Origin: an uncultured Bacilli bacterium
GTDB taxonomy: Bacteria > Bacillota_I > Bacilli_A > RF39 > UBA660
Assembly (NCBI GenBank): GCA_947632205.1
Contig: CANROK010000002.1
Coordinates: 1-62,145, forward strand
Direction of reading: 5' to 3'
DNA: 62,145 bases
This document shows, piece after piece, positions 1 through 62,145 of this stretch. Every line of letters begins with the position of its first letter. The first letter of the stretch is position 1. The position numbers were made by a program, and so were the translations under genes. Below the pieces are notes generated by a model, which was not told where the DNA came from, ran no database searches, and saw only the letters and a list, made by a program, of their open reading frames with translations.

Positions 1-104
1 AAAGTTTAAAAAAATCGCCTTAGTAGACGATTATCTTATTTTGTAATTTTTAGTCATTATGTATTGACAAAAATCATTTTTGGCAAATTCGGAGTTCATT
101 CCGA

Positions 105-148
105 AAAAGTCAAAAATTGGCAAATTCGGAATATACTCCGGATTTGCC
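105..148 (-). terminator. putative intrinsic terminator after spoVT
   Basis: Inverted repeat GGCAAATTCGGA / TCCGGATTTGCC at 119-148 is followed on the minus strand by a T-rich run, immediately 3' of the spoVT stop. Confidence 0.45.
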
Positions 149-154
149 ATAGCA

Positions 155-661
155 TTATATATCTAATTTTTGTATTAATAGTTTTTGAATTAACTTTGCA
201 TATTTTAAATTTTCATTACTATTATTTTTACTAAATACAATAACTAAGCCACTAGAATCTATAGAAGTAATAATTGGTAATATAACAAAATAACCTGTTT
301 TATCAAATAAATTATCTTCTTTATCACTAATTAAATTTTCTCTATTATCAATTAAACTTTTTAATTTATCATTTAGTTTATAATCTATTAAATTTAAATT
401 ACTGGCATCAGTTGCAATTACTTTTTCTCTATCAGTTATTATGACATCTACTCCACATATTTGGTTAAATATCTCACATAAAATTGCACTAATATTCTTT
501 ATATTTTCAACTTGGGAATATTTCTTAATTATAATGGAATTATCACTAGTATATATTTCTAATGGTTCACCATCTCTTATACCTAAGTTATATCTTATTT
601 CTTTGGGAACTACAATTCTTCCTAATTCATCAATTCTTCTAGTAATTCCACTTTTAATCAT
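155..661 (-). CDS. spoVT: stage V sporulation regulator SpoVT (AbrB-type N-domain plus GAF-like C-domain)
   Basis: N-terminus GITRRIDELGRIVVPKEIRYNLGIRDGEPLEIY is the AbrB/SpoVT signature. The 168 aa length and the position just downstream of mfd match pth-mfd-spoVT synteny in B. subtilis. Confidence 0.85.
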   Translation of the reverse strand: MIKSGITRRIDELGRIVVPKEIRYNLGIRDGEPLEIYTSDNSIIIKKYSQVENIKNISAILCEIFNQICGVDVIITDREKVIATDASNLNLIDYKLNDKLKSLIDNRENLISDKEDNLFDKTGYFVILPIITSIDSSGLVIVFSKNNSNENLKYAKLIQKLLIQKLDI

Positions 662-710
662 ATACTACACACTCCTTTTTATAGTGTGAGTAATATTTTA
701 AGATTTATTC

Positions 711-3700
711 TTAATTCTTGATGCATTCTTTAATAGCTAATAACAATTTAACTAAATAATAAACATAGTGTTTATCCAAGTTATTATAAAGTAAACTAAT
801 TATAATTTGTTTATTATGATATTTTATATTGAATCTATTAGATATACTCATTGTTTCTAATAATAATTTATCACCAGCAATAGTACTTGATAATTCTTCA
901 GGAAGAGTGATATCTATCGTCCGATTATTTTTATCAACTTCTTTAATATTTAATTCTTCACACATATTAGTAAACCATTCTTCATACATATATATTTCCA
1001 TGTCTTCATCGATTTTACCAAAACGATCTTCTAATTCTTCTTTAACTAAATTTAATTTTTCTAATGAATCAATTTCATTAATTTTTTGGTGAATTTCAAT
1101 CTTAATATCTTCATCTGCTACATAATCATCTTTAATATGCGTAGCTACTTCAATTAAGTTTTTATTAGATAAATCTTCTTCTTTTACTTCTTCACCTTTA
1201 GCTTTAGCCATTTCATCTTCAATTAATTTCATATAATAAGATAGGCCTACGGCATCAACAAAACCAGCTTGATTACTGCCAAAGATATCACCAGCCCCAC
1301 GAATAGATAAATCACGCATAGCAATTTTATAACCACTACCTAAGGCCGTAAATTCTTTAATAGCTTGTAATCTTTTTATCGCTATCTCATTTAACATTTT
1401 CTTTTTATCATAAAGAAGATAGGCATAAGCAACTTTATCACTTCTTCCAACTCGACCTCTTATTTGATATAGTTGGGATAAGCCAAAGTTATCTGCATCA
1501 TAAACAATTAAAGTATTAGCATTAGCTATATCAATACCATTCTCAATAATTGTTGTACAAATTAATATATCATATTCATAATTAACAAATGCCTCCATGA
1601 TATTTTCAAGTTCTTCTTTAGCCATTTTTCCATGAGCATAACATATTCTTGCTTCTTTAACTAAAGATTTAATTTTATCTACTAAACTCTCTAGTTTTTC
1701 TACTCTATTATAAAGAATAAATACTTGACCTTTTCTTCCAAGTTCTTTATAGATAGCATCTTTTACGAGTAAATCATCCTCTTCAATTACATAAGTTTGA
1801 ACAGGATATCTATTAACTGGCGGTGTATCAATTATCGATAAATCTCTTAAACCGGATAAAGCCATCTTTAATGTTCTTGGTATGGGAGTTGCTGATAAAG
1901 TTAAGACATTAACATCATTTTTTAATTCTTTTATTTTTTCTTTATGTTTAACGCCAAATCTTTGTTCTTCATCTACAACAAGTAAACCAAGTTTACTTGG
2001 CCTTATATCATCACTTAAAATCCGATGAGTTCCAACTAAGATATCAATTGTTCCTTTACTTAATTTATCTAAGATTTCTTTAGTTTCTTTTGGTGAAGTA
2101 AATCTATTTAATAACCTTATTTCCACAGGTACATCTTTAAATCTTTCCTTAATAACATTATATTGTTGTTTAGATAAAATTGTTGTAGGACATAAATACA
2201 TAACTTGCATATTATTAATAACTGTTTTAAATATTGCTCGCATGGCAACTTCTGTTTTACCAAAGCCAACATCACCACATAATAATCTATCCATAGGTCT
2301 TACTTTATTTAAATCTTTACAAATTTCATATATGGCCTTCGTTTGATCACGAGTTTCCGTATAAGCAAATGAACTAGCAAATACCGCTTCTTCTTCATAA
2401 TCTTTATATGGTATACCTTTTATTTCTGCTCTTTTAGCATATAATGCCAGTAATTCTTTAGAAATATCTTTGGCTTTACTTTTAATATAATTTTTCGTTT
2501 TATTCCAATTAGGTGAGTTAAGTTTATTTATCTTCGGAGCTACTCCATCTTTACTACTATACTTATAAATATTATTTATTTTTTCAACTGGAATATAGAT
2601 TTTATCATTATCTTCATATAATAATTGAATATAATCTTTTGCAATACCTTCTCTAGTTAAAGTTACTAAACCATTATAAATACCAATACCATGCATAGGA
2701 TGAACAATATAATCACCTTTTTCTAAATCATTATAATTTTTTATTTTCATTCCAATATGCAAATTATTTCGATATTTATTTTGAATTGTCACATGTACTC
2801 CAATATCGTGTTCTGATATGCAAACAAGATTATCAATAATAAATCCTTTACTTATTTCTTTATTAATAATATTAGCATTTGGTATTAATTCTTTAATTAT
2901 TTTAATTTCACTTACTTTAGATAAATAGAAATATACTTTTTTATTTTCTTTTAGCCATTTATAATAATTATTCTTTAATAATTCAAAATCTTCATTAAAA
3001 GGTGTTATTTCCATAGCAGTTATATCACTTTTATTTGTTATAGTATCGATGTATAATTCATAATTTGGATTTATTTCTTCAAAATCATACATATATTTTT
3101 CTTGAATATTCTTTTCTAAATTATATTCATTTATCTCATCAAGTAACTTTTTATATGCAACGTCTATTTGATTTTTATTTAAATAAACTACTATTCCATC
3201 ATTAGAATAATCGTATAAACTACTATTAGATGTTGTTTTAATTTCATTAAAAGGTAATATTTCTATTTTATTTATTTCATTCGTAGTTCTTTGCGTATTT
3301 TCATCAAAATATCTAATACTTTCAATTGTATTACCAAAAAATTCAATTCTAATTGGATGTACTTCATTTATTACATAAATATCAATTATAAATCCTCTTA
3401 ACGAATATTCTCCAGATGTTGTAACCAGTGATTCATGATTATAACCATAATTTTCTAATTTTTCAATTAAGTTATTTCTATTAATATCCATTCCTTTAAC
3501 CAAAGAAATACTATTTATTTCATTTTTATTTGGTAAATATTTTAAAAATCCCATTAAATTAGTAACAATTATTTCCTTTTTATGTTTTAAATTTTCTAAT
3601 ACATTTAATCTTCCTAAAGTAAATTCTGGAGATGCTGCTACAACTTTTGATGTAATAAAATCATCCATTAAAAATATATCTGTATTATCATTATGAAGTT

Positions 3701-3866
3701 TAATAATATTATATAATTTATTACTTTCATATAAATTACTTGTAACTAAAATAATATTTCTATTCTCTTTTTTAAATACTTCATCAACGTAAAAAGCGAT
3801 TAACTCATCAGTTAACCCATATGTTATACTTTTATTTTTAAAATTAAAATAAGAATCTAAATTCAT
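711..3866 (-). CDS. mfd: transcription-repair coupling factor Mfd
   Basis: 1051 aa. Superfamily-2 helicase motifs GDVGFGKTEVA, DEEQRFG and QLYQIRGRVGRS, plus a CarD-like domain (GDYIVHPMHGIG). Lies next to pth. Confidence 0.95.
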   Translation of the reverse strand: MNLDSYFNFKNKSITYGLTDELIAFYVDEVFKKENRNIILVTSNLYESNKLYNIIKLHNDNTDIFLMDDFITSKVVAASPEFTLGRLNVLENLKHKKEIIVTNLMGFLKYLPNKNEINSISLVKGMDINRNNLIEKLENYGYNHESLVTTSGEYSLRGFIIDIYVINEVHPIRIEFFGNTIESIRYFDENTQRTTNEINKIEILPFNEIKTTSNSSLYDYSNDGIVVYLNKNQIDVAYKKLLDEINEYNLEKNIQEKYMYDFEEINPNYELYIDTITNKSDITAMEITPFNEDFELLKNNYYKWLKENKKVYFYLSKVSEIKIIKELIPNANIINKEISKGFIIDNLVCISEHDIGVHVTIQNKYRNNLHIGMKIKNYNDLEKGDYIVHPMHGIGIYNGLVTLTREGIAKDYIQLLYEDNDKIYIPVEKINNIYKYSSKDGVAPKINKLNSPNWNKTKNYIKSKAKDISKELLALYAKRAEIKGIPYKDYEEEAVFASSFAYTETRDQTKAIYEICKDLNKVRPMDRLLCGDVGFGKTEVAMRAIFKTVINNMQVMYLCPTTILSKQQYNVIKERFKDVPVEIRLLNRFTSPKETKEILDKLSKGTIDILVGTHRILSDDIRPSKLGLLVVDEEQRFGVKHKEKIKELKNDVNVLTLSATPIPRTLKMALSGLRDLSIIDTPPVNRYPVQTYVIEEDDLLVKDAIYKELGRKGQVFILYNRVEKLESLVDKIKSLVKEARICYAHGKMAKEELENIMEAFVNYEYDILICTTIIENGIDIANANTLIVYDADNFGLSQLYQIRGRVGRSDKVAYAYLLYDKKKMLNEIAIKRLQAIKEFTALGSGYKIAMRDLSIRGAGDIFGSNQAGFVDAVGLSYYMKLIEDEMAKAKGEEVKEEDLSNKNLIEVATHIKDDYVADEDIKIEIHQKINEIDSLEKLNLVKEELEDRFGKIDEDMEIYMYEEWFTNMCEELNIKEVDKNNRTIDITLPEELSSTIAGDKLLLETMSISNRFNIKYHNKQIIISLLYNNLDKHYVYYLVKLLLAIKECIKN

Positions 3867-3875
3867 AACATCCTC

Positions 3876-4424
3876 TTAATCTAATTGATTATATTTTTGT
3901 TTAGTATTTTCAAATCCTTCCTTAATAAACATATCTATAACATTATTTAATTTATCATAAATATTATTTATTTTTTCTAGTTCATCATTTGTAAACTTTG
4001 ATAATACATATTTATCTACTGGTATTCTATCACTTTTACCAATTCCTATTTTTAATCTACCAAATTCTTCACTATTTAATTCATTTATAATAGATTTTAT
4101 CCCATTATGTCCTCCAGATGAACTATTATTTTTTAATTTATAAGTTCCTACTTCCATATCTAAATCATCTTGAATTATTAAAATATCCTCAACGGGAATT
4201 TTATAAAAATTGACAAATTTACTTACAGCAAGTCCTGATAAATTCATATATGTTTGGGGTTTGATAAATATAACTTCATTATTATCTTCTATATAATAAC
4301 TACTTTCCATTTTACTTTTCCATTTTACTTTTCCTAAATAATTATCTAAAACCATAAAACCCATATTATGTCTTGTTTTTTTATATTCTCTACCTGGATT
4401 TCCTAAACCAACAACTAGTTTCAT
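3876..4424 (-). CDS. pth: peptidyl-tRNA hydrolase
   Basis: MKLVVGLGNPGREYKKTRHNMGF and GGHNGIKSI motifs, 182 aa. Confidence 0.95.
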   Translation of the reverse strand: MKLVVGLGNPGREYKKTRHNMGFMVLDNYLGKVKWKSKMESSYYIEDNNEVIFIKPQTYMNLSGLAVSKFVNFYKIPVEDILIIQDDLDMEVGTYKLKNNSSSGGHNGIKSIINELNSEEFGRLKIGIGKSDRIPVDKYVLSKFTNDELEKINNIYDKLNNVIDMFIKEGFENTKQKYNQLD

Positions 4425-5137
4425 AACTCCTCCTTAAACATATCTTGATATGTCCGTCTTCCCTCTATATTATATATTTTACTTATTTTAACTCCTAAGT
4501 TAGCACACTTAATACATCTTATTAAACATATATATGGAGATAAATTTTCCTTAGTTTGAATTAAACAAATATTTTTAACATTTAAATTATATTTATTGGC
4601 ATATATTATAATTTCATCTAATCTATTAATGCGATGAACTAAATAAAATTCTCCTTTATTATTAAGATTACTAGAAGCAATAAAAAATATATCTTCTAAA
4701 GTTATTTTTATTTCGTGTCTTGATATAGCCAAATATTCTTTTTCATTAATATAATTTAAATTTTCCACTTTAAAATATGGTGGATTGCAAGTTATTATAT
4801 CATATTTTTCATTAAAAGTGTAATTAGCAATATTCTTTATATCAGCATTAAATACTTTTATTTGTTTATCTTTATTATTATAATTAATGCTTTCTTTTGC
4901 TAAATTATATATGTCATCTTGAATTTCAAAGCCAGTAATAGGTACTTTAGTTTTAGTAGATAAAATTAATGGCACAACAGCATTACCTGTACATAAATCT
5001 AATATTTTTTTAGTTCTATTTGTTATCTTTACATATTCTGCTAATAAGATAGAATCAATGGAAAATTTAAAACCATCTGAATATTGATAAATTTTTAAAT
5101 CATAATCATATAAGTCATTTAATACTTTATTGTTCAT
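4421..5137 (-). CDS. SAM-dependent N6-adenine methyltransferase, YabB/TrmN6-like
   Basis: SAM-binding LDLCTGNA motif and catalytic NPPY (CNPPYF). Sits after ricT as yabB does in Bacillus. Confidence 0.7.
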   Translation of the reverse strand: MNNKVLNDLYDYDLKIYQYSDGFKFSIDSILLAEYVKITNRTKKILDLCTGNAVVPLILSTKTKVPITGFEIQDDIYNLAKESINYNNKDKQIKVFNADIKNIANYTFNEKYDIITCNPPYFKVENLNYINEKEYLAISRHEIKITLEDIFFIASSNLNNKGEFYLVHRINRLDEIIIYANKYNLNVKNICLIQTKENLSPYICLIRCIKCANLGVKISKIYNIEGRRTYQDMFKEEL

Positions 5138-5903
5138 TATTATCTATTTCTACTTCTTCTTTATTACTTCCTACTAAAACTTTACATTTTCTATTTAATA
5201 TATCAACACTTACAACTTCGCCTTCCCCATTTTTTGTCTTAATTACGTCTCCTATTGAAGGCATACCTTGACTACATTCTAAATAATTTTCATCTTCATA
5301 TTGTAAACAACATAATAAACGGCCACATAAACCATTTATTTTAGATGGATTCAATGCTAAATTTTGATTCTTAGCCATATTCATTGAAATAGTATCTATA
5401 TGATTTAAAAATCTTGAACAGCATATTGTTTGGCCACAAACACCAACACCACCAACTTTTTTGGCTTTATCTCTAACTCCAATTTGTCTAAGTTCAATTC
5501 TTGTGTGATAAATAGATGCTAATTTCTTAGCAAGTTCTCTAAAGTCTATTCTCTCATCTGCTAAAAATCCGAATAAAAGTTGGGTTTTATCAAAATTAAA
5601 ATCAGCACTTATAACTGTCATATTTAATTCTAATTTTTTAACTAATTCCCTGCATTTTTCTAATGCTAGTTTATTTTCCTTTAATAATTCTAAATAGTAT
5701 TCTTTATCTTCCAAATTTGCAATTTTAATTATTTTTTTATATTTTGATTCATCTATTTTACCATCTAAACATTCGATAATTTTACCATATTGTAAACCAT
5801 TTTCTGTTTCCACAATAACATTACTATTTATTTCATAATTATTTTCGCCAAGAAAATGATATTTTTTACCATGGTCTTTAAATATAACGCTATAAAGTTT
5901 CAT
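5127..5903 (-). CDS. ricT: PSP1-domain protein RicT/YaaT (stage 0 sporulation / RNase Y regulator)
   Basis: Cys-rich PSP1 core (GVCGQTICCSRFL, GLCGRLLCCLQYE). holB-yaaT synteny. Confidence 0.8.
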   Translation of the reverse strand: MKLYSVIFKDHGKKYHFLGENNYEINSNVIVETENGLQYGKIIECLDGKIDESKYKKIIKIANLEDKEYYLELLKENKLALEKCRELVKKLELNMTVISADFNFDKTQLLFGFLADERIDFRELAKKLASIYHTRIELRQIGVRDKAKKVGGVGVCGQTICCSRFLNHIDTISMNMAKNQNLALNPSKINGLCGRLLCCLQYEDENYLECSQGMPSIGDVIKTKNGEGEVVSVDILNRKCKVLVGSNKEEVEIDNNEQ

Positions 5904-6702
5904 TTAAGGCCTCCACTTCTAATACAAAATCATCTAACAATAATTCCATATTTATATTATAACTTGTTTTTTGAATTGTTTCTATTAATAAGTTAACCTT
6001 ATTTTTTAAATTATTTATATCTAGTATATTTAGAAAAGCAAAATTATTATTATTATTATTATTTAATATCTTATTTTCTAATTTTTGTTTATAGATATTT
6101 AAGATCATTTTAAATATTATAATAAGATCAGCTTTTTCAAAATTTACTAAGTACTCTTTATTATATAATATTAAATCTTTTTTTTCTACTTCTATTTTAT
6201 ATAAATATTCTTTTATTAAATCCAAATATTCATTATATTTTTCTTCATTAATATTTAAATCTTCATATTCATTATTAGAAAAATTAACTTTCAATGTTTG
6301 ACATCTACTTTTTATTGTTAAAAGAACATTATCTTCATTGTTTGTAATAAAAAAGCCAATTACATTACCTTCTGGTTCTTCTAAAAATTTTAACATAGTA
6401 TTGGCTGATTCTTTGTTCATTTTTTCAGCTTCTTTAATTATATATATTGATTCTTTTGTATATTGTGATTCTTTAGAAAAAATTTTTTTTAATTCCATTA
6501 TTTGTTCTTTTTTAATAAAACTTCCATCCGGAGATATTACTTTCAAACTTGGTAAATTATTTATATCAATTAAATGACACAAAGAACATTTGTTACAATT
6601 AAAAGAAAATTCATTAACACAAAAAATGTTCTTTATAACATTTAAAAGAACTTTATAACATTGTTCACTATTATTAGTCGAAATTAAATAAGCATGAGCC
6701 AA
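5890..6702 (-). CDS. holB: DNA polymerase III delta-prime subunit
   Basis: HAYL motif, NTMLKFLEEP and TIKSRCQ motifs of clamp-loader delta-prime. The tracked TTG start is probably too far downstream. The frame stays open to 6762, just after the bofA stop, behind an AGGAGG. Confidence 0.75.
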   Translation of the reverse strand: MAHAYLISTNNSEQCYKVLLNVIKNIFCVNEFSFNCNKCSLCHLIDINNLPSLKVISPDGSFIKKEQIMELKKIFSKESQYTKESIYIIKEAEKMNKESANTMLKFLEEPEGNVIGFFITNNEDNVLLTIKSRCQTLKVNFSNNEYEDLNINEEKYNEYLDLIKEYLYKIEVEKKDLILYNKEYLVNFEKADLIIIFKMILNIYKQKLENKILNNNNNNNFAFLNILDINNLKNKVNLLIETIQKTSYNINMELLLDDFVLEVEALNETL

Positions 6703-6762
6703 TTTATTTTCTTTATAATATGAAATTAAATTTTCTAATTTTGAATCCTTAATAATACCCTC

Positions 6763-6951
6763 CTAATTTGTTAAATGGAGAATAGTAAATAACGCTAATA
6801 AACCGGGAGTACCCAAAATAGCTGTCAAACTTATCGTTATAATATTGATTGGTAAATACACTCCTACATTATTTAACATTATGTCAATTCCATACAATAA
6901 GCCAATAGCAAATATTACCTTTTTTAATGTGCTTTTTATTATATTTTTCAA
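6763..6951 (-). CDS. bofA: BofA-family pro-sigma-K processing inhibitor (small membrane protein)
   Basis: Two TM segments. YLPINIITISLTAILGTPGLLALF resembles the B. subtilis BofA C-terminal HVPINLVTTAISGILGIPG motif (recalled from memory). The position after recR matches recR-yaaL-bofA. Confidence 0.65.
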   Translation of the reverse strand: MKNIIKSTLKKVIFAIGLLYGIDIMLNNVGVYLPINIITISLTAILGTPGLLALFTILHLTN

Positions 6952-6992
6952 CTTTAATCACCTTAAAAAATAATATGACTATTTTAAAAACT

Positions 6993-7595
6993 TTATTCTG
7001 AAATTATTTTTCTATCCTCTAACGCTTTATCTAAAGTTATTATGTCTAAATAATCTATTTCGGCACCTATTGGTAACCCATATGATAATCTAGATATTTT
7101 AACATTTTTATTTTCAAATATCTTTTTTATATACATTGTTGTTGTTTCCCCTTCAATTGAAGATTTTAATGCTAAGATAATTTCCGGGTTCTCTAACTTT
7201 TCAATTCTTTTAACTAATGAAGAAATATTAATATCTTCTGGACCAATTCCATCAATTGGTGAAATTAAACCATTTAAAACATGATATACTCCATTATATC
7301 TACCAACTTTTTCAATCGAAAAAACACTTTTATAATCCTCAATTACACATATTAAATTTTGATTTCTAGATGTATTAGAACATATGTCACAAATATCTGT
7401 TTCGCTTATATGTCCGCATATTTTACATGGTTTTAATTTATTTTTTGAATCTACTAATACTTTGGCAAAATCTTCAATTTCTTCTGTTTTAAAGTTTAAC
7501 ATTGCTAAAGCCATTCTTTCAGCTGACTTTTCCCCAATAGTTGGAAATTTTTTAAAATAATTAATTAATTTTTGCAATAAATCTGGATATATCAT
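6993..7595 (-). CDS. recR: recombination protein RecR
   Basis: HhH N-terminus, C4 zinc finger (CKICGH...CDIC) and Toprim domain. dnaX-ybaB-recR synteny. Confidence 0.95.
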   Translation of the reverse strand: MIYPDLLQKLINYFKKFPTIGEKSAERMALAMLNFKTEEIEDFAKVLVDSKNKLKPCKICGHISETDICDICSNTSRNQNLICVIEDYKSVFSIEKVGRYNGVYHVLNGLISPIDGIGPEDINISSLVKRIEKLENPEIILALKSSIEGETTTMYIKKIFENKNVKISRLSYGLPIGAEIDYLDIITLDKALEDRKIISE

Positions 7596-7596
7596 A

Positions 7597-7905
7597 TTAC
7601 ATTAAACCATCTAAAGCACCAGCATATTGACCTAATTTATCAGCCATTGCTTCATTTATTTTAATAAATGCATCCTTAGTAGCAATAGTAATCATATCTT
7701 CTAAAACTTCTTTATCAGCTTCAGTTATATTTCCAGTTTTTACAATTTTTACTGATTTTAATACTCTACCACCCGTAAATACCATTTCTACCCATTCAGA
7801 TTTTCCTGTAAATTCCATTTTTTCCAATTCTTCTTTTTTAGCTGTTATTTCTCTTTGCATTCTTTGCGCTTGCGCCATTAAATTTTGCATATTCATTTCT
7901 ATCAC
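7597..7905 (-). CDS. ybaB: nucleoid-associated protein YbaB/EbfC
   Basis: 102 aa. MQNLMAQAQRMQ start typical of the family. Lies between dnaX and recR. Confidence 0.9.
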   Translation of the reverse strand: MIEMNMQNLMAQAQRMQREITAKKEELEKMEFTGKSEWVEMVFTGGRVLKSVKIVKTGNITEADKEVLEDMITIATKDAFIKINEAMADKLGQYAGALDGLM

Positions 7906-7914
7906 CTCCTATTA

Positions 7915-9468
7915 TTATATAATCTCTACCTTAGAAACGTCAAACACTTCATTAATTTTTGGTAAATCTTCTTTTACATTTTCATTATCAAGATTTTCAT
8001 TTATATACTCATATTTAACGTTATTTTTTATATTTTTTATATATTTTTCTTTTTCCAAATTCCATTCTTCATTAGTCAAAAATATCATTTTATATTTTTT
8101 TTGAACAATTTTTGCAAATAATTTTTCAATATTTAACAACTCTTTATTAGCATTATTAACGTTATGAGAATTAAAACATGTTAATATCAAATTTGTTTCC
8201 GATGAAGCCACTACTGTACTATCTGACAATAATGTTCTTATTTTTCCTTCAATTTTATCATCATCCAAAATATTTGTTAATTCTTTTTTAGCAATTTCTA
8301 AGCTACTTTTTTTAGCATTTACAAAACAGTTATTAATTCTTATTTTTTTTAATTCATCATTATTTATATTTAAATCTTTTTCTTCTGCATTAGCATTCTG
8401 TTGGACAATTTCTTCTTTAATTATTTTCTCATCTTTAATTATATTATTATCAAAGTATTTTAATAAAATCATTTCTAAAATAGTAAAACTATTAACATTA
8501 ATACTTATTTTAAGTAAACTATCAGATAATTCTAAAATTAAATTTTTACAATCTTCAAATGTTAAATGATGAATTTTGCCTGTTTTTTTTATTTGTAGGG
8601 CCTTTTTACTAATATAATCAATAATATTTTTTACAAGATTTTTATAATTAACTGCCCGATTTTCTAATTCTTTATACTTTATTAAAAATTGTTCAATATC
8701 ATTATTCTCAATTGTATCAATTAATTTTTTTATAGTTCGTTGTGATACTGTTTTAATTTCATTTTCAATTAAATCCAATGTTATCTCACTACCATTTTTC
8801 GATAATTGATCTAATAAACTTAAAGCATCACGCATTCCACCCTCAGATAGATAAGCAATTTCTGAAACTGCCTCGGAAGTAATTTTTATGCTTTCTTTTT
8901 GACATATATTATTGATTTCCTTTTCTATTTCTTCTATTTTTATTTTTTGAAAATCAAATCTTTGACATCGTGAAAGAATTGTGATTGGAATACTTTCAAC
9001 ATTGGTTGTAGCTAAAATAAATATTACATGGGCTGGTGGTTCTTCTAAAGTTAATAGTAAAGCATTAAATGCTTCATCAGTTAACATATGGGCTTCGTCT
9101 ACAATGTATACCTTATATTTCCCATTAGTTGGAGTATATTTAACATTATCAATTATTGTTCGTACTTCGTTTACACCTCTATTTGAAGCTGCATCAATTT
9201 CTACTATATCAGGATTATCTTTAAAATTAAGACAAAATTCACATTTACCACATGGAGAGCCATTTTCTGGATTCAAGCAATTTACTGCTTTAGCTAAAAT
9301 CTTTGCGGTTGAAGTTTTCCCTGTACCACGTGATCCAGAAAATAGATAGGCATGAGAAATTGTCTTATTTATTATTGAATTTTTTAATATTGTAATTATA
9401 TAATCTTGACCAACTACGTTTTCAAAGCTATCTGGTCGATATTTCCGATATAGTACTTTATAATTCAT
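7915..9468 (-). CDS. dnaX: DNA polymerase III subunit gamma/tau
   Basis: Walker A GSRGTGKTS, zinc module CGKCEFC, Walker B VYIVDEAHML and SRCQRF. Confidence 0.95.
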   Translation of the reverse strand: MNYKVLYRKYRPDSFENVVGQDYIITILKNSIINKTISHAYLFSGSRGTGKTSTAKILAKAVNCLNPENGSPCGKCEFCLNFKDNPDIVEIDAASNRGVNEVRTIIDNVKYTPTNGKYKVYIVDEAHMLTDEAFNALLLTLEEPPAHVIFILATTNVESIPITILSRCQRFDFQKIKIEEIEKEINNICQKESIKITSEAVSEIAYLSEGGMRDALSLLDQLSKNGSEITLDLIENEIKTVSQRTIKKLIDTIENNDIEQFLIKYKELENRAVNYKNLVKNIIDYISKKALQIKKTGKIHHLTFEDCKNLILELSDSLLKISINVNSFTILEMILLKYFDNNIIKDEKIIKEEIVQQNANAEEKDLNINNDELKKIRINNCFVNAKKSSLEIAKKELTNILDDDKIEGKIRTLLSDSTVVASSETNLILTCFNSHNVNNANKELLNIEKLFAKIVQKKYKMIFLTNEEWNLEKEKYIKNIKNNVKYEYINENLDNENVKEDLPKINEVFDVSKVEII

Positions 9469-9516
9469 GATGTAATTCCTTTCACAATAAAATTATAACA
9501 TAAAAACACATATAGA

Positions 9517-9936
9517 TTAAGCTTTTAAGCGTAATTTTTCAAAAAAATTTTTTAACATTTTTTCATATTGCTCTTTATCATTATTAAAAACATTTGTTTG
9601 TATTTTTTCTAATTTTCCATTTATATTATTTTTTCTCGATAATAAATAATACACTTTTTCTATTCTAGCTTCTTTAATAATATTTTCACACATTAAACAT
9701 GGTTCTAACGTAACGTACATTTCACAATTATTTAAACGCCAATCCTTTATTTTTTTTGATGCTTTTATTATGGCAATAATTTCGGCATGACCTAGCGGAT
9801 TATTACTTTTTTGACGATTGTTGTAACCTTTAGCGATTATTTTATTATTTTTAACAATTATAGCTCCAACCGGTATTTCATTTAATTTGGCTGCTTTTTC
9901 AGCTTGTTTTATTGCTTCTTTAAAAAAATCATTCAT
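9517..9936 (-). CDS. tadA: tRNA adenosine(34) deaminase TadA
   Basis: CDA zinc motifs HAEI and PCLMC. I place the start at the ATG at 9936 (MNDFFKEAIKQA). The tracked 44-aa N-terminal extension overlaps an SRP RNA gene. Confidence 0.88.
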   Translation of the reverse strand: MNDFFKEAIKQAEKAAKLNEIPVGAIIVKNNKIIAKGYNNRQKSNNPLGHAEIIAIIKASKKIKDWRLNNCEMYVTLEPCLMCENIIKEARIEKVYYLLSRKNNINGKLEKIQTNVFNNDKEQYEKMLKNFFEKLRLKA

Positions 9937-9957
9937 ATATCCTCTTATTGTTTCAAA

Positions 9958-10036
9958 AAAAGCACACACAAATAGGGATTGATGTGGCTGCTGTCTTCCA
10001 ACTCTGACCAGGTTACAATATATTTGTTGTGCCAAC
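9958..10036 (-). ncRNA. ffs: small (4.5S-type) signal recognition particle RNA
   Basis: The minus strand reads GGCACAACAAAUAUAUUGUAACCUGGUCAGAGUUGGAAGACAGCAGCCACAUCAAUCCCUAUUUGUGUGUGC followed by a U-run. It contains the domain IV core CCUGGUCAG...GGAA tetraloop...AGCAGCC. The 5' and 3' ends pair (GCACAACAAAUA / UAUUUGUGUGUGC). A -35 TTGTTA / -10 TAAGAT promoter lies upstream. Confidence 0.8.
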
Positions 10037-10079
10037 TTAATCTTATCATATTTTTTATTAATTAACAAGAAAAGTTCAA

Positions 10080-10095
10080 TGTTTCACGTGAAACA
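10080..10095. promoter_or_regulatory. parS consensus site 1 (TGTTTCACGTGAAACA)
   Basis: Exact 16-bp palindromic ParB/Spo0J centromere consensus. Confidence 0.85.
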
Positions 10096-10149
10096 TATCT
10101 TTTAAATTGTTTTATTTTTTACATATTTTATATTATTATGTAAACAAAT

Positions 10150-10165
10150 TATTTCCCGGGAAATA
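10150..10165. promoter_or_regulatory. Noc-binding-site (NBS) consensus 1 (TATTTCCCGGGAAATA)
   Basis: Exact match to the B. subtilis NBS core ATTTCCCGGGAAAT. The palindrome extends to 24 bp (10146-10169). Confidence 0.8.
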
Positions 10166-10251
10166 ATTTTGTGCAAATTATATAAGAATTGGTATAAGCT
10201 TTAATAAAATAATAGATCAAAATATATTTTTATGCAATTCTTTTTTTTAAA

Positions 10252-10267
10252 TGTTTCACGTGAAACA
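10252..10267. promoter_or_regulatory. parS consensus site 2
   Basis: Exact TGTTTCACGTGAAACA, flanked by an A-run and a T-run. Confidence 0.85.
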
Positions 10268-10372
10268 TTTTTGCTTTTTTGATTAATCAAATACTATATA
10301 CTTATTCTCATATTATTATTTAAATTAAATTTTTATATTAATTAACTTTATTAAAATATTATGTAAATTAAT

Positions 10373-10388
10373 TATTTTCTGGAAAATA
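10373..10388. promoter_or_regulatory. degenerate NBS-like site 2 (TATTTTCTGGAAAATA)
   Basis: Same position in the repeat unit as the intact NBS copies. Three mismatches to the 16-mer. Confidence 0.4.
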
Positions 10389-10480
10389 ATTTTGTGCGAA
10401 TTCTTATAAGAATAGGTAGATTTTTAATATACTACAAAAGTTAATATATTCATCTATGCGATTTTTCATAATGTATAATA

Positions 10481-10496
10481 TGTTTCACGTGAAACA
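10481..10496. promoter_or_regulatory. parS consensus site 3
   Basis: Exact TGTTTCACGTGAAACA. Confidence 0.85.
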
Positions 10497-10613
10497 TTAA
10501 TACTTATATAATATTATTATTCAAGTAAATTATTTTTCAACTTTATTAATTATGTTTTTTAAATTTATTAACAAATTATTTGATTTATTTTTTTAAATAT
10601 TATGTAAATCAAA

Positions 10614-10629
10614 TATTTCCCGGGAAATA
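10614..10629. promoter_or_regulatory. NBS consensus 3 (TATTTCCCGGGAAATA)
   Basis: Exact match. The palindrome extends to about 22 bp. Confidence 0.8.
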
Positions 10630-10722
10630 TTTTTTTTGCAAATTCTCTAAGAATTGGTATAAATGTTAATATTAAAATAATAGATCATAATGTTTTTTGT
10701 ATGCAAAACCATTTTTTTAAAA

Positions 10723-10738
10723 TGTTTCACGTGAAACA
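10723..10738. promoter_or_regulatory. parS consensus site 4
   Basis: Exact TGTTTCACGTGAAACA. Confidence 0.85.
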
Positions 10739-10816
10739 TTTTGCATTTTAGATAAATCATATATTTTTTTAATTAATAACCAACAATTAATTTAACTTTA
10801 TTTTATATAAACTAAT

Positions 10817-10832
10817 TATTTTTCATGAAATA
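10817..10832. promoter_or_regulatory. degenerate NBS-like site 4 (TATTTTTCATGAAATA)
   Basis: Same unit position as the intact NBS copies. The central CCCGGG is lost. Confidence 0.35.
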
Positions 10833-10925
10833 ATTAAATACAATTTTATAAGAATCGTTGAATTTTTAACAATGAAATACTACAAAGAACAATATATTCA
10901 CCTATGCGATTTCATAACATTTATA

Positions 10926-10941
10926 TGTTTCACGTGAAACA
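10926..10941. promoter_or_regulatory. parS consensus site 5
   Basis: Exact TGTTTCACGTGAAACA. Confidence 0.85.
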
Positions 10942-11056
10942 TTAATATTTTTATAATAATTATTATTTAAGAAAAATATTTTCTATTTTTCTTAATTATA
11001 TTTTTTGTATTTATTAACAATTATTCACTTTATTTTTAAATATTATGTAAACTAAT

Positions 11057-11072
11057 TATTTCCCGGGAAATA
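11057..11072. promoter_or_regulatory. NBS consensus 5 (TATTTCCCGGGAAATA)
   Basis: Exact match. Confidence 0.8.
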
Positions 11073-11164
11073 TTTTTTTGCAAAATTCTTAAGAATTGGT
11101 ATAAATTTTAATTAAAATAATAGATTATAATGTTTTTTTGTATGCAAAACCATTCTTTTTAAAA

Positions 11165-11180
11165 TGTTTCACGTGAAACA
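11165..11180. promoter_or_regulatory. parS consensus site 6
   Basis: Exact TGTTTCACGTGAAACA. Confidence 0.85.
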
Positions 11181-11291
11181 TTGAATTAATTTTTTAGATT
11201 ATTAATTGTTTTTCTATATAATTTTATTCAAAAATAATTGTTATTAACATTTTGATAATATCAACGTAAATTTGATGTTATGTAAACCAAT

Positions 11292-11307
11292 TATTTCCCG
11301 GGAAATA
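11292..11307. promoter_or_regulatory. NBS consensus 6 (TATTTCCCGGGAAATA)
   Basis: Exact match, about 45 bp from the gyrA stop. Confidence 0.8.
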
Positions 11308-11350
11308 ATTTTGTGCCAAATTTCTAAGATTTGGTAAAAAAAAGAAACAA

Positions 11351-13939
11351 TTAATTTGTTTCTTCAGTATTATTTATATTGTCATCTTCAATATTTTCTT
11401 TTTCAATGTCTACAATACTAACAGTTGCAACTGTTTGAGAGTCACGTAAAGATATTAATCTTAAACCTTGGGTAACTCTTCCTAAAATTGATATTTGATC
11501 TACTGGTAATTTAATTGTTATTCCTGCATTAGTCATTATTACGGCTGCTTTTCCTTCTTCAACAACTTTAGAAGAAACTAATTTTCCATTTTTTTCTGTA
11601 ATATTTAAAGCAAGAACTCCTTTACTACCACGGCGTGTTTGCCTAAAATCACTAACCTTAGTACGTTTTCCATATCCTTTTTCTGTAACTAATAATAACA
11701 TTGATTCTTCATTAGCAACTTCACAACAAATACATGTATTATCAGCATCGCCTAAATTAATACCGCGTACTCCAGTTGCTGTTCTTCCCATAATTCTTAT
11801 TTCATTTTCAGCAAATTTTACCATTCGACCATTACTACTGCCTAATAAAATGACATTATTACCTGTGGTCTTTTTTACAGCGATTAATTCATCATTATTC
11901 TTTAAATTAATACATATTTTACCAGAATTTCTAATATTTTCAAATTCTTTTATATCAGTTCTTTTAACTATACCTTTCTTCGTTGCAAACATTAGATATT
12001 TAGCATCATCATCATTAGTTACTTTAATAATTGTATTAATTTTTTCACCTTTTTCAATTTGAAGAAGATTAATTACAGGAATACCTTTAGATTGTCGACT
12101 AAATTCAGGAATTTCATAACCTTTTAATCGATATACTTTACCTTTATTAGTAAAGAACATTACGTAATCATGAGTTGTAATATTGATTAAATGACTTACA
12201 AAATCTTCATCAGTAGTAGTTAATCCTTTTATGCCGACACCACCACGATTTTGAACTTTAAATGTATCATTTTTAGTTCTCTTAACATATCCTTTATCAG
12301 TAACAATTATCATTGAATCTTCCACAGGAATTAAGGATTCATCTTCAATATAATCTATAGCAGTCATATCAATTGCTGTTCTTCTTTCATCAGCATATTT
12401 ATCTTTAATTTCTAATAATTCTTTTCTTATTATTTCTAATACTTTTTGTTCAGATGCTAAAATGGCTTTTAATTCTTCTATTTCTTTTAATAGAGCATTT
12501 AATTCTTCTTCTATTTTATCTCTTTCTAATCCCGTTAATCTACGTAATTTCAATTCTAAGATAGCATCTGCTTGAACTTCAGATAGTGCAAAACGATTAA
12601 TTAATTTTGTCTTTGCATCAATATCATCTTCAGCATTTTTTATAATATTAACAACTTCATCAATATTATCTTGAGCAATTTTATAACCTTCTAAAATATG
12701 AACTCTTTTTTCATCTTTGGCTAAATCAAATCTTGTTCTTCTAATTATAACTTCTTTTTGATGATCAATATATTTAGAAATTATATCTCTTAAACCAAGT
12801 GTTTTTGGAGTACCATTATCAAGCATTAAGAAAATAATACCATAATTTACTTGGAAAGATGTATGTTTATATAAATTATTTAAAATTACTTGAGCATTAG
12901 CGTCTTTTTTTAAAGTAATAGTTATTTTAACACCATCTTTTAAATCAGTATGATAATCAGTTATACCATCAATAATTTTATCTCTTACTAATTCAGCAAC
13001 TTTTTCTTTTAATTCTTGTGTATTAACACCATAAGGAACTTCCGTAATTACAATTACACTATGGTTATTATGTTCTTCTATACTAGCTCTACTTCTAATT
13101 GTAATTGAACCGCGACCTGTTTCATAAGCTTTTTTTATTCCTGAATTTCCTAAAATTATACCACCAGTAGGAAAATCTGGACCTTTTATATATTGCATTA
13201 AACCAAGCGTATCTATTTCAGGATTATCAATATAGGCAACACATCCATCAATTACTTCACCTAAGTTATGTGGTGGTATATTAGTGGCCATACCTACGGC
13301 AATTCCCATAGATCCATTTACTAAAATATTTGGAAATCTTGATGGTAGAACCTTTGGCTCTTCAAGGGTTTCATCATAATTCGGAGTCATATCAACTGTA
13401 TCTTTATTTATATCTCTTAATAATTCTAAAGATATTTTTGCAAGTCGTGCTTCCGTATAACGATAAGCTGCTGCTCCATCACCTTCAATATTACCAAAGT
13501 TTCCATGGCCATCAACAAGCATATATCTTTGGTTAAAACTTTGAGCTAGACGAACCATAGCTTCATATATTGAAGAATCGCCATGTGGATGATAATGCCC
13601 CATAACATTACCAACAGTTGTTGCAGATTTTCTGTGAGGTTTATCAGGTGTATTTCCCTCTTCATACATAGACCACAAAATACGTCTATGAACTGGCTTT
13701 AAACCATCTCTTAAATCAGGTATTGCTCTTGATGTTATAACACTCATGGAATAGTCTAAAAATGAATCTTTTACTTCATCAACAATGTTATTTTCTTTAT
13801 GAGAATCTCTTTCGTGAAATTCACCGCCAAAATCTGTTTCAGTTACTTCTTCTTCTACTTCTTCTACATTTTTTATATTTTCTGATTCATTTATCGGATT
13901 TTCATTATTATTTGTTTCATTTATATCTTTGTTATCCAT
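11351..13939 (-). CDS. gyrA: DNA gyrase subunit A
   Basis: 862 aa. [32 protein letters not shown] (QRDR) and the active-site YRYTEARL. gyrB-gyrA synteny. Confidence 0.97.
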
Positions 13940-13948
13940 TTTAACCTC

Positions 13949-15877
13949 CTAAATGTCTAAGTTTTTAACTTTAATAGCATTTTCTTCAATGAATGCTCTT
14001 CTTGGTTCTACCTCGTCACCCATTAATTTTTCAAATATTGCATCAGCTGCTATACAATCACCAACGGTTATTTTTCTTAAAACTCTTTTATTTATATCCA
14101 TTGTTGTTTCATTTAATTCTTCAGCATCCATTTCACCTAGCCCCTTCATTCTGGCTATTTCAGCACGATTTCTAACATTTTCAGGTAAAGATGCTAAATA
14201 TTCTTCTTTTTCTTGTTCATCTAAAACATATTTTCTTGTTTTACCATGCATTATTCTAAATAATGGTGGTTGAGCAGCATAGACATGTCCAGCTTCAACA
14301 ATTGGCTTAAAAAATCTATAAAACAACGTTAATAATAAAACCCTAATGTGTGCTCCATCAACATCGGCATCGGTCATAATAATGATTTTATCATATCTTA
14401 ATTTTGATAAATCAAAATATTCACCAATACCAGTACCAAAGGCCGTAATAATTGTTTTAATTTCTTCGTTACCTAGTGCTTTATCTAATCTTGCCTTTTC
14501 GACATTTAATATTTTACCTCTTAATGGCAAAATAGCTTGTGTCATAGAATCTCTACCTTCTTTGGCTGAACCACCAGCTGAATCTCCCTCGACAATAAAT
14601 ATTTCAGAAACTGATGGATCTTTACTTTTACAATCAGATAATTTACCAAAGAAATTAGTTGTTGCTAAATCACTTTTTCTTGTTGCTTCTCTTGCCTTTT
14701 TAGCGGCCATTCTTGCATCTCTTGCTAATATAGCTTTTCCAATAATAATTTTGGCATAATCAGGATTTTCTAATAAAAATTGTTCAAATCCTTCCGAAAA
14801 CACACTATCAGCTAAATTTTTAACTTCAGAATTACCTAATCTTCCTTTCGTTTGACCTTCAAATTGAGGATTTGGATGTTTACAAGAAATAATCATTGTT
14901 AATCCTTCTTTAACATCGTCCTCTTTCAAATTTTCATCTTTTTCTTTTAAAATATTATTCTTTCTGGCATAATTATTAATTACTCTTACTAAAGCCCTTT
15001 TTACACCATCTTCATGCGTACCACCATCATGAGTATTAATATTATTAACAAATGAATAAATATTTTCATTATATCCCGAATTATATTGCATAGCTACTTC
15101 AAACACAATACCATCTTTTTCACCATTTAAATGAATAATTTCATCATGAAGTACTGTCTTTCCTTGATTTATAAATCTAACATATTCTGATATTCCACCT
15201 TCATAAAGAAAAGTTTCACCAGTTGTATCTTCCATATCTCGATCATCACGAATAGTAAGAGATAATCCTTTATTTAAAAATGCAAGTTCTCTTATTCTAA
15301 CCTTTAATGTTTCATAATCATATATATCTGTATCAAATATTTCAGGATCTGGTTTAAAAGATACAGTTGTACCTGTTCTATTTAATTCACATGTACCAAT
15401 TTCTTTAAGTTTTTGAATAGTTTTACCACCATTTGCAAATTTAGTTTCATATATTTTACCATCTTTATAAACTGTTACAGTAACCCATTTTGAAAGTGCA
15501 TTTACTACTGAAGCTCCAACTCCATGTAATCCGCCACTTACTTTGTAGCCGCCTCCACCAAATTTACCACCAGCATGTAATACAGTATACACTGTTTCAA
15601 CGGTTGAAACACCAGTTTTTGGATGTATTCCTACTGGAATTCCACGACCATTATCTTTAACTGTGATTGAGTTATCTTTATTAATTACAACTTCAATATG
15701 ATTACAAAATCCTGCTAAAGCTTCATCTATAGCATTATCAACAATTTCCCAAACTAAATGGTGAAGTCCTTTAACATCAGTCGTTCCAATATACATTCCT
15801 GGTCTTTTTCGAACTGCTTCAAGTCCTTCTAAAACTTGAATATCATTTTCATTATAATGTAAATTATTTTCTTCCAT
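13949..15877 (-). CDS. gyrB: DNA gyrase subunit B
   Basis: 642 aa. GHKL ATPase motifs ([20 protein letters not shown]), Toprim EGDSAGG and [10 protein letters not shown]. Confidence 0.97.
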
Positions 15878-15924
15878 TTATTTTCACCATTTCCTTCTTA
15901 AATCACTCTTAAATTTACTATTTT

Positions 15925-17013
15925 TTATTGTTCTTCTACAAAACTATTTTCATTTATTTTAAAAATTTTTGCTTTTTTTAGTAATAATTCATCTATTTTA
16001 TCTAAATCAGTTGTTGTAATAAAAGTTTGAATATTATTAGATAATATTTTAACAATATTTTTTATTTTATATTTATCTAAAGCACTAAATAAGTCATCTA
16101 ATATTAAAATTGGATAACTACCCTTTTCTTCATAAATTAAATCAATTAAAGCTAATTTAAAAGCAAAAATAGCATTCTTTTTTTGACCATTACTACCCCT
16201 AATTACTATATCTTTATTATCTAATAAAAATATCATATCATCATGATGTATTCCATATAATGTTTTACCTATTGCCATTTCTTTATTATAATTTTTTTTA
16301 TAATTATTTAATATATCATCTACACTTTTTTGATAATCAGAATTATATTTAATAATTAATTCTCCCTTTTCAAAAATACTTTGATATTTTTTAGTTATTA
16401 ATTTATTGATTTTATCTATAAATTCTTGACGATAATCATATATTTTTTTACCATATTCAATTAATTTATTAGTTAAAATATCTAAATACTCATAACTACC
16501 ATTACCATTTATAAATAACTCTTTCAAATAAAAATTTCTTTGTTTCAAGATTTTATTATAACTATTAAGATATAAAATATATTCTTTTTTAATTCCACAT
16601 AATTCGATATTTAATAATTTTCTTCTTTCTGATGGACTTTGTTCAAATAATATTTGTTCATCTGGCTCTAATAAAACTATATTAATATTTGAAATATAAT
16701 CACTTAATTTTGAAATAATATTCTTATCAATTTTGACTTTTTTTCCTTCTTTATTTATTATAACTTCATAATCATTAGTTGTATTTGTTTCTACCTCACC
16801 TTCTATTTTAGTAGCTATTTCGCCCTCTTTTATTAAATTACGATCATTATTTGTCCTAAAAGATTTAGTTATTGATAATGCATATATTGCTTCAACTAAG
16901 TTAGTTTTACCTACCCCATTGTTACCATATATAATATTTAGAGTATCATTAAAATTTAATTCTAGTTTATTATAATTTCTAAAATTGGAGAGTTTTAATG
17001 TATTCAGTTTCAT
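15925..17013 (-). CDS. recF: DNA replication and repair protein RecF
   Basis: Walker A GNNGVGKTN, SMC-like signature and LILDDLFSALD Walker B. Position is before gyrB. Confidence 0.93.
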   Translation of the reverse strand: MKLNTLKLSNFRNYNKLELNFNDTLNIIYGNNGVGKTNLVEAIYALSITKSFRTNNDRNLIKEGEIATKIEGEVETNTTNDYEVIINKEGKKVKIDKNIISKLSDYISNINIVLLEPDEQILFEQSPSERRKLLNIELCGIKKEYILYLNSYNKILKQRNFYLKELFINGNGSYEYLDILTNKLIEYGKKIYDYRQEFIDKINKLITKKYQSIFEKGELIIKYNSDYQKSVDDILNNYKKNYNKEMAIGKTLYGIHHDDMIFLLDNKDIVIRGSNGQKKNAIFAFKLALIDLIYEEKGSYPILILDDLFSALDKYKIKNIVKILSNNIQTFITTTDLDKIDELLLKKAKIFKINENSFVEEQ

Positions 17014-17103
17014 AATTTAACCTTCTTTTAGTTGTAATTTAATAAAACAGGTATTTTAATACTCCTATACCTACTTATAATTATAACATAAATTTGATAT
17101 ATT

Positions 17104-17556
17104 TTAAAGCAAATTAGCACTATTTTGATAATTTAATTGATTAAATAATTTTAAATAATTAATTAATATCTTTTCAAAGCTATATTTTGATATTTTAACA
17201 TTAAAAATTATATTATTTACACACTTTATATTTAATAAATTATCTTTTATTTTATAATTTAATATTTTATTTCCTACTATAAATAAGCAATCTTCATCTC
17301 TTAAACCATATATTTGTAATAAAATAATCTTTTTTTCTTCAGAAATTATTATAGGAATTTTATATTTTATATTTAATATATTTTGGGCATATTTTCTTCT
17401 TCCTTCTAAATTACTCCCATATATTAAGCAATTATTATTTAATAATTTTTTTATATTAATGTTGAAAACTATAGTGTTATCAACATTAATTATTTTTATT
17501 TTATTATTATCTTTACAAATAGCCACAGTTTTTTCATTAATTAAATAGTTATTCAT
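17104..17556 (-). CDS. ComK-family competence transcription factor-like protein (short, 150 aa)
   Basis: Core CLIYGSNLEGRRKYAQNILNIKYKIPIIISEEKKIILLQIYGLRDEDCLFI parallels B. subtilis ComK CRFFGSSYAGRKAGTYEVTKISHKPPIMVDPSNQIFLFPTLSSTRPQCGWI (recalled from memory). Confidence 0.6.
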   Translation of the reverse strand: MNNYLINEKTVAICKDNNKIKIINVDNTIVFNINIKKLLNNNCLIYGSNLEGRRKYAQNILNIKYKIPIIISEEKKIILLQIYGLRDEDCLFIVGNKILNYKIKDNLLNIKCVNNIIFNVKISKYSFEKILINYLKLFNQLNYQNSANLL

Positions 17557-17672
17557 AGTATTCCTCCTGAAAATTAAGGACTACTATAACATATCTTTTC
17601 TAAAAAGAATGTCATATTTTGTTTTAAAATAAAAGTATATACCTTTTTAGTATACACTTTCTATTGCTAATT

Positions 17673-18791
17673 TTAATAAGTTTTTACAGGTAATATTAAT
17701 TCAATTAAAGATTCATCTTTAATTGGTTTTATTAAAATTGGTTTATCATCACTATTAATTAATAATAATATACTATCTTCTTTTATTACTCTTAATGCTT
17801 CTAACATATATCTAGAACTAAAAGCAATCTCTAATTTTTCTTTATTACTACAATCTATTGATAATTTTTCTTCAGTTTTACCAATTTCACTTGAGGAAGA
17901 AAAAATAGTCATTATTTTATTATCAATTAATACTTTAACAATATTTTTATCTCTATTAACTGCTAATAAAGAAGCCCGATCAACAGCATCATTAAACGCT
18001 TTTAAATCTAAATTAATCATATAAGCAAATTCATTAGGAATAAAATTACTTGTATCAGGATATGTTCCACTTAATAAATTTGTTTGAAATTCAATATTTT
18101 TATACTTAAATAATATTTTATTATTAAATATATGCATAACAACATCTTCTTCATTATCTAACATTTTTTCAAGTTCTATAATACTTTTGCCTGGAATTAC
18201 AATATTAATTGCTGTATTAACTGGCTTAGATAATTTTATATTCTTTTTAGCAAGACGATATGAATCTGTTGCAATACATTCTAGAATATCTCCATTTATT
18301 TTTAAATTAATACCAGTAAGTAGAGGTCTTACTTCTTGATTAGAAACAGCATATGATGTTTCATTTATAATATTTTTTAAAATTTCATCTTTTATTTCTA
18401 TTGGTTCTTTACTTTCTTCTAAAGTAATATTTGGATAATCATTAATATCATAACAATTTAAATTAAATTCATTATTATCAGTATATATTTTTAATTTACT
18501 ATCTTCCTCAGATTCAAAATTAATAATCTCGGCTGGCATCTTTCTAATTATATCTAATATATATTTACTTTGAATAATCATACTTCCTGTTTTTTCAATT
18601 TTCTTAATTTCTTTTTCGTCTATTTTAACTCTTATCGTAAGTTCAGAATCACTTGCCATTAAACTAAGACCTGTTTCATCTAAATCAAGCTTAATACCAT
18701 TTAATATAGGAATAGTTGTTCTTGTTCCAATTGCTCTAGATACATTTGTAAGAGCTTCTAGTAAAATATTTTTATCAATAATAAATTTCAT
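17673..18791 (-). CDS. dnaN: DNA polymerase III beta sliding clamp
   Basis: 372 aa. MKFIIDKNILLEALTNVSRAI start typical of DnaN. Immediately downstream of dnaA. Confidence 0.95.
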   Translation of the reverse strand: MKFIIDKNILLEALTNVSRAIGTRTTIPILNGIKLDLDETGLSLMASDSELTIRVKIDEKEIKKIEKTGSMIIQSKYILDIIRKMPAEIINFESEEDSKLKIYTDNNEFNLNCYDINDYPNITLEESKEPIEIKDEILKNIINETSYAVSNQEVRPLLTGINLKINGDILECIATDSYRLAKKNIKLSKPVNTAINIVIPGKSIIELEKMLDNEEDVVMHIFNNKILFKYKNIEFQTNLLSGTYPDTSNFIPNEFAYMINLDLKAFNDAVDRASLLAVNRDKNIVKVLIDNKIMTIFSSSSEIGKTEEKLSIDCSNKEKLEIAFSSRYMLEALRVIKEDSILLLINSDDKPILIKPIKDESLIELILPVKTY

Positions 18792-18914
18792 ATTCTTCCT
18801 TCTTTCTATTTTATATTAATTATTATTATTATAATGTGGAAAATGTTAATAACTTTTATTTTCTTTAAAATATTAAGAAATTTGCTGTTAATAACTTTGT
18901 GATTTTCAACATAT
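18792..18914. other. oriC part 2 (dnaA-dnaN spacer) with DnaA-box-like 9-mers
   Basis: TGTGGAAAA (18835-18843, the reverse complement of TTTTCCACA), TGTTAATAA at 18844 and 18886, and TTTTCAACA at 18903. A bipartite Firmicutes-type origin is expected here. Confidence 0.6.
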
Positions 18915-20273
18915 TTATAACTTTGCTTTTATTTCTTTAATTGTATCATTTAAAGTATTATTAGTTATTAATTCATTTTTAATTTTTTCACAACTAGCTA
19001 CTACTGTAGAATGGTCTCTACCCCCAAATTCTTGGCCAATTTTTAATAAATTTTCTTCTGTTTCTATTCGACAAAGATACATAGCAATATGTCTTGGCCA
19101 GGCAATATTATTACTTCTTTTTTTACTTTTTAAATCTTCAACTGTAATTTTGTAGAAATCTGCTACTACTTTTTGAATATGCGATATTGTATTATCTTGA
19201 TATATGTTAGTTGAAACATAATCTTTTATAGCTTCTATTACAAAATCTAAATTAATTACTTTTGGTCGCATCATCGCGGTATATGCAAGTAATCTATTAA
19301 TTGTTCCAATAATATGTCTTACATCATTTGGACAAGCATTGGCTATATATTCTATTACATCTTTATTAATTTTATTTTTAATACTAGATTTCTCAAGATG
19401 CTGTTTAATAATATCACATCTTAAAGTAAAGTCAGGAGGATAAATATCTACAGGTAATCCCCAAGTAAATCGACTTCGCAGACGATCTTCAATCTTTTTT
19501 AAATCATCAGGACTTCGATCACTAGAAATAATAATTTGCTTATTGGCTTTATATAATGCTTCAAAAGTATGAAAAAATTCTTGTTGAGTACCTTCATTTC
19601 CTACTAAAAATTGAATATCATCTATTAATAAGACATCAACATTACGATATTTATTTTTAAAATTATTAGCATATTCAATTGTTTCTTTACCTTTTTCCTT
19701 TTTAGATATTTCGACATATTCATCTCTAAAATCATTACTTGTGGTATACAATACTTTTTTATTAGAATGTTCATGAATATAATTACCAATTGCATACATT
19801 AAATGGGTTTTTCCAATTCCACTTCTTCCATAAATAAATAATGGATTATTAATAGTACTAGGTGATTGGGCTACATTAATGGCTGATACAAATGCTAATC
19901 TATTCGATTCTCCAACAATAAAATTATCAAAATTCATTCCTGGATCTAAATTAGTATCCCATTCTAATTTAATGTCTTTATTATCTGAATCATTTAAAAC
20001 ATTTAAAATATCATTATTAGTATTAATTTCATCTTCAGTTAAAAAAGTATATTCATAGGTTTTACCTAATAAATTAACTGTAACTTCATCAATTATATCC
20101 ATATATTGTTGTTTTAATAAAGTTTTATGAGCTTGAAGAGGTACTTGAATAATTATTTCATTATCTTTAATATCAATAATTTTTAAATTACTAAACCATA
20201 CAGAATAAGAACCGGCACTAACTTTTTCACTTATTAATGACAGAAATTTTTTAAAAAATTCGTGTGTTTCCAT
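18915..20273 (-). CDS. dnaA: chromosomal replication initiator DnaA
   Basis: Walker A GRSGIGKTHL, DDIQFL box, and C-terminal DNA-binding domain (GGRDHSTVVASCEKI). Confidence 0.97.
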   Translation of the reverse strand: METHEFFKKFLSLISEKVSAGSYSVWFSNLKIIDIKDNEIIIQVPLQAHKTLLKQQYMDIIDEVTVNLLGKTYEYTFLTEDEINTNNDILNVLNDSDNKDIKLEWDTNLDPGMNFDNFIVGESNRLAFVSAINVAQSPSTINNPLFIYGRSGIGKTHLMYAIGNYIHEHSNKKVLYTTSNDFRDEYVEISKKEKGKETIEYANNFKNKYRNVDVLLIDDIQFLVGNEGTQQEFFHTFEALYKANKQIIISSDRSPDDLKKIEDRLRSRFTWGLPVDIYPPDFTLRCDIIKQHLEKSSIKNKINKDVIEYIANACPNDVRHIIGTINRLLAYTAMMRPKVINLDFVIEAIKDYVSTNIYQDNTISHIQKVVADFYKITVEDLKSKKRSNNIAWPRHIAMYLCRIETEENLLKIGQEFGGRDHSTVVASCEKIKNELITNNTLNDTIKEIKAKL

Positions 20274-20646
20274 ACCTCACCCCGCTATCTAAAAATATCT
20301 CAATTTCATTTTAACTTAAATAAAATTATTATACAAGTTAAAATTTTTTTTAACAAACTTTCAACATAACTTTTTTTAGATAAAATCTATAATACACACA
20401 AATTTCAACATTTTCAACATTTTTTTATTAACTTTAAAAAAATGTTTGTTTAAATAATGTTAAAAATGTTAATAAGATAAAAAATTCTCGTTATTTCGGA
20501 CTTTTTAACAAAAAGTTATTAACATTTTTTAAATATATTAAATATTTTATTAACATTAATTATAATAATAAAAATTAAATGTTATTCTAAAAATGATAAT
20601 AACAATTTTATAATTAATTGTTTTTGGCTTTAAAACCTTAAATTTC
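20274..20646. other. oriC part 1 (dnaA-rpmH spacer), AT-rich with repeated DnaA-box-like TTWTYAACA motifs
   Basis: TTTCAACAT occurs three times (20359, 20402, 20411). TTATTAACA or its complement TGTTAATAA occurs at about 20467, 20516 and 20548. All genes switch strand at this point. Confidence 0.65.
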
Positions 20647-20681
20647 TTGACATCATCTATCATTTAATATTATAATAAGAA
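20647..20681 (+). promoter_or_regulatory. sigma-A-type promoter of the rpmH operon
   Basis: TTGACA, then an 18-nt spacer, then TATAAT. Lies about 30 nt upstream of the rpmH RBS. Confidence 0.55.
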
Positions 20682-20709
20682 CGCTAAAAAGAAAGAGGTG
20701 GATTTTAAA

Positions 20710-20832
20710 ATGAAAATAACTTATCAACCAAATAAAAGAAAAAAAGCTAAAACATGTGGATTCTTTGCACGTAAAGGATCAAAAGTTTTAAATGCCAGAA
20801 GAAAGAAAGGGCGTAAGGAATTAACTAAGTAG
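20710..20832 (+). CDS. rpmH: 50S ribosomal protein L34 (40 aa, below the ORF-track cutoff)
   Basis: My translation is MKITYQPNKRKKAKTCGFFARKGSKVLNARRKKGRKELTK. A GAAAGAGGTGG RBS lies upstream. It precedes rnpA as in nearly all bacteria. Confidence 0.9.
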   Translation: MKITYQPNKRKKAKTCGFFARKGSKVLNARRKKGRKELTK

Positions 20833-20853
20833 TTTCTTACGTGTTTTTTTAAT

Positions 20854-21195
20854 ATGAAAAAAAGAGATGTAGTTAAATCTAATGAATTGTTTAATGAAAT
20901 AATAGCCAAAGGTATAAAAATTAATAATAAATATTTTTTTATTTATGGTATGAAAAAAGATTTTATTAAAAATAATTATGGCATTGCTGTTGGTAAAAAA
21001 ATAGGTAATGCTGTAATACGAAATAAAATAAAAAGACAAATAAGAAATATCATAACAAATAATTTTAAACTATTTCCAAATTATCATAATTATATTATAA
21101 TAATTAATAAGGAACTACTAAAGTTATCATATCAAGATATGGAAAAGCAATTAGTAGATTTATTAAACAATAAAGGAGAAATATATGAAAAATAA
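20854..21195 (+). CDS. rnpA: RNase P protein component
   Basis: 113 aa basic protein. GIAVGKKIGNAVIRNKIKRQIR is an RNR-like motif. rpmH-rnpA synteny. Confidence 0.9.
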   Translation: MKKRDVVKSNELFNEIIAKGIKINNKYFFIYGMKKDFIKNNYGIAVGKKIGNAVIRNKIKRQIRNIITNNFKLFPNYHNYIIIINKELLKLSYQDMEKQLVDLLNNKGEIYEK

Positions 21196-22234
21196 AATAT
21201 TAGCAGTAGTATTAATTATTATGATTTTTTTAACAAGTGGATGTGGAGCTAGTAATTATATTAAAGATAAAGATAAGAAAATAGTTCAATATGAAGAAAC
21301 TGGTCAAAGTTTACCTAATAATATATTATGTAAACCAGAAGAAAGTTCAGAATTATATAAAGTATATGAACAATATGATGATCAATTAAAAATATCTTTA
21401 AGTAAACTTCCTACTTGTAGTAAATTTAAACTTAATTCAAATAAATCTTCTGGATTATGGGAAATGATTTTTGTAAAACCACTTGCCTATTTAATATTAA
21501 AATTAGGAAATGTAATTGGTAACATGGGTATATCCTTAATATTAATTGGTTTATTAATAAGAATAATCCTTTTACCATTTGCTTATAAAACCCAAAAACA
21601 AAGTAAGAACATGCAAAAAGTACAACAAGAGATGCAAAAAATTGAATATAAATATCGTGGTAGAGAAGATAGAGATTCATTAATGATGAAGAGTCAAGAA
21701 ATGATGGGGGTTTATAAGAAATATGATGTGAAACCAATGTCTGGTTGTCTAATTTCATTTTTACAATTACCATTGTTCTTTGCTTTCTTACAAGCAATAA
21801 ATAGAGTACCAGCCATCTTTGAAGATAAGTTACTCGGATTTAATTTAGGAATGACTCCTTATGTAGGACTTTCTCATGGTAATTATTTATACTTATTATT
21901 AATTGTTATGATTGCATTATCAACATACTTCTCATTTAAATATTCAATGAATTCAACGGCACAATTAACTGACAATAAAGAAATGGCTAATCAAATGAAT
22001 TCAATGACGACGATAATGGTTATAATGATAACACTAACTTCATTCTCATTATCAACAGCCCTTGCCTTTTACTGGATAGTTACTTATGCCTTTATAGCTG
22101 TTCAAACCTTTATATTTAAACGTCTATCTAATGATAAGAGAGTAGATAAAGATAAGAAAAATAAAAATAATAAAAATAAAATAAAAGATAAATTAGAAGT
22201 TAAAAGAGGTCTTAAATATGGAAATAATAGTTAA
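21185..22234 (+). CDS. yidC: membrane protein insertase YidC/SpoIIIJ (lipoprotein type)
   Basis: Lipobox LTSGCG, multi-TM Oxa1 core and basic C-terminal tail. rnpA-yidC-jag synteny. Confidence 0.9.
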   Translation: MKNKILAVVLIIMIFLTSGCGASNYIKDKDKKIVQYEETGQSLPNNILCKPEESSELYKVYEQYDDQLKISLSKLPTCSKFKLNSNKSSGLWEMIFVKPLAYLILKLGNVIGNMGISLILIGLLIRIILLPFAYKTQKQSKNMQKVQQEMQKIEYKYRGREDRDSLMMKSQEMMGVYKKYDVKPMSGCLISFLQLPLFFAFLQAINRVPAIFEDKLLGFNLGMTPYVGLSHGNYLYLLLIVMIALSTYFSFKYSMNSTAQLTDNKEMANQMNSMTTIMVIMITLTSFSLSTALAFYWIVTYAFIAVQTFIFKRLSNDKRVDKDKKNKNNKNKIKDKLEVKRGLKYGNNS

Positions 22235-22826
22235 AGAAGGAAAAGAATTAGAAGAGGTATTAGAAAGTATTTGTAGTGAAAATAATGTTACTAAAGATGA
22301 TTTTTATTATCACTACACTGAAAAAAAGAATGGTTTATTTAATAAAAATGTTGTATTTGAAGTAACTGCTTATTTAAAAAGTGAAATATTAAATTACATA
22401 AAAGAATATTTAGAAGAATTACTTACTAATATGGGATTAAAAGTTAATTTTGAAACAAAAATGCGTGAAGATAGCATGTATGTAAAAATTTATTCTGATA
22501 ATAATCCAGTTATTATAGGTAAAGGTGGAAATACTTTAAAAGCTTTAGAAGTTATTGTTAAACAAAAACTTAATACAGCATTTAATATTCATCCTTATTT
22601 ATGTTTAGATGTTGAAGATTATCGTGAAAAACAACAAAGAAGACTAGAAAGACTTGCTAAAAATTTAGCTAAAGATGTAGTTAGAACAAAAGTTGAAGTA
22701 CACTTAGAAAATATGAATGCTTATGATAGAAGAATAATCCATAATGCTTTAACTAACTTTAAAGGTGTAAGTACAATTAGTGAAGGCGAAGAACCAAATA
22801 GACATGTAATTATTAAACCAGAATAG
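22218..22826 (+). CDS. jag: RNA-binding protein Jag/KhpB (KH + R3H)
   Basis: KH-like GKGGNTLKALE and R3H (YDRRIIHNAL) motifs. Confidence 0.85.
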   Translation: MEIIVKEGKELEEVLESICSENNVTKDDFYYHYTEKKNGLFNKNVVFEVTAYLKSEILNYIKEYLEELLTNMGLKVNFETKMREDSMYVKIYSDNNPVIIGKGGNTLKALEVIVKQKLNTAFNIHPYLCLDVEDYREKQQRRLERLAKNLAKDVVRTKVEVHLENMNAYDRRIIHNALTNFKGVSTISEGEEPNRHVIIKPE

Positions 22827-22845
22827 TAAGAATCAAGGAGGTTTT

Positions 22846-23484
22846 ATGGATAATTATAGCAAATTAAATGTTGATTTATTAATTGAAAATCCTAAAAATT
22901 TGAAGAAATTTAGAGAAATTGAAAAGAATATAAAAATAGAAGAGGATAATATTTTTAAAATAGATTGTGAATTAATAAAAGTAGAAAAAGATAGAGATGA
23001 AGTTAATAATAAAATATTTAAATTAAAAAATTATAAAAAAAATCATAATAAATTTGTAAGATTTTTATTAGCAATCCATACTTTTATCTTTGTAGGAGGA
23101 TTAGTATGTTTTTATTATATTGCTTCATTTCCTTTAATATATACTTTATTATTTAGTTTAATTCTTCAATTAATTATATTAGTAGGCACTATTCCAAATT
23201 ATAATTATTATATTAAAAATCTTAAAGATAGCACTTATACAAAAGAAGAATTAGAAGATAAATTAAATATCCTTGAGGAAAACAATAAAACTTTAATTAA
23301 TGAGAAGTCAATAAAATTAGCTAATATAGAATCATTAAAAGAAGAAATTCAAAACTTATTAAATCAAGAACAAAAAAATATTTCTAAAGATAGTGTAATT
23401 AGTCAAAAAATTGTGGATATACTTACTTTTGATTATGAATTAAATAATAATTTTGATGAAATGAAATTAAAATTAAAAAAATAA
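22846..23484 (+). CDS. coiled-coil membrane protein, tandem paralog 1 of 3 (unknown function)
   Basis: Shared N-terminus MDNYxKLxxDxLxEN and C-terminus NFDEMKLKLKK. It has a central two-TM hairpin and the KLANIESLKEEIQNLLNQEQ block. Confidence 0.7.
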   Translation: MDNYSKLNVDLLIENPKNLKKFREIEKNIKIEEDNIFKIDCELIKVEKDRDEVNNKIFKLKNYKKNHNKFVRFLLAIHTFIFVGGLVCFYYIASFPLIYTLLFSLILQLIILVGTIPNYNYYIKNLKDSTYTKEELEDKLNILEENNKTLINEKSIKLANIESLKEEIQNLLNQEQKNISKDSVISQKIVDILTFDYELNNNFDEMKLKLKK

Positions 23485-23503
23485 TAAATATCACGGAGGT
23501 TTT

Positions 23504-24184
23504 ATGGATAATTATACAAAATTAAGTATAGATAAATTGCAAGAAAATATAGAGAATCTCAAAAAAATTAGTGATATTAATGCTAATCTAAAGATAGAAG
23601 AAGAAAATATTTCAAAAATAGATAGTGAATTAATAGAAATAAAAAATGATAGAGATAGAATTAATGATAAAATATTTAAATTAAACAATTATAAAAAAAA
23701 TCATAAAAAATTAGTTGAAACTTTATTATTAATCCATGCTTGTGCATTTGTTGGTGGATTAATATTTGTTAATCTTGTTGAAGTTACAGTTTCTGCAGGC
23801 CTATTGCCTTTAAAAGAGAATTTATTTTTTAGTTTACTTCTTCAATTAGTTTTCTTAGCAGCTACTATTCCAAGCTATTTTTGTCTTAAAAAAAATTTTA
23901 AAGATAACACTTATACAAAAGAAGAATTAGAAGATATGATAAAAACTATTGATGAAGATATTAAATCTTTAAAAATTAAAAAAGAACAAAAATTAGCTAA
24001 TATAGAATCTTTAAAAGAAGAAATACAAAACTTATTAAATCAAGAACAAACGAATATTGAAGAAGTTTCAAATATATTAAATGCTAGAGATAATGCTATT
24101 AATCAAAAAATTATGGATATAGATACATTTGATAATAAGTTAAATAGTAATTTTGATACAATGAAATTAAAATTAAAAAAATAA
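23504..24184 (+). CDS. coiled-coil membrane protein, tandem paralog 2 of 3
   Basis: Same architecture as 22846-23484. The RBS and first ~110 nt are nearly identical to paralog 3. Confidence 0.7.
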   Translation: MDNYTKLSIDKLQENIENLKKISDINANLKIEEENISKIDSELIEIKNDRDRINDKIFKLNNYKKNHKKLVETLLLIHACAFVGGLIFVNLVEVTVSAGLLPLKENLFFSLLLQLVFLAATIPSYFCLKKNFKDNTYTKEELEDMIKTIDEDIKSLKIKKEQKLANIESLKEEIQNLLNQEQTNIEEVSNILNARDNAINQKIMDIDTFDNKLNSNFDTMKLKLKK

Positions 24185-24203
24185 TAAATATCACGGAGGT
24201 TTT

Positions 24204-24719
24204 ATGGATAATTATACAAAATTAAGTATAGATAAATTACAAGAAAATATAGAAAATTTCAAAAAAATTAGTGAAATTAATGCTAATATAAAAATAGAAG
24301 AAGAAAGTATTTCATTAATTGATAGTGATTTAAAAAAATTAGAAGAAACTAAAGGAACAACTAGAGAACGTTTATGTAATGCAAGAAATATCGATCTTTT
24401 TAAAATATTTATATTTAGTCTTTCAAGATTATATCCTCAATTAAGTTTGAATGAAATGATTCAAGATCATCTTAAAAATCTTAAAATTGATAATGCAGGA
24501 GAATTGGAAGTAAATTTATATAAAATTGATAAAGAAATTAAATCTTTAACAACTAAAAAAGCACAAAAATTAGCTGATATAGAATCTTTAAAATTAGAAA
24601 TACAAAACTTACTAAATCAAGAACAAAAAAATCTGGAAAACGTAATAAATAGTCTAAATGCTAATGATAATACAATTGATAATAATTTTGATGAAATGAA
24701 ATTAAAATTAGAAAAATAA
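24204..24719 (+). CDS. coiled-coil protein, tandem paralog 3 of 3 (TM hairpin replaced or lost)
   Basis: Conserved N- and C-terminal blocks, but the central hydrophobic hairpin is absent. Confidence 0.6.
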   Translation: MDNYTKLSIDKLQENIENFKKISEINANIKIEEESISLIDSDLKKLEETKGTTRERLCNARNIDLFKIFIFSLSRLYPQLSLNEMIQDHLKNLKIDNAGELEVNLYKIDKEIKSLTTKKAQKLADIESLKLEIQNLLNQEQKNLENVINSLNANDNTIDNNFDEMKLKLEK

Positions 24720-24738
24720 ATATTAAGAGGGTTTGGTT

Positions 24739-25281
24739 ATGTTAGAAAAGGTAAAAAATTACATAAATGATAATTTAATATATGATGATTGTAAAGAAAT
24801 GATTAATTATCATTTAAATTTATATTTATCTTTCTTTTTAAAAGATGATTATATATTAAATAATATTGAATTAAAATATGAAGAGTATCATAAATGTACA
24901 TATGTTTATTTATACTTTGATAATTTTAATGTTGTATTTTGGTTTAGGGAAAGACATTGTTGTTCTGTATCAATTGATTTTATAAATGATAAAATAAGAA
25001 TAAAAAATACTTTATTACCAAAATTTGGTATTCATTTTATAGATAATGATTGTGTATATCAATTTGGTGAAATAACTGTAGTAAAAGATAGTTTATTAGA
25101 TTTTAAAGAACTTAAAGTAGCAAAATATGATTTTAAAAATTCAGTAAATGAATATTTTGATGTTGATCTTCCACTAATAGATGGTGAAAATAATCTTAGT
25201 ATTATTTGCCAAATTATAGATAATATTAAATTAAAATATAAAAATAATTTAGTTAGAAATAGAGAATTAAATAAATTATAA
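24739..25281 (+). CDS. hypothetical protein (about 180 aa, Cys/aromatic-rich, no recognisable motif)
   Basis: Long ORF in the operon. The ATG at 24739 lies behind AAGAGGG, whereas the track begins at a TTG at 24733. Confidence 0.55.
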   Translation: MLEKVKNYINDNLIYDDCKEMINYHLNLYLSFFLKDDYILNNIELKYEEYHKCTYVYLYFDNFNVVFWFRERHCCSVSIDFINDKIRIKNTLLPKFGIHFIDNDCVYQFGEITVVKDSLLDFKELKVAKYDFKNSVNEYFDVDLPLIDGENNLSIICQIIDNIKLKYKNNLVRNRELNKL

Positions 25282-25290
25282 AATGTTAAG

Positions 25291-25316
25291 ATGGTAATTT
25301 AGTTACCATTTTTTTA
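25291..25316 (+). terminator. intrinsic terminator ending the rpmH...orf182 transcription unit
   Basis: ATGGTAA-TTTAG-TTACCAT hairpin followed by TTTTTTT. Confidence 0.7.
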
Positions 25317-25363
25317 ATGCAATTAATTATAATTTGTGCTAATATATTGCCGGGTGGTTATCT

Positions 25364-26704
25364 ATGGAAGATACTATATGTGCAATTTCAACTGCTAAAG
25401 GAGTTGGAGCTATTTCGATAATTAGAATTAGTGGTAAAGATGCTTTTAATATTATAAAGAAAATATATAAAGGTAAAGATTTAGATAAAGTTATAAGTAA
25501 TACTATAAATTATGGATATATATATGATAAAGATGAATTAATTGATGAAGTATTAGTAAGTATTTTAAAAGCCCCTAAAACTTATACAATGGAAGATATA
25601 GTAGAAATTAATTCGCATGGGGGAATAAATACTACTAATAGAATTTTAGAATTAGTTTTAGAGCATGGGGCACGGCTTGCTGAACCAGGAGAATTTACGA
25701 AAAGGGCCTTTTTAAATGGTAGAATTGATTTAACGAAAGCCGAAGCGGTTAATGATTTAATAAATGCTAAAAGTGATTTAGCTAGAAAAGTTGCCTTAAA
25801 TAATATAAAAGGTGATCTATATAATAAGATTAAATCATTAAGAAATAATATTGGAGAATTAATGGCTAATATTGAAGTAAATATTGATTATCCAGAATAT
25901 GAAGATATTGAAGTAATTACGAATGAAGTATTAAAACCAGCGTTAGATAAAGTAAAAGAAGAAATAAATAAAATATTAAAAAATACTAAGAATGCTAAAT
26001 TAATTAATAATGGCATTAATATTGCTTTAATAGGAAGACCTAATACCGGAAAGAGTAGTATTCTAAATAAATTTTTAGATGAAGAAAAAGCCATTGTTAC
26101 AGAAATTCCTGGAACTACTAGAGATATCGTTGAGGGAAGTATGACTTTAGATGGTTTTGAACTTAACTTTATTGATACAGCAGGTATAAGAGAAACTAGT
26201 GATGTAGTAGAAAAAATTGGGGTAGAGAAAAGTAAGAAAGCCATAGATAGTGCTGATATAGTAATTGTAGTATTAAATAATAGTGAAGAATTAACGAAAG
26301 AAGATGAAGAACTTATTAATGTAATTCCAGAAAATAAAAGAATAATATTTGTTAATAAAAGTGATTTACCTAACAAATTAGAAATAAAAGACAATTATAT
26401 ATTAGGAAATACGATTGATTATGATGGTATTGATAATTTAAAAAAAGCGATAAAAGAAAAATTAAATTTAGATAATATTATGTTAAATGATATGACTTAT
26501 ATGTCTAATATAAGAGAAATAGATTTATTGAAGAAAGCTTTAGATAGTATAGAAAGTGCTCTTAATAATTTAGATTGTATGCCAATTGATATGGTAGAAA
26601 TTGATATAACTAATGCTTGGAATTATTTAGGAGAAATAACAGGAGAAGTTTATCAAGATGAATTATTAGATATACTATTTAGTAATTTTTGTGTAGGAAA
26701 GTAG
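25364..26704 (+). CDS. mnmE: tRNA modification GTPase MnmE
   Basis: G1 GRPNTGKSS, G3 DTAGIR, NKSD and the C-terminal CVGK motif. Confidence 0.95.
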   Translation: MEDTICAISTAKGVGAISIIRISGKDAFNIIKKIYKGKDLDKVISNTINYGYIYDKDELIDEVLVSILKAPKTYTMEDIVEINSHGGINTTNRILELVLEHGARLAEPGEFTKRAFLNGRIDLTKAEAVNDLINAKSDLARKVALNNIKGDLYNKIKSLRNNIGELMANIEVNIDYPEYEDIEVITNEVLKPALDKVKEEINKILKNTKNAKLINNGINIALIGRPNTGKSSILNKFLDEEKAIVTEIPGTTRDIVEGSMTLDGFELNFIDTAGIRETSDVVEKIGVEKSKKAIDSADIVIVVLNNSEELTKEDEELINVIPENKRIIFVNKSDLPNKLEIKDNYILGNTIDYDGIDNLKKAIKEKLNLDNIMLNDMTYMSNIREIDLLKKALDSIESALNNLDCMPIDMVEIDITNAWNYLGEITGEVYQDELLDILFSNFCVGK

Positions 26705-26711
26705 TGATTTT

Positions 26712-28571
26712 ATGTATGATGTAATAGTAGTAGGTGGTGGACACGCTGGTTGTGAAGCGGCAAATATAAGTGCCAAACTAGGAATGAAGACACTTCTTTT
26801 AACTATGAATAAAAAAAATATTGCTGATATGCCATGTAATCCTTCAATTGGGGGAGTAGCAAAGGGTATAATTGTAAGAGAAATTGATGCTCTTGGGGGA
26901 CTTATGGGTATTGTGGCAGATAAAAGTCATTTTCAAATAAAAATGCTTAATAATTCTAAAGGTCCAGCTGTAAGAAGCTTAAGATGCCAAGCTGATAAAA
27001 GAGTATATCCTAAAGTTATGCTTGAATATTTAGAGAGTAATCCTAATTTAGAAATAAAAGAGGGTTTAGTTGAAGATTTAATAATTGAAAACAATGTTGT
27101 TAAAGGTGTTATCTTAAGTGATAATACCAAAATAACTAGTAAAACGGTTATCTTAACAACAGGTACATATTTAAAATCTTCAATATTAGTAGGTAGTACG
27201 AAAAAAGATGAAGGACCACATGGAGAAGGAAGAAGTAATACTTTAAGTGATAAATTAAGAGAATATGGTTTAGAAATAATTAGACTAAAAACAGGAACTC
27301 CACCTAGAATAGCTAAAGATAGTATCGATTTTAGTAAATTAAAAGAAGAACTTGGTGATGATACTTATTATACTTTTAGTCATGATATTAAACCAGTATA
27401 TGATATAAATAACCAACAAAAGTGTTATCTTTTATATACAAATGAAAATACTCATCAAATTATTAGAGATAATTTAACTAAATCTGCTATGTATGGTGGT
27501 TATGTAACAGGAACTGGTCCTAGATATTGTCCATCTATTGAAGATAAAATAGTTAGATTTAGTGATAAAGAAAGACATCAATTATTTTTAGAACCAGAAA
27601 GTATTTATTATGATGAGTGGTACTTACAAGGATTTTCTACAAGTATGCCAACCGATGTTCAAGAAAAATTAGTTCATAGTTTAGAAGGACTAGAAAGTGC
27701 TAAAATAACTAAGTATGCCTATGCTATTGAATATGATGCTATAAATCCATTACAAATGTATCCATCTTTAGAAAATAAAATTATTAATAATTTGTTTACA
27801 GCAGGTCAAATTAATGGTACAAGTGGTTATGAAGAAGCTGCTGGCCAAGGTTTAATCGCTGGTATTAATGCTGTCCAAAAGATTCTTAATAATGAACCAT
27901 TAATATTAAAAAGAAATGAGGCATATATTGGGGTTTTAATTGATGATTTAGTAACCAAAGGAATAAAAGATCCATATCGTATGCTTACAAGTAGAGCGGA
28001 ATTTAGATTAATATTAAGACATGATAACGCTGATTTACGACTTAGAGATATTGCTTATAAATATCATACTATTTCTTCTGAACAATATGAAAGATTACAA
28101 AAGAAAAAAGAGAATATTATTAAATTAGAAGAAGAAATTAAAAATAATAAACTTGTCATTAATGAAAATATTAAACAAGATTTTATAAATAATAATTATA
28201 GTATTCCTTTAAAGAATTTAACTTATGAAGAATTATTAAAAAGACCAGAGATAACTTTTAAATTTTTAAATAAATATCATAAATTTAATTATCCAGAAGA
28301 TGTATTAGAACAAGTAGAAATATTAACTAAGTATGATGGCTATATAAATAAAGCTATAAAAGAAAGTGATAAATTAAAAAAGATTGAAGAAAAAGAAATA
28401 CCTTTAGATATCGATTACACAAAAATTAAAAATTTAGCTAGTGAAGCAAGACAAAAACTAAGTGAAATAAGACCAAAAACAATAGCTCAGGCCTCAAGAA
28501 TAAGTGGAGTTAATCCAAGTGATATAACTATATTATCTATATATTTAAAAAAGGAGTATAACAATGACTAA
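26712..28571 (+). CDS. mnmG: tRNA uridine 5-carboxymethylaminomethyl modification enzyme MnmG (GidA)
   Basis: FAD motif VIVVGGGHAGCEAA. 619 aa. mnmE-mnmG-rsmG synteny. Confidence 0.96.
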   Translation: MYDVIVVGGGHAGCEAANISAKLGMKTLLLTMNKKNIADMPCNPSIGGVAKGIIVREIDALGGLMGIVADKSHFQIKMLNNSKGPAVRSLRCQADKRVYPKVMLEYLESNPNLEIKEGLVEDLIIENNVVKGVILSDNTKITSKTVILTTGTYLKSSILVGSTKKDEGPHGEGRSNTLSDKLREYGLEIIRLKTGTPPRIAKDSIDFSKLKEELGDDTYYTFSHDIKPVYDINNQQKCYLLYTNENTHQIIRDNLTKSAMYGGYVTGTGPRYCPSIEDKIVRFSDKERHQLFLEPESIYYDEWYLQGFSTSMPTDVQEKLVHSLEGLESAKITKYAYAIEYDAINPLQMYPSLENKIINNLFTAGQINGTSGYEEAAGQGLIAGINAVQKILNNEPLILKRNEAYIGVLIDDLVTKGIKDPYRMLTSRAEFRLILRHDNADLRLRDIAYKYHTISSEQYERLQKKKENIIKLEEEIKNNKLVINENIKQDFINNNYSIPLKNLTYEELLKRPEITFKFLNKYHKFNYPEDVLEQVEILTKYDGYINKAIKESDKLKKIEEKEIPLDIDYTKIKNLASEARQKLSEIRPKTIAQASRISGVNPSDITILSIYLKKEYNND

Positions 28572-29277
28572 AGATGAATTTATTAAAGAAATTACGAAAT
28601 TAAATATTGTTTATACTAGCGATATGTTAGATAAATTAGAAATATATAAAGAATACTTAAAAGAATATAATGAATATACTAATTTAACAAGAATTACCAA
28701 TGATGAGGATATTTATTTAAAACATTTTTATGATTCTTTAACGATAATTAAAGCAATTGATTTAAATAATATTAATAATTTACTTGATATTGGCAGTGGG
28801 GCTGGTTTCCCAGGAATGGTTATAAAAATATTTTATCCAAATATTTCTGTAACTTTACTAGATTCTAATAATAAGAAAACTAAATTTTTAGAAAGTTTAT
28901 CAGAAAAATTAAATTTAAATGTAACAGTAGTTAATAAAAGAGTTGAAGATTATGCTAAAGATAATTTAAATAAATTTGATTTAGTAACAGGAAGAGCTGT
29001 AGCTAGTTTAAGAATACTTAACGAACTAGCAATACCTCTTGTTAAAAAAGATGGTTATTTTTTACCATTAAAGGCAAATATTGATAATGAATATGCAGAT
29101 GCTTTAGATACAATTAGTGTCCTTCATAGTGTAGTAGAAAAAATAATAACATTTGATTTATATAAAAATGAAGGATTAAGAAATATAATTATTATAAGAA
29201 AATTAGAAAATAGTGGGCTAGATAATTTAAGAACATATGATAAAATTTTAAAAAAGCCACTTGTAAAAAAGAATTAA
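28564..29277 (+). CDS. rsmG: 16S rRNA (guanine527-N7)-methyltransferase RsmG (GidB)
   Basis: SAM motif LDIGSGAGFPG, 237 aa. Confidence 0.93.
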   Translation: MTKDEFIKEITKLNIVYTSDMLDKLEIYKEYLKEYNEYTNLTRITNDEDIYLKHFYDSLTIIKAIDLNNINNLLDIGSGAGFPGMVIKIFYPNISVTLLDSNNKKTKFLESLSEKLNLNVTVVNKRVEDYAKDNLNKFDLVTGRAVASLRILNELAIPLVKKDGYFLPLKANIDNEYADALDTISVLHSVVEKIITFDLYKNEGLRNIIIIRKLENSGLDNLRTYDKILKKPLVKKN

Positions 29278-29313
29278 ATGGGATAGAATTAAAAGTAGAG
29301 GTAAAGGTGGCTG

Positions 29314-30309
29314 ATGAGTGTGAAAACAGAATCACAAGTTTTAAATATACCTATTGAAGATATTATACCTAATCGTTTTCAACCACGATTAAATTTTGAC
29401 GACTCATCTTTAAATGAATTAGCAAGCTCGATCAAAGAACATGGCATTATTCAACCTCTTGTTGTAAGAAAGCTTGGTGAAAAATTTGAAATAATCGCTG
29501 GCGAAAGAAGATATAAAGCTGCTAAGTTAGCAGGACTTACCTCAGTTCCAGCCGTTGTTACCGAAATGTCTGATGAAAAAAGTGCCCAAGCAGCAATAGT
29601 TGAAAATGTTCAAAGAAAAGATTTATCCGCTATTGAAGAAGCTAAATCTTATGAAAGTTTATTAGAAAAAGGGTATTTAACTCAAGAAGACCTTGCTAAA
29701 AAAATGGGGCTAAGTCAATCGGCTATTTCAAATAAATTAAGATTATTATCATTATCTAATGAAGTTCAAAAGGCCTTAATGGAAAACAAAATATCTGAAA
29801 GACATGCTAGAAGTTTATTACAGATAAAAGATCAAGATGAACAAAATACATGGTTAAAAAAAATATTAGATGAAAGGATGACAGTCAAAGAACTTGATAA
29901 TAGACTGAAAGAGAGTATGAATAATAATATTAATAGTAATGATGTTCCTTTAGTTAATTTAAATGAAGAAAAGAAAATAAATGATAAAAAAGATATATTT
30001 AGTGATTTAAATATTGAAGAAAAACCAATTCCTAATAAATTCTTTAATTTCTTAGAAGATGAAGAAGCTAATATGAGTACTAATGATAAAATTAATGAAA
30101 CTTTTACTTTACCTATTAATGAAGCAAATGATGATGTTGAAATGTTAGATTTTGTCCCTGAAAGTGCTAAAATTACTAAAGATATGAGTATTGCTAATAG
30201 TTTAATAGAAAAGCTAAAAGAAGATTTGAATCTTAACAATTATGAAATTAATGTTTTAACTGATGAATCAGATAATGAAATTAAATATATTATAACTATA
30301 AAAAAATAA
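29314..30309 (+). CDS. noc: ParB/Noc-family protein with a Noc-like DNA-recognition helix and a long acidic/Asn-rich C-terminal extension
   Basis: It has the ParB box GERRYKAAKLAG and IIPNRFQPR. The HTH region GLSQSAISNKLRLL...ISERHARSLL resembles B. subtilis Noc (GQSTIANKLRLL...ITERHARAL) more than Spo0J (SRPHIANHLRLL...SMGHGRTLL), comparing from memory. Its position after rsmG equals that of noc. No soj/spo0J follows. Confidence 0.7.
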   Translation: MSVKTESQVLNIPIEDIIPNRFQPRLNFDDSSLNELASSIKEHGIIQPLVVRKLGEKFEIIAGERRYKAAKLAGLTSVPAVVTEMSDEKSAQAAIVENVQRKDLSAIEEAKSYESLLEKGYLTQEDLAKKMGLSQSAISNKLRLLSLSNEVQKALMENKISERHARSLLQIKDQDEQNTWLKKILDERMTVKELDNRLKESMNNNINSNDVPLVNLNEEKKINDKKDIFSDLNIEEKPIPNKFFNFLEDEEANMSTNDKINETFTLPINEANDDVEMLDFVPESAKITKDMSIANSLIEKLKEDLNLNNYEINVLTDESDNEIKYIITIKK

Positions 30310-30464
30310 TGTTGATAATTAAATAGTTATTAACATTTTTTCATATTATTAATTGGAAATAAAAAAATAAAAAAATGTACTTGCAGTATTTAAATTATAT
30401 GATATAATACTTAAGAACGAAAGTTACTATACTATTATAAAGTAGTATGGCGAAAGGAGATATT

Positions 30465-30677
30465 ATGAGAGCAAATATTCATCCAGAAGTTAAAGATGCA
30501 GTTGTTAAATGTGCATGTGGTGCAACATTTAAAACTAAATCTGTAAAAGATGAGATTCATGTTGAAGTTTGTAGTGAATGTCATCCATTCTATACTGGTA
30601 CCCAAGGAAAAGCTAAGAAAACTGGAAATATTGAAAAATTCAATAAGAAATATGGTTTTGATAAAGAACAAGCATAG
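30465..30677 (+). CDS. rpmE: 50S ribosomal protein L31 (zinc-binding type)
   Basis: MRANIHPE start behind AAAGGAG. Contains CxC...CSEC cysteines and HPFYTG. Confidence 0.92.
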
Positions 30678-30741
30678 GTCTTGTTTTTTTTATATATAAT
30701 TTAATCTAATTTATGATAGAATATAACTAGGAAGTGTTAAT

Positions 30742-32325
30742 ATGAAAAAGAATTTATTAGTTGGGTTTATTACCTTATTATTTATTTTAGTTTTTTATTA
30801 TCTGGTTTTACCACCACTTAATATAACTAGCCCATTGTTTTGGTTTTATATTTTTACCGTTTCTATCTTTTATTATGTAATATCGTTGTTTTTAAAAAAT
30901 ATGTTTGAAAGAAATAGAATATTTAAATTTGATAAAATACATACTATTTTACCTGTAATTTTAGGAGTAATATTAATAGTTATTGTTATTACTAATATTG
31001 TATGTTCACCAATATTTAATGCTAAAAAGTATAGCGAAAGAATAAAAGTATCTGAAAATCATGAATTTGTTACAGATGTAGCTCCCGTTGATTTTACAAA
31101 GACACCACTTATTGATAAAGATAGTAGTGAAAAACTTGGTGATCGGAAGATGGGTGAATTTACAACTTGGGTTAGTCAATTTTATGTTAGTGATTTATAT
31201 ACACAAATTAATTATAATAATGAAATTATTAGAGTAACTCCTTTAGAATATGCGGGGATAATTAAATATTTTGCTAATAGAGATGAAGGAGTAAAAGGAT
31301 ATATTAAAGTAAATTCAGTTGATGGTTCATCTAGTTTAGTAACGCTTCAAAAAGGTATGAAATATTTACCTAGTGCTTATTTTTTTGAAAATTTATATCG
31401 TAAATTAAGAATTAGTTATCCAACAACTATTTTTGATGAAGAAACTTTTGAAATTGATAATGAAGGTAATCCTTACTGGATAGTACCTACCATTAAATAT
31501 ACTGGTGTAGGTTTAAAAAAAGAAATAACGGGTGCAGTTATTCTAGATCCCATAACTGGTGAAAGTAAAAAATATAAGAAAGAAGATATACCAACATGGG
31601 TAGATCATTTGTATAGTGCTGATTTAATTATTGAACAAATTGATAACTGGGGTGAATATCGTAATGGTTTCTTTAACTCTATGTTTGGTCAAAAAGATGT
31701 AATTAATACGACCGATGGTTATAATTATTTAGTTATGGATGATGATGTTTATTTATATACAGGTATAACATCTGTATCTAGTGATGAATCTAATTTGGGC
31801 TTTGTCTTAGTTAATTTAAGAACAAAAGAAACTAATTATTATTTATGTCCAGGTGCTGAAGAATATAGTGCTATGGCTTCTGCTGAGGGACTTGTTCAAG
31901 AAAAAGAATATGAAGCATCATTCCCATTATTAATTAATTTAAATAATAAACCAACATATTTATTAAGTTTAAAAGATAATGCTGGTTTAGTAAAAATGTA
32001 TGCTTTTATTGATGTCGCTGACTATCAAAAAGTAGTAGTAAGTGATGCCTCATTAGGTATAGAAGCTGCTAAAGAAAAATATTTAAGTGAAAATAATTCA
32101 GTTGATGAAAGTAATTTAAAAACTAAAGAAATAACAATTAAAAAAATTACAAATGCAGTTATTGATAGTAATACAATGTATTATATAACTGATACTGATA
32201 ATAATTTATATTATGTAGATATTAAAGTAAATAAATACTTATTACCATTCTTAAGTATAAATGATAAAATAAATATTAGTTATAGTGAAGGAGAAATATC
32301 ACAAATTAGAAGTATAACTAAATAA
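30742..32325 (+). CDS. hypothetical membrane protein (three N-terminal TM helices plus a large extracytoplasmic domain)
   Basis: 527-aa ORF with a hydrophobic N-terminus. No motif recognised. Confidence 0.6.
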   Translation: MKKNLLVGFITLLFILVFYYLVLPPLNITSPLFWFYIFTVSIFYYVISLFLKNMFERNRIFKFDKIHTILPVILGVILIVIVITNIVCSPIFNAKKYSERIKVSENHEFVTDVAPVDFTKTPLIDKDSSEKLGDRKMGEFTTWVSQFYVSDLYTQINYNNEIIRVTPLEYAGIIKYFANRDEGVKGYIKVNSVDGSSSLVTLQKGMKYLPSAYFFENLYRKLRISYPTTIFDEETFEIDNEGNPYWIVPTIKYTGVGLKKEITGAVILDPITGESKKYKKEDIPTWVDHLYSADLIIEQIDNWGEYRNGFFNSMFGQKDVINTTDGYNYLVMDDDVYLYTGITSVSSDESNLGFVLVNLRTKETNYYLCPGAEEYSAMASAEGLVQEKEYEASFPLLINLNNKPTYLLSLKDNAGLVKMYAFIDVADYQKVVVSDASLGIEAAKEKYLSENNSVDESNLKTKEITIKKITNAVIDSNTMYYITDTDNNLYYVDIKVNKYLLPFLSINDKINISYSEGEISQIRSITK

Positions 32326-32377
32326 TAAATTTGGAAACACTTGTTATTAAAAATTAAAGAAAGGTTTTAATGATAAA

Positions 32378-33437
32378 ATGATTGATGATATAAAGAATGA
32401 TATACTAGTTATTGGGAGGTCTCTTTGACATTTCAAAATTAGAAAGTAGAATTAAAGAATTAGAAAATAAAATTAATATGGAAAATTTTTGGAACGATTA
32501 TGAAGAAGCGAGTAGAGTAAATAGTGAGTATAGTAATTTAAAAAAGAAAGTTAATAATTATCATAGTTTATTAGAAGAAGTAAATACTTTAGAATTATTA
32601 CAAGATGAACTAAATGAAGATGAATTTAATAAAGAACTAGAAAGTATTAAAAATAAAGTAAGTGCTTTAGAAAAAGAAACTCATTTAAATGGCGAATATG
32701 ATAATTTAAATTGTTATTTAGAAATACATCCTGGAGCAGGTGGTACAGAATCTTGTGATTGGGCATCAATGCTTTTAAGAATGTATGAAAGATTTTGTGA
32801 AAAATATAATTACAATTATGAATTAATTTATGAAAGTGCTGGTGAAGAAGCTGGAATTAAGTCAGCAACTATTCTAATTAAGGGTGAAAATGCTTATGGC
32901 TACTTAAAAAGAGAAAATGGTGTTCATCGTTTAGTAAGAATTAGTCCATTTGATGCTGGAAGAAGACGTCATACATCTTTTGCATCAGTTACAGTTACTC
33001 CTGAATTTAATGATACTCCAAATATTGAAATTAAAGAAGAAGATTTAAAAATAGATGTTTATCATTCAAGTGGAGCTGGTGGTCAATCAGTAAATACGTC
33101 TAATTCAGCGGTAAGAATTACCCATTTACCAAGTAAAATAGTAGTATCTTGCCAAGTAGAAAGAAGTCAACTTAAGAATAAAGAAATGGCTTTAAAAATG
33201 TTAAAAAATAAATTATATGAAATATATTTAAAAGAACAAGATGAAAAAAAGAATGCATTAAAAGAAAATCAAAAGAATATTGATTTTGGTAGTCAAATAA
33301 GAAGTTATATATTAGAGCCATATAAACTAGTTAAAGATAATCGTAGTAATTATGAAAATAATGATCCAGATAAAATATTAGATGGTGATATTTATAATAT
33401 GTTAGATTATAATTTAAAAAATATAAAATGGAGTTAA
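32378..33437 (+). CDS. prfB: peptide chain release factor 2, expressed via a programmed +1 frameshift at 32423-32429
   Basis: Frame 0 reads MIDDIKNDILVIGRSL then TGA. The slippery site CTT TGA C follows the SD-like GGGAGG. The +1 frame continues DISKLESRIKELE... and carries SPF (RISPFDAG) and GGQ (SGAGGQSVN). Confidence 0.93.
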
Positions 33438-33471
33438 TGCTTCATTTTTGTAATAATAAAGGAGAATAATA

Positions 33472-34404
33472 ATGCCAAGTATTAAAGACCCATTAAATGA
33501 CGAACTAAATATTAATAGTTTTGAGTTAGAATTTGATGATAAAGAGAATGGAATAATTGCTCTAACAACAGAGAATGTTCAAAAAGTAGAAACAATGCTA
33601 AGATATAATCCTGATTATCCTCAATTTATTGACTTAAAAAATTTAAATAAAGAAACTAAATTTGAAGGTTATTTAGACGAAAAATATAAAGAGGAATTAG
33701 GAAAACATTTAAAAGATAATAATACAAAAGTTGAAGATTTAATAGAAATATATAAAAAATATAATGATATAAAAAATATAAAGTATGAGTATTCATCAGT
33801 TTATTATATAAAAGCTTTAAAAAAATATAAAACACATGAAGATAATAAATATATGTATCCATATTTAATACTTTTAATCTTAAGAAAAATAAATAGTGAA
33901 AATAGTACTCGGGTTTCATTAAATGACATAGGTAAAATAGCATGTAAAATTGTGGATAAATATAGTGATTATGATAAATTAGCTGATGCTTTAAAAGAAC
34001 CAAGTAAAAATTCTGAAGAATGTAATTATGAGTTAATTAAAATTTTTTGTGAAGGATTACAAAAAAGATATTTATCTTTAGCAACAAAATTTTGTCATTA
34101 TGTAAGTTTTGTCCTTTTCTATGATACGGATGATAAAGATGATTGTGATGCCAAATACGCCGATTTATATTCTATTTATGATGAAGTTGTTAATAGTAGC
34201 TTAAAAAAATATACTGATAAATATAATATTGAATTTGAAAAAAAGGAATTAACAAATTTAAAAGATTGGGATGAAATTCTTGATTATTATCGTAAATATC
34301 AGGAAGTAATTAAAAAAGTTATAGAAAGTTATGGAAAAGGTTCAAAAATAATTAGTAGGAATGGTTTTGATCATTTAATTTGGTATAGTAATAAAAAAGG
34401 TTAA
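33472..34404 (+). CDS. hypothetical protein (310 aa) on a direct-repeat-flanked cassette
   Basis: Has its own AAAGGAG RBS. It is flanked by 25-bp direct repeats at 33425-33449 and 34403-34427. No confident motif. Confidence 0.6.
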   Translation: MPSIKDPLNDELNINSFELEFDDKENGIIALTTENVQKVETMLRYNPDYPQFIDLKNLNKETKFEGYLDEKYKEELGKHLKDNNTKVEDLIEIYKKYNDIKNIKYEYSSVYYIKALKKYKTHEDNKYMYPYLILLILRKINSENSTRVSLNDIGKIACKIVDKYSDYDKLADALKEPSKNSEECNYELIKIFCEGLQKRYLSLATKFCHYVSFVLFYDTDDKDDCDAKYADLYSIYDEVVNSSLKKYTDKYNIEFEKKELTNLKDWDEILDYYRKYQEVIKKVIESYGKGSKIISRNGFDHLIWYSNKKG

Positions 34405-34471
34405 AATGGAGTTAATACTTCATTTTTTTAAATTGTTATGTTATTATATAGCATTGTGAGGAAGAATTATA

Positions 34472-35830
34472 ATGAATGATGTTTTTAATTTAGTTGGACT
34501 TGCATATATAATGGAAAGAAAAACAGCAATTATTGATGATAAAAAATTTGTCTATTATGAACCAATTGATGCTGTTTTTGGCGCAGATATTGTGTTTAAT
34601 GTCAGTGATGAACGATTTTTGATTTTATCTGGAAAGTATTTAGGTCAAACATTTAAAAAAGGAATTAGAGATAATTACAATCTAGTGGTAAGAAGATTTC
34701 GAACAATAGCAAATCTTCTTGCAGCAAATAATAATGTTTTGGATTTGAATGTATTCAGGAGTTGGTATACATGTAACTTAAATTCATTTTATACTTACAA
34801 TTCTAAATATGATGAATTTTATAAAATAGAAGATAAAGATATAATAAATAAAATTAAAAATAATCAAAATAAAGAATATGATTCATCTTTATTAAATTCT
34901 AATTCTAATATTGGTAATATCTATGAAAATATTAGAAAAACAATTATTTCTCAAGATAATCAAATTATGCAAATATTAACCTCTCTTTTTAAAAATAGAC
35001 AAGCAATTAGTTTGAATTTAGAAGAAAGAGTAGTAAATAAATTAAAAGAAAATTTAATTATATATGGTCCAACAGGTACAGGTAAAACAGAAATAATTAA
35101 TCAAATAGCGAAATATTATAATGTACCAATGGTTATTGAGAACGCCCCAGATTTTACAGAAACTGGTTATATTGGAAGAGATATAACTTCGATGTTTAAT
35201 GATTTATATTTAGCAGCAGATAAAGATTTAGAGAAAGCACAAAAAGGTATATTAGTTATTGATGAATTTGATAAATTAGCCGAGGGAAAGAATTCATATC
35301 ATGATCATGTTTCTAGAATTGGTGTTCAAAGATCTCTTTTAAAAGTTTTAGATGGTCATACTTTCTATACAGATGGATTAAAATTTAATACATCACAATT
35401 AACAATTATCTTACTTGGAGCATTTGATAATATCAAAAAAGATAATGAATATGATAAATTAACTACTAAAGATTTTGTAGATTATGGTATTATGCGAGAA
35501 CTTATGGGAAGAGTTTCTAAATATGTAGCAATGAATGCTTTAAGTATAGATGATTTAAAAAAGATATTTTTAGAATCTGATTTAAGTCCTTATAAAACTT
35601 ATAAAGCTTTATTTGATTCAATGAATATAGAAATTACTTATGATGATGGATTTACAGATTATATTGCTAGAAAAGCTTATGAACTTAATAGTGGAGCAAG
35701 AGGTTTAAAAACGGTGTTTGATAATGAAATAGGTGGAGCATTATTTAGAATATTTGCTGGTGATTATAGTAGTATTCATTTAACTATGCCCGAAAGTAAT
35801 GGATTAGCATATAAGTTAATTAAAAAATAG
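34472..35830 (+). CDS. ClpX-like AAA+ ATPase with a novel ~190-aa N-domain (no zinc finger, no IGF loop)
   Basis: Walker A GPTGTGKTE, pore loop GYIG, Walker B LVIDEFDKL, GVQRSLLKVLDG, sensor-1 LLGAF, Arg-finger region LMGRV and sensor-2 GARGLK. These are colinear with the ClpX AAA+ module. Confidence 0.75.
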   Translation: MNDVFNLVGLAYIMERKTAIIDDKKFVYYEPIDAVFGADIVFNVSDERFLILSGKYLGQTFKKGIRDNYNLVVRRFRTIANLLAANNNVLDLNVFRSWYTCNLNSFYTYNSKYDEFYKIEDKDIINKIKNNQNKEYDSSLLNSNSNIGNIYENIRKTIISQDNQIMQILTSLFKNRQAISLNLEERVVNKLKENLIIYGPTGTGKTEIINQIAKYYNVPMVIENAPDFTETGYIGRDITSMFNDLYLAADKDLEKAQKGILVIDEFDKLAEGKNSYHDHVSRIGVQRSLLKVLDGHTFYTDGLKFNTSQLTIILLGAFDNIKKDNEYDKLTTKDFVDYGIMRELMGRVSKYVAMNALSIDDLKKIFLESDLSPYKTYKALFDSMNIEITYDDGFTDYIARKAYELNSGARGLKTVFDNEIGGALFRIFAGDYSSIHLTMPESNGLAYKLIKK

Positions 35831-35842
35831 AAAGGATAAGGT

Positions 35843-36160
35843 ATGCAACAAGATAAACTAATAATAGTTAATTTAATGGCTAATGATTTTTTCCATTATT
35901 ATGATATTCATCGTGAAGATTTTCCAAAAAGTATGTATGGATATTCTTTATATTTATATTTAGCTAAAAAATTAAATATACCATATGATATAATTAACTA
36001 TAATGATATAAATAATCAAATATTTTTAGAAAAAATAAAGAATATTGATGAAAGTATGATGTCTAATATACTTAAAGAAAGAATAATTGATTTAGAAAAA
36101 ATTATGCAAGATGGTCTTCAAGATATCATTAGTAAGCCAAGAGTTTTAGAGAAAAAATAA
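35843..36160 (+). CDS. hypothetical small protein (105 aa) coupled to the ClpX-like gene
   Basis: Starts 12 nt after the ATPase stop, behind a GAAAGGA RBS. Confidence 0.5.
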   Translation: MQQDKLIIVNLMANDFFHYYDIHREDFPKSMYGYSLYLYLAKKLNIPYDIINYNDINNQIFLEKIKNIDESMMSNILKERIIDLEKIMQDGLQDIISKPRVLEKK

Positions 36161-36406
36161 ACATCTTTTTTATATAATAAGAAAGTCATACAACAAAAAT
36201 ATCGAATAAAATAAGCAAACAAATGGCGAAGAAGAAAGAACAAGCAAGCAAAAAGGCAAGATATATATTATCTTACCGAAAATTTTTCTTCTTTTCTTCG
36301 ATGAAATGATTGATATCTTATTTAAGGATGTTCATGATACCATTTATTCTATTTTAAATGAATCTTATAAATTTTCTAAAAAAGCAAAAAAGCTTATAAA
36401 AAAATG

Positions 36407-36435
36407 TTGAATTGCAAACAAATGTATGTTATAAT
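36407..36435 (+). promoter_or_regulatory. strong sigma-A-type promoter with no ORF behind it
   Basis: TTGAAT, a 17-nt spacer, then TGT-TATAAT (extended -10). It lies about 310 nt upstream of pgk. Confidence 0.6.
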
Positions 36436-36745
36436 TTAAATGCAAAGGGGTTATGAATTATGTTAATTAATCGAGCTTATAAATTTAGAATGGAAATAGA
36501 GAGATTTAAATGCAAGTATAAACATAATGCATGAAGGAATAATACAAAATTATATTTAAAAAAATAAAGAAGTACGGTAGCGACTATCGGAAATATGGCC
36601 TATGGAGGAGTAAAATCCAATGAAGTAGGAAATAAAGGCCGTGAGGCATTTAGAAGGAAAACAAAATAATTTTAATTATTGAGTTTTACTTTTTGTTCTA
36701 AAACAATTATATTATAATTACTATAAGAAGAAAGTAGGTAATATT

Positions 36746-37894
36746 ATGAAATATTTAAGTAAAGAAGATATTACAAACAAAAAAGTATTATTAAGATGTG
36801 ATTTTAATGTTCCAGTAAAAGATAATAAAATAACTGATTCAAGTAAGATTGATAAAAGTTTAGATACGATTAAATATTTACTCGATAATAAAAATACAGT
36901 TATTATTTTAAGTCACTTTGGTCGTGTTAAAAGTGAAGAAGATAAAGCAAAGAATAGTTTAAGAATAGTATATGAATATTTAAAAAATTATTTAGATTTA
37001 GATTTTATTATTGATCCCACTAATTTAGATCAAGTTAATAATTTCGAAAAAAAATGTTTTTTAGTAGAAAATACTAGATTTACTGATGTACCTGTAAAAA
37101 GAGAAAGTAAAAATGATTTAGAACTAGCTAAATACTGGAGTAATTATGCTGATGTATTTGTCATAGATGCTTTTGCATCTTTGCATCGTGTTCATTCATC
37201 TACGGCAGGTATTAGTAAATACCTACCTACTTATTTGGGTTTTTTAGTAGAAAAAGAATTAGTTAATTTAGAACCACTTGTTAATAATAAAGAACATCCT
37301 TTTTTAGTTATCATGGGTGGTGCTAAAGTAGATGATAAATTAAATATTATTGAGGGCTTACTTAAAAAATGTGATAAATTAATTTTAACAGGTGGTTTAT
37401 TAAATACTTTTTTAAAAGTAATGGGATATAATGTTGGTAAAAGTTTAGTTAGCACAGACGCGGAAGTATTAAATAATGTTAAAAGATTAATTAATAATTA
37501 TACTGATAAAATATATTATAGTACTAAATTTATTGTTAATAGAGATGATACAGTGATTGCTCTTGAAATAGATGATATTGAAGATGATGATATAATATAT
37601 GATAATTTAATTGAATTATCATTTGTTATGGATGATATAAAAGTAGTGTTCTTAAATGGTACAAGTGGTAAATACGAGATAGATGATTATAGTAGAGGTA
37701 CCGAAAAGTTATTATACGATTTAAAAAAGAGTAATGCTAAAGTTTATGTTGGTGGTGGTGATAGTGTATCATCTGTCATAAATCTTGGCTTTAAAGATAG
37801 CTTTACTTATTTATCAAGTGGTGGTGGTGCTACTTTAGAATATGTTTGTGATGGTAAATTAGATGGTTTAGAATATATTAAAGAAAATGCCTAA
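36746..37894 (+). CDS. pgk: phosphoglycerate kinase
   Basis: KKVLLRCDFNVP, SHFGR and C-terminal GGGDS...SGGGATLEY motifs. Confidence 0.93.
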   Translation: MKYLSKEDITNKKVLLRCDFNVPVKDNKITDSSKIDKSLDTIKYLLDNKNTVIILSHFGRVKSEEDKAKNSLRIVYEYLKNYLDLDFIIDPTNLDQVNNFEKKCFLVENTRFTDVPVKRESKNDLELAKYWSNYADVFVIDAFASLHRVHSSTAGISKYLPTYLGFLVEKELVNLEPLVNNKEHPFLVIMGGAKVDDKLNIIEGLLKKCDKLILTGGLLNTFLKVMGYNVGKSLVSTDAEVLNNVKRLINNYTDKIYYSTKFIVNRDDTVIALEIDDIEDDDIIYDNLIELSFVMDDIKVVFLNGTSGKYEIDDYSRGTEKLLYDLKKSNAKVYVGGGDSVSSVINLGFKDSFTYLSSGGGATLEYVCDGKLDGLEYIKENA

Positions 37895-37936
37895 AATATG
37901 CTAAAATAAGCATATTTTTTGTTGTATATAACATTA

Positions 37937-37943
37937 TTCGACA
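37937..37943. promoter_or_regulatory. 0A box (TTCGACA, complement of TGTCGAA) upstream of spo0A
   Basis: Exact 7-mer match to the Spo0A box. A one-mismatch copy TGTCAAA lies at 37992-37998. Confidence 0.4.
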
Positions 37944-38057
37944 TTTATTAACATAATTTGACGTCACTTATCATTATTTGCTATAGATTTTTGTCAAATA
38001 ATCTTCTATAATGATAAACATGTGCAGTACAAGAATATTATTTTAAAGGAGAAAAAC

Positions 38058-38819
38058 ATGAAATCAAGTATTAATGTTTTAGTCATTGATAATGATATAA
38101 CAATGACTAAAGAGATTGAGAAGTATTTTGGTAGTCATGAAGTAATTAAAGTAGTAGCTTGTGTTAATAATGGAGAAGAGGGCTTACAATATATTATTAA
38201 TAATTCTAAAGATATTGATATGATTGTAATGGATTTAATTTTACCTAAATTAGATGGTTTATTTGTTCTTGGAGAATTAAAAAGAAGAAAAATTGATAAG
38301 AAGGTAATAATAACTACTAATTTAAGAGATGATAAAATATTAGAAGAAACTAATAAATATGGAATAGATTATTATATGTTAAAGCCAATAAGTTATTTAA
38401 GTTTAGAAAGAAGAATAATGTCAATAGATTTTAATAGTAATAATAAAAATAATAAACAATTTAATCAAGAAGCGGTTTTAACAGAATTATTACATAATTT
38501 AGGTATACCATCTCATATAAGAGGATATCAATATATAAGAGAAGGTATTCAAATTGTTTATCGTAGTAATAATTTTATAACTTATATAACAAAAGATGTT
38601 TATCCAGAAATTGCTAAAAAATTTAATACAACTCCAACTAGAGTAGAAAGAGCTATAAGACATGCAATAGAAGTAAGTTGGACTAGAGGCGATATATCAT
38701 TAATGGAAGATATCTTTGGTAATAGTTTAAATGTTAATAGAGATAAACCAACCAATTCAGAATTTTTAACTACACTTGCTGATAGATTAAAAGTAAATAA
38801 TAATCTTATTTTTAACTGA
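38058..38819 (+). CDS. spo0A: sporulation master response regulator Spo0A
   Basis: REC domain (VLVIDND, MDLILPKLDG) plus the Spo0A-specific C-domain (GIPSHIRGYQYIREGI, TPTRVERAIRHAIEVSWTRGD, KPTNSEFLTTLADRL). I place the start at the ATG at 38058 behind AAGGAG. Confidence 0.93.
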   Translation: MKSSINVLVIDNDITMTKEIEKYFGSHEVIKVVACVNNGEEGLQYIINNSKDIDMIVMDLILPKLDGLFVLGELKRRKIDKKVIITTNLRDDKILEETNKYGIDYYMLKPISYLSLERRIMSIDFNSNNKNNKQFNQEAVLTELLHNLGIPSHIRGYQYIREGIQIVYRSNNFITYITKDVYPEIAKKFNTTPTRVERAIRHAIEVSWTRGDISLMEDIFGNSLNVNRDKPTNSEFLTTLADRLKVNNNLIFN

Positions 38820-38904
38820 TTATAGCCAAAATATTTTTTTAATTTATTGATTTTAAATTTAACTTATTATATACTATAAATATGTAAGATAGGAGAATGT
38901 TAAC

Positions 38905-39576
38905 ATGGATGAACGTAGCCGTAAATTAATTTTACCAATGTTAGTTGCTATTGTTACATTAGGTTTACTTGTTATTGGTGCCACATTTGCATATATTAGA
39001 GTTGGAACAGATACTACTTATGGTACAAACACTATTAAAACTAGTATTCCCTTAACAGGAAGTGCTTCAATAACTTCTGGGACTTCTATTTCTATGACTT
39101 TAACATACGATCAAGTAACAAATAATTCTTCTGAACAAACATATTATGCTACTTCATCTGGACCTAATACGAATCCAAATACTCAACAAATAGCCACAAT
39201 TCAAGGTTTAATTGGAACAGTAGATTGTACATACACTTTAAATGTTAAAGGTAGTCCTGCAGATATGGCAAAAAATGCGGTTGGTTTAGGTCAAGATTTA
39301 TTTGTTTTAACAATACAACATTTTGATGGAAGTGGTAGTGAACATACTGATACTTTCGATTTTCATAATTCTTACACTGGAAGTAATCAAATAAATTCTG
39401 AAACAGGTGTTAATTTAACTGGTAAAGTTACAGGTATATCTGCATCTAATACCAAGAATATTTATGCTCAATTAAAATATAAAAATAGTCCAAGTGTTGA
39501 TCAATCAAAGTTAGCAAATACAAGTGCGACTTTTACTTTTACAGTAACACAATTCCATTGTACACCATCTGCGTAA
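38905..39576 (+). CDS. exported or signal-anchored Thr/Ser/Asn-rich protein, paralog 1 of 4
   Basis: N-terminal KLILPMLVAIVTLGLLVIGATFAYI hydrophobic segment. Conserved YYATSSGP, CTYTLNVKG and C-terminal TFTVTQFHCT blocks. Has its own promoter-like TTGATT-17-TATACT. Confidence 0.7.
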   Translation: MDERSRKLILPMLVAIVTLGLLVIGATFAYIRVGTDTTYGTNTIKTSIPLTGSASITSGTSISMTLTYDQVTNNSSEQTYYATSSGPNTNPNTQQIATIQGLIGTVDCTYTLNVKGSPADMAKNAVGLGQDLFVLTIQHFDGSGSEHTDTFDFHNSYTGSNQINSETGVNLTGKVTGISASNTKNIYAQLKYKNSPSVDQSKLANTSATFTFTVTQFHCTPSA

Positions 39577-39682
39577 AACCATTACTTTTTTTTTACATTA
39601 AATTATGAAAACTTGGAATATTTATTGACTAAATTTTTATATTAAGATAAAATTATATTAGATAGTAGGAGGATTTTTTAGT

Positions 39683-40315
39683 ATGATAAATAAAAAAATT
39701 ATTGTTCCTACATTAGTAGCGATAGCTACTATGCTTTTATTAGTTGTAGGTGCAACATATGCATATATATTAGTCCAAAGTAATGACAATTTTGATAATC
39801 TTTTAGTTACTAGTAAAATTGATGAAGTTGGTACTGTAACAATTAATAAAACTGCTGAATTAAATTTAAATTTAGTATATGCTCAAGTTTCTAAACCAGA
39901 TCAAGATACTATTTATTATGCTACAACTTCAGGACCTACTACTGAAGAGCAATCACCAATTATAGCTACGGCAACTGTTACTGGTCCTGGTGTCTATAAT
40001 TGTAGCTATAATTTATTTGTAACTGCACAAGGTGATATTTTTAATAATTCTGTAAATAAAGGAACTGGTTTTTTACAATTAACTGTTAATGGAGGTATTA
40101 ATGGGAATACACCAGATGTACATGATTTTAATACCTCATGGAGTGATAAAAATGTAACTGGTACTTTGACAGATATTAGTGCAAATTCTCCAAAAAATAT
40201 AACAGCTCAATTATTCTTTAAAAATAGTTCAACGGTTGATCAATATGCATTAAGTGGGACAAATGGAACGGTTACTTTTAGCATAACTTCATTTGAGTGT
40301 ACCGCAACTAGTTAG
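39683..40315 (+). CDS. exported or signal-anchored protein, paralog 2 of 4
   Basis: Same architecture (GATYAYI, YYATTSGP, CSYNLFV, FSITSFECTATS). TTGACT-17-TAAAAT lies upstream. Confidence 0.7.
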   Translation: MINKKIIVPTLVAIATMLLLVVGATYAYILVQSNDNFDNLLVTSKIDEVGTVTINKTAELNLNLVYAQVSKPDQDTIYYATTSGPTTEEQSPIIATATVTGPGVYNCSYNLFVTAQGDIFNNSVNKGTGFLQLTVNGGINGNTPDVHDFNTSWSDKNVTGTLTDISANSPKNITAQLFFKNSSTVDQYALSGTNGTVTFSITSFECTATS

Positions 40316-40333
40316 AAAATAGCGGAGGATAAT

Positions 40334-41029
40334 ATGGATTATAATAATATTGACCCAGATAATGTTACAAAAAATAATAATAATAAAAAATTAATTTTGC
40401 CAATGGCTGTTGCTATAACTACCCTTATTATTTTATCGCTAGGCGCAACATATGCGTACATTCAAGTACAAACTACAAATAATTTTGGTGAGCCAACAAT
40501 TTCAGGAACAGTTCCTTCCATTGGTAATGTTACTATGAATGCTGGAACTAGTTTATCTCTTTCTGTATCAAGACCACAAATGATGAAGGATAATCCAGCA
40601 ACATATTATGCAACTTCAGGTGGTATGAGTACTACTTCAGCAGATATGCAAACTATTGCGACTGCAACAGTTTCGGGAGAAGGCGTATTTACTTGTACTT
40701 ATATACTTAACGTAAAAGGAGAAGGCACTTTGTTAACTAATTCTTGGCGTTTAGGAAATAATCTTGTAACTCTTGAAATCAGTAGTAGTTCAAATGGTAA
40801 TATTAATCAAACGTATGATTTTAATGATGATTTAAATAGTACAGTTTTAAGTCCAAATGGTACAAATATAAGTGGACAATTTACTGGACTTTCAATTTCT
40901 CAACTAGGAACAATTTATGCTAGGTTTAAATTAACTAATAGCCAAGATAAAGATCAATCAGAATTAAATAATACATCAGGAACAATTACATTTACTGTAT
41001 CTAATTTAAATTGTACTGCAACTGGTTAA
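40334..41029 (+). CDS. exported or signal-anchored protein, paralog 3 of 4
   Basis: Same architecture. Judged by eye, more than half of its residues are identical to paralog 4. Confidence 0.7.
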   Translation: MDYNNIDPDNVTKNNNNKKLILPMAVAITTLIILSLGATYAYIQVQTTNNFGEPTISGTVPSIGNVTMNAGTSLSLSVSRPQMMKDNPATYYATSGGMSTTSADMQTIATATVSGEGVFTCTYILNVKGEGTLLTNSWRLGNNLVTLEISSSSNGNINQTYDFNDDLNSTVLSPNGTNISGQFTGLSISQLGTIYARFKLTNSQDKDQSELNNTSGTITFTVSNLNCTATG

Positions 41030-41048
41030 AATAATATAAGGAGGATAT

Positions 41049-41744
41049 ATGAATTACAATAATGAATTAGAGCATATTACAAAAAATAATAATAATAATA
41101 AAAAATTGATTTTACCAATGATTGTTGCAATAACTGTACTTATTCTTTTAACTCTTGGTGCAACATTTGCTTATATTCAAGTGCAAACTACTAATAGTTT
41201 TGGTAATCCAACAATTACAGGAACAGTTCCTCCAATTGGAAGTGTTACTATAAATCAAGGAGCCAGTTTATCTCTATCAGTAACTAGACCAGAAATGATG
41301 AAAGAGCATTCAGCTACATATTATGCAACTTCAAATGGTATGAATACTTCTGCAACGGAAATGCAAACAATAGCTAATACAACAGTTATTGGCGAAGGAA
41401 CTTTTTCGTGTACATATACTCTCAATGTAAAAGCAACGGGTGATTTATTAAAAAATTCCTTTGCTTTAGGATCCGATCTTGTTACTCTTGAAGTATCAGA
41501 TGGTACAAATGGTAGTGAGACAAAAAAATACGATTTTAATGATGATTTGGAAAGTATAATACGTAGTGAACATGGTGTGGATTTACATGGAACACTTACT
41601 GATCTTACAAATTCTTATTCAAGAAATATTCAAGCAAGATTTAAATTGACAAATAGCTCAGAAAAAGATCAAACAGAATTAAATGGTACATCAGGAACAA
41701 TAACATTTACCATTACCGATTTTAATTGTACAGCTACTGCATAA
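41049..41744 (+). CDS. exported or signal-anchored protein, paralog 4 of 4
   Basis: Same architecture (GATFAYIQVQTTNSFG, FSCTYTLNVK, ITFTITDFNCTATA). Confidence 0.7.
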   Translation: MNYNNELEHITKNNNNNKKLILPMIVAITVLILLTLGATFAYIQVQTTNSFGNPTITGTVPPIGSVTINQGASLSLSVTRPEMMKEHSATYYATSNGMNTSATEMQTIANTTVIGEGTFSCTYTLNVKATGDLLKNSFALGSDLVTLEVSDGTNGSETKKYDFNDDLESIIRSEHGVDLHGTLTDLTNSYSRNIQARFKLTNSSEKDQTELNGTSGTITFTITDFNCTATA

Positions 41745-41854
41745 TTAATAAATTTAAATTATAAAATAGATAGCAAAATAATGTTTATCTATTTTTTTAT
41801 AGTATTTGTATTTTTAATTTTATTATGATATATTATGGATATGATGGTGATAAA

Positions 41855-43348
41855 ATGAAAAAGATTTTAACTATTATTTTAGATGGATTTGGATTAAGAG
41901 ATGAAGTTCATGGTAATGCAATTAAAGAAGCAGATATGAAATGTTTTAATAGATTGTGGGAAGAATATCCTCATTCTAAACTTGATGCTTCTGAAGAAAA
42001 AGTTGGACTTCAAAAAGGTCAATTTGGAAATAGTGAAGTTGGCCATCTAACTATTGGAGCTGGTAGATTAATAAAGCAAAATCCAACATTAGTTAATGAT
42101 TTTATTAATAGCAATGTACTAGAGAACGAAAAATTTAATCAATTAATAGAAAATAAAGAAAAAGATATACATATTATGGGATTATGTAGTGATGGAAATG
42201 TTCATGCTAGTATTGATAATATAATTAATATGTATAAATTATTAGTTAAGAATGGATGCAAAAAAATTCATTTTCATGTTATTACTGATGGTAGAGATAC
42301 GGGAGTACATGAATCTTATAATTATATAAAGATGATAACAGATGTTATCAAAGAAAATAAAGTTGGAGATATAGCTACTATTTGTGGAAGATATTATGCA
42401 ATGGATAGAAATAAAAATTATGATAGAACTAAAAAATATTATGATTTAGTTACACAAGGTATAGGAATAAATAATTCTAATATTGAAGGTATTATTAATA
42501 AATTATATGAAAAAAATATTACGGATGAATTTATAGTACCAATATTAGTTAATAAAGATGGTTTAATCAAAAATGGTGATATATTATTATGGATGAATTA
42601 TCGGGCTGATAGAGCTAAACAAATTATTTCATCATTTGTATGTGATGATTTTAATGGTTTTAATACTTTAGATATGAGTAAACTTAGTGTGTATAGTATG
42701 TTACCAATAGATGATGATATTCCGACAGAACATTTTATTGAAGAACCAGTTATAAATAATCCTTTGGGAAGATATTTAGAAAAATTAGAGTTAACGCAAG
42801 CAAGAATTTCTGAAACAGAGAAGTATCCTCATGTAACATATTTTTTTGATGGAGGATATGAAGGTAAAATAGCTAAATGTAATATGTTTCATATTCCATC
42901 ACCAGATGTACCAACTTATGATTTGAAACCGGAAATGAGTGCAATAGAAGTTACTAAAAAAGTTGTTGAATGTATGATTCATGATTATGACTTTATTTTA
43001 GTTAATTTTGCTAATCCTGATATGGTAGGTCATACTGGTAACTTTGACGCTGCCGTTAAAGCTTGTGTAACAGTTGATGTTTGTTTAAATAAAATAGTAG
43101 AAAAAGCAGAAGAAAACTTTTATAAAGTAATAATATTAGCTGACCATGGTAATGTTGATATTATGTTAGATGAAAATGATAATCCTGTAACAACTCACAC
43201 TCTAAGTAAAGTACCTTTTATTATTTTAGATAAAAATGTTAAATTAAAAGAAAGTGGTGATTTAACTATGGTTGCTCCAACTATATTAGAGTATATGGAT
43301 ATAGCTGTTCCAGAAGAAATGAAAGAAACAGAGTTATTATTAAAATAA
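41855..43348 (+). CDS. gpmI: 2,3-bisphosphoglycerate-independent phosphoglycerate mutase
   Basis: ILDGFGL, GNSEVGHLTIGAGR, ITDGRDT and NPDMVGHTG motifs. I place the start at the ATG at 41855 (MKKILTII). Confidence 0.93.
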   Translation: MKKILTIILDGFGLRDEVHGNAIKEADMKCFNRLWEEYPHSKLDASEEKVGLQKGQFGNSEVGHLTIGAGRLIKQNPTLVNDFINSNVLENEKFNQLIENKEKDIHIMGLCSDGNVHASIDNIINMYKLLVKNGCKKIHFHVITDGRDTGVHESYNYIKMITDVIKENKVGDIATICGRYYAMDRNKNYDRTKKYYDLVTQGIGINNSNIEGIINKLYEKNITDEFIVPILVNKDGLIKNGDILLWMNYRADRAKQIISSFVCDDFNGFNTLDMSKLSVYSMLPIDDDIPTEHFIEEPVINNPLGRYLEKLELTQARISETEKYPHVTYFFDGGYEGKIAKCNMFHIPSPDVPTYDLKPEMSAIEVTKKVVECMIHDYDFILVNFANPDMVGHTGNFDAAVKACVTVDVCLNKIVEKAEENFYKVIILADHGNVDIMLDENDNPVTTHTLSKVPFIILDKNVKLKESGDLTMVAPTILEYMDIAVPEEMKETELLLK

Positions 43349-43410
43349 TGCTTGTTAAATATTTAAAAATAATGTAATATATATTATATAGATAGAGGTT
43401 AGTGTGTTAT

Positions 43411-45120
43411 ATGAATAATGAAGTAAATAATAATGAAAATTTAATGAATAATGGTGAGTCAATAGGCCAAGTTCAAACAAAAACCAATTTAGAAACTCCT
43501 TCGAGTGAAACGAATAGTACTCCTGAAGTTGCAACTTCAGTTAATAATGGAGAAACAACTTTAAATAATGAAACTCCTAAAATTAATGATGCAATCGAGA
43601 ATGTTAGTGTTGAAGATAATATATTAGGAGAAAAAAAGAAAAGTAAACTTCCTTTTATCATAATTGGAATATTATTGTTAATCTTATTATGTTTTGTTGG
43701 GTATAAATTTTTATATAAAAAAGATAAAGAATTAACTCCTAAAGAAGTATTTAGTTATAGTTTAGATAAAATTTCTGATTATGCTGTTGGAGCTATCAAT
43801 GGCTCTGAAAATATATTTGCTAGTACTTTTAAACAAACACATAAAATAAATGCTAATTTGAATACTAAAGCAGTAGATATGGCTGAGGTTAGTACAATCT
43901 TAAAGAAATTAGAAATAACTTTAAATACAGAAAATGATAATAATGCAAAATATCTTGGGGCTAATTTTAAAATAAATTATGATAATGCGGAAGCACTTGA
44001 TGCTAAAGTAATGTTACATGATAAATATTTATATTTGAATCTTGGTTCTTTATATGATAAAAATATTAGATATGAAATTGAAGGTATAGAACAGCTTACA
44101 GAAATAGAAGATAATTCTACAGTATATGTTGAAATTTTAAATGAGATAATAGCTACAATTAAAAATGAATTAAAAGAGACATATTTCTCTTATAGTAATG
44201 AAAAATTAAATAACGAAGATGTAACTAAATATACTTTAACAATTAATAGTATGAATGAATACATTAATAATATTATTAAATCATTAAAGGCAAATGATCA
44301 ATTTGTAAATAGTTTTAAAAAATTAAATATAACAACTGAAGATTTAAATACTATGTTAGATAATCTATTATTAACAGATGAAAATGAAGATGCTAAATTA
44401 ATAATTAATGTCTATTTAACTAAAAATAATGAATTATTAAAAATAAATTTAATTGTAAATGATAAAGAAGTTATTAGTATAATTAAAGATGATGGTTATG
44501 CAATTAATATTTTAATAAATGAAAAATTAGAAAGAATTGGTTCATTTAAAAAAGAAAAAGATTACACAGAATTAAATATTAATTATGATGGTGTTGTAAT
44601 GAATGTTACAATTGATAAAAGAGAAAAAATTAATAAGAATAATTTTCAATTTAAAGTAGTATGTAAAGAAGAAAATGAGGATTGTTCAAATGGTGAATTA
44701 AAAATTACAACTACAGGTGATTCTAACTCAGGTACAGTTACTTTATATGGTAATATTCCTTCTTTAGATATTGAGCTTACAATTAATGATGAATATGAAC
44801 TTCTTAAAGACGCTCCAGTTAATTTACCAGATTTTAACAATTATATAGATTTAGAAAAATTCCAAGAAACGGAAGCCGAGACAATTGAAAGAAATTTATT
44901 AAATAATAGTGGATTATTATCATTATTATCAGATTTAGGACTTATGAGTCAAAACGAAACTACAGAATTATTAAAGACATCATGTACAACTTCTAATAAC
45001 GGAAAAATTAATTATACTGAAATTGTTGATAAATATCGTGTTGAATGTCATGATGGTATATGTCAAGCAATAGATACAATGACAAATGCAATTATTGATA
45101 CAATTACTTGTGGTGCATAA
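43411..45120 (+). CDS. hypothetical single-pass membrane protein with a low-complexity N-terminus and a Cys-rich C-terminus
   Basis: TM segment LPFIIIGILLLILLCFVGY follows an ~80-aa Asn/Thr/Glu-rich cytoplasmic tail. There are five Cys in the last ~50 aa. Confidence 0.6.
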   Translation: MNNEVNNNENLMNNGESIGQVQTKTNLETPSSETNSTPEVATSVNNGETTLNNETPKINDAIENVSVEDNILGEKKKSKLPFIIIGILLLILLCFVGYKFLYKKDKELTPKEVFSYSLDKISDYAVGAINGSENIFASTFKQTHKINANLNTKAVDMAEVSTILKKLEITLNTENDNNAKYLGANFKINYDNAEALDAKVMLHDKYLYLNLGSLYDKNIRYEIEGIEQLTEIEDNSTVYVEILNEIIATIKNELKETYFSYSNEKLNNEDVTKYTLTINSMNEYINNIIKSLKANDQFVNSFKKLNITTEDLNTMLDNLLLTDENEDAKLIINVYLTKNNELLKINLIVNDKEVISIIKDDGYAINILINEKLERIGSFKKEKDYTELNINYDGVVMNVTIDKREKINKNNFQFKVVCKEENEDCSNGELKITTTGDSNSGTVTLYGNIPSLDIELTINDEYELLKDAPVNLPDFNNYIDLEKFQETEAETIERNLLNNSGLLSLLSDLGLMSQNETTELLKTSCTTSNNGKINYTEIVDKYRVECHDGICQAIDTMTNAIIDTITCGA

Positions 45121-45122
45121 AA

Positions 45123-45150
45123 ATTGTTAGTTAACGCTAACAATTTTTTT
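45123..45150 (+). terminator. intrinsic terminator
   Basis: ATTGTTAG-TTAACG-CTAACAAT hairpin followed by a T-run, directly after the stop at 45120. Confidence 0.75.
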
Positions 45151-45188
45151 GTGTAAAAGATTTTGTGAAAAAAATGTAAAATTTATGG

Positions 45189-45218
45189 TTGCATTTCATA
45201 TAATTATTGTGTTATAAT
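45189..45218 (+). promoter_or_regulatory. sigma-A-type promoter of the S10 operon, followed by a ~130-nt comparatively GC-rich leader
   Basis: TTGCAT, an 18-nt spacer, then TGT-TATAAT. The leader at 45225-45340 is visibly more GC-rich than its surroundings. Confidence 0.6.
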
Positions 45219-45350
45219 GATACTCGTATGACTGCGGAGATACGTGAGGTTGCTGATACGCTAGGAAGAGTTGGTAAATATTTTTCTAGGTTTTGGGGAA
45301 TTCAGGTGGAGCAAGTCTATACTAGATATAGACGAAAGGAGGACATGTAA

Positions 45351-45668
45351 ATGTCAAATGAAAAAGTTAGAATCAATTTAAGAGCTTACGATCATCGTTT
45401 ACTTGATGTAGCGGCTTCTAAAATTGTGGAAACTGTAAAGAGAACTGGTGGTGAAGTATCAGGTCCAGTACCACTTCCAACAGAAATTGAGAAGTTTACT
45501 GTACTTAGAGCTGTTCACATATACAAAGATTCTCGTGAACAATTTGAAAGAAGAACTCATAAGAGACTTGTTGATATTAAAAAACCAAGTAAAGAGACAA
45601 TTGATGCGTTAACACATTTAGATTTACCAAGTGGCGTTGACATCAAAATTAGTACTAAAGCTAATTAA
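45351..45668 (+). CDS. rpsJ: 30S ribosomal protein S10
   Basis: [13 protein letters not shown] and PLPTE...FTVLRAVH motifs. First gene of the cluster. Confidence 0.97.
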
Positions 45669-45694
45669 ATTTAAGAAAAGGAAGGAAATAAAAA

Positions 45695-46522
45695 ATGAAA
45701 GGAATCTTAGGACGCAAAGTTGGAATGACACAAGTTTTTACTAAAGATGGAAAACTTATTCCCGTAACAGTAGTTGCTTGTGATGAAAACGTTGTAATGC
45801 AAGTTAAGACAGTTGAAAAAGATGGTTACAATGCAATTCAATTAGGCGTATTTGAAAAGAAACAAAATCGTGCAAATAAAGCTGAAGTTGGCCATGCACA
45901 AAAAGCTAATACTACTCCTAAGCGCTTCTTAAAAGAAATAAAAGACGCTGAAGGTAATTATAATGTTGGCGATAAAATTTTAGTAGATATTTTTGAAGTA
46001 GGAGATATTGTTGATGTAACTGGTACTTCAAAAGGTAAAGGTACACAAGGTGTTATTAAAAGATTTAATCAATCTCGTGGACCAATGGGACATGGTTCTC
46101 ACTATCATAGAAAACCAGGTTCTTTAGGTACAATGTTACCAAAAAGAGTATTAAAGGGTAAAAAACTTCCAGGCCATATGGGAGTAGAAACTGTAACAAT
46201 TCAAAATCTAGAAATAATTGAAGCAAATAAAGAAGAAGGTTATATTCTAGTAAGTGGCAATATTCCAGGTGCTAAAAATTCTTTAGTTTATATAAGAACG
46301 GCAGTTAAGAATTCTCGTAAGAAAGATCCAAAAGATATCATTGCTTATGAAGAAACTATTGTCGATGCAGTAGAAGAAGTAAAAGATGTAGAAACAACTG
46401 AAATAGTTGAAGAAACAAAAGAAACGGAAACTACTGAAGTAGAAAATAGTGAAGAAGTAAAAGAAGAAACTGTAGAAGTAGAAGAAGAAACTAAAGAAGA
46501 AAATCCGGAAGAAAGCAATTAA
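45695..46522 (+). CDS. rplC: 50S ribosomal protein L3 with a ~65-aa acidic C-terminal extension
   Basis: [15 protein letters not shown] start and [12 protein letters not shown] motif. The tail is [22 protein letters not shown]...EENPEESN. Confidence 0.95.
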
Positions 46523-46541
46523 GCTTTAGAAAGGAATTAAA

Positions 46542-47165
46542 ATGACAAAGATAAGTGTTAAAAATTTAAAAGGTGAAGCTGTAAAAGATATCACTTTAGA
46601 TAGTAAAATTTGGGATATTGAAGTTAATGCTGATGCATTAAAGAAAATGTTACGTTTACAAATGGATGCTGTTCGTCAAGGTACAAGAAAAACTAAATCT
46701 AGATCTGAAGTATCTGGTGGCGGCAGAAAGCCATGGAAACAAAAAGGTACAGGCCGTGCTCGTCAAGGTAGTATTCGTGCTACTCAATGGCGTGGTGGCG
46801 GTATACCAATGGGTGTTGATAATCGTGATTATTCATTTAAGATTAATAGAAAAGAAAGAGTTTTAGCTTTAAAAAGTGCTTTGAGTGATAAGGCAAAAGA
46901 AAAGAAAATTTATGTAGTTGATAAATTAGATTTAAAAACATTAAAAACAAAAGAAGTTACTAATATTCTTGAAACATTAAAATTAGAAGGTAAAGTTTTA
47001 TTCATTACTAGTGATGAAAACGAAAACTTATATATGGCATCAAGAAATTTAGGAAATGTTCTAGTTCTAATGGTAGATGAAATTAATTGCTTTGATTTAG
47101 TAAATGCTTCCGTTGTTGTATTTGATGAAAAAGCAATTAATATGTTAGAGGAGGGGCTTAAATAA
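46542..47165 (+). CDS. rplD: 50S ribosomal protein L4
   Basis: SGGGRKPWKQKGTGRARQGSIR motif. Confidence 0.96.
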   Translation: MTKISVKNLKGEAVKDITLDSKIWDIEVNADALKKMLRLQMDAVRQGTRKTKSRSEVSGGGRKPWKQKGTGRARQGSIRATQWRGGGIPMGVDNRDYSFKINRKERVLALKSALSDKAKEKKIYVVDKLDLKTLKTKEVTNILETLKLEGKVLFITSDENENLYMASRNLGNVLVLMVDEINCFDLVNASVVVFDEKAINMLEEGLK

Positions 47166-47440
47166 TGAAACATTATAGTGATATTATTTATTCACCAGTT
47201 ATTACAGAAAAAACTATGGCGGAAAGACAAAATGGTGTTTATACTTTTAAAGTAGCAAAAGATGCCAATAAAGAAGAAATTAAAAAAGCCGTAGAAGATG
47301 CTTTCAAAGTTAGTGTTAAGAGTGTTAATACATTAAATACAAAAGCTAAAAGACGTAGAGTTGGACGTTATGCAGGTATGAGTAAAACTTATAAAAAAGC
47401 AATAGTTACTTTAGCTGCTGGCTCTACAATAGATTTATAG
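47165..47440 (+). CDS. rplW: 50S ribosomal protein L23
   Basis: Size, position, and VITEKT...YTFKV motif. Confidence 0.95.
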
Positions 47441-47453
47441 GAGGGATTATAAA

Positions 47454-48296
47454 ATGGCAATAAAACATTATAGACCTACGACTAATGGTCGAAGAGGAAT
47501 GACTACTCTTGTAAATGAAGAACTTACAACAAGAAATAATCCTACTAAATCTTTAGTTACAAAAGTTAATAAAACTGGTGGTAGAAATAACCAAGGAAAA
47601 TTAACAGTTCGTCACATTGGTGGAGGAGCTACTAAAAAATATCGTGTAATCGATTTTAAAAGAAATAAAATAGGAGTTACTGGTCGTGTTGCTTCAATTG
47701 AATACGATCCAAATAGAAATGCCAATATTGCATTAATCAATTATCGTGATGGTGAAAAGAAATATATTATTGCACCTAATGGTTTAAAAGTTGGTATGGT
47801 TATTGAAAATGGTGAAAAGGCCGATATTAAAGTAGGAAATTCACTTCCAATTCAAAATATTCCAGTTGGTACAATGATTCATTGTATTGAACTTAAACCA
47901 GGTAAAGGTGCTGAGTTATGTCGTGCTGCAGGTACAAGTGCTCAAATCCTTGGTAGAGAAGGTAAATATGTATTAGTTCGTTTACAATCTGGTGAAACAA
48001 GAAAAGTTTTAGGAACATGTATTGCAACAGTTGGTGTTGTTGGAAATGAAGATTATAACTTAGTAAATCTTGGCAAAGCCGGACGTAAAAGACATATGGG
48101 AATTAGACCTACTAATAGAGGTAGTGTAATGAACCCTAACGATCACCCACATGGTGGTGGAGAAGGAAGAGCTCCTGTTGGTCGTAAGAGTCCAATGACT
48201 CCATGGGGTAAACCAGCCCTTGGACATAAAACTCGTAAATCTAAGAAAGCTTCTGAAAAATTAATTATTAGTAGGAAGACTAAAATAGGAGGATAA
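47454..48296 (+). CDS. rplB: 50S ribosomal protein L2
   Basis: [15 protein letters not shown] and [13 protein letters not shown] motifs. Confidence 0.97.
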
Positions 48297-48297
48297 T

Positions 48298-48567
48298 ATG
48301 GCAAGAAGTTTGAAAAAAGGACCTTATGTTGAGAAATCACTTTTAGTAAAGGTTCAAAAATTAAATGCTGAAAATAAAAAGACAGTAATTAAAACTTGGT
48401 CAAGAAGAAGTACAATATTCCCTGACTTCGTTGGCCATACATTTGCAGTACATAATGGTAAAGATTTTATTCCAGTTTATGTTACTGAAGAAATGGTTGG
48501 TCATAAGCTTGGAGAATTTGCTGGTACTCGTAAATTTACTGGTCATGCAGGTGGAGGTAATAAATAA
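48298..48567 (+). CDS. rpsS: 30S ribosomal protein S19
   Basis: [11 protein letters not shown] and [11 protein letters not shown] motifs. Confidence 0.97.
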
Positions 48568-48917
48568 TGGAAACTTACGCAATACATAAAGGTGCTATTA
48601 TAAAACCTCGTTTAGCTCGTATGACAATGGACTTAATTAGAGGTAAAGATGTTATAACAGCAAGAAAAATATTGGAAGTAACTAATACTAAAGCAAGTAG
48701 ATTAATATTAAAAGTTTTAAATAGTGCTACTGCGAATGCTGTTAATAACTTTTCGGCTAAAGAAGAAGAACTTGTTATTAAAGAATGTTTTGTTAATCCA
48801 GGTACAATCCTTAAGAGAATACAATTTGCATCTCGTGGAAATGTAGATAGACATGATAAAAGAACAAGTCATATCAAAATTGTTGTAACAGACAATAAGA
48901 AAGGAGAAAATGCATAA
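48567..48917 (+). CDS. rplV: 50S ribosomal protein L22
   Basis: Position and size. Motif [19 protein letters not shown]-like. Confidence 0.95.
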
Positions 48918-49597
48918 TGGGACAAAAAGTTAATCCAGTTGGATATCGTTTAGGTGTTAATAAAGACTGGGAATCACGTTGGTATGATAAAAAGAATTAT
49001 GCGGATAATTTAAATAAAGATATTAAAATACGTGAATATATTTTAACTAACCTTAAAGATGCATCTATCTCGGCTGTAATTATTGAAAGAAAGAAAAATA
49101 GAGTAGATGTAACAATCAAAACGGCTAAACCAGGTGTTATCATTGGTCGTGGTGGCGAAGACATTGAAAAATTAAGAAAGAAAGTTGCTGCTTTAGTTAA
49201 GGAAGAAGTATTCATTAACATAATTGAAGAAAAGAATCCTAATTTAAATGCTAAATTAGTAGCTGACAATATTGCAATGCAAATTGAAAATAGAGCTCCA
49301 TTTAGAGCAGCTCAAAAAAGAGCTATTAGAGATACTATGAAAGCTGGCGCTAAAGGAATTAAAACTTTAGTATCTGGAAGATTAAATGGTGTAGAAATGG
49401 CTCGTAGTGAAGGATATAATGAAGGAACTGTTCCTCTACATACAATCCGTGCGGATATTGATTATGCTCAAAGTGAAGCCAATACAACATATGGAAAAAT
49501 TGGAGTTAAGGTATGGATTTATAAAGATGAAATTCTACCTAGCAAAAAAATAGTTAAAAAGGAGGCGACTTCAGATGTTGATGCCAAAGAGGACTAA
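48917..49597 (+). CDS. rpsC: 30S ribosomal protein S3
   Basis: [13 protein letters not shown] start and KH domain [10 protein letters not shown]. Confidence 0.97.
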
Positions 49598-49988
49598 ATA
49601 TAGAAAGTCGCATAGATTAACATATGATGGTCATGCAAGAGGAAATACTACTTTAACAAAAGGCGAATATGGATTAATGGCTACTGAAGGTGCTTGGATC
49701 TCTGCTCGTCAAATTGAAGCAGCTCGTATTGCAATGACACGTTATATGAAACGTGGTGGTAAAGTATTTATTAATATTTTCCCACATTTACCAATAACTA
49801 AAAAACCTTTAGAAACTCGTCAAGGAAAAGGAAAAGGTAACGTAGAAGAATATGTTGCTGTAGTTAAAGAAGGTAAAATTATGTTTGAAATAAGTGAAAT
49901 TGATGAAGCAACTGCTAAAGAAGCTTTTAGGTTAGCTTCACATAAACTTCCAATCAAATGTAAATTTGTTAAAAAGGATGGTGAATAA
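49575..49988 (+). CDS. rplP: 50S ribosomal protein L16
   Basis: [11 protein letters not shown] start and [19 protein letters not shown] motif. Confidence 0.97.
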
Positions 49989-49990
49989 AA

Positions 49991-50194
49991 GTGGATATTA
50001 AAGAAATTAGAAAATTATCTTCGGCTGATTTAAAGAAGAAGATAATAGAAACTAAAGAAGAATTATTCACAAAAAGAATGCAACAAGCAAATGGAACATT
50101 AGAACATCCAACCGAACTTAAAACATTAAGAAAAAATGTTGCAAAAATGAAAACTATCTTAAGAGAAAGAGAATTAGAGGAGGCAAATAAATAA
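49991..50194 (+). CDS. rpmC: 50S ribosomal protein L29
   Basis: 67 aa, GTG start. [21 protein letters not shown] is typical of L29. Confidence 0.93.
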
Positions 50195-50451
50195 TGGCTA
50201 AAAGAGTACAAGAATTAGTAGGAAAAGTAGTAAGTGCTAAATGTGATAAAACAATAACTGTTTTAGTTGAAACTTACAAACGTCATCCTCTATATAATAA
50301 ACGTGTAAAATATTCAAAGAAATATCATGCACATGATGAACTTAATAAAGCAAAACAAGGAGATACAGTAAGAATAAGATTAACTAAACCAATTTCTAAA
50401 ACGAAGAAATATGAATTAGTAGATGTTATTCAACAAGCTGTAGTTCTTTAG
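50194..50451 (+). CDS. rpsQ: 30S ribosomal protein S17
   Basis: [17 protein letters not shown]...HPLYNKRV motif. Confidence 0.96.
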
Positions 50452-50462
50452 GAGGTGTGGCT

Positions 50463-50831
50463 ATGGTTAGTCAAGAAACAAGATTAAAAGTTGCTGATAA
50501 TACGGGAGCAAGAGAAGTATTAGTAATTAAAGCTCTAGGTGGAAGCAAAGTTAAGAGTGTTAATATTGGTGATACAGTAGTTGTTACTGTTAAAAAAGCT
50601 ATTCCAAATAGTAATATGCCTAAAGGAAAAGTTGTTAAAGCTGTAATTGTAAGAACAGTTGAAGGCGTTCGTCGTGAAGATGGTTCTTATATCAAGTTTG
50701 ACGATAATGCTTGTGTACTTATTAAAGATGATAAATCGCCAATCGGTACAAGAGTATTAGGACCAGTTGCTAGAGAATTAAGAGAAAAAGATTATATGAA
50801 GATCGTTTCACTAGCTCCTGAGGTTATATAG
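50463..50831 (+). CDS. rplN: 50S ribosomal protein L14
   Basis: [19 protein letters not shown]. The ATG at 50463 lies behind GGAGG, whereas the track started at a GTG at 50457. Confidence 0.96.
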
Positions 50832-50839
50832 GAGGAAAT

Positions 50840-51196
50840 ATGAAGATTAAAGTAAATGACACTGTATTAGTTATTACTGGTGAAGATAAAGGTAAAACTG
50901 GTAAAGTATTAAAAACTATTAAATCAGAAAATAAAGTTGTTGTTGAAGGTATTAATATTTCCAAAAGACATACAAAACCAAGAACAAGTAATGATAAGGG
51001 TGGTATTTTCGATATTGAAATGCCTATTCATGTATCAAATGTAAAATTAGTAGATAAAAAAGAAGCTAAGAAGGAAACAAAAAAAGAAACTAAAACAACA
51101 AAAACTTCAAAAGTAGAAAAAGTTGAAAATAAAGAAAAAGAAACGAAAACTACTAAAGAAGTTGCTAAAAAATCTACAAAGAAAGCTAGTAAGTAG
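50840..51196 (+). CDS. rplX: 50S ribosomal protein L24 with a Lys-rich C-terminal extension
   Basis: KOW motif ([18 protein letters not shown]). The tail is [19 protein letters not shown]... Confidence 0.95.
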
Positions 51197-51204
51197 GTGA
51201 ATTT

Positions 51205-51744
51205 ATGAGTAATTTTAAAGAATTATATGATAAAGAAATAAAAAATAATTTAAAAAAAGAATTTAATTATAAAAGTATCATGCAAGTACCTCGCTTAGAA
51301 AAAATTGTTATTAACATGGGCGTTGGTGAAGGAAGTCATGATGTTAAATTCATAGAAGCAGCTCAAAAAGATTTAGAATTAATAGCTGGTCAACATGCAG
51401 TTGTTACTAAAGCTCGTAAATCAATTGCTGGTTTTAAATTAAGAGAAGGTCAACCTGTTGGTGTTAAAGTAACACTTAGAGGTGAAAATATGTACAATTT
51501 TATGGAAAAATTAATTAAAGTTGGACTTCCAAGAGTTAGAGATTTTAGAGGTGTTTCATCTCATGCCTTTGATGGTAAAGGAAATTATACTCTAGGAATT
51601 AAAGAACAATTAGTATTCCCAGAAATTGAATATGATAATGTTTATAAAATTCGTGGTATGGATATAGTATTCGTTACCACAGCAAAAAGTAATGAAGAAG
51701 CATATGCATTACTTAAGGCATTTGGAATGCCATTTAAAGGTTAG
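51205..51744 (+). CDS. rplE: 50S ribosomal protein L5
   Basis: Motifs IVINMGVGE and RDFRGV. Confidence 0.97.
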
Positions 51745-51752
51745 GTGTAATT

Positions 51753-51938
51753 ATGGCTAAGAAAAGTATGATTATTAAAAATAAGAGAAATCCAAAATTT
51801 TCATCTCGTGAATATACAAGATGTGAAAGATGTGGAAGACCTCATGCAGTTTTAAGAAAATTTAAATTATGTCGTATTTGCTTTAGAGAACTTGCAAATA
51901 AAGGCCAAATACCTGGCGTAAAGAAATCTAGTTGGTAA
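51753..51938 (+). CDS. rpsN: 30S ribosomal protein S14 type Z (zinc-binding, 61 aa)
   Basis: CERCGRP...CRIC zinc ribbon, ends in W. Confidence 0.96.
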
Positions 51939-51952
51939 AAGGGAGGAACAAG

Positions 51953-52351
51953 ATGTTTGTACAAGATAAAATAGCTGATATGTTAACTCGTATTCGTAAT
52001 GCCATTATTATGAAATATCCAACAGTTGAAGTAGTAGGTACTAAAATGACTTTAGAAATTGCTGAAATACTTAAAAGAGAAGGATATATCGAAGATTTTG
52101 AATATGTTAAGAATACGAATGGTGATGTATTAAATTTAAAATTAAAATATGGTGCTAAAAAAGAAAGTGTTATAACAGGTCTTAAAAGAATAAGTAAATC
52201 TGGTTTACGTGTATATGCAAAAGCTACAGAAGTTCCTCGTGTTCTTAATGGCTTAGGAATTGCAATAATCTCTACTTCTAAAGGTTTAATGACTGATAAA
52301 GAAGCAAGAGCTGCTAAGTTAGGAGGCGAAGTTCTTGCCTATATTTGGTAA
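51953..52351 (+). CDS. rpsH: 30S ribosomal protein S8
   Basis: [13 protein letters not shown] motif. The ATG at 51953 lies behind GGGAGG. Confidence 0.96.
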
Positions 52352-52360
52352 GTAAATCTT

Positions 52361-52897
52361 ATGAGTAGAATTGGAGAAAGAAAATTAGTTATACCAGAAG
52401 GTATAGAAGTAACTGTCGAAGGAAGAGTAGTTACAGTTAAAGGAAATAAAGGAACACTTAGTTTAAATGTTAATCCTTTAGTAGAAGTTAGTGTATCTGA
52501 TGGACATGTTATTACAAAACAAAAGAAAGAATCAAAAGAAGCAAATATGCAACAAGGAACAACAAATTCTTTAATTAAGAGCATGATTGATGGTCTTCAT
52601 AAGGGCTTTGAAAAAGGACTTGAAGCAGTTGGTGTTGGATATCGTTTCAATGTTCAAGGTAAGAAAATAGTTATTAGTGCTGGATATTCTCATACAGTTG
52701 ATATCGAAGTTCCAGAGGGCTTAACTGCTGAACTTGTAAGTAATACTGAAATTACTATTAAAGGTATTGATAAACAAAAAGTTGCAGAATTTGCAGCAAA
52801 GGTTAGAAAAGTAAGAGAACCAGAACCATATAAAGGTAAAGGTATTCGTTATAAAGGCGAAGTAGTTCGTCGTAAAGAAGGAAAGAAAGCGGCATAA
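52361..52897 (+). CDS. rplF: 50S ribosomal protein L6
   Basis: MSRIGERKLVIPEGIEV start and EPYKGKGIRY motif. Confidence 0.97.
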   Translation: MSRIGERKLVIPEGIEVTVEGRVVTVKGNKGTLSLNVNPLVEVSVSDGHVITKQKKESKEANMQQGTTNSLIKSMIDGLHKGFEKGLEAVGVGYRFNVQGKKIVISAGYSHTVDIEVPEGLTAELVSNTEITIKGIDKQKVAEFAAKVRKVREPEPYKGKGIRYKGEVVRRKEGKKAA

Positions 52898-52908
52898 GGA
52901 GGTAAGTT

Positions 52909-53265
52909 ATGATAAGAAAAGAATCTAAAAATGATACTCGTGAAATAAGACACGCAAGAATCAGAAAAAATTTAAGTGGTACTAAAGAAATGCCAAGATT
53001 AAATGTTTTTCGTTCAAATGCTCAAATTTATGCTCAAGTAATTGATGATGTCACTGGTACTACGCTAGTAAGCTCATCAAGCCGTGAACTTAAACTTGCA
53101 AATGGTGGTAATATTGAAGCAGCTAAAGCTGTAGGTAAAGATATTGCCGAAAAATGTAAGAAAGCAAAAATTAATAAGGTTGTTTTTGACCGTGGTGGTT
53201 ACTTATATCATGGTCGTGTAAGTGCTTTAGCAGATGCTGCTAGAGAAGCAGGATTAGAGATATAG
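52909..53265 (+). CDS. rplR: 50S ribosomal protein L18
   Basis: Motifs [18 protein letters not shown] and [12 protein letters not shown]. Confidence 0.97.
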
Positions 53266-53275
53266 GAGGAAACGC

Positions 53276-53797
53276 ATGGACAAAAAGGTTGTTAATAATA
53301 GAAAAAATAATGATGCAAAGAAAAATTTATTAGAAGAAAAAGTTATCTCAATATCTAAAGTTACAAAAGTTAACAAAGGTGGTAGACATTTTCGTTTTAA
53401 AGCCGATGTTGCTGTTGGTAATAGAAAAGGACTTGTAGGTATTGGTACTGGTAAAGCTAATGAAGTATCTGAAGCAATTAAAAAAGCTATTCAAGCAGCA
53501 AACAAAAATGTTGTTAAAATATCTTTAATTGATAATAGAACTGTTCCTCATGATTATACAAGTAAAGTTGGTCGTAGTGTTGTTCTTATTAAACCAGCTA
53601 AAGAAGGTCGTGGAATCATCGCTGGTGGTGCCGCAAGAGCCGTACTTGAACTAGCTGGTGTTAAAGATATCGTAGCAAAAAGTTTAGGAGCTAATACCCA
53701 AATAAATGTTGCTAAAGCAACATTAAAGGCATTACAAGCTCAAAGAACTCCAGAACATATTGCTGAACTTCGTGGCAAAAAAGTGGAGGAATTATAA
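53276..53797 (+). CDS. rpsE: 30S ribosomal protein S5
   Basis: Motifs [16 protein letters not shown] and [15 protein letters not shown]. Confidence 0.97.
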
Positions 53798-53798
53798 T

Positions 53799-54242
53799 AT
53801 GAAATTAGAAAATTTACCAAAATCTAAAGAAACTAAAGGAATAAAAAGAGTGGGAAGAGGACCTGGATCAGGAATGGGTAAAACATCTACACGTGGTGAA
53901 AAAGGTCAAAAAGCTAGAAGTGGTGCATCAATTCCTGCATGGTTCCAAGGTGGACAATCTCCATTATATAGAAGAATACCTAAAAGAGGATTTAATAATA
54001 AAAGATTTAGATGTGAATTTGCAACAATTAATCTTGATACATTAAATAAATTCTTCAAAGATGGTGATGTAGTAACACCAGAAATTTTAAATGAAAGAGG
54101 AATAATTAAGAAAAATTTAAGTGGAATTAAAGTTTTAGCAAATGGTAATTTAGATAAAAAATTAACAGTTAAAGCTAATAGATTCTCAAGTAAGGCCGTA
54201 ACTAAAATAGAAGAAGCCGGTGGCAAAACTGAGGTGATTTAG
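53799..54242 (+). CDS. rplO: 50S ribosomal protein L15
   Basis: Motif [26 protein letters not shown]. The ATG at 53799 lies behind GGAGG, 1 nt after the rpsE stop, so no rpmD lies between them. Confidence 0.95.
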
Positions 54243-55511
54243 ATGTTTCGTGGGTTTACTCAAATATTTAGTAAATCAAATAAAGATTTAAGACGTAGAA
54301 TATATTTTACATTAGCTTGTCTTGGTTTATTCTGTTTAGGAACAACTATTACTGTTCCTTGGGTAAATGTTGTTTTATCAGATTTAAGAGCCCTTGAGAT
54401 ATTCAACTTAATGAGTGGTGGCGGACTTCAAAATGTTTCAATATTTGCTTTAGGTGTATCTCCATACATTACAGCATCTATTATTACTGAATTCTTACAA
54501 ATGGACATTATTCCCTATTTTAAAGAATTAAAAGAACAAGGATATGTCGGAAGACAAAAAATGAATAAAATTACTAGATATTTAGCAATTATCTTTGCCT
54601 TTGTTCAAGGATATGCTTTATGTTTATTCTTTAATAAATCATTTGAATTATCAACTCTTGAAATATTAAAGACAACCCTTGTTATGACAGCAGGTACTGC
54701 CTTCTGTTTATGGCTAGGTGATCAAATTACGAAAAAAGGTGTTGGTAATGGTTCTTCAATGATTATTATGGCAGGTATAATGTTTAGTATGCCAAGAATA
54801 TTTATTGGAGCATATAACTCATTTATAAATGGTGCTTATTCATTACCAATGGGAATTGCTTTATTTATCTTATTTATCTTAGTATATATTTTAGTATTAG
54901 TAGGTATTATTTATGTTCAACTTGCTGAAAGAAGAATACCTATTCAATATGCAAATAGAACGACAAGTGCTTATGGTGCTGAACAAAGTTATTTACCAAT
55001 TAAAATTAATTCAGCCGGTGTTATTCCAGTAATATTTGCTCAAATATTACTAACAGTACCATCTACAATTGCGGCTTTCTTTAAGAATGAAAAAGTATTA
55101 GCATTTATTGATAAATATATAATGTATACATCTACAACTGGTTTAATATTATATATATTATTAATTATATTCTTTGGATATTTCTATACATTTATGATTA
55201 TGAATCCTGAAGAGATGAGTAAGAATTTAAATGAAAGAGGTGGCTATATTCCAGGAATAAGACCAGGTGCAGATACGACTAAATTTATAAGTTCTTCAAT
55301 TAGTAAATTAACAATTGTTGGAAGTATCTTCTTAACAATAATTGCTATTTTACCAGTATTGATAAGTAAATTTACTACCCTTGATAATTCCGTTACTATT
55401 GGTGGTACTGGTTTATTAATCGTTGTTGGGGTAGCAATTGAAACATATAAACAAATGGAAAGTAGTTTACTTGCAAGAAGTTATAAAGAAAAGAGAAGAA
55501 AATTAAGATGA
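54243..55511 (+). CDS. secY: preprotein translocase subunit SecY
   Basis: 10-TM protein with LGVSPYITASII and GGYIPGIRPG motifs. Confidence 0.97.
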   Translation: MFRGFTQIFSKSNKDLRRRIYFTLACLGLFCLGTTITVPWVNVVLSDLRALEIFNLMSGGGLQNVSIFALGVSPYITASIITEFLQMDIIPYFKELKEQGYVGRQKMNKITRYLAIIFAFVQGYALCLFFNKSFELSTLEILKTTLVMTAGTAFCLWLGDQITKKGVGNGSSMIIMAGIMFSMPRIFIGAYNSFINGAYSLPMGIALFILFILVYILVLVGIIYVQLAERRIPIQYANRTTSAYGAEQSYLPIKINSAGVIPVIFAQILLTVPSTIAAFFKNEKVLAFIDKYIMYTSTTGLILYILLIIFFGYFYTFMIMNPEEMSKNLNERGGYIPGIRPGADTTKFISSSISKLTIVGSIFLTIIAILPVLISKFTTLDNSVTIGGTGLLIVVGVAIETYKQMESSLLARSYKEKRRKLR

Positions 55512-56149
55512 TGAAAAATGTAATTTTTATTGCTCCCCCTTCCGCTGGTAAAGGTACACAAAGTGCTTTACTTGTTGATATGGGTTATGTACATATTTCT
55601 ACTGGAGATATGTTAAGAGAAGAAATAAGTAAGAAATCAGAGATTGGTTTAAAAGTTGAAAGCATTATGCAAAGTGGTAAACTTGTTAGTGATGATATAG
55701 TTTATGAATTACTTAAAAATAAATTAAGTAATTTAAATAAAGCATTTATATTAGATGGTTTTCCAAGAACTATAAATCAAGCTAATATGTTAGATAAGTT
55801 ATTTCAAGAATTAAATATCGATAATTATGAAGTTATTTATTTAGATATTACTTTAGAAGATGCTTTAGAAAGAGCTTTAGGACGTCTTACTTGTGAATGT
55901 GGGGCTTCATATAGTAAATATAATGAAGAATTTAAACCAAAAGTTGATGGTGTATGTGATAAATGTGGTAAAAAACTTATTTCTAGAAGTGATGATAATG
56001 AAGAATCATTTAGAGTAAGATATCAAACATTTGTCGATAATGCATCACCAATTAAAGAATTTTATCAAAGCAAAAATAAATTACATAATATAGATACAGC
56101 TTTAGGCAAAGATAAAGTTGCTGAAAAGATTAAGGAAATATTAAAATGA
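55508..56149 (+). CDS. adk: adenylate kinase (zinc-lid type)
   Basis: P-loop APPSAGKGTQ and lid cysteines CECG...CDKCG. Confidence 0.96.
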   Translation: MMKNVIFIAPPSAGKGTQSALLVDMGYVHISTGDMLREEISKKSEIGLKVESIMQSGKLVSDDIVYELLKNKLSNLNKAFILDGFPRTINQANMLDKLFQELNIDNYEVIYLDITLEDALERALGRLTCECGASYSKYNEEFKPKVDGVCDKCGKKLISRSDDNEESFRVRYQTFVDNASPIKEFYQSKNKLHNIDTALGKDKVAEKIKEILK

Positions 56150-56886
56150 TTACTATTAAGAGTAATAGAGAAATTGAATTAATGAAACATGCTGGGCATA
56201 TCAATTATTTGACGCATTTAGAAGTTAAAAAACATTTAAAACCAGGTATTACTACTAAAGAATTAAATGATATAGCCAATAAATTTATATTAGCAAATGA
56301 TTGTACTCCTTCCTTTCTAAATTATGAAGGATACCCAGCAAGTATCTGTATCTCCGTTAATGATGAAGTGGTACATGGTATACCATCTAAAAGAAAAATT
56401 AAAGATGGTGATGTTGTATCAGTTGACATTGGCGTATGTTATAAAGGATATCATTCAGACTCTGCAAATACATATATAGTTGGTAAAAGTACAAAAGAGA
56501 TAACAGATTTAGTTGAAAACACTAAAAAAGCTTTATATGAGGGCTTAAGTGTTATTAAAGATGGTATAAAAATCAGTGAAATTGGTGCAAAAATTGAAAA
56601 CTATGCTCTATCTAATAATTTAGGTGTAGTAAGAGAACTTGTTGGTCATGGTGTTGGGACTAGTGTTCATGAAGATCCTGATGTTCCAAATTATTATACA
56701 AAGAATCAAACACGACTTAGAAGTGGTATGGTTATAGCAGTTGAACCAATGTTGAATTTAGGTACTGAAGATATTTATATGGAAGATGATGAGTGGACTA
56801 TTAAGACCGAAGATGGTCTTCCAAGTGCTCATTTTGAACATACCGTATTAGTTACTGATAATGGATATGTAATTTTAACAGAGTAA
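56146..56886 (+). CDS. map: type I methionine aminopeptidase
   Basis: Motifs VHGIP, DIGV, GHGVG and EPM. 246 aa. Confidence 0.95.
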
Positions 56887-56893
56887 AAGGAGA

Positions 56894-57287
<394 letters not shown>

Positions 57288-57296
57288 GAGGAAATT

Positions 57297-57671
57297 ATGG
57301 CAAGAATTAAAAATATTGATTTACCAGGTGATAAACATACTTGTATCGGACTTACAGCTATTTATGGTATCGGAAGACCTTTAGCAAAAACAATTTGTAA
57401 AGACGCTAAAGTAGATGAAGCAAAGAAAATTAAAGATTTAACAGAAGATGAAATTAATGCCTTACGTAAAGAAGTAGATAAATATGTTGTTGAAGGTGAT
57501 TTACGTAGAGATGTTCAAATGAACATTAAAAATAAAATGGAAATTAATTGTTATCAAGGTATTAGACACAAAAAAGGTCTACCAGTAAGAGGACAAAGAA
57601 CTAATAGAAATGCTAGAACTCGTAAGGGTAGAGGAAAAGTTGTAGCTAATAAGAAGAAAGCTGGAAAGTAG
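57297..57671 (+). CDS. rpsM: 30S ribosomal protein S13
   Basis: [10 protein letters not shown] start and [18 protein letters not shown] motif. Confidence 0.97.
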
Positions 57672-57681
57672 GGATTAACTT

Positions 57682-58065
57682 ATGGCATATAATAGAAGAA
57701 AAAGAAAAATTAAGAAGAATATTCCAGAAGCAGTTGCTCACATTCATGCCACATATAATAACACAATAGTAACTATTAGTGATAAAGATGGTAATGCAAT
57801 TAGTTGGTCAAGTGCTGGAAGAATTGGCTACATTGGTAGTAAAAAGAAAACTCCATATGCAGCTGGACTTGCAGCAGAAGCTGCTGCTACTGCCGCAATG
57901 GAACAAGGCGTAAAAAAGGTAGAAGTTGTTGTTAAGGGATTAGCACCAGGAAGAGAAAATGCAATTAGATCATTATCAAGTGCTGGTTTAGAAGTAACAA
58001 GTATTACTGATGAAACACCAGTACCACATAATGGATGCCGTCCACCAAAAAGACCAAGAAATTAA
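57682..58065 (+). CDS. rpsK: 30S ribosomal protein S11
   Basis: Motifs [16 protein letters not shown] and [15 protein letters not shown]. Confidence 0.97.
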
Positions 58066-58086
58066 TAAGTAGAAAGGGAATATTGT

Positions 58087-59034
58087 ATGATGATAAAATT
58101 TGGAAAACCAGAATACAAAATTACTGAATACATCGATAGCAATCATTTTGGAAAATTTGAACTAGAACCATTAGAAAGAGGATTTGGTACGACTATTGGT
58201 AATGCTTTAAGAAGAGTATTATTATCTAGTTTACCAGGAAGTGCAGTTACTAGCATCAAAATAGATGGCGTTTTACATGAATTTCAAAAGATTCCTGGCG
58301 TTATCGAAGATGTTACATCTATAGTTTTAAATATTAAAAATTTAGTTGTTAAAAATCATTCAGAAGAAAAGAAAGTAATTAGATTACATGCTGAATCTTT
58401 AGGACCTGTAACAGCAAGTATGATTGAAAAAGATGCTGATATTGAAGTAATAAATGGTGATTTAGTTATTTGTAATTTAGTTGAAGGTGGAAAGATAGAT
58501 ATTGAAATGACTGTTGAAAATGGTCGTGGATATGTTGATGCTAAAGAAAATAAAAAGCGTCTTACAGATGCTAAAGTAGGAACAATTGCAATTGATTCAT
58601 CTTATTCACCAATTGAACTTGTTAAATATGAAGTACTTGATACTCGTGTTGGACAAAATGAAAATTTTGATAAATTAATAATGGAGATTACTACTGATGG
58701 TAGTATGGCTCCAGAAGAAGCAATGGCTTTAGCAGCTAAAATATTAGTAGAACACTTTAATATTATTTCTGATTTAAATTCTATTAGTGATTTTTCAGGA
58801 TTAATGCAAGAAAAGAAAGTTGATACTATTACTAAAACATTAGAAACACCAATTGAGGAAGTTGAATTTAGTGTTAGAGCTTATAATTGCTTAAAAAGAG
58901 CTGGTATTCATACCGTTCAAGATTTAGTTGATAAAAGAGAAGTAGAAGTTACAAAAATTAGAAACTTAGGCAAGAAGAGTCTTAAAGAAGTTCTTGATAA
59001 AGTTGCTGATTTAGGACTTACATTTAAGGAGTAA
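58087..59034 (+). CDS. rpoA: DNA-directed RNA polymerase alpha subunit
   Basis: Motifs PLERGFGTTIGNALRRVLLSSLPG and CTD SVRAYNCLKRAGIHTVQDL. Confidence 0.97.
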   Translation: MMIKFGKPEYKITEYIDSNHFGKFELEPLERGFGTTIGNALRRVLLSSLPGSAVTSIKIDGVLHEFQKIPGVIEDVTSIVLNIKNLVVKNHSEEKKVIRLHAESLGPVTASMIEKDADIEVINGDLVICNLVEGGKIDIEMTVENGRGYVDAKENKKRLTDAKVGTIAIDSSYSPIELVKYEVLDTRVGQNENFDKLIMEITTDGSMAPEEAMALAAKILVEHFNIISDLNSISDFSGLMQEKKVDTITKTLETPIEEVEFSVRAYNCLKRAGIHTVQDLVDKREVEVTKIRNLGKKSLKEVLDKVADLGLTFKE

Positions 59035-59040
59035 TGGATT

Positions 59041-59382
59041 ATGGCATATAGAAAATTAGGAAGAGAAACACGTATTAGAAGAAGCATTTTAGCAGGACTT
59101 ACAAAAGATGTTATAATGCATGAATCTATTGTTACTACAGAAGCAAGAGCTAAAGAAGTAAGAAAATTCGTTGATAAAATGATTACATATGGTAAGAATG
59201 GTACTTTAGTATCTCGTCGTATAGCTTTAGCATTTTTACATAATGATAAAGATGTTGTTAATAAAATATTTAACGAACTTGCTCCAAAGTATAAAGATCG
59301 TAATGGTGGTTATACAAGAATTATTAAACTTGCTGAACGTCGTGGCGATGATGCTTTAGAAGTTAGATTAGAATTAGTATAA
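59041..59382 (+). CDS. rplQ: 50S ribosomal protein L17
   Basis: [14 protein letters not shown] start and [10 protein letters not shown] motif. Confidence 0.96.
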
Positions 59383-59383
59383 A

Positions 59384-59408
59384 AATTGAGAGTTTTCTCA
59401 ATTTTTTT
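59384..59408 (+). terminator. intrinsic terminator of the alpha operon
   Basis: AATTGAG-AGTTTT-CTCAATT hairpin followed by a T-run. Confidence 0.75.
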
Positions 59409-59494
59409 GTTCTTTCAAATAGTAATAACACATGTTACTATTGCAAATAAATAGTTATTATTGTATTATATAGATTACTAGAAAGAGAGTGTTT

Positions 59495-59974
59495 ATGGAA
59501 GAACAAGAAAGATTATTTATAGAACTATATAAAATACTTGATGATAATAAAGATAAGAATATTGAAAATGATAGAATAAGAAAATATAAAGAATCAGAAA
59601 AAATAATTGTTAATCATAGTAAATATGAATATAATCTATTATTAAATGAATTTAGTTGTTTTATTAAAAATATTTTAAAAGATTATAGTAATGAAAAAGA
59701 TATATTAATTAATAGATGTATTAGTGAAAAAGAAATAGTATATTCCGATTATTATACTAAAGACGCAATTAATTATTTAAAACTATTTTTAGAAAGAAAT
59801 AACTTAGGAGATATTTTATACAATAAAATAATAATATGGCATAATAATATTACTATTGCAGATTTAATTAATAGTTATTTAGAAGATTTAAATACTTTAA
59901 AACGTATAATAATGGAAGAAGATATAGGAATTACATTAAGTAGAAAAAGAAATGGAGAGAAAGATGAAAAATAA
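59495..59974 (+). CDS. hypothetical protein, short paralog of the following gene
   Basis: TTGCAA-17-TATTAT promoter at about 59443-59471 and an AAAGAGAG RBS. It shares the ...KYEYNLLLNEFSCFIKN...YSD...IIWHNN...DLINSYLEDLNTLKR block with 59952-60881. Confidence 0.55.
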   Translation: MEEQERLFIELYKILDDNKDKNIENDRIRKYKESEKIIVNHSKYEYNLLLNEFSCFIKNILKDYSNEKDILINRCISEKEIVYSDYYTKDAINYLKLFLERNNLGDILYNKIIIWHNNITIADLINSYLEDLNTLKRIIMEEDIGITLSRKRNGEKDEK

Positions 59975-60881
59975 TTTCTATGAAATTGTAAAGAATAATG
60001 GGGAAAAAGAAAGTGAATTAAAAGTAAAAAGAGAGGAAGAAAGAGAAAAGGTAAGAATAATACTTAAAAAAGATGCTTATAGTAAATATAAGTATTATAT
60101 GCAAGAATTTCCAAGTTTTATTTCATCAGTAATTAATAATTATTCAGATCTTAATACGAAACTAACTAATGTTTCTTTAGATAATATTAGTATTAGTTAT
60201 TCAAGTTATAATAAAGAATACAATTATAAACATTTACAAGAATTTCTTAATAAGTATGCTCTAGGTACAATTGAATGTAACTCTATAATATGGAATAAAA
60301 ATAAAACAGTAAAAAACTTTATCGATGCTTATTATCAAGAACTTACATTATTAGAAGAAAGATTAGTAACTATTGAAGATCTAAAAGAACAATATTTAGA
60401 TTTATTAGAACATGATAAAGAAGTATATGGAAGTTTAATAAGTGATAAGTTATATAAATATTATTATTTAAAAAATTGTGATTTCAATAATATATCTTGT
60501 AAAATCCTATATTATTTACAATATTGGTTTGAAAAATATAACTATAATTTAGGTTCATTTGATACTCGGGAATATGATATTTCTGTATATGATGGTTCTG
60601 CAATATGGGAAGAATGTCATCCAGATCCAACATTTCATAATTTCTATTATAAAGAAATTCAATTAAGTAGTACATTATATAAATTATTAGAAGGTACAAC
60701 AAAATTTGATATTAACACTATTGAAAAAGAAGATTTAGAAAAATTAATAAGAGATATCAAAGCATTAGAATTACCTGATGATTTAGAAAAACCAGTTGAA
60801 AAAGTAGAACAACCAAGAGAAGCTAAAAAAGTAAATGTTAGTAGATCAAGAATATATAAAAATAATCATAATAGGCAATAA
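59952..60881 (+). CDS. hypothetical protein (309 aa) whose N-terminal half is paralogous to 59495-59974
   Basis: Shares KYKYYMQEFPSFISSVINNYSD...IIWNKNKTVKNFIDAYYQELTLLEERL with the upstream gene and overlaps it. The start is the ATG at 59952 or 59964. Confidence 0.55.
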   Translation: MERKMKNNFYEIVKNNGEKESELKVKREEEREKVRIILKKDAYSKYKYYMQEFPSFISSVINNYSDLNTKLTNVSLDNISISYSSYNKEYNYKHLQEFLNKYALGTIECNSIIWNKNKTVKNFIDAYYQELTLLEERLVTIEDLKEQYLDLLEHDKEVYGSLISDKLYKYYYLKNCDFNNISCKILYYLQYWFEKYNYNLGSFDTREYDISVYDGSAIWEECHPDPTFHNFYYKEIQLSSTLYKLLEGTTKFDINTIEKEDLEKLIRDIKALELPDDLEKPVEKVEQPREAKKVNVSRSRIYKNNHNRQ

Positions 60882-60906
60882 ATTACTCAAACGAGTAATT
60901 TTTTTA
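60882..60906 (+). terminator. intrinsic terminator
   Basis: ATTACTC-AAAC-GAGTAAT hairpin followed by TTTTTT. Confidence 0.75.
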
Positions 60907-61038
60907 TTTCATCTTTTTACTGATATTTCATTTTTTACCATGATATATCTTACCAACTAAATTAAAATTAAAGTTAGAGTAGTGTATGAATAATAAATAT
61001 GGTAATATACACTAAAAAAATGAAACGGAGGTGAAATA

Positions 61039-61716
61039 ATGGAAAAGGATAGAAGTGCAAGATTAATCGCTATAGTTGCCTTAGTTTTAGCAGTTACTGG
61101 TGTTTCAATTGGTTTCGCCGTTTTAAGTACTAACTTAACTATTCAAGCACCTGAAGCAAGCGTTAAAGCTAATAATGATTTATTTACAGTGTATTTTTCT
61201 GCTATTCCTATAAATTATCAAACTGGTCAAGTATCTCCAGAATTAAAACCATCTGCTGATGTAAATTTTGAAGGTAACAAAATAAATGTAGATGATAGTT
61301 CTACAACATTATCAGGAATTGGTGGAACATTTACTAAACCAGGACAATCTATTACTTATGCTATTGGAGTATCTAATAAAAGTAAATTAGATGGTTATTT
61401 AACTTCAATTACATTTAGTGATGTTGAAAGTGGTAAAAAAGTTAAATGTGAACCAGTTACTGATACTAATCCGATAGGTGTAGATGAAATGAACACTATT
61501 TGCGATAATATTAAAGTCTCTGTTAAAGTTAATGACACTGAGTATAATACTGATCAAGCCAGTCTTCAAAATATAAAAATTACAAAAGAAAGCACAATAC
61601 CATTTACTGTAATTATTAAATATGATGACGCTGCTGTACCTGCAACTGGAGATTTTAAAGCAACATTTGGTAATATTGTCTTAGGATTTAAAACACAAGA
61701 CAATTCAGGAGATTAA
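61039..61716 (+). CDS. secreted or signal-anchored hypothetical protein (225 aa)
   Basis: N-terminal RLIAIVALVLAVTGVSIGFAVL hydrophobic segment, then a beta-rich Ser/Thr/Asn domain. A GGAGGTG RBS lies upstream. Confidence 0.65.
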   Translation: MEKDRSARLIAIVALVLAVTGVSIGFAVLSTNLTIQAPEASVKANNDLFTVYFSAIPINYQTGQVSPELKPSADVNFEGNKINVDDSSTTLSGIGGTFTKPGQSITYAIGVSNKSKLDGYLTSITFSDVESGKKVKCEPVTDTNPIGVDEMNTICDNIKVSVKVNDTEYNTDQASLQNIKITKESTIPFTVIIKYDDAAVPATGDFKATFGNIVLGFKTQDNSGD

Positions 61717-62119
61717 GTATAAATATAAAATATATTCAAGCATAAGCTTGTAATATATTTTCACAAGACTATTTGGGAGATGAGAAATGAAAAGAGGGTA
61801 TAAAAGATTACTTATATTTGAATTAATATTATTAATTATTTTAATTCTAAATAGTTTTGAATAAATGTAACTATTCAGACTAATTCATGTTAAACGAGAG
61901 CTTTATAAAGAATGGCTCTCTTTTTAATTAAATAAAGTTTTGCTATTAAATATACAACACAAAAATGATAAAAACTCGCCATAATAAAACCCTTATTGCA
62001 AAAGGATGGATATTTGATGAATAATCAACTATCAAACTTCGGTTAAAATTAAAGTTAGAGTAATGTAAGAATAATAAATATGGTAATATACACTAAAAAA
62101 ATGAAACGGAGGTGAAATA

Positions 62120-62145
62120 ATGGAAAAGGATAGAAGTGCAAGATT
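62120..62145 (+). CDS. 5' end of a second copy of the 61039-type gene (truncated by the window end)
   Basis: Segment 62043-62145 repeats 60962-61064 with 2 mismatches, covering promoter, RBS and the MEKDRSAR start. Confidence 0.5.

Follow-up and report, generated by a model that had tools for sequence, protein, structure and literature searches.

Interleaved parS and Noc-binding sites in an origin-proximal array of uncultured gut Bacilli: a candidate composite centromere

The gap between gyrA and ffs in an uncultured Bacilli bacterium holds a non-coding tandem array in which parS palindromes are interleaved with Noc-binding sites (NBS), and arrays of the same two palindromes occupy the same chromosomal position in related gut bacteria. 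We consider it probable, at roughly 0.6, that the array is a chromosomal centromere of a composite type, at which two paralogous CTP clamps would be loaded onto one stretch of DNA. How a DNA-binding protein can take on a new target site and a new job after duplication is classically illustrated by ParB and Noc, whose described places on the chromosome are parS near the origin and NBS along the arms.

The window, by which we mean the whole 62,145-nucleotide stretch of DNA that was analysed, contains the features listed here. Single sites were located by motif scan unless stated otherwise.

9517..9945, minus strand: tadA, a conserved neighbour; some relatives have array sites on both sides of it
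9948..10043, minus strand: ffs (small SRP RNA), left-hand neighbour of the array
10069..11350, no strand: non-coding tandem array with 6 parS, 4 intact NBS and 2 decayed NBS (site scans, repeat analysis)
10080..10095, no strand: parS 1, exact, 37 bp upstream of the ffs 5' end
10150..10165, no strand: NBS 1, exact
10252..10267, no strand: parS 2, exact
10373..10388, no strand: decayed NBS, TATTTTCTGGAAAATA, 3 mismatches
10481..10496, no strand: parS 3, exact
10614..10629, no strand: NBS 2, exact
10723..10738, no strand: parS 4, exact
10817..10832, no strand: decayed NBS, TATTTTTCATGAAATA, 4 mismatches (direct reading and unit alignment)
10926..10941, no strand: parS 5, exact
11057..11072, no strand: NBS 3, exact
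11165..11180, no strand: parS 6, exact
11292..11307, no strand: NBS 4, exact, 44 bp beyond the gyrA stop codon
11351..13939, minus strand: gyrA, right-hand neighbour of the array, as in all related loci that include this side
18915..20273, minus strand: dnaA
20274..20853, no strand: dnaA-rpmH intergenic region, presumed oriC, with a sign change in GC skew, 8.9 kb from the array
29314..30309, plus strand: gene for a Noc-type ParB-family CTP clamp, directly after rsmG, with ParB_N and HTH_ParB domains (Pfam, structure, homologue comparison)

All six parS sites are exact copies of the 16-mer TGTTTCACGTGAAACA (starts at 10080, 10252, 10481, 10723, 10926 and 11165) and extend to ATGTTTCACGTGAAACAT. 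The palindrome fits TGTTNCACGTGAAACA, the classical parS consensus, which sums up the tolerance at half-site positions 1 and 5, and its position is origin-proximal. Outside the array it had no match in the 62 kb window even with up to two mismatches (chance expectation 0.02). The four intact NBS (starts at 10150, 10614, 11057 and 11292) are exact copies of TATTTCCCGGGAAATA, and the motif scan found no copies elsewhere in the window. Both palindromes match the published 16-mers of parS and NBS letter for letter (PMC7383237), as had been claimed in an earlier sequence-only reading of this DNA. The six exact parS and the four exact and two decayed NBS described there were all found again by motif scan or direct reading, and the spacings that it quoted were all correct. 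These are, from centre to centre, 102, 108, 109, 109 and 108 bp from each NBS to the next parS and 70, 121, 133, 94, 131 and 127 bp from each parS to the next NBS. The placement between gyrA and ffs/tadA near oriC likewise agrees with the gene coordinates and with the switch in GC skew near 20 kb, from which the distance between array and oriC is about 9 kb. The surroundings are those of the chromosomal dnaA-gyrA-dnaX region, with no parAB genes nearby.

Repeat families and unit alignment resolved the array in the window into about 2.5 copies of a super-repeat of about 442 bp (440-468 bp) with two sub-units each, which bears out the 440-465 bp period proposed from the sequence. The copy number comes from a short-read assembly and is unverifiable there, since the repeat units (220-440 bp) are longer than the reads. 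Searches for an independent assembly of this particular array with the exact TadA and Noc-type products gave no record, and scanning metagenomes for NBS together with the lineage-specific flank gave no match.

The gap between gyrA and ffs contains no open reading frame longer than 37 amino acids and no Rfam match except ffs itself. A transcriptional reading, in which the NBS-flanking block is a promoter, the A/T-flanked parS a terminator and the array a set of repeated small RNAs, draws on a TTGCAA-N16-TATAAA arrangement with an upstream TG just after each intact NBS in the window, and on the A-runs and T-runs that flank each parS there. Yet promoter-like sites numbered 27 against 19.4 +/- 4.6 expected from the AT-rich background, which is no enrichment, and no terminator was called. 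Moreover, the promoter-like block is missing from the closest relative (GyrA 91% identical) and from the lineage-wide logos, and the spacers are unrelated between genomes. We regard this reading as very improbable and rejected it on the background-level promoters, the lack of conservation of block and spacers and the absence of an Rfam match.

The occurrence of such arrays in other bacteria was examined by scanning an exact NBS-spacer-parS pattern against 185,579 species genomes. This yielded 101 stretches, from uncultured AT-rich gut Bacilli, all of which adjoin gyrA, tadA or dnaX and have GyrA proteins 54-91% identical to that of the window. A second pattern with short spacing matched at least 120 metagenome contigs, 116 with the same neighbour genes and 4 consisting of the array only (1-2 kb). 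Taken together, gyrA, tadA or dnaX lies beside the array in 217 of 217 related loci with an identifiable gene (221 in total). The co-occurrence of both motifs in all of these loci is partly built in, retrieval having required one NBS-parS pair; this does not apply to the position that the loci share in the genome, to the multiple copies or to the amplifications, which were independent. The comparison of the gyrA-tadA region in relatives that had been suggested as a check places the array at the same locus in related gut Bacilli and identifies it as an origin-proximal, selected feature.

Arrays contain a median of 3 parS (range 1-9) and 2 NBS (range 1-7), and the pooled 1.52 Mb from 222 sequences includes 715 exact parS and 558 exact NBS. 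Relatives have a few extra NBS, inside dnaX, inside ybaB and between comK and dnaN; in the window all sites are within the array. Unit length, site order and spacer sequence differ completely between genomes, with units of 75-442 bp. Examples of amplified units are 84 bp repeated 5.8 times, 76 bp 6.3 times, 136 bp 3.6 times, 129 bp 6.4 times and 260 bp 2.7 times, in addition to the unit of about 442 bp in the window. Unrelated units have been amplified independently in different genomes, with both motifs in each unit. According to the lineage-wide logos, only the extended palindromes are conserved, as A-parS-T (at 92-97%) and AAAT-NBS-ATTT, and no third motif or DnaA-box cluster was found in the related arrays.

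Misassembly is a risk where tandem repeats exceed the read length, and 33 of the 102 arrays reach the end of a contig or locus. Nevertheless, it is hardly credible that the array is an assembly artefact or a selfish or meaningless repeat: in 221 independent assemblies, the same two exact palindromes are confined to one syntenic locus, and the 62 kb window has none outside the array. The artefact and MITE-like alternatives that had been named as possible refutations fail on this confinement. A MITE or other dispersed repeat was rejected as a candidate, there being no copies elsewhere in the window and a single syntenic locus in relatives.

The arrangement of sites within the array is variable. 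The almost constant NBS-to-parS distance (about 108 bp) and the conserved flanking motifs (TTATGTAAAC and GAATTGGTATAA) noticed at the outset are present in the window, but they are local products of recent tandem duplication and not a feature of the design, since parS-NBS spacings in the lineage spread over 22 to about 140 bp without a preferred length. A fixed parS-NBS geometry was rejected on the same figures. The variable spacing argues against a fixed protein-protein geometry and is compatible both with cooperation and with mere coexistence of two proteins.

The gene at 29314-30309 encodes a protein with the ParB_N (1.2e-34) and HTH_ParB (2.5e-32) domains of Pfam and an intact CTP motif, GERRYKA, which is a box of the GERRxRA type. 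Its best matches in both sequence and structure are Noc proteins, and its DNA-binding domain superimposes on the Noc-NBS complex 6y93 with a TM score of 0.87 and an rmsd of 1.4-1.9 A. The specificity residues are Q173, K179, S184 and R201 (Q-K-S-R), where the Noc set has Q173, K179, K184 and R201. In published experiments, Q173 and R201 with a single lysine at 179 or 184 conferred NBS specificity, while parS binders retain R173 (PMC7383237). From these residues, the protein should bind NBS and not parS. The Q-K-x-R pattern is present in 120 of the 120 best homologues, and Q-x-x-R in 139 of the 150 best representatives of clusters at 50% identity, the other 11 having failed to fit the search pattern. 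The gene lies directly downstream of rsmG in the window and in three relatives; in a fourth, four unknown genes separate the two.

Despite the NBS-type residues and the position after rsmG, the product is not a textbook Noc. It scores 273.2 bits against the NCBIfam Noc profile (TIGR04285), below the cut-off of 315, with only profile positions 1-196 of 255 aligned. It begins 7 residues before the conserved core, and the N-terminal amphipathic membrane helix of Noc (MKHSFSRFFGLGEK...) is absent from 338 of 338 family members, including the protein in the window. This helix is essential for Noc function (PMC4331003). Instead, the protein has a long tail that is disordered and includes the invariant motif IPNKFFNFLEDE (NKFFNFLEDE), and a small C-terminal domain of one helix plus a beta-hairpin. 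Nor is the product a canonical ParB/Spo0J: it does not have the R173/G201 residues, and the ParA-binding motif [LFI]G[KR]G[LFI] (as defined in PMC12704722) was absent near the N-terminus in all 338 family members examined.

We searched for a canonical ParB and a ParA at several levels. Scans against Pfam or NCBIfam revealed no canonical ParB (R173/G201) or ParA among those open reading frames of the window that were scanned, and the six-frame translation contains no ParA-type Walker A motif. None was present in the approximately 1.5 Mb that flank the 221 related arrays, and within 10 kb of the Noc-type gene there was no ParA or second ParB in four distinct relatives. Neither the Noc-type protein, compared by tblastn with the 221 loci, nor B. 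subtilis Spo0J, compared with the 120 metagenome loci, gave a match. The best 120 homologues, the best 150 cluster representatives and the best 120 homologues of a distant member all belonged to the Q..R family, and Spo0J-type sequences were not reached. The ancestral rsmG-noc-soj-spo0J neighbourhood is broken in the array-bearing lineage, and we infer that a canonical ParB that binds parS is encoded elsewhere in these genomes.

An alternative is that canonical ParB and ParA have been lost and that the Noc-type protein, or an unrelated factor, reads both palindromes. A single ParB-family gene is visible in every context examined, soj and spo0J are missing from their ancestral position, and ParB variants with dual specificity are obtainable in the laboratory (PMC7383237). 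However, most of these variants have T or S at position 201 and are weaker binders (PMC7383237), whereas R201 and Q173 were found in 259 of 259 family members with readable specificity residues, and B. subtilis Noc fails to load on parS DNA (PMC8429893). A protein of relaxed specificity should also tolerate mixed sites, but the 1,280 sites in 222 sequences included no symmetric parS/NBS hybrid and one half-and-half chimera. Variants of parS with one mismatch sit at half-site positions 1 and 5, a spectrum that fits the tolerance of classical ParB, and the two positions that separate parS from NBS almost never vary among them in the related loci. The single dual-specificity ParB/Noc protein offered in the sequence-only reading is therefore disfavoured, and we consider two-site recognition by one protein quite unlikely.

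Under the composite centromere that we favour, the array would be a loading zone of fixed, origin-proximal position for two paralogous CTP-dependent DNA clamps, with canonical ParB/Spo0J loaded at parS and the Noc-type paralogue encoded after rsmG loaded at NBS. Clamps of both kinds slide off their loading sites, and because these are interleaved within about 0.1-1.7 kb, both proteins would come to lie on the same short piece of DNA beside oriC and could assemble there into a single nucleoprotein complex of mixed composition. Joint control of Z-ring timing by Spo0J and Noc is known from B. subtilis (PMC6852036). The Noc-type protein has lost the Noc helix and has in its stead a C-terminal domain and an amphipathic motif conserved in the tail. 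It is therefore probably a link between the centromere and the membrane or some partner, and probably not a nucleoid occlusion factor of the classical kind, spread over the chromosome arms. The array itself is renewed by tandem duplication and decay, with selection preserving only the two palindromes.

A more specific version of the composite centromere is possible, and we put it forward tentatively: a mixed partition complex in which ParB and the helix-less Noc paralogue cooperate and the tail tethers the origin, or segregation without ParA by a dual-clamp centromere. Physical cooperation might take the form of heterotypic contacts or mutual trapping, and NKFFNFLEDE together with the C-terminal domain would anchor the origin, either at the membrane or on a factor of division or replication. 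If so, the lineage would be a living example of a duplicated ParB that has switched its DNA specificity and yet still acts at the centromere.

The two proteins might instead be antagonists: Noc-type dimers on NBS would act as a roadblock or insulator, holding ParB clamps inside the array and away from gyrA and ffs, or the roles would be exchanged. The array would then mark a boundary or a zone of competition. Neighbouring sites form 330 parS-NBS pairs versus 132 parS-parS and 33 NBS-NBS, a strong interleaving; highly expressed genes bound the arrays, and the first parS lies within the ffs promoter region. By analogy, a site-bound partner, KorA or TrbA, stops and locks a ParB-family clamp on RK2 (PMC11790492, PMC13584720). 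On the other hand, site order and spacing are highly variable, with some arrays holding consecutive parS (PP, PPP) or consecutive NBS (NN), a designed insulator would more likely flank a parS cluster, and mutual blocking by nucleated ParB-family dimers is a supposition. We consider antagonism unlikely.

The composite centromere shares elements with several known systems. As in B. subtilis-type parS/Spo0J centromeres, the 16-bp palindrome and its tolerated variant (TGTTCCACGTGAAACA) are the same and the position is origin-proximal; the B. subtilis sites, in contrast, occur singly, scattered across hundreds of kb and frequently within genes, whereas here 1-9 copies lie in one non-coding array with NBS. 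The Noc/NBS systems of B. subtilis and S. aureus have the same NBS 16-mer and a ParB-family CTPase after rsmG with Noc-type residues, and the scattered extra NBS in dnaX and between comK and dnaN of relatives may be a further likeness. In those systems, however, NBS occur only along the chromosome arms, while here they are concentrated in a centromere array, and the protein of the array lineage differs in the missing amphipathic helix, the score below the NCBIfam Noc cut-off and the distinct tail and C-terminal domain.

Plasmid arrays such as sopC of F and parS of P1 also consist of tandem direct repeats with a partition-protein site in each, and P1 parS likewise combines two types of motif (box). 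There, both boxes are read by one ParB, whereas the array described here is chromosomal and has full palindromes for two paralogues. The description as plasmid-centromere-like holds for the tandem layout of direct repeats with a partition site but not for an adjoining parA-parB operon on a plasmid or secondary replicon, as the array is chromosomal and has no such operon nearby. KorB of RK2 is a ParB-family clamp that depends on a second protein bound at a nearby site, KorA or TrbA (PMC11790492, PMC13584720), but this partner is an unrelated repressor in plasmid gene silencing, while here both would be ParB-family clamps on a chromosome. Caulobacter, Pseudomonas and Myxococcus have several parS near oriC (PMC5815017, PMC4368675, PMC3778016). 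Such clusters consist of parS only, spread over kilobases with intervening genes, and are not known to have tandem repeats or sites for a second paralogue. Our literature search turned up no parS-NBS co-array, in agreement with the sequence-only reading. The mixed arrangement beside the origin is, as far as this search reached, new to description and suggests that ParB and Noc act together at one centromere.

This lineage of gut bacteria keeps the target sites of both paralogues in one rapidly renewed array beside the origin, together with a helix-less Noc-type protein. Its compact natural units, such as those of 75-136 bp with one parS and one NBS, are suited to loading assays in vitro. If both clamps load, the arrays would provide a natural system for the study of cooperation, blocking or trapping between paralogous CTP clamps, of how the function of Noc evolved from that of ParB, and of the way in which segregation, division control and perhaps replication control are joined at one locus.

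The window spans the origin region of a genome of Bacilli type whose G+C content is about 25%. Its GC skew switches sign on passing from dnaA (18915-20273, minus strand) to rnpA. The gene order on the left arm is dnaA-dnaN-comK-recF-gyrB-gyrA-array-ffs-tadA-dnaX-ybaB-recR, with 8.9 kb between the array and dnaA, and the right arm reads rnpA-yidC-jag-mnmE-mnmG-rsmG, followed by one single ParB-family gene, here called noc-type. The features discussed are:

155-661, minus: SpoVT
9948-10043, minus: ffs (SRP RNA gene), one bound of the gap with the array
11351-13939, minus: gyrA, whose 3' end is the other bound of the gap
17104-17556, minus: ComK-family gene between dnaN and recF, also present in the related loci L102-L104 and L106
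29314-30309, plus: noc-type gene, 331 aa, with ParB_N and HTH_ParB domains
30028-30075: tail motif of its product, IPNKFFNFLEDEEANM, residues 239-254
30184-30306: small C-terminal domain after the tail, modelled as one helix and a beta-hairpin
38022-38819, plus: Spo0A

No ORF exceeds 37 aa in the 1.28-kb gap between gyrA and ffs, and no Rfam family matched there. The gap holds six exact copies of the ParB loading site parS, TGTTTCACGTGAAACA, and four exact copies of the Noc-binding site (NBS), TATTTCCCGGGAAATA, plus one NBS with 3 mismatches and one with 4, arranged in a super-repeat of about 442 bp made from two sub-unit types. Both sequences are exactly the 16-mers of the ParB/Noc specificity study (PMC7383237). 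No other parS was found anywhere in the 62,145-bp window with up to 2 mismatches allowed (chance expectation 0.02). The site counts of the sequence-only reading were thus borne out, as was every spacing that it quoted.

Three observations concern the flanking genes. The first parS (10080-10095) and the 5' end of ffs are 37 bp apart, which puts this site upstream of the gene and inside its likely promoter; clamp loading there could influence ffs transcription. An A/T-rich hairpin on the minus strand at 11335-11363 (AGAAACAA / TTGTTTCT with a loop of 5 nt, then eight consecutive T) shares bases with the stop codon of gyrA and probably serves as its terminator, missed by the terminator scan because its stem has too few G-C pairs. 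A mechanically called ORF at 9517-10068 (minus, 183 aa, TTG start) crosses ffs; the real tadA start is most likely the ATG at 9945, giving a product of 142 aa. Exact-start records were found neither for this TadA nor for the 331-aa Noc-type product, the database version of which has 329 aa.

We scanned one genome per species (185,579 species) for an exact NBS followed, after 75-105 bases, by an exact parS. This 32-base specification, expected to match about 2e-6 times by chance, matched 101 stretches, all in metagenome-assembled genomes; apart from a few mislabelled bins, these carried the labels uncultured Bacilli, Tenericutes, Mollicutes or Erysipelotrichaceae. In all 101 loci the sites were located between gyrA and tadA/dnaX (tblastn with the window proteins as queries), and the GyrA identity to the window ranged from 54 to 91%, from which we conclude that the lineage is deep. 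A second scan, of metagenome contigs with an NBS/parS spacing of 6-36 bases, matched at least 120 contigs; gyrA, tadA or dnaX adjoined the sites in 116 of 120, the remaining four being array-only contigs of 1-2 kb. None of the matches listed, 101 stretches and 120 contigs, lay in another genomic context or in a well-studied organism. That the array is a selfish repeat or an artefact is the least credible of the readings considered. Two array-bearing metagenome contigs, L166 and L221, have G+C contents (0.38 and 0.48) far above those of the others (0.19-0.31) and may be chimeric assemblies.

Both the labels and the genes present (class A PBP, SpoIIR, Spo0A) are in keeping with the uncultured orders RF39, RFN20 or ML615J-28 (PMC10868615). 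The genome is small and AT-rich, the window encodes Spo0A, SpoVT and ComK, and genes for SpoIIR and a class A PBP adjoin the noc-type gene in relatives. Since Spo0A, SpoVT, SpoIIR and the class A PBP are present, the lineage probably has a cell wall and can, at least in part, form spores. Four consecutive Pfam-less ORFs (171-231 aa) are found at both 22846-25281 and 38905-41744 on the plus strand, one of these runs being inserted between jag and mnmE within the otherwise conserved origin gene cluster, and three further ORFs gave no family match: 30742-32325 (527 aa), 33472-34404 (310 aa) and 43402-45120 (572 aa).

The array thus recurs between gyrA and tadA/dnaX across the lineage, with differing spacers. 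Exact parS numbered 1-9 per array (median 3) and exact NBS 1-7 (median 2), the median span being 654 bp; 33 of 102 arrays touch a contig or locus end, and the copy numbers from short-read assemblies are uncertain. The tandem units differ by genome, from 84 bp x5.8 (L012), 76 bp x6.3 (L014), 136 bp x3.6 (L057) and 129 bp x6.4 (L085) to 75/299 bp (L022), about 442 bp in the window and 260 bp with three parS and one NBS (L051); both motifs are present in every one of these units and the spacers are unrelated between genomes. Even in the closest relative, L093 (GyrA 91% identical), the site order differs and the spacers are unalignable to those of the window. Neighbouring parS and NBS are 22 to about 140 bp apart across loci. 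In lineage-wide logos only the extended palindromes are kept (A-parS-T 92-97%, AAAT-NBS-ATTT 66-94%), the rest being A/T background. The spacing of about 108 bp and the flanks TTATGTAAAC and GAATTGGTATAA of the sequence-only reading are therefore present in the window without being general array features, and are what recent duplication in this genome and close relatives has left behind.

No third shared motif emerged when 9-mers were counted over 217 arrays; what recurred were A/T runs, fragments of ffs and near-copies of the two palindromes. TATGT[AC]AA adjoins 29 of 272 NBS, towards ffs in 22 cases and towards gyrA in 7, and 11 of the 217 arrays contain the DnaA box TTATCCACA. That the repeats are promoter-terminator units is very improbable: promoter-like sites are not enriched (27, against an expected 19.4 +/- 4.6), the scan called no terminators, and the promoter-like block is not conserved in relatives.

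The sites form two discrete SPECIFICITIES: half-site position 2 is G in parS and A in NBS, and position 7 is A in parS and C in NBS. In 222 sequences (1.52 Mb), the sites of the form TNTTTCNCGNGAAANA comprised 715 pure parS, 558 pure NBS, one chimera of an NBS half and a parS half, and six other singletons; symmetric hybrids were absent from this dataset. The 124 one-mismatch parS variants were changed mainly at half-site positions 1 (53) and 5 (55, mostly T to C) and only once each at positions 2 and 7. The classical parS consensus TGTTNCACGTGAAACA captures the tolerance at positions 1 and 5. Of the one-mismatch NBS variants, 53 of 73 were C to T changes at the central CpG.

In the related loci, parS occurs only in the arrays, with 366 sites intergenic, 3 at the gyrA edge and none elsewhere, and NBS also occur 18 times inside dnaX and twice in ybaB. 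An exact NBS is located between comK and dnaN (locus position 772) in one relative represented by three assemblies (L102-L104). The dnaX sites, at about residues 320-365 (L003, L005, L007, L011, L013, L017, L024, L025, L037, L048, L052, L058, L061, L062, L063, L079, L098 and L101), are exact and in a constant frame, encoding (I/N)-I-S-R-E-I with a rare CGG codon in a poorly conserved linker. This looks like in-gene selection on the DNA motif in these 18 relatives; dnaX of the window has no NBS.

The top NCBIfam match of the Noc-type protein was Noc, with a score of 273 bits that falls short of the 315-bit cut-off, and Noc (1.4e-57) preceded Spo0J (1.4e-50) among PDB sequences. Its AlphaFold model (mean pLDDT 73, N-terminal and DNA-binding domains confident) was closest to Noc structures, with a TM score of 0.87 for the DNA-binding domain against the Noc-NBS complex 6y93. 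By experiment, NBS are read by Q173 (A) and R201 (C), given one lysine at 179 or 184, while R173 is invariant in parS binders and laboratory dual-specificity variants mostly have T or S at 201 (PMC7383237). The Noc-type protein has Q-K-S-R at the specificity positions; Q-K-x-R was found in all of the best 120 homologues and, of 150 sequences representing clusters at 50% identity, 139 had Q-x-x-R (K at 179 in 131 of them) and 11 lay outside the search pattern. Because these residues match the NBS-specific set, the protein is predicted to bind NBS and not parS. The proposal that one dual-specificity protein reads both sites, already raised from the sequence, is disfavoured by these NBS-type residues and by the absence of symmetric hybrids, and we consider it improbable.

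Which protein would then read parS? The ancestral Firmicute origin cluster contained parA, parB and noc together (PMC8136486). Unrelated genes trail the noc-type gene in the window and four relatives, in which no ParA or second ParB was found within 10 kb of it. Neither was found among the window ORFs scanned or beside the arrays at 221 related loci, the six-frame translation of the window contained no ParA-type Walker A motif, and all listed matches in searches with Noc-type proteins stayed within that family. Since the conservation of parS is perfect and ParB-like, we infer that a canonical ParB is probably encoded elsewhere in these genomes.

Unlike textbook Noc, the Noc-type protein has 7 residues ahead of the conserved core and is without the N-terminal amphipathic helix, MKHSFSRFFGLGEK... 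in B. subtilis, which was conserved in the Noc proteins studied and needed for function (PMC4331003). None of the 338 family members has this helix or the ParA-binding motif of ParB (as defined in PMC12704722). They have instead a disordered tail of varying length (whole protein 227-821 aa) with an invariant motif, IPNKFFNFLEDExxNM, and C-terminal to it a second conserved motif, EIEMLDF. The tail motif is helical in the AlphaFold model, and its hydrophobic moment of 0.59 exceeds that of any other segment outside the folded domains and the 0.42-0.47 of the Noc helix. Its similarity to the membrane helix SFSRFFGLGEKE of Noc (KFFNFLEDE versus RFFGLGEKE) offers a lead rather than a test; the tail motif may be a membrane-targeting or partner-binding element that has changed place.

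We favour, with a probability of roughly 0.6, a composite centromere at which parS would load ParB and NBS would load the Noc-type clamp, all protein-DNA statements being predictions. Since both clamps slide from their sites (PMC8429893), interleaving would focus them on common origin-proximal DNA, and the Noc-type tail would then be the link to the membrane or another factor. Such a combined complex is plausible because Spo0J and Noc jointly act on Z-ring timing in B. subtilis (PMC6852036) and Noc contributes to the control of replication in S. aureus (PMC5540599). The competition or boundary element of the sequence-only reading is retained as an unlikely rival, an antagonistic roadblock or insulator that would work by analogy to KorA/TrbA locking KorB.

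Both motifs and the protein fold are of known kinds, and no published description of a mixed parS/NBS array was found in an incomplete coverage of the literature, which is absence of evidence only. What is new is the obligatory mixing of parS and NBS, in loci chosen for holding one NBS-parS pair, together with an array-associated Noc-type paralogue without the defining membrane helix and with a new conserved tail. Also new would be a chromosomal centromere in a Firmicute lineage that takes the form of a non-coding tandem array, fixed in locus and rapidly renewed.

Follow-up and report, generated by a model that had tools for sequence, protein, structure and literature searches.

A Noc-like protein without the N-terminal membrane helix, and interleaved parS/NBS arrays, in uncultured gut Bacilli

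A 62,145-nucleotide stretch of DNA from an uncultured rabbit-gut bacterium (hereafter, the window) encodes a single ParB-family protein that resembles Noc, and the same window carries an array in which parS sites stand among NBS sites. The locus raises the question of which protein reads the parS sites: the Noc-like protein, which the original prediction took to be perhaps an intermediate or dual-specificity ParB/Noc, or another protein. The puzzle has an ordinary solution, as both Noc and Soj/Spo0J are present and the window ended 2 kb early. What is new is a family of anchor-less Noc proteins in uncultured gut Bacilli, the occurrence of combined parS and NBS arrays downstream of gyrA at at least 120 loci, and a clade-wide ParB with serine at the supposedly invariant Gly201. 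The explanation that we consider likely is that an anchor-less Noc orthologue acts on NBS, a separate Spo0J-type ParB acts on parS, and, as a best guess, a motif in the linker of the Noc-like protein may replace the lost helix.

Table 1. Positions of the features discussed, in window coordinates.
Feature	Position	Strand	Basis or comment
parS and NBS array, non-coding, gyrA to SRP RNA gene	10080..11307	.	Pattern searches, repeat analysis
Perfect parS sites (n=6)	10080, 10252, 10481, 10723, 10926, 11165	.	Pattern search
Perfect NBS sites, TATTTCCCGGGAAATA (n=4)	10150, 10614, 11057, 11292	.	Pattern search
Decayed NBS-like sites (n=2)	10373, ~10816	.	Pattern searches, repeat analysis
rsmG (gidB), directly upstream of the noc-like gene	28564..29277	+	ORF; Pfam GidB on identical contigs L005, L006
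Shine-Dalgarno sequence of the noc-like gene, AAAGGTGG	29303..29310	+	Direct sequence reading
noc-like gene	29314..30309	+	ATG start, 331 aa; ORF list and sequence
N-terminal ParB/Srx domain, residues 9-100	29338..29613	+	Pfam ParB_N, 1.2e-34
CTP-binding motif PNRFQPR	29368-29388	+	Invariant in 122 homologues
CTP-binding motif GERR	29500-29511	+	Invariant in 122 homologues
CTP-binding motif ENVQR	29602-29616	+	Invariant in 122 homologues
Helix-turn-helix DNA-binding domain, residues 102-204	29617..29925	+	Pfam HTH_ParB; profile alignments to Noc, Spo0J
Specificity residue Q135 (position 173)	29716-29718	+	MAFFT columns
Specificity residue K141 (position 179)	29734-29736	+	MAFFT columns
Specificity residue S146 (position 184)	29749-29751	+	MAFFT columns
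Specificity residue R163 (position 201)	29800-29802	+	MAFFT columns
Acidic, Asn-rich disordered linker, residues 205-290	29926..30183	+	Net charge -12; AlphaFold pLDDT <50 over most, two runs
Conserved linker motif IPNKFFNFLEDEEANM, residues 239-254	30028..30075	+	Short amphipathic helix, predicted 243-252 or 245-249
Second linker motif DDVEMLDF (ExLDF), residues 273-280	30130..30153	+	Conserved among 122 sequences
C-terminal domain, residues 291-331	30184..30306	+	AlphaFold: one helix, two strands
rpmE (ribosomal protein L31), after noc where soj-spo0J expected	30447..30677	+	ORF; Pfam Ribosomal_L31 in the corresponding position of contig L005

The Noc-like gene and its DNA-recognition residues

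The position of the gene was described correctly at the outset: it follows rsmG and is itself followed by rpmE, and both neighbours are confirmed by their ORFs and Pfam matches. rsmG adjoins the gene here and in every relative examined (L001-L004, L127, L130-L142). The window lineage is one of uncultured, low-GC gut Bacilli. An ORF scan of the 62 kb bears out that no other ParB-family gene lies in the window, and it detected no ParA there. The public gene call for the ORF (P0001) starts at a GTG at 29320, two codons downstream of our ATG, and gives a protein of 329 aa. A longer N-terminus is excluded by an in-frame TAA at 29302-29304, which was read in the sequence as the original prediction had it.

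Several comparisons place the protein nearer Noc than Spo0J. Its best matches among solved structures, in sequence and in fold, are Noc entries (199 and 183 bits, vs 176 for Spo0J), and profile comparison gives 48% identity to Noc (score 327) vs 45% to Spo0J (score 299). In a neighbor-joining tree of 205 columns, in which only two Noc and three ParB sequences served as references, 96.5% of 200 bootstraps separate the family together with Noc from the ParBs. The NCBIfam Noc model TIGR04285 scores the protein at 273 bits over model positions 1-196 of 255, below its curated cut-off of 315; B. subtilis Noc and Spo0J reach 373 and 257 bits respectively on the same model, which leaves the Noc-like protein only about 16 bits above Spo0J. 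This score, the small size of the tree and a stretch of the N-terminal domain, AGERRYKAAKLAGL, that matches Spo0J better than Noc all count against a Noc identity, while the tree, the adjacency to rsmG and the specificity residues agree with the earlier designation as Noc-like. Over 122 homologues 72 columns are invariant; they take in the recognition helix as well as the CTP-binding and linker motifs. It had been proposed that the finding of both a canonical soj-spo0J operon and a second, full-length noc elsewhere in the genome would make this gene an ordinary divergent paralogue. The operon was found (see below) and our search found no second, full-length noc, so the gene is not such a paralogue; it appears to be the sole noc orthologue of the lineage, in an altered form.

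The DNA-binding domain contains the recognition region quoted in the original prediction (GLSQSAISNKLRLLSLS...KISERHARSLL). That prediction read glutamine, lysine and arginine at Noc-type positions, with one serine in place of lysine, and alignment returns the same assignment: the four specificity positions are Q-K-S-R, vs Q-K-K-R in B. subtilis Noc and R-H-T-G in Spo0J. Across approximately 270 relatives, serine, asparagine or threonine at position 184 is the norm. Of 270 family sequences, only nine lack glutamine at position 173 and only two lack arginine at position 201; none carries the ParB pattern RxxG. Previous work assigned the reading of A1 to Q173 and that of C6 to R201, and showed that together with these two residues one lysine, at either 179 or 184, suffices for specific reading of NBS (Jalal et al., 2020; PMC7383237). 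Every parS binder in that study, whether in its 16x16 binding matrix or in its deep mutational scan, has R173 (PMC7383237). The rule rests in part on a Caulobacter ParB scaffold, and the supplements contain no per-variant scores for QKSR or QKAR (PMC7383237).

Given Q-K-S-R and the sufficiency of one lysine, binding is predicted to be specific for NBS and not intermediate, and the serine that had suggested an intermediate is simply what the family carries. Superposition of the modelled DNA-binding domain on the complex of the Noc DBD with NBS (6Y93) gives a TM-score of 0.88-0.90 and an rmsd of 1.4-1.9 A. It is well supported by these residues that the protein should load on NBS (TATTTCCCGGGAAATA) and not on parS. 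As a ParB-fold protein predicted to bind CTP and carrying Q135, K141 and R163, it would load specifically on the four NBS sites of the array, which are its predicted loading sites. A 'MNFDS' subfamily with leucine, valine, glutamate, threonine or alanine at position 173 was considered as a second, parS-reading paralogue and rejected; its members adjoin rsmG (L127, L128), and the subfamily is therefore the orthologue in a sister lineage.

The shortened N-terminus and the acidic linker

In a profile alignment R66 and N98 of the Noc-like protein fall on Noc R89 and N121, both of which are required for CTP binding (PMC8429893). The N-terminus reads MSVKTESQ, so that eight residues, and not the nine first counted, precede VLNIP, the first conserved strand. 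Some 21 N-terminal residues of Noc, including the 10-aa amphipathic membrane helix, have no counterpart, and the absence of the Noc membrane-targeting region is upheld by the eight-residue N-terminus, by the stop at 29302 and by its occurrence family-wide. The short N-terminus without a membrane helix is universal in the Noc-like family. When 90,910 representatives were taken (50%-identity clusters matching at E <= 0.001), alignments began at target residue 2-8 in nearly all of the best 150, from which we infer that these homologues share the short N-terminus. The LG[KR]GL ParA-activating peptide of Spo0J is absent from the N-terminus as well. [quoted passage not shown]

What had been described as a C-terminal extension of roughly 130 aa resolves into the disordered linker and a predicted C-terminal domain of ParB/Noc-like appearance. 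The length of the linker varies greatly among homologues; it is about 85 aa here and reaches several hundred aa in relatives. Within it, N241, F244, N245, L247 and E248 of the motif IPNKFFNFLEDEEANM are invariant in 122 sequences, and distant subgroups carry the variants NRFFNNLEDE, NKFFNQLEDV and GKFFNSLEDE. We likened this [KR]FFNxLE motif to the B. subtilis Noc helix (NKFFNFLEDE vs SRFFGLGEKE); its hydrophobic moment is 0.59, vs 0.50 for that helix. Acidic residues follow the motif, which is modelled at low confidence (pLDDT ~50-60). In the second linker motif, L278 is invariant and conservation at I275, E276, D279 and F280 is 90% or more (122 sequences). The C-terminal domain is modelled as a helix (292-307) and two strands (311-318 and 323-330) with a pLDDT of ~80-86. 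Profile alignments end at about residue 200 and gave no significant match to this domain; judged by eye, its residue pattern is like that of the C-terminal 42 residues of B. subtilis Noc, and it is a probable dimerisation domain.

The [KR]FFNxLE motif is a candidate internal element for binding a membrane or a partner. Our best guess is that it takes over the role of the lost helix, so that clamps loaded on NBS and dimerised through the retained C-terminal domain would anchor DNA near the origin at the membrane, or at a partner associated with it. The motif may equally be a protein-binding peptide, which opens an alternative that we regard as possible but distinctly the less probable: the Noc-like protein would work off the membrane, with [KR]FFNxLE and ExLDF as docking sites for a protein partner (a factor of the divisome, SMC or the cell pole, for example), and would serve as an origin-proximal adaptor. 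The pair of short, sharply conserved motifs in a disordered acidic linker is what one expects of short linear interaction motifs; KFF is present twice in some homologues, and acidic flanks are unfavourable to the binding of anionic lipids. The published CTP-gated autoinhibition could also not operate in the same way from a linker (PMC8429893). Against an adaptor, the motif is like the known Noc helix in both sequence and amphipathicity, and the B. subtilis helix likewise precedes an acidic stretch (GEKEQEPE). Neither AlphaFold run, the second of which was built on 122 sequences, docked the motif on any of the protein's own domains, a result that is uninformative on partners.

The parS/NBS array and its probable readers

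Pattern searches of the window returned six parS matches, where 0.02 were expected, and five NBS matches with up to three mismatches, where 0.40 were expected. The window holds no NBS sites outside the array. In species-representative genomes, arrays of both sites lie downstream of gyrA in no fewer than 120 loci, mostly in alternating order, and in many species parS and NBS are interleaved with short, constant gaps between them; the circular 1.31-Mb MAG OZ006981.1 of the clade has such an array (L051). The related array loci hold 363 perfect NBS sites, and perfect NBS sites are maintained in more than 100 species. When the 922 sites of the window and related loci were classified, 545 were pure parS, 367 were pure NBS and 10 had one variant half-site. 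Hybrids of a parS half and an NBS half were absent from the 922, as were symmetric G1/C6 or A1/A6 sites. Two classes so perfectly distinct are what is expected of two specific readers. We also considered promoter-like elements beside each NBS and rejected them, as there were 27 matches vs 19.4 +/- 4.6 in shuffles and the elements were not conserved across species; the two palindromes alone were conserved.

The original observation that the gene has no soj/spo0J partner is true inside the window and fails beyond it. Contig L211 shares window positions 59054-61866 with 99.82% identity, and further along it carries genes for ParA (261 aa) and ParB (294 aa), with ParA starting ~2.0 kb past the window end at 62145, so the gene appears to have no partner because the window stops short of it. 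This parB lies ~34 kb from noc and is of the Spo0J type (LGRGL N-terminal motif, GKSR, parA neighbour); its product has 43% end-to-end identity to Spo0J, and an identical ParB was found in four assemblies. With a canonical soj-spo0J operon in the same organism and in relatives, the premise that nothing else could read parS falls away: the parS sites have an ordinary candidate reader.

The window contig diverges from L211 after ~61860, and the public contigs at the window's right end, with ~5x coverage, are fragmented and have loose ends that fit neither continuation, so that the junction is a presumed one; the gene order expected across it is rplQ ... ORF 61039-61716, S26 peptidase, DUF5305, parA, parB. 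That parAB adjoins in the exact strain we infer from the 99.8% identity, from co-occurrence in one sample (ERZ27249097 contains both L211 and the noc contig L006) and from conserved synteny. In two relatives, including GCA_017466775.1, the noc-like gene and parAB were placed on one contig, and CANQAK010000002.1 holds ParAB and the array together. Deeper relatives keep the ancestral order rsmG-noc-parA-parB (L136, L139), and L137 shows noc-parA-parB. In the split cluster, parAB-DUF951-abgT-ychF is attached where the ribosomal alpha operon ends. The classic noc-soj-spo0J cluster has been split by a rearrangement that inserted the rpmE-to-rplQ block, and the Spo0J-type ParB encoded with Soj most likely reads the parS sites that neighbour NBS. 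Matches found with the ParB of L146 were mostly strain variants of one abundant gut species; they too show the split soj-spo0J-DUF951-ychF-rpsF cluster.

The specificity of this ParB is itself not certain, because its orthologues in the clade read R-L-[K/N/R]-S in 120 of 120 cases, with serine in place of Gly201. A relaxed ParB that binds NBS as well as parS, making the array a shared platform on which it competes or co-assembles with the Noc-like protein, strikes us as unlikely, though it has points in its favour. Dual-specificity variants in the published scan mostly have threonine or serine at 201, with lysine or arginine permissive at 184 (PMC7383237), and the interleaving of the two sites at fixed spacings across many species would suit such a platform. 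However, the same scan, made in the Caulobacter ParB scaffold, also tolerates S201 in strictly parS-specific variants, and its dual binders are weaker on both sites (PMC7383237); the site classes of the arrays, too, remain perfectly distinct. More doubtful still is a bolder combination, in which the interleaved array is a compound centromere that loads two CTP clamps, the Ser201 ParB (possibly relaxed) and the anchor-less Noc with its linker effector, Noc having given up the inhibition of division over the whole nucleoid to become a partner of the partition complex that tethers the origin.

That the Noc-like protein is the organism's sole ParB-family member and reads both parS and NBS now seems very improbable. 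This reading drew on its being the only such ORF in 62 kb, on the serine for lysine at one of four Noc positions and on the presence of both sites in one array. It is largely refuted by the discovery of parAB just past the window and throughout the clade; in addition, Q173 and R201 with one lysine make an NBS-specific protein, parS binders always having R173 (PMC7383237), and the 922 sites include no hybrids. Least probable of all is that the gene is a decaying, functionless remnant of noc: it does lack the helix needed for full nucleoid occlusion by B. subtilis Noc (PMC8429893), but the reading frame is intact, 72 columns are invariant, nearly all of the best 150 representatives share the short N-terminus, and perfect NBS sites persist in over 100 species.

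Relation to known systems

Our literature search found nothing relevant on parS/NBS arrays, or on Noc in RF39, Tenericutes or Erysipelotrichia. For workers on the CTP switches of the ParB family, a large natural Noc family without the N-terminal helix that is essential in B. subtilis, and with, instead, a long disordered linker that contains a conserved amphipathic peptide, offers a natural test of how the switch is coupled to its effector. R173 and G201 have been published as invariant in extant ParB; the Ser201 ParB, like the arrays, is relevant to that claim and to whether dual-specificity states are put to use in nature.

The Noc proteins of B. subtilis and Geobacillus thermoleovorans (PDB 7OL9, 7NFU, 7NG0, 6Y93) share with the Noc-like protein the ParB-fold domain and CTP motifs, 47-49% identity across the two N-terminal domains, a helix-turn-helix with Q173, R201 and one permissive lysine, a C-terminal domain that looks similarly patterned by eye, a gene right after rsmG and 16-bp NBS sites that match the B. 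subtilis consensus perfectly. Unlike them, the Noc-like protein lacks the N-terminal helix and the next helix (~21 residues), much as in the laboratory truncation NocNdelta26; it has serine, asparagine or threonine at 184 where Noc has lysine, bears two conserved peptide motifs in a long linker and scores below the NCBIfam Noc cut-off. The NBS sites of its window are confined to one array, interleaved with parS. In B. subtilis the NBS sites are scattered over the genome and absent from the terminus. With B. subtilis Spo0J (PDB 6SDK) it has in common the fold, the CTP motifs, 44-45% identity and the nearer match at AGERRYKAAKLAGL. It differs in having neither R173, G201, the LG[KR]GL peptide nor a parA neighbour, and a true Spo0J orthologue is encoded apart from it.

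The split of the cluster has a parallel in the Streptococcaceae, which to our knowledge have lost noc. They have also lost parA (PMC8136486), and the ancestral Firmicutes cluster dnaA-dnaN-recF ... gidA-gidB-noc-parA-parB is known to have been broken by rearrangement (Garcia et al., 2021; PMC8136486). The window lineage shares such a break, here between noc and parA, but unlike the Streptococcaceae it has kept noc, parA and parB.

The Noc-like gene in the origin region

The window is an origin region with a G+C content of 25.7%, and its sequence occurs in sequencing runs from rabbit-gut metagenomes. The order before the origin is recR, dnaX, tadA, SRP RNA, the parS/NBS array, gyrA, gyrB, recF, a ComK-like ORF, dnaN and dnaA; past the origin it is rnpA, yidC, jag, mnmE, mnmG, rsmG, the Noc-like gene, rpmE and, later, ribosomal protein operons. 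A longer N-terminus of the Noc-like protein is excluded by an in-frame TAA at 29302; the public gene call (P0001) begins at a GTG two codons later, giving 329 aa. When all six frames of the window were scanned by phmmer for homologues of B. subtilis Noc, Soj and Spo0J, using query sequences that agree with PDB entries 6SDK and 7OL9 on alignment, this ORF alone was matched. Small slips apart, the original prediction described the ORF accurately within the window.

Features of the window and of two neighboring or related contigs
Feature	Position	Strand	Description
Noc-like ORF	29314-30309	+	331 aa, ATG start
Shine-Dalgarno AAAGGTGG of Noc-like ORF	29303-29310	+	strong
parS/NBS array	10080-11307		non-coding, 1.2 kb, downstream of gyrA; six perfect parS, four perfect NBS, two decayed NBS-like sites
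Last parS	10080-10095		just upstream of SRP RNA gene
SRP RNA gene	9948-10043	-	bacterial small type; Rfam RF00169, 51 bits
tadA ORF	9517-10068	-	183 aa; TadA match begins at residue 48
ORF between recF and dnaN	17104-17556	-	150 aa
Three tandem paralogous ORFs	22846-24719	+	212, 226 and 171 aa; between jag and mnmE; all begin MDNY[ST]KL
Fourth ORF, after the paralogues	24733-25281		no assigned identity
ParB on L211 (contig overlapping the right end)	5883-6767		~64936-65820 window-equivalent, outside the window
bAvd and reverse-transcriptase pair on L210	113-1547		beside split parAB

Two other stretches merit mention. The tandem paralogues have a coiled-coil look, with a hydrophobic segment in two of the three and a Pfam match in none, and in the relatives L001-L004 mnmE directly follows jag. 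No NCBIfam model matches the ORF that separates recF from dnaN, and the corresponding ORF of relatives has a Pfam ComK match; L001-L004 have a single perfect NBS in the ComK-dnaN spacer (~770-920), and the window has none there.

Pfam assigns ParB_N to residues 8-100 of the Noc-like protein and HTH_ParB to residues 102-201. The solved structures closest by sequence are Geobacillus Noc (199 bits), B. subtilis Noc (183) and Spo0J (176), Foldseek with the AlphaFold model ranks Noc first, and the modelled DNA-binding domain fits the Noc-NBS complex 6Y93 with an rmsd of 1.4-1.9 Å. The family profile scores 327 against Noc (48% identity) and 299 against Spo0J (45%). The curated NCBIfam Noc model gives 273 bits, below its cut-off of 315, on a scale where a true Noc scores 373 and Spo0J 257. 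In a neighbor-joining tree of 205 columns with thin reference sampling, the family is monophyletic (99%), and 96.5% of bootstraps set it together with Noc, apart from the three ParBs included. By overall similarity the family is therefore closer to Noc by a modest margin only, and the assignment is carried chiefly by the recognition region, by the tree and by where the gene lies.

Specificity residues and composite arrays

We read the four specificity positions defined by Jalal et al., 2020 (PMC7383237; 173, 179, 184 and 201 in Caulobacter ParB numbering) by alignment to Noc and Spo0J. The Noc-like protein has Q135, K141, S146 and R163, where Noc has Q, K, K and R and Spo0J has R, H, T and G. 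In NBS, adenine 1 is read by Q173 and cytosine 6 by R201, a reading for which one Lys at 179 or 184 suffices, while R173 is kept in every parS-binding variant (PMC7383237). Because of these rules, which rest in parts on a Caulobacter ParB scaffold, Q-K-S-R is predicted to be NBS-specific and not intermediate, and the dual-specificity intermediate raised by the original prediction is very unlikely. Other members share the Ser at position 184: of 270 family sequences, 118 read QKSR, 97 QKNR, 23 QKTR and 9 QKAR, and none shows the ParB pattern RxxG. The window holds four perfect NBS copies (TATTTCCCGGGAAATA), and allowing up to three mismatches yields five matches against 0.40 expected.

A sister subfamily (P0161, P0162, P0167, P0169, P0175, P0202, P0204, P0209 and P0266; loci L127-L129) has Leu, Val, Glu, Thr or Ala for Gln at 173 and an altered recognition helix. 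Most members begin MNF[DE]S, and the gene adjoins rsmG in L127 and L128, where context is visible. Its DNA site could differ from NBS.

In the window's array, parS and NBS mostly alternate. In species-representative genomes, a scan for NBS lying 80-110 bp from parS revealed at least 120 stretches (L007-L126), all in low-GC MAGs, mostly from animal and human gut. The MAGs mainly carry the labels Bacilli, Tenericutes, Mollicutes, Mycoplasma sp. and Erysipelotrichaceae, with a few others such as Muribaculaceae; among them is 'Mycoplasma sp. CAG:611', which we take to belong to GTDB order RF39. The arrays commonly occupy the gap from gyrA to SRP RNA/tadA, with gyrA a neighbor in 100 of 120 loci and tadA in 93, and in some of them each site is present 12-13 times, in closely packed tandem units of 75-82 bp. 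Across 101 species' arrays only the two palindromes are conserved, not their flanks. The 922 sites comprise 545 pure parS, 367 pure NBS and 10 with one variant half-site; none joins a parS half to an NBS half. Two such discrete classes fit a pair of specific readers, with parS going to the Spo0J-type ParB and NBS to the Noc-like protein. We found no description of such arrays in the literature searched. Beside the window's array, the tadA ORF is over-extended at its 5' end, as the SRP RNA gene sits between array and tadA.

Location of parA and parB

No further ParB or ParA was found in the window, within 10 kb of the Noc-like gene in close relatives (L001-L004, L130-L142), or in 8-kb stretches around the arrays at 120 loci from species-representative genomes. 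The exact product of the window's last complete ORF (61039-61716) led to L211 (ENA ERZ27249097, 9.3 kb), which matches window positions 59054-61866 at 99.82% identity over 2814 bp. Beyond this overlap L211 encodes an S26 signal peptidase, a DUF5305 protein, ParA (261 aa, KGGVGKT), ParB (294 aa), DUF951 and AbgT. In window-equivalent coordinates, parA would start at ~64161, 2.0 kb beyond the window end and 34 kb from noc. The window's last ~280 bp (61867-62145) diverge from L211, and the final 103 bp repeat a segment ~1 kb upstream (L211 1909-2011), which suggests that the right end is an assembly break at a repeat, cutting off the start of the S26 signal peptidase gene; public contigs are too fragmented to confirm this junction in the source strain. 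The sample of L211 also has L006, a contig with an identical noc product, and an identical ParB occurs in four independent assemblies. This ParB is 43% identical to B. subtilis Spo0J end to end, including the ParA-activating peptide and C-terminal domain.

Synteny agrees. One contig of GCA_017466775.1 carries both the Noc-like gene (42,977-43,981) and ParB (145,579-146,460, with ParA just upstream), and the 81.5-kb contig CANQAK010000002.1 has ParAB together with a parS/NBS array. Deeper-branching gut-metagenome members retain the order rsmG, Noc-like, ParA, ParB (L136, L139) or Noc-like, ParA, ParB (L137), with canonical ParBs (N-terminal LGRGL peptide, GKSR, SMGHAR). The conserved parAB context (rpoA, rplQ, 0-3 genes, parA, parB, DUF951, abgT, ychF ... 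rpsF, ssb, rpsR) indicates that the ancestral noc-soj-spo0J-...-ychF-rpsF block was broken between noc and soj, with the soj side now following the alpha operon. The claim that the gene has no soj/spo0J partner therefore holds within the window but fails for the organism, given L211, clade synteny and the ancestral order. In L136, L137 and L139, all low-GC metagenome contigs, the Noc-like protein is likewise without the N-terminal helix, and its linker is very long (stop-to-stop frames of 368-519 aa) and bears a related motif, [RN][FI][IV]NYGEI. On L210, from an abundant human-gut relative, the bAvd and reverse-transcriptase pair is a diversity-generating retroelement signature.

With the L211 ParB as query we retrieved 120 orthologues (P0391-P0510; 73-100% identity), all with R-L-[K/N/R]-S at the specificity positions. 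All 120 thus have Ser (xSHAR) where ParB has a reportedly invariant Gly201 (MGHGR); ParBs of deeper relatives and of the L146 species have Gly. In a published mutational scan, Ser201 was tolerated in parS-specific variants and was also typical of dual parS/NBS binders (PMC7383237); that the clade's ParB also touches NBS seems unlikely. Both the composite arrays and the ParB with Ser201 fall outside the original finding but are the more interesting leads.

N-terminus, linker and terminal segment

Only eight residues precede the first conserved strand of the Noc-like protein, and ~21 residues of B. subtilis Noc are absent, comprising the 10-aa amphipathic membrane-targeting helix and the next helix. 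Loss of the 10-aa helix abolishes liposome binding by Noc and impairs nucleoid occlusion (PMC8429893). The family as a whole shares the short N-terminus, with typically 16 residues before PNRFQPR against 39 in Noc. The predicted Noc-type protein without a membrane helix is borne out by recognition region, tree, rsmG position and short N-terminus, and the family is an anchor-less, long-linker Noc widespread among uncultured gut Bacilli.

We rejected the view that the C-terminal 127 residues are a new extension. AlphaFold was run twice, with 22 and with 122 sequences, and both times gave confident N-terminal and DNA-binding domains (residues 9-204), a disordered linker (205-290) and a confident helix plus two strands (291-331). 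By eye, the sequence of this last part (KDMSIANSLIEKLKEDL..YEINVLTDES..IKYIITIKK) looks like the C-terminal end of B. subtilis Noc; the profile alignments all stopped before it.

With a net charge of -12 the linker is acidic, and its length differs widely between homologues, which are 227 to 982 aa long in total. Two sharply conserved peptides stand out: [ED][IV]E[ML]LDF and IPNKFFNFLEDExxNM, in which N241, F244, N245, L247 and E248 are invariant in 122 sequences and which distant subgroups carry as NRFFNNLEDE, NKFFNQLEDV or GKFFNSLEDE. The IPNKFFNFLEDExxNM peptide is the sole amphipathic segment of the linker, and its hydrophobic moment (0.59) exceeds that of the B. subtilis membrane helix (0.50). 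We propose that this peptide would stand in for the absent N-terminal helix; the main alternative is that it is a protein-docking element. The reading as a replacement helix draws on its amphipathic character and on the likeness in sequence between NKFFNFLEDE and the membrane helix of B. subtilis Noc, SRFFGLGEKE.
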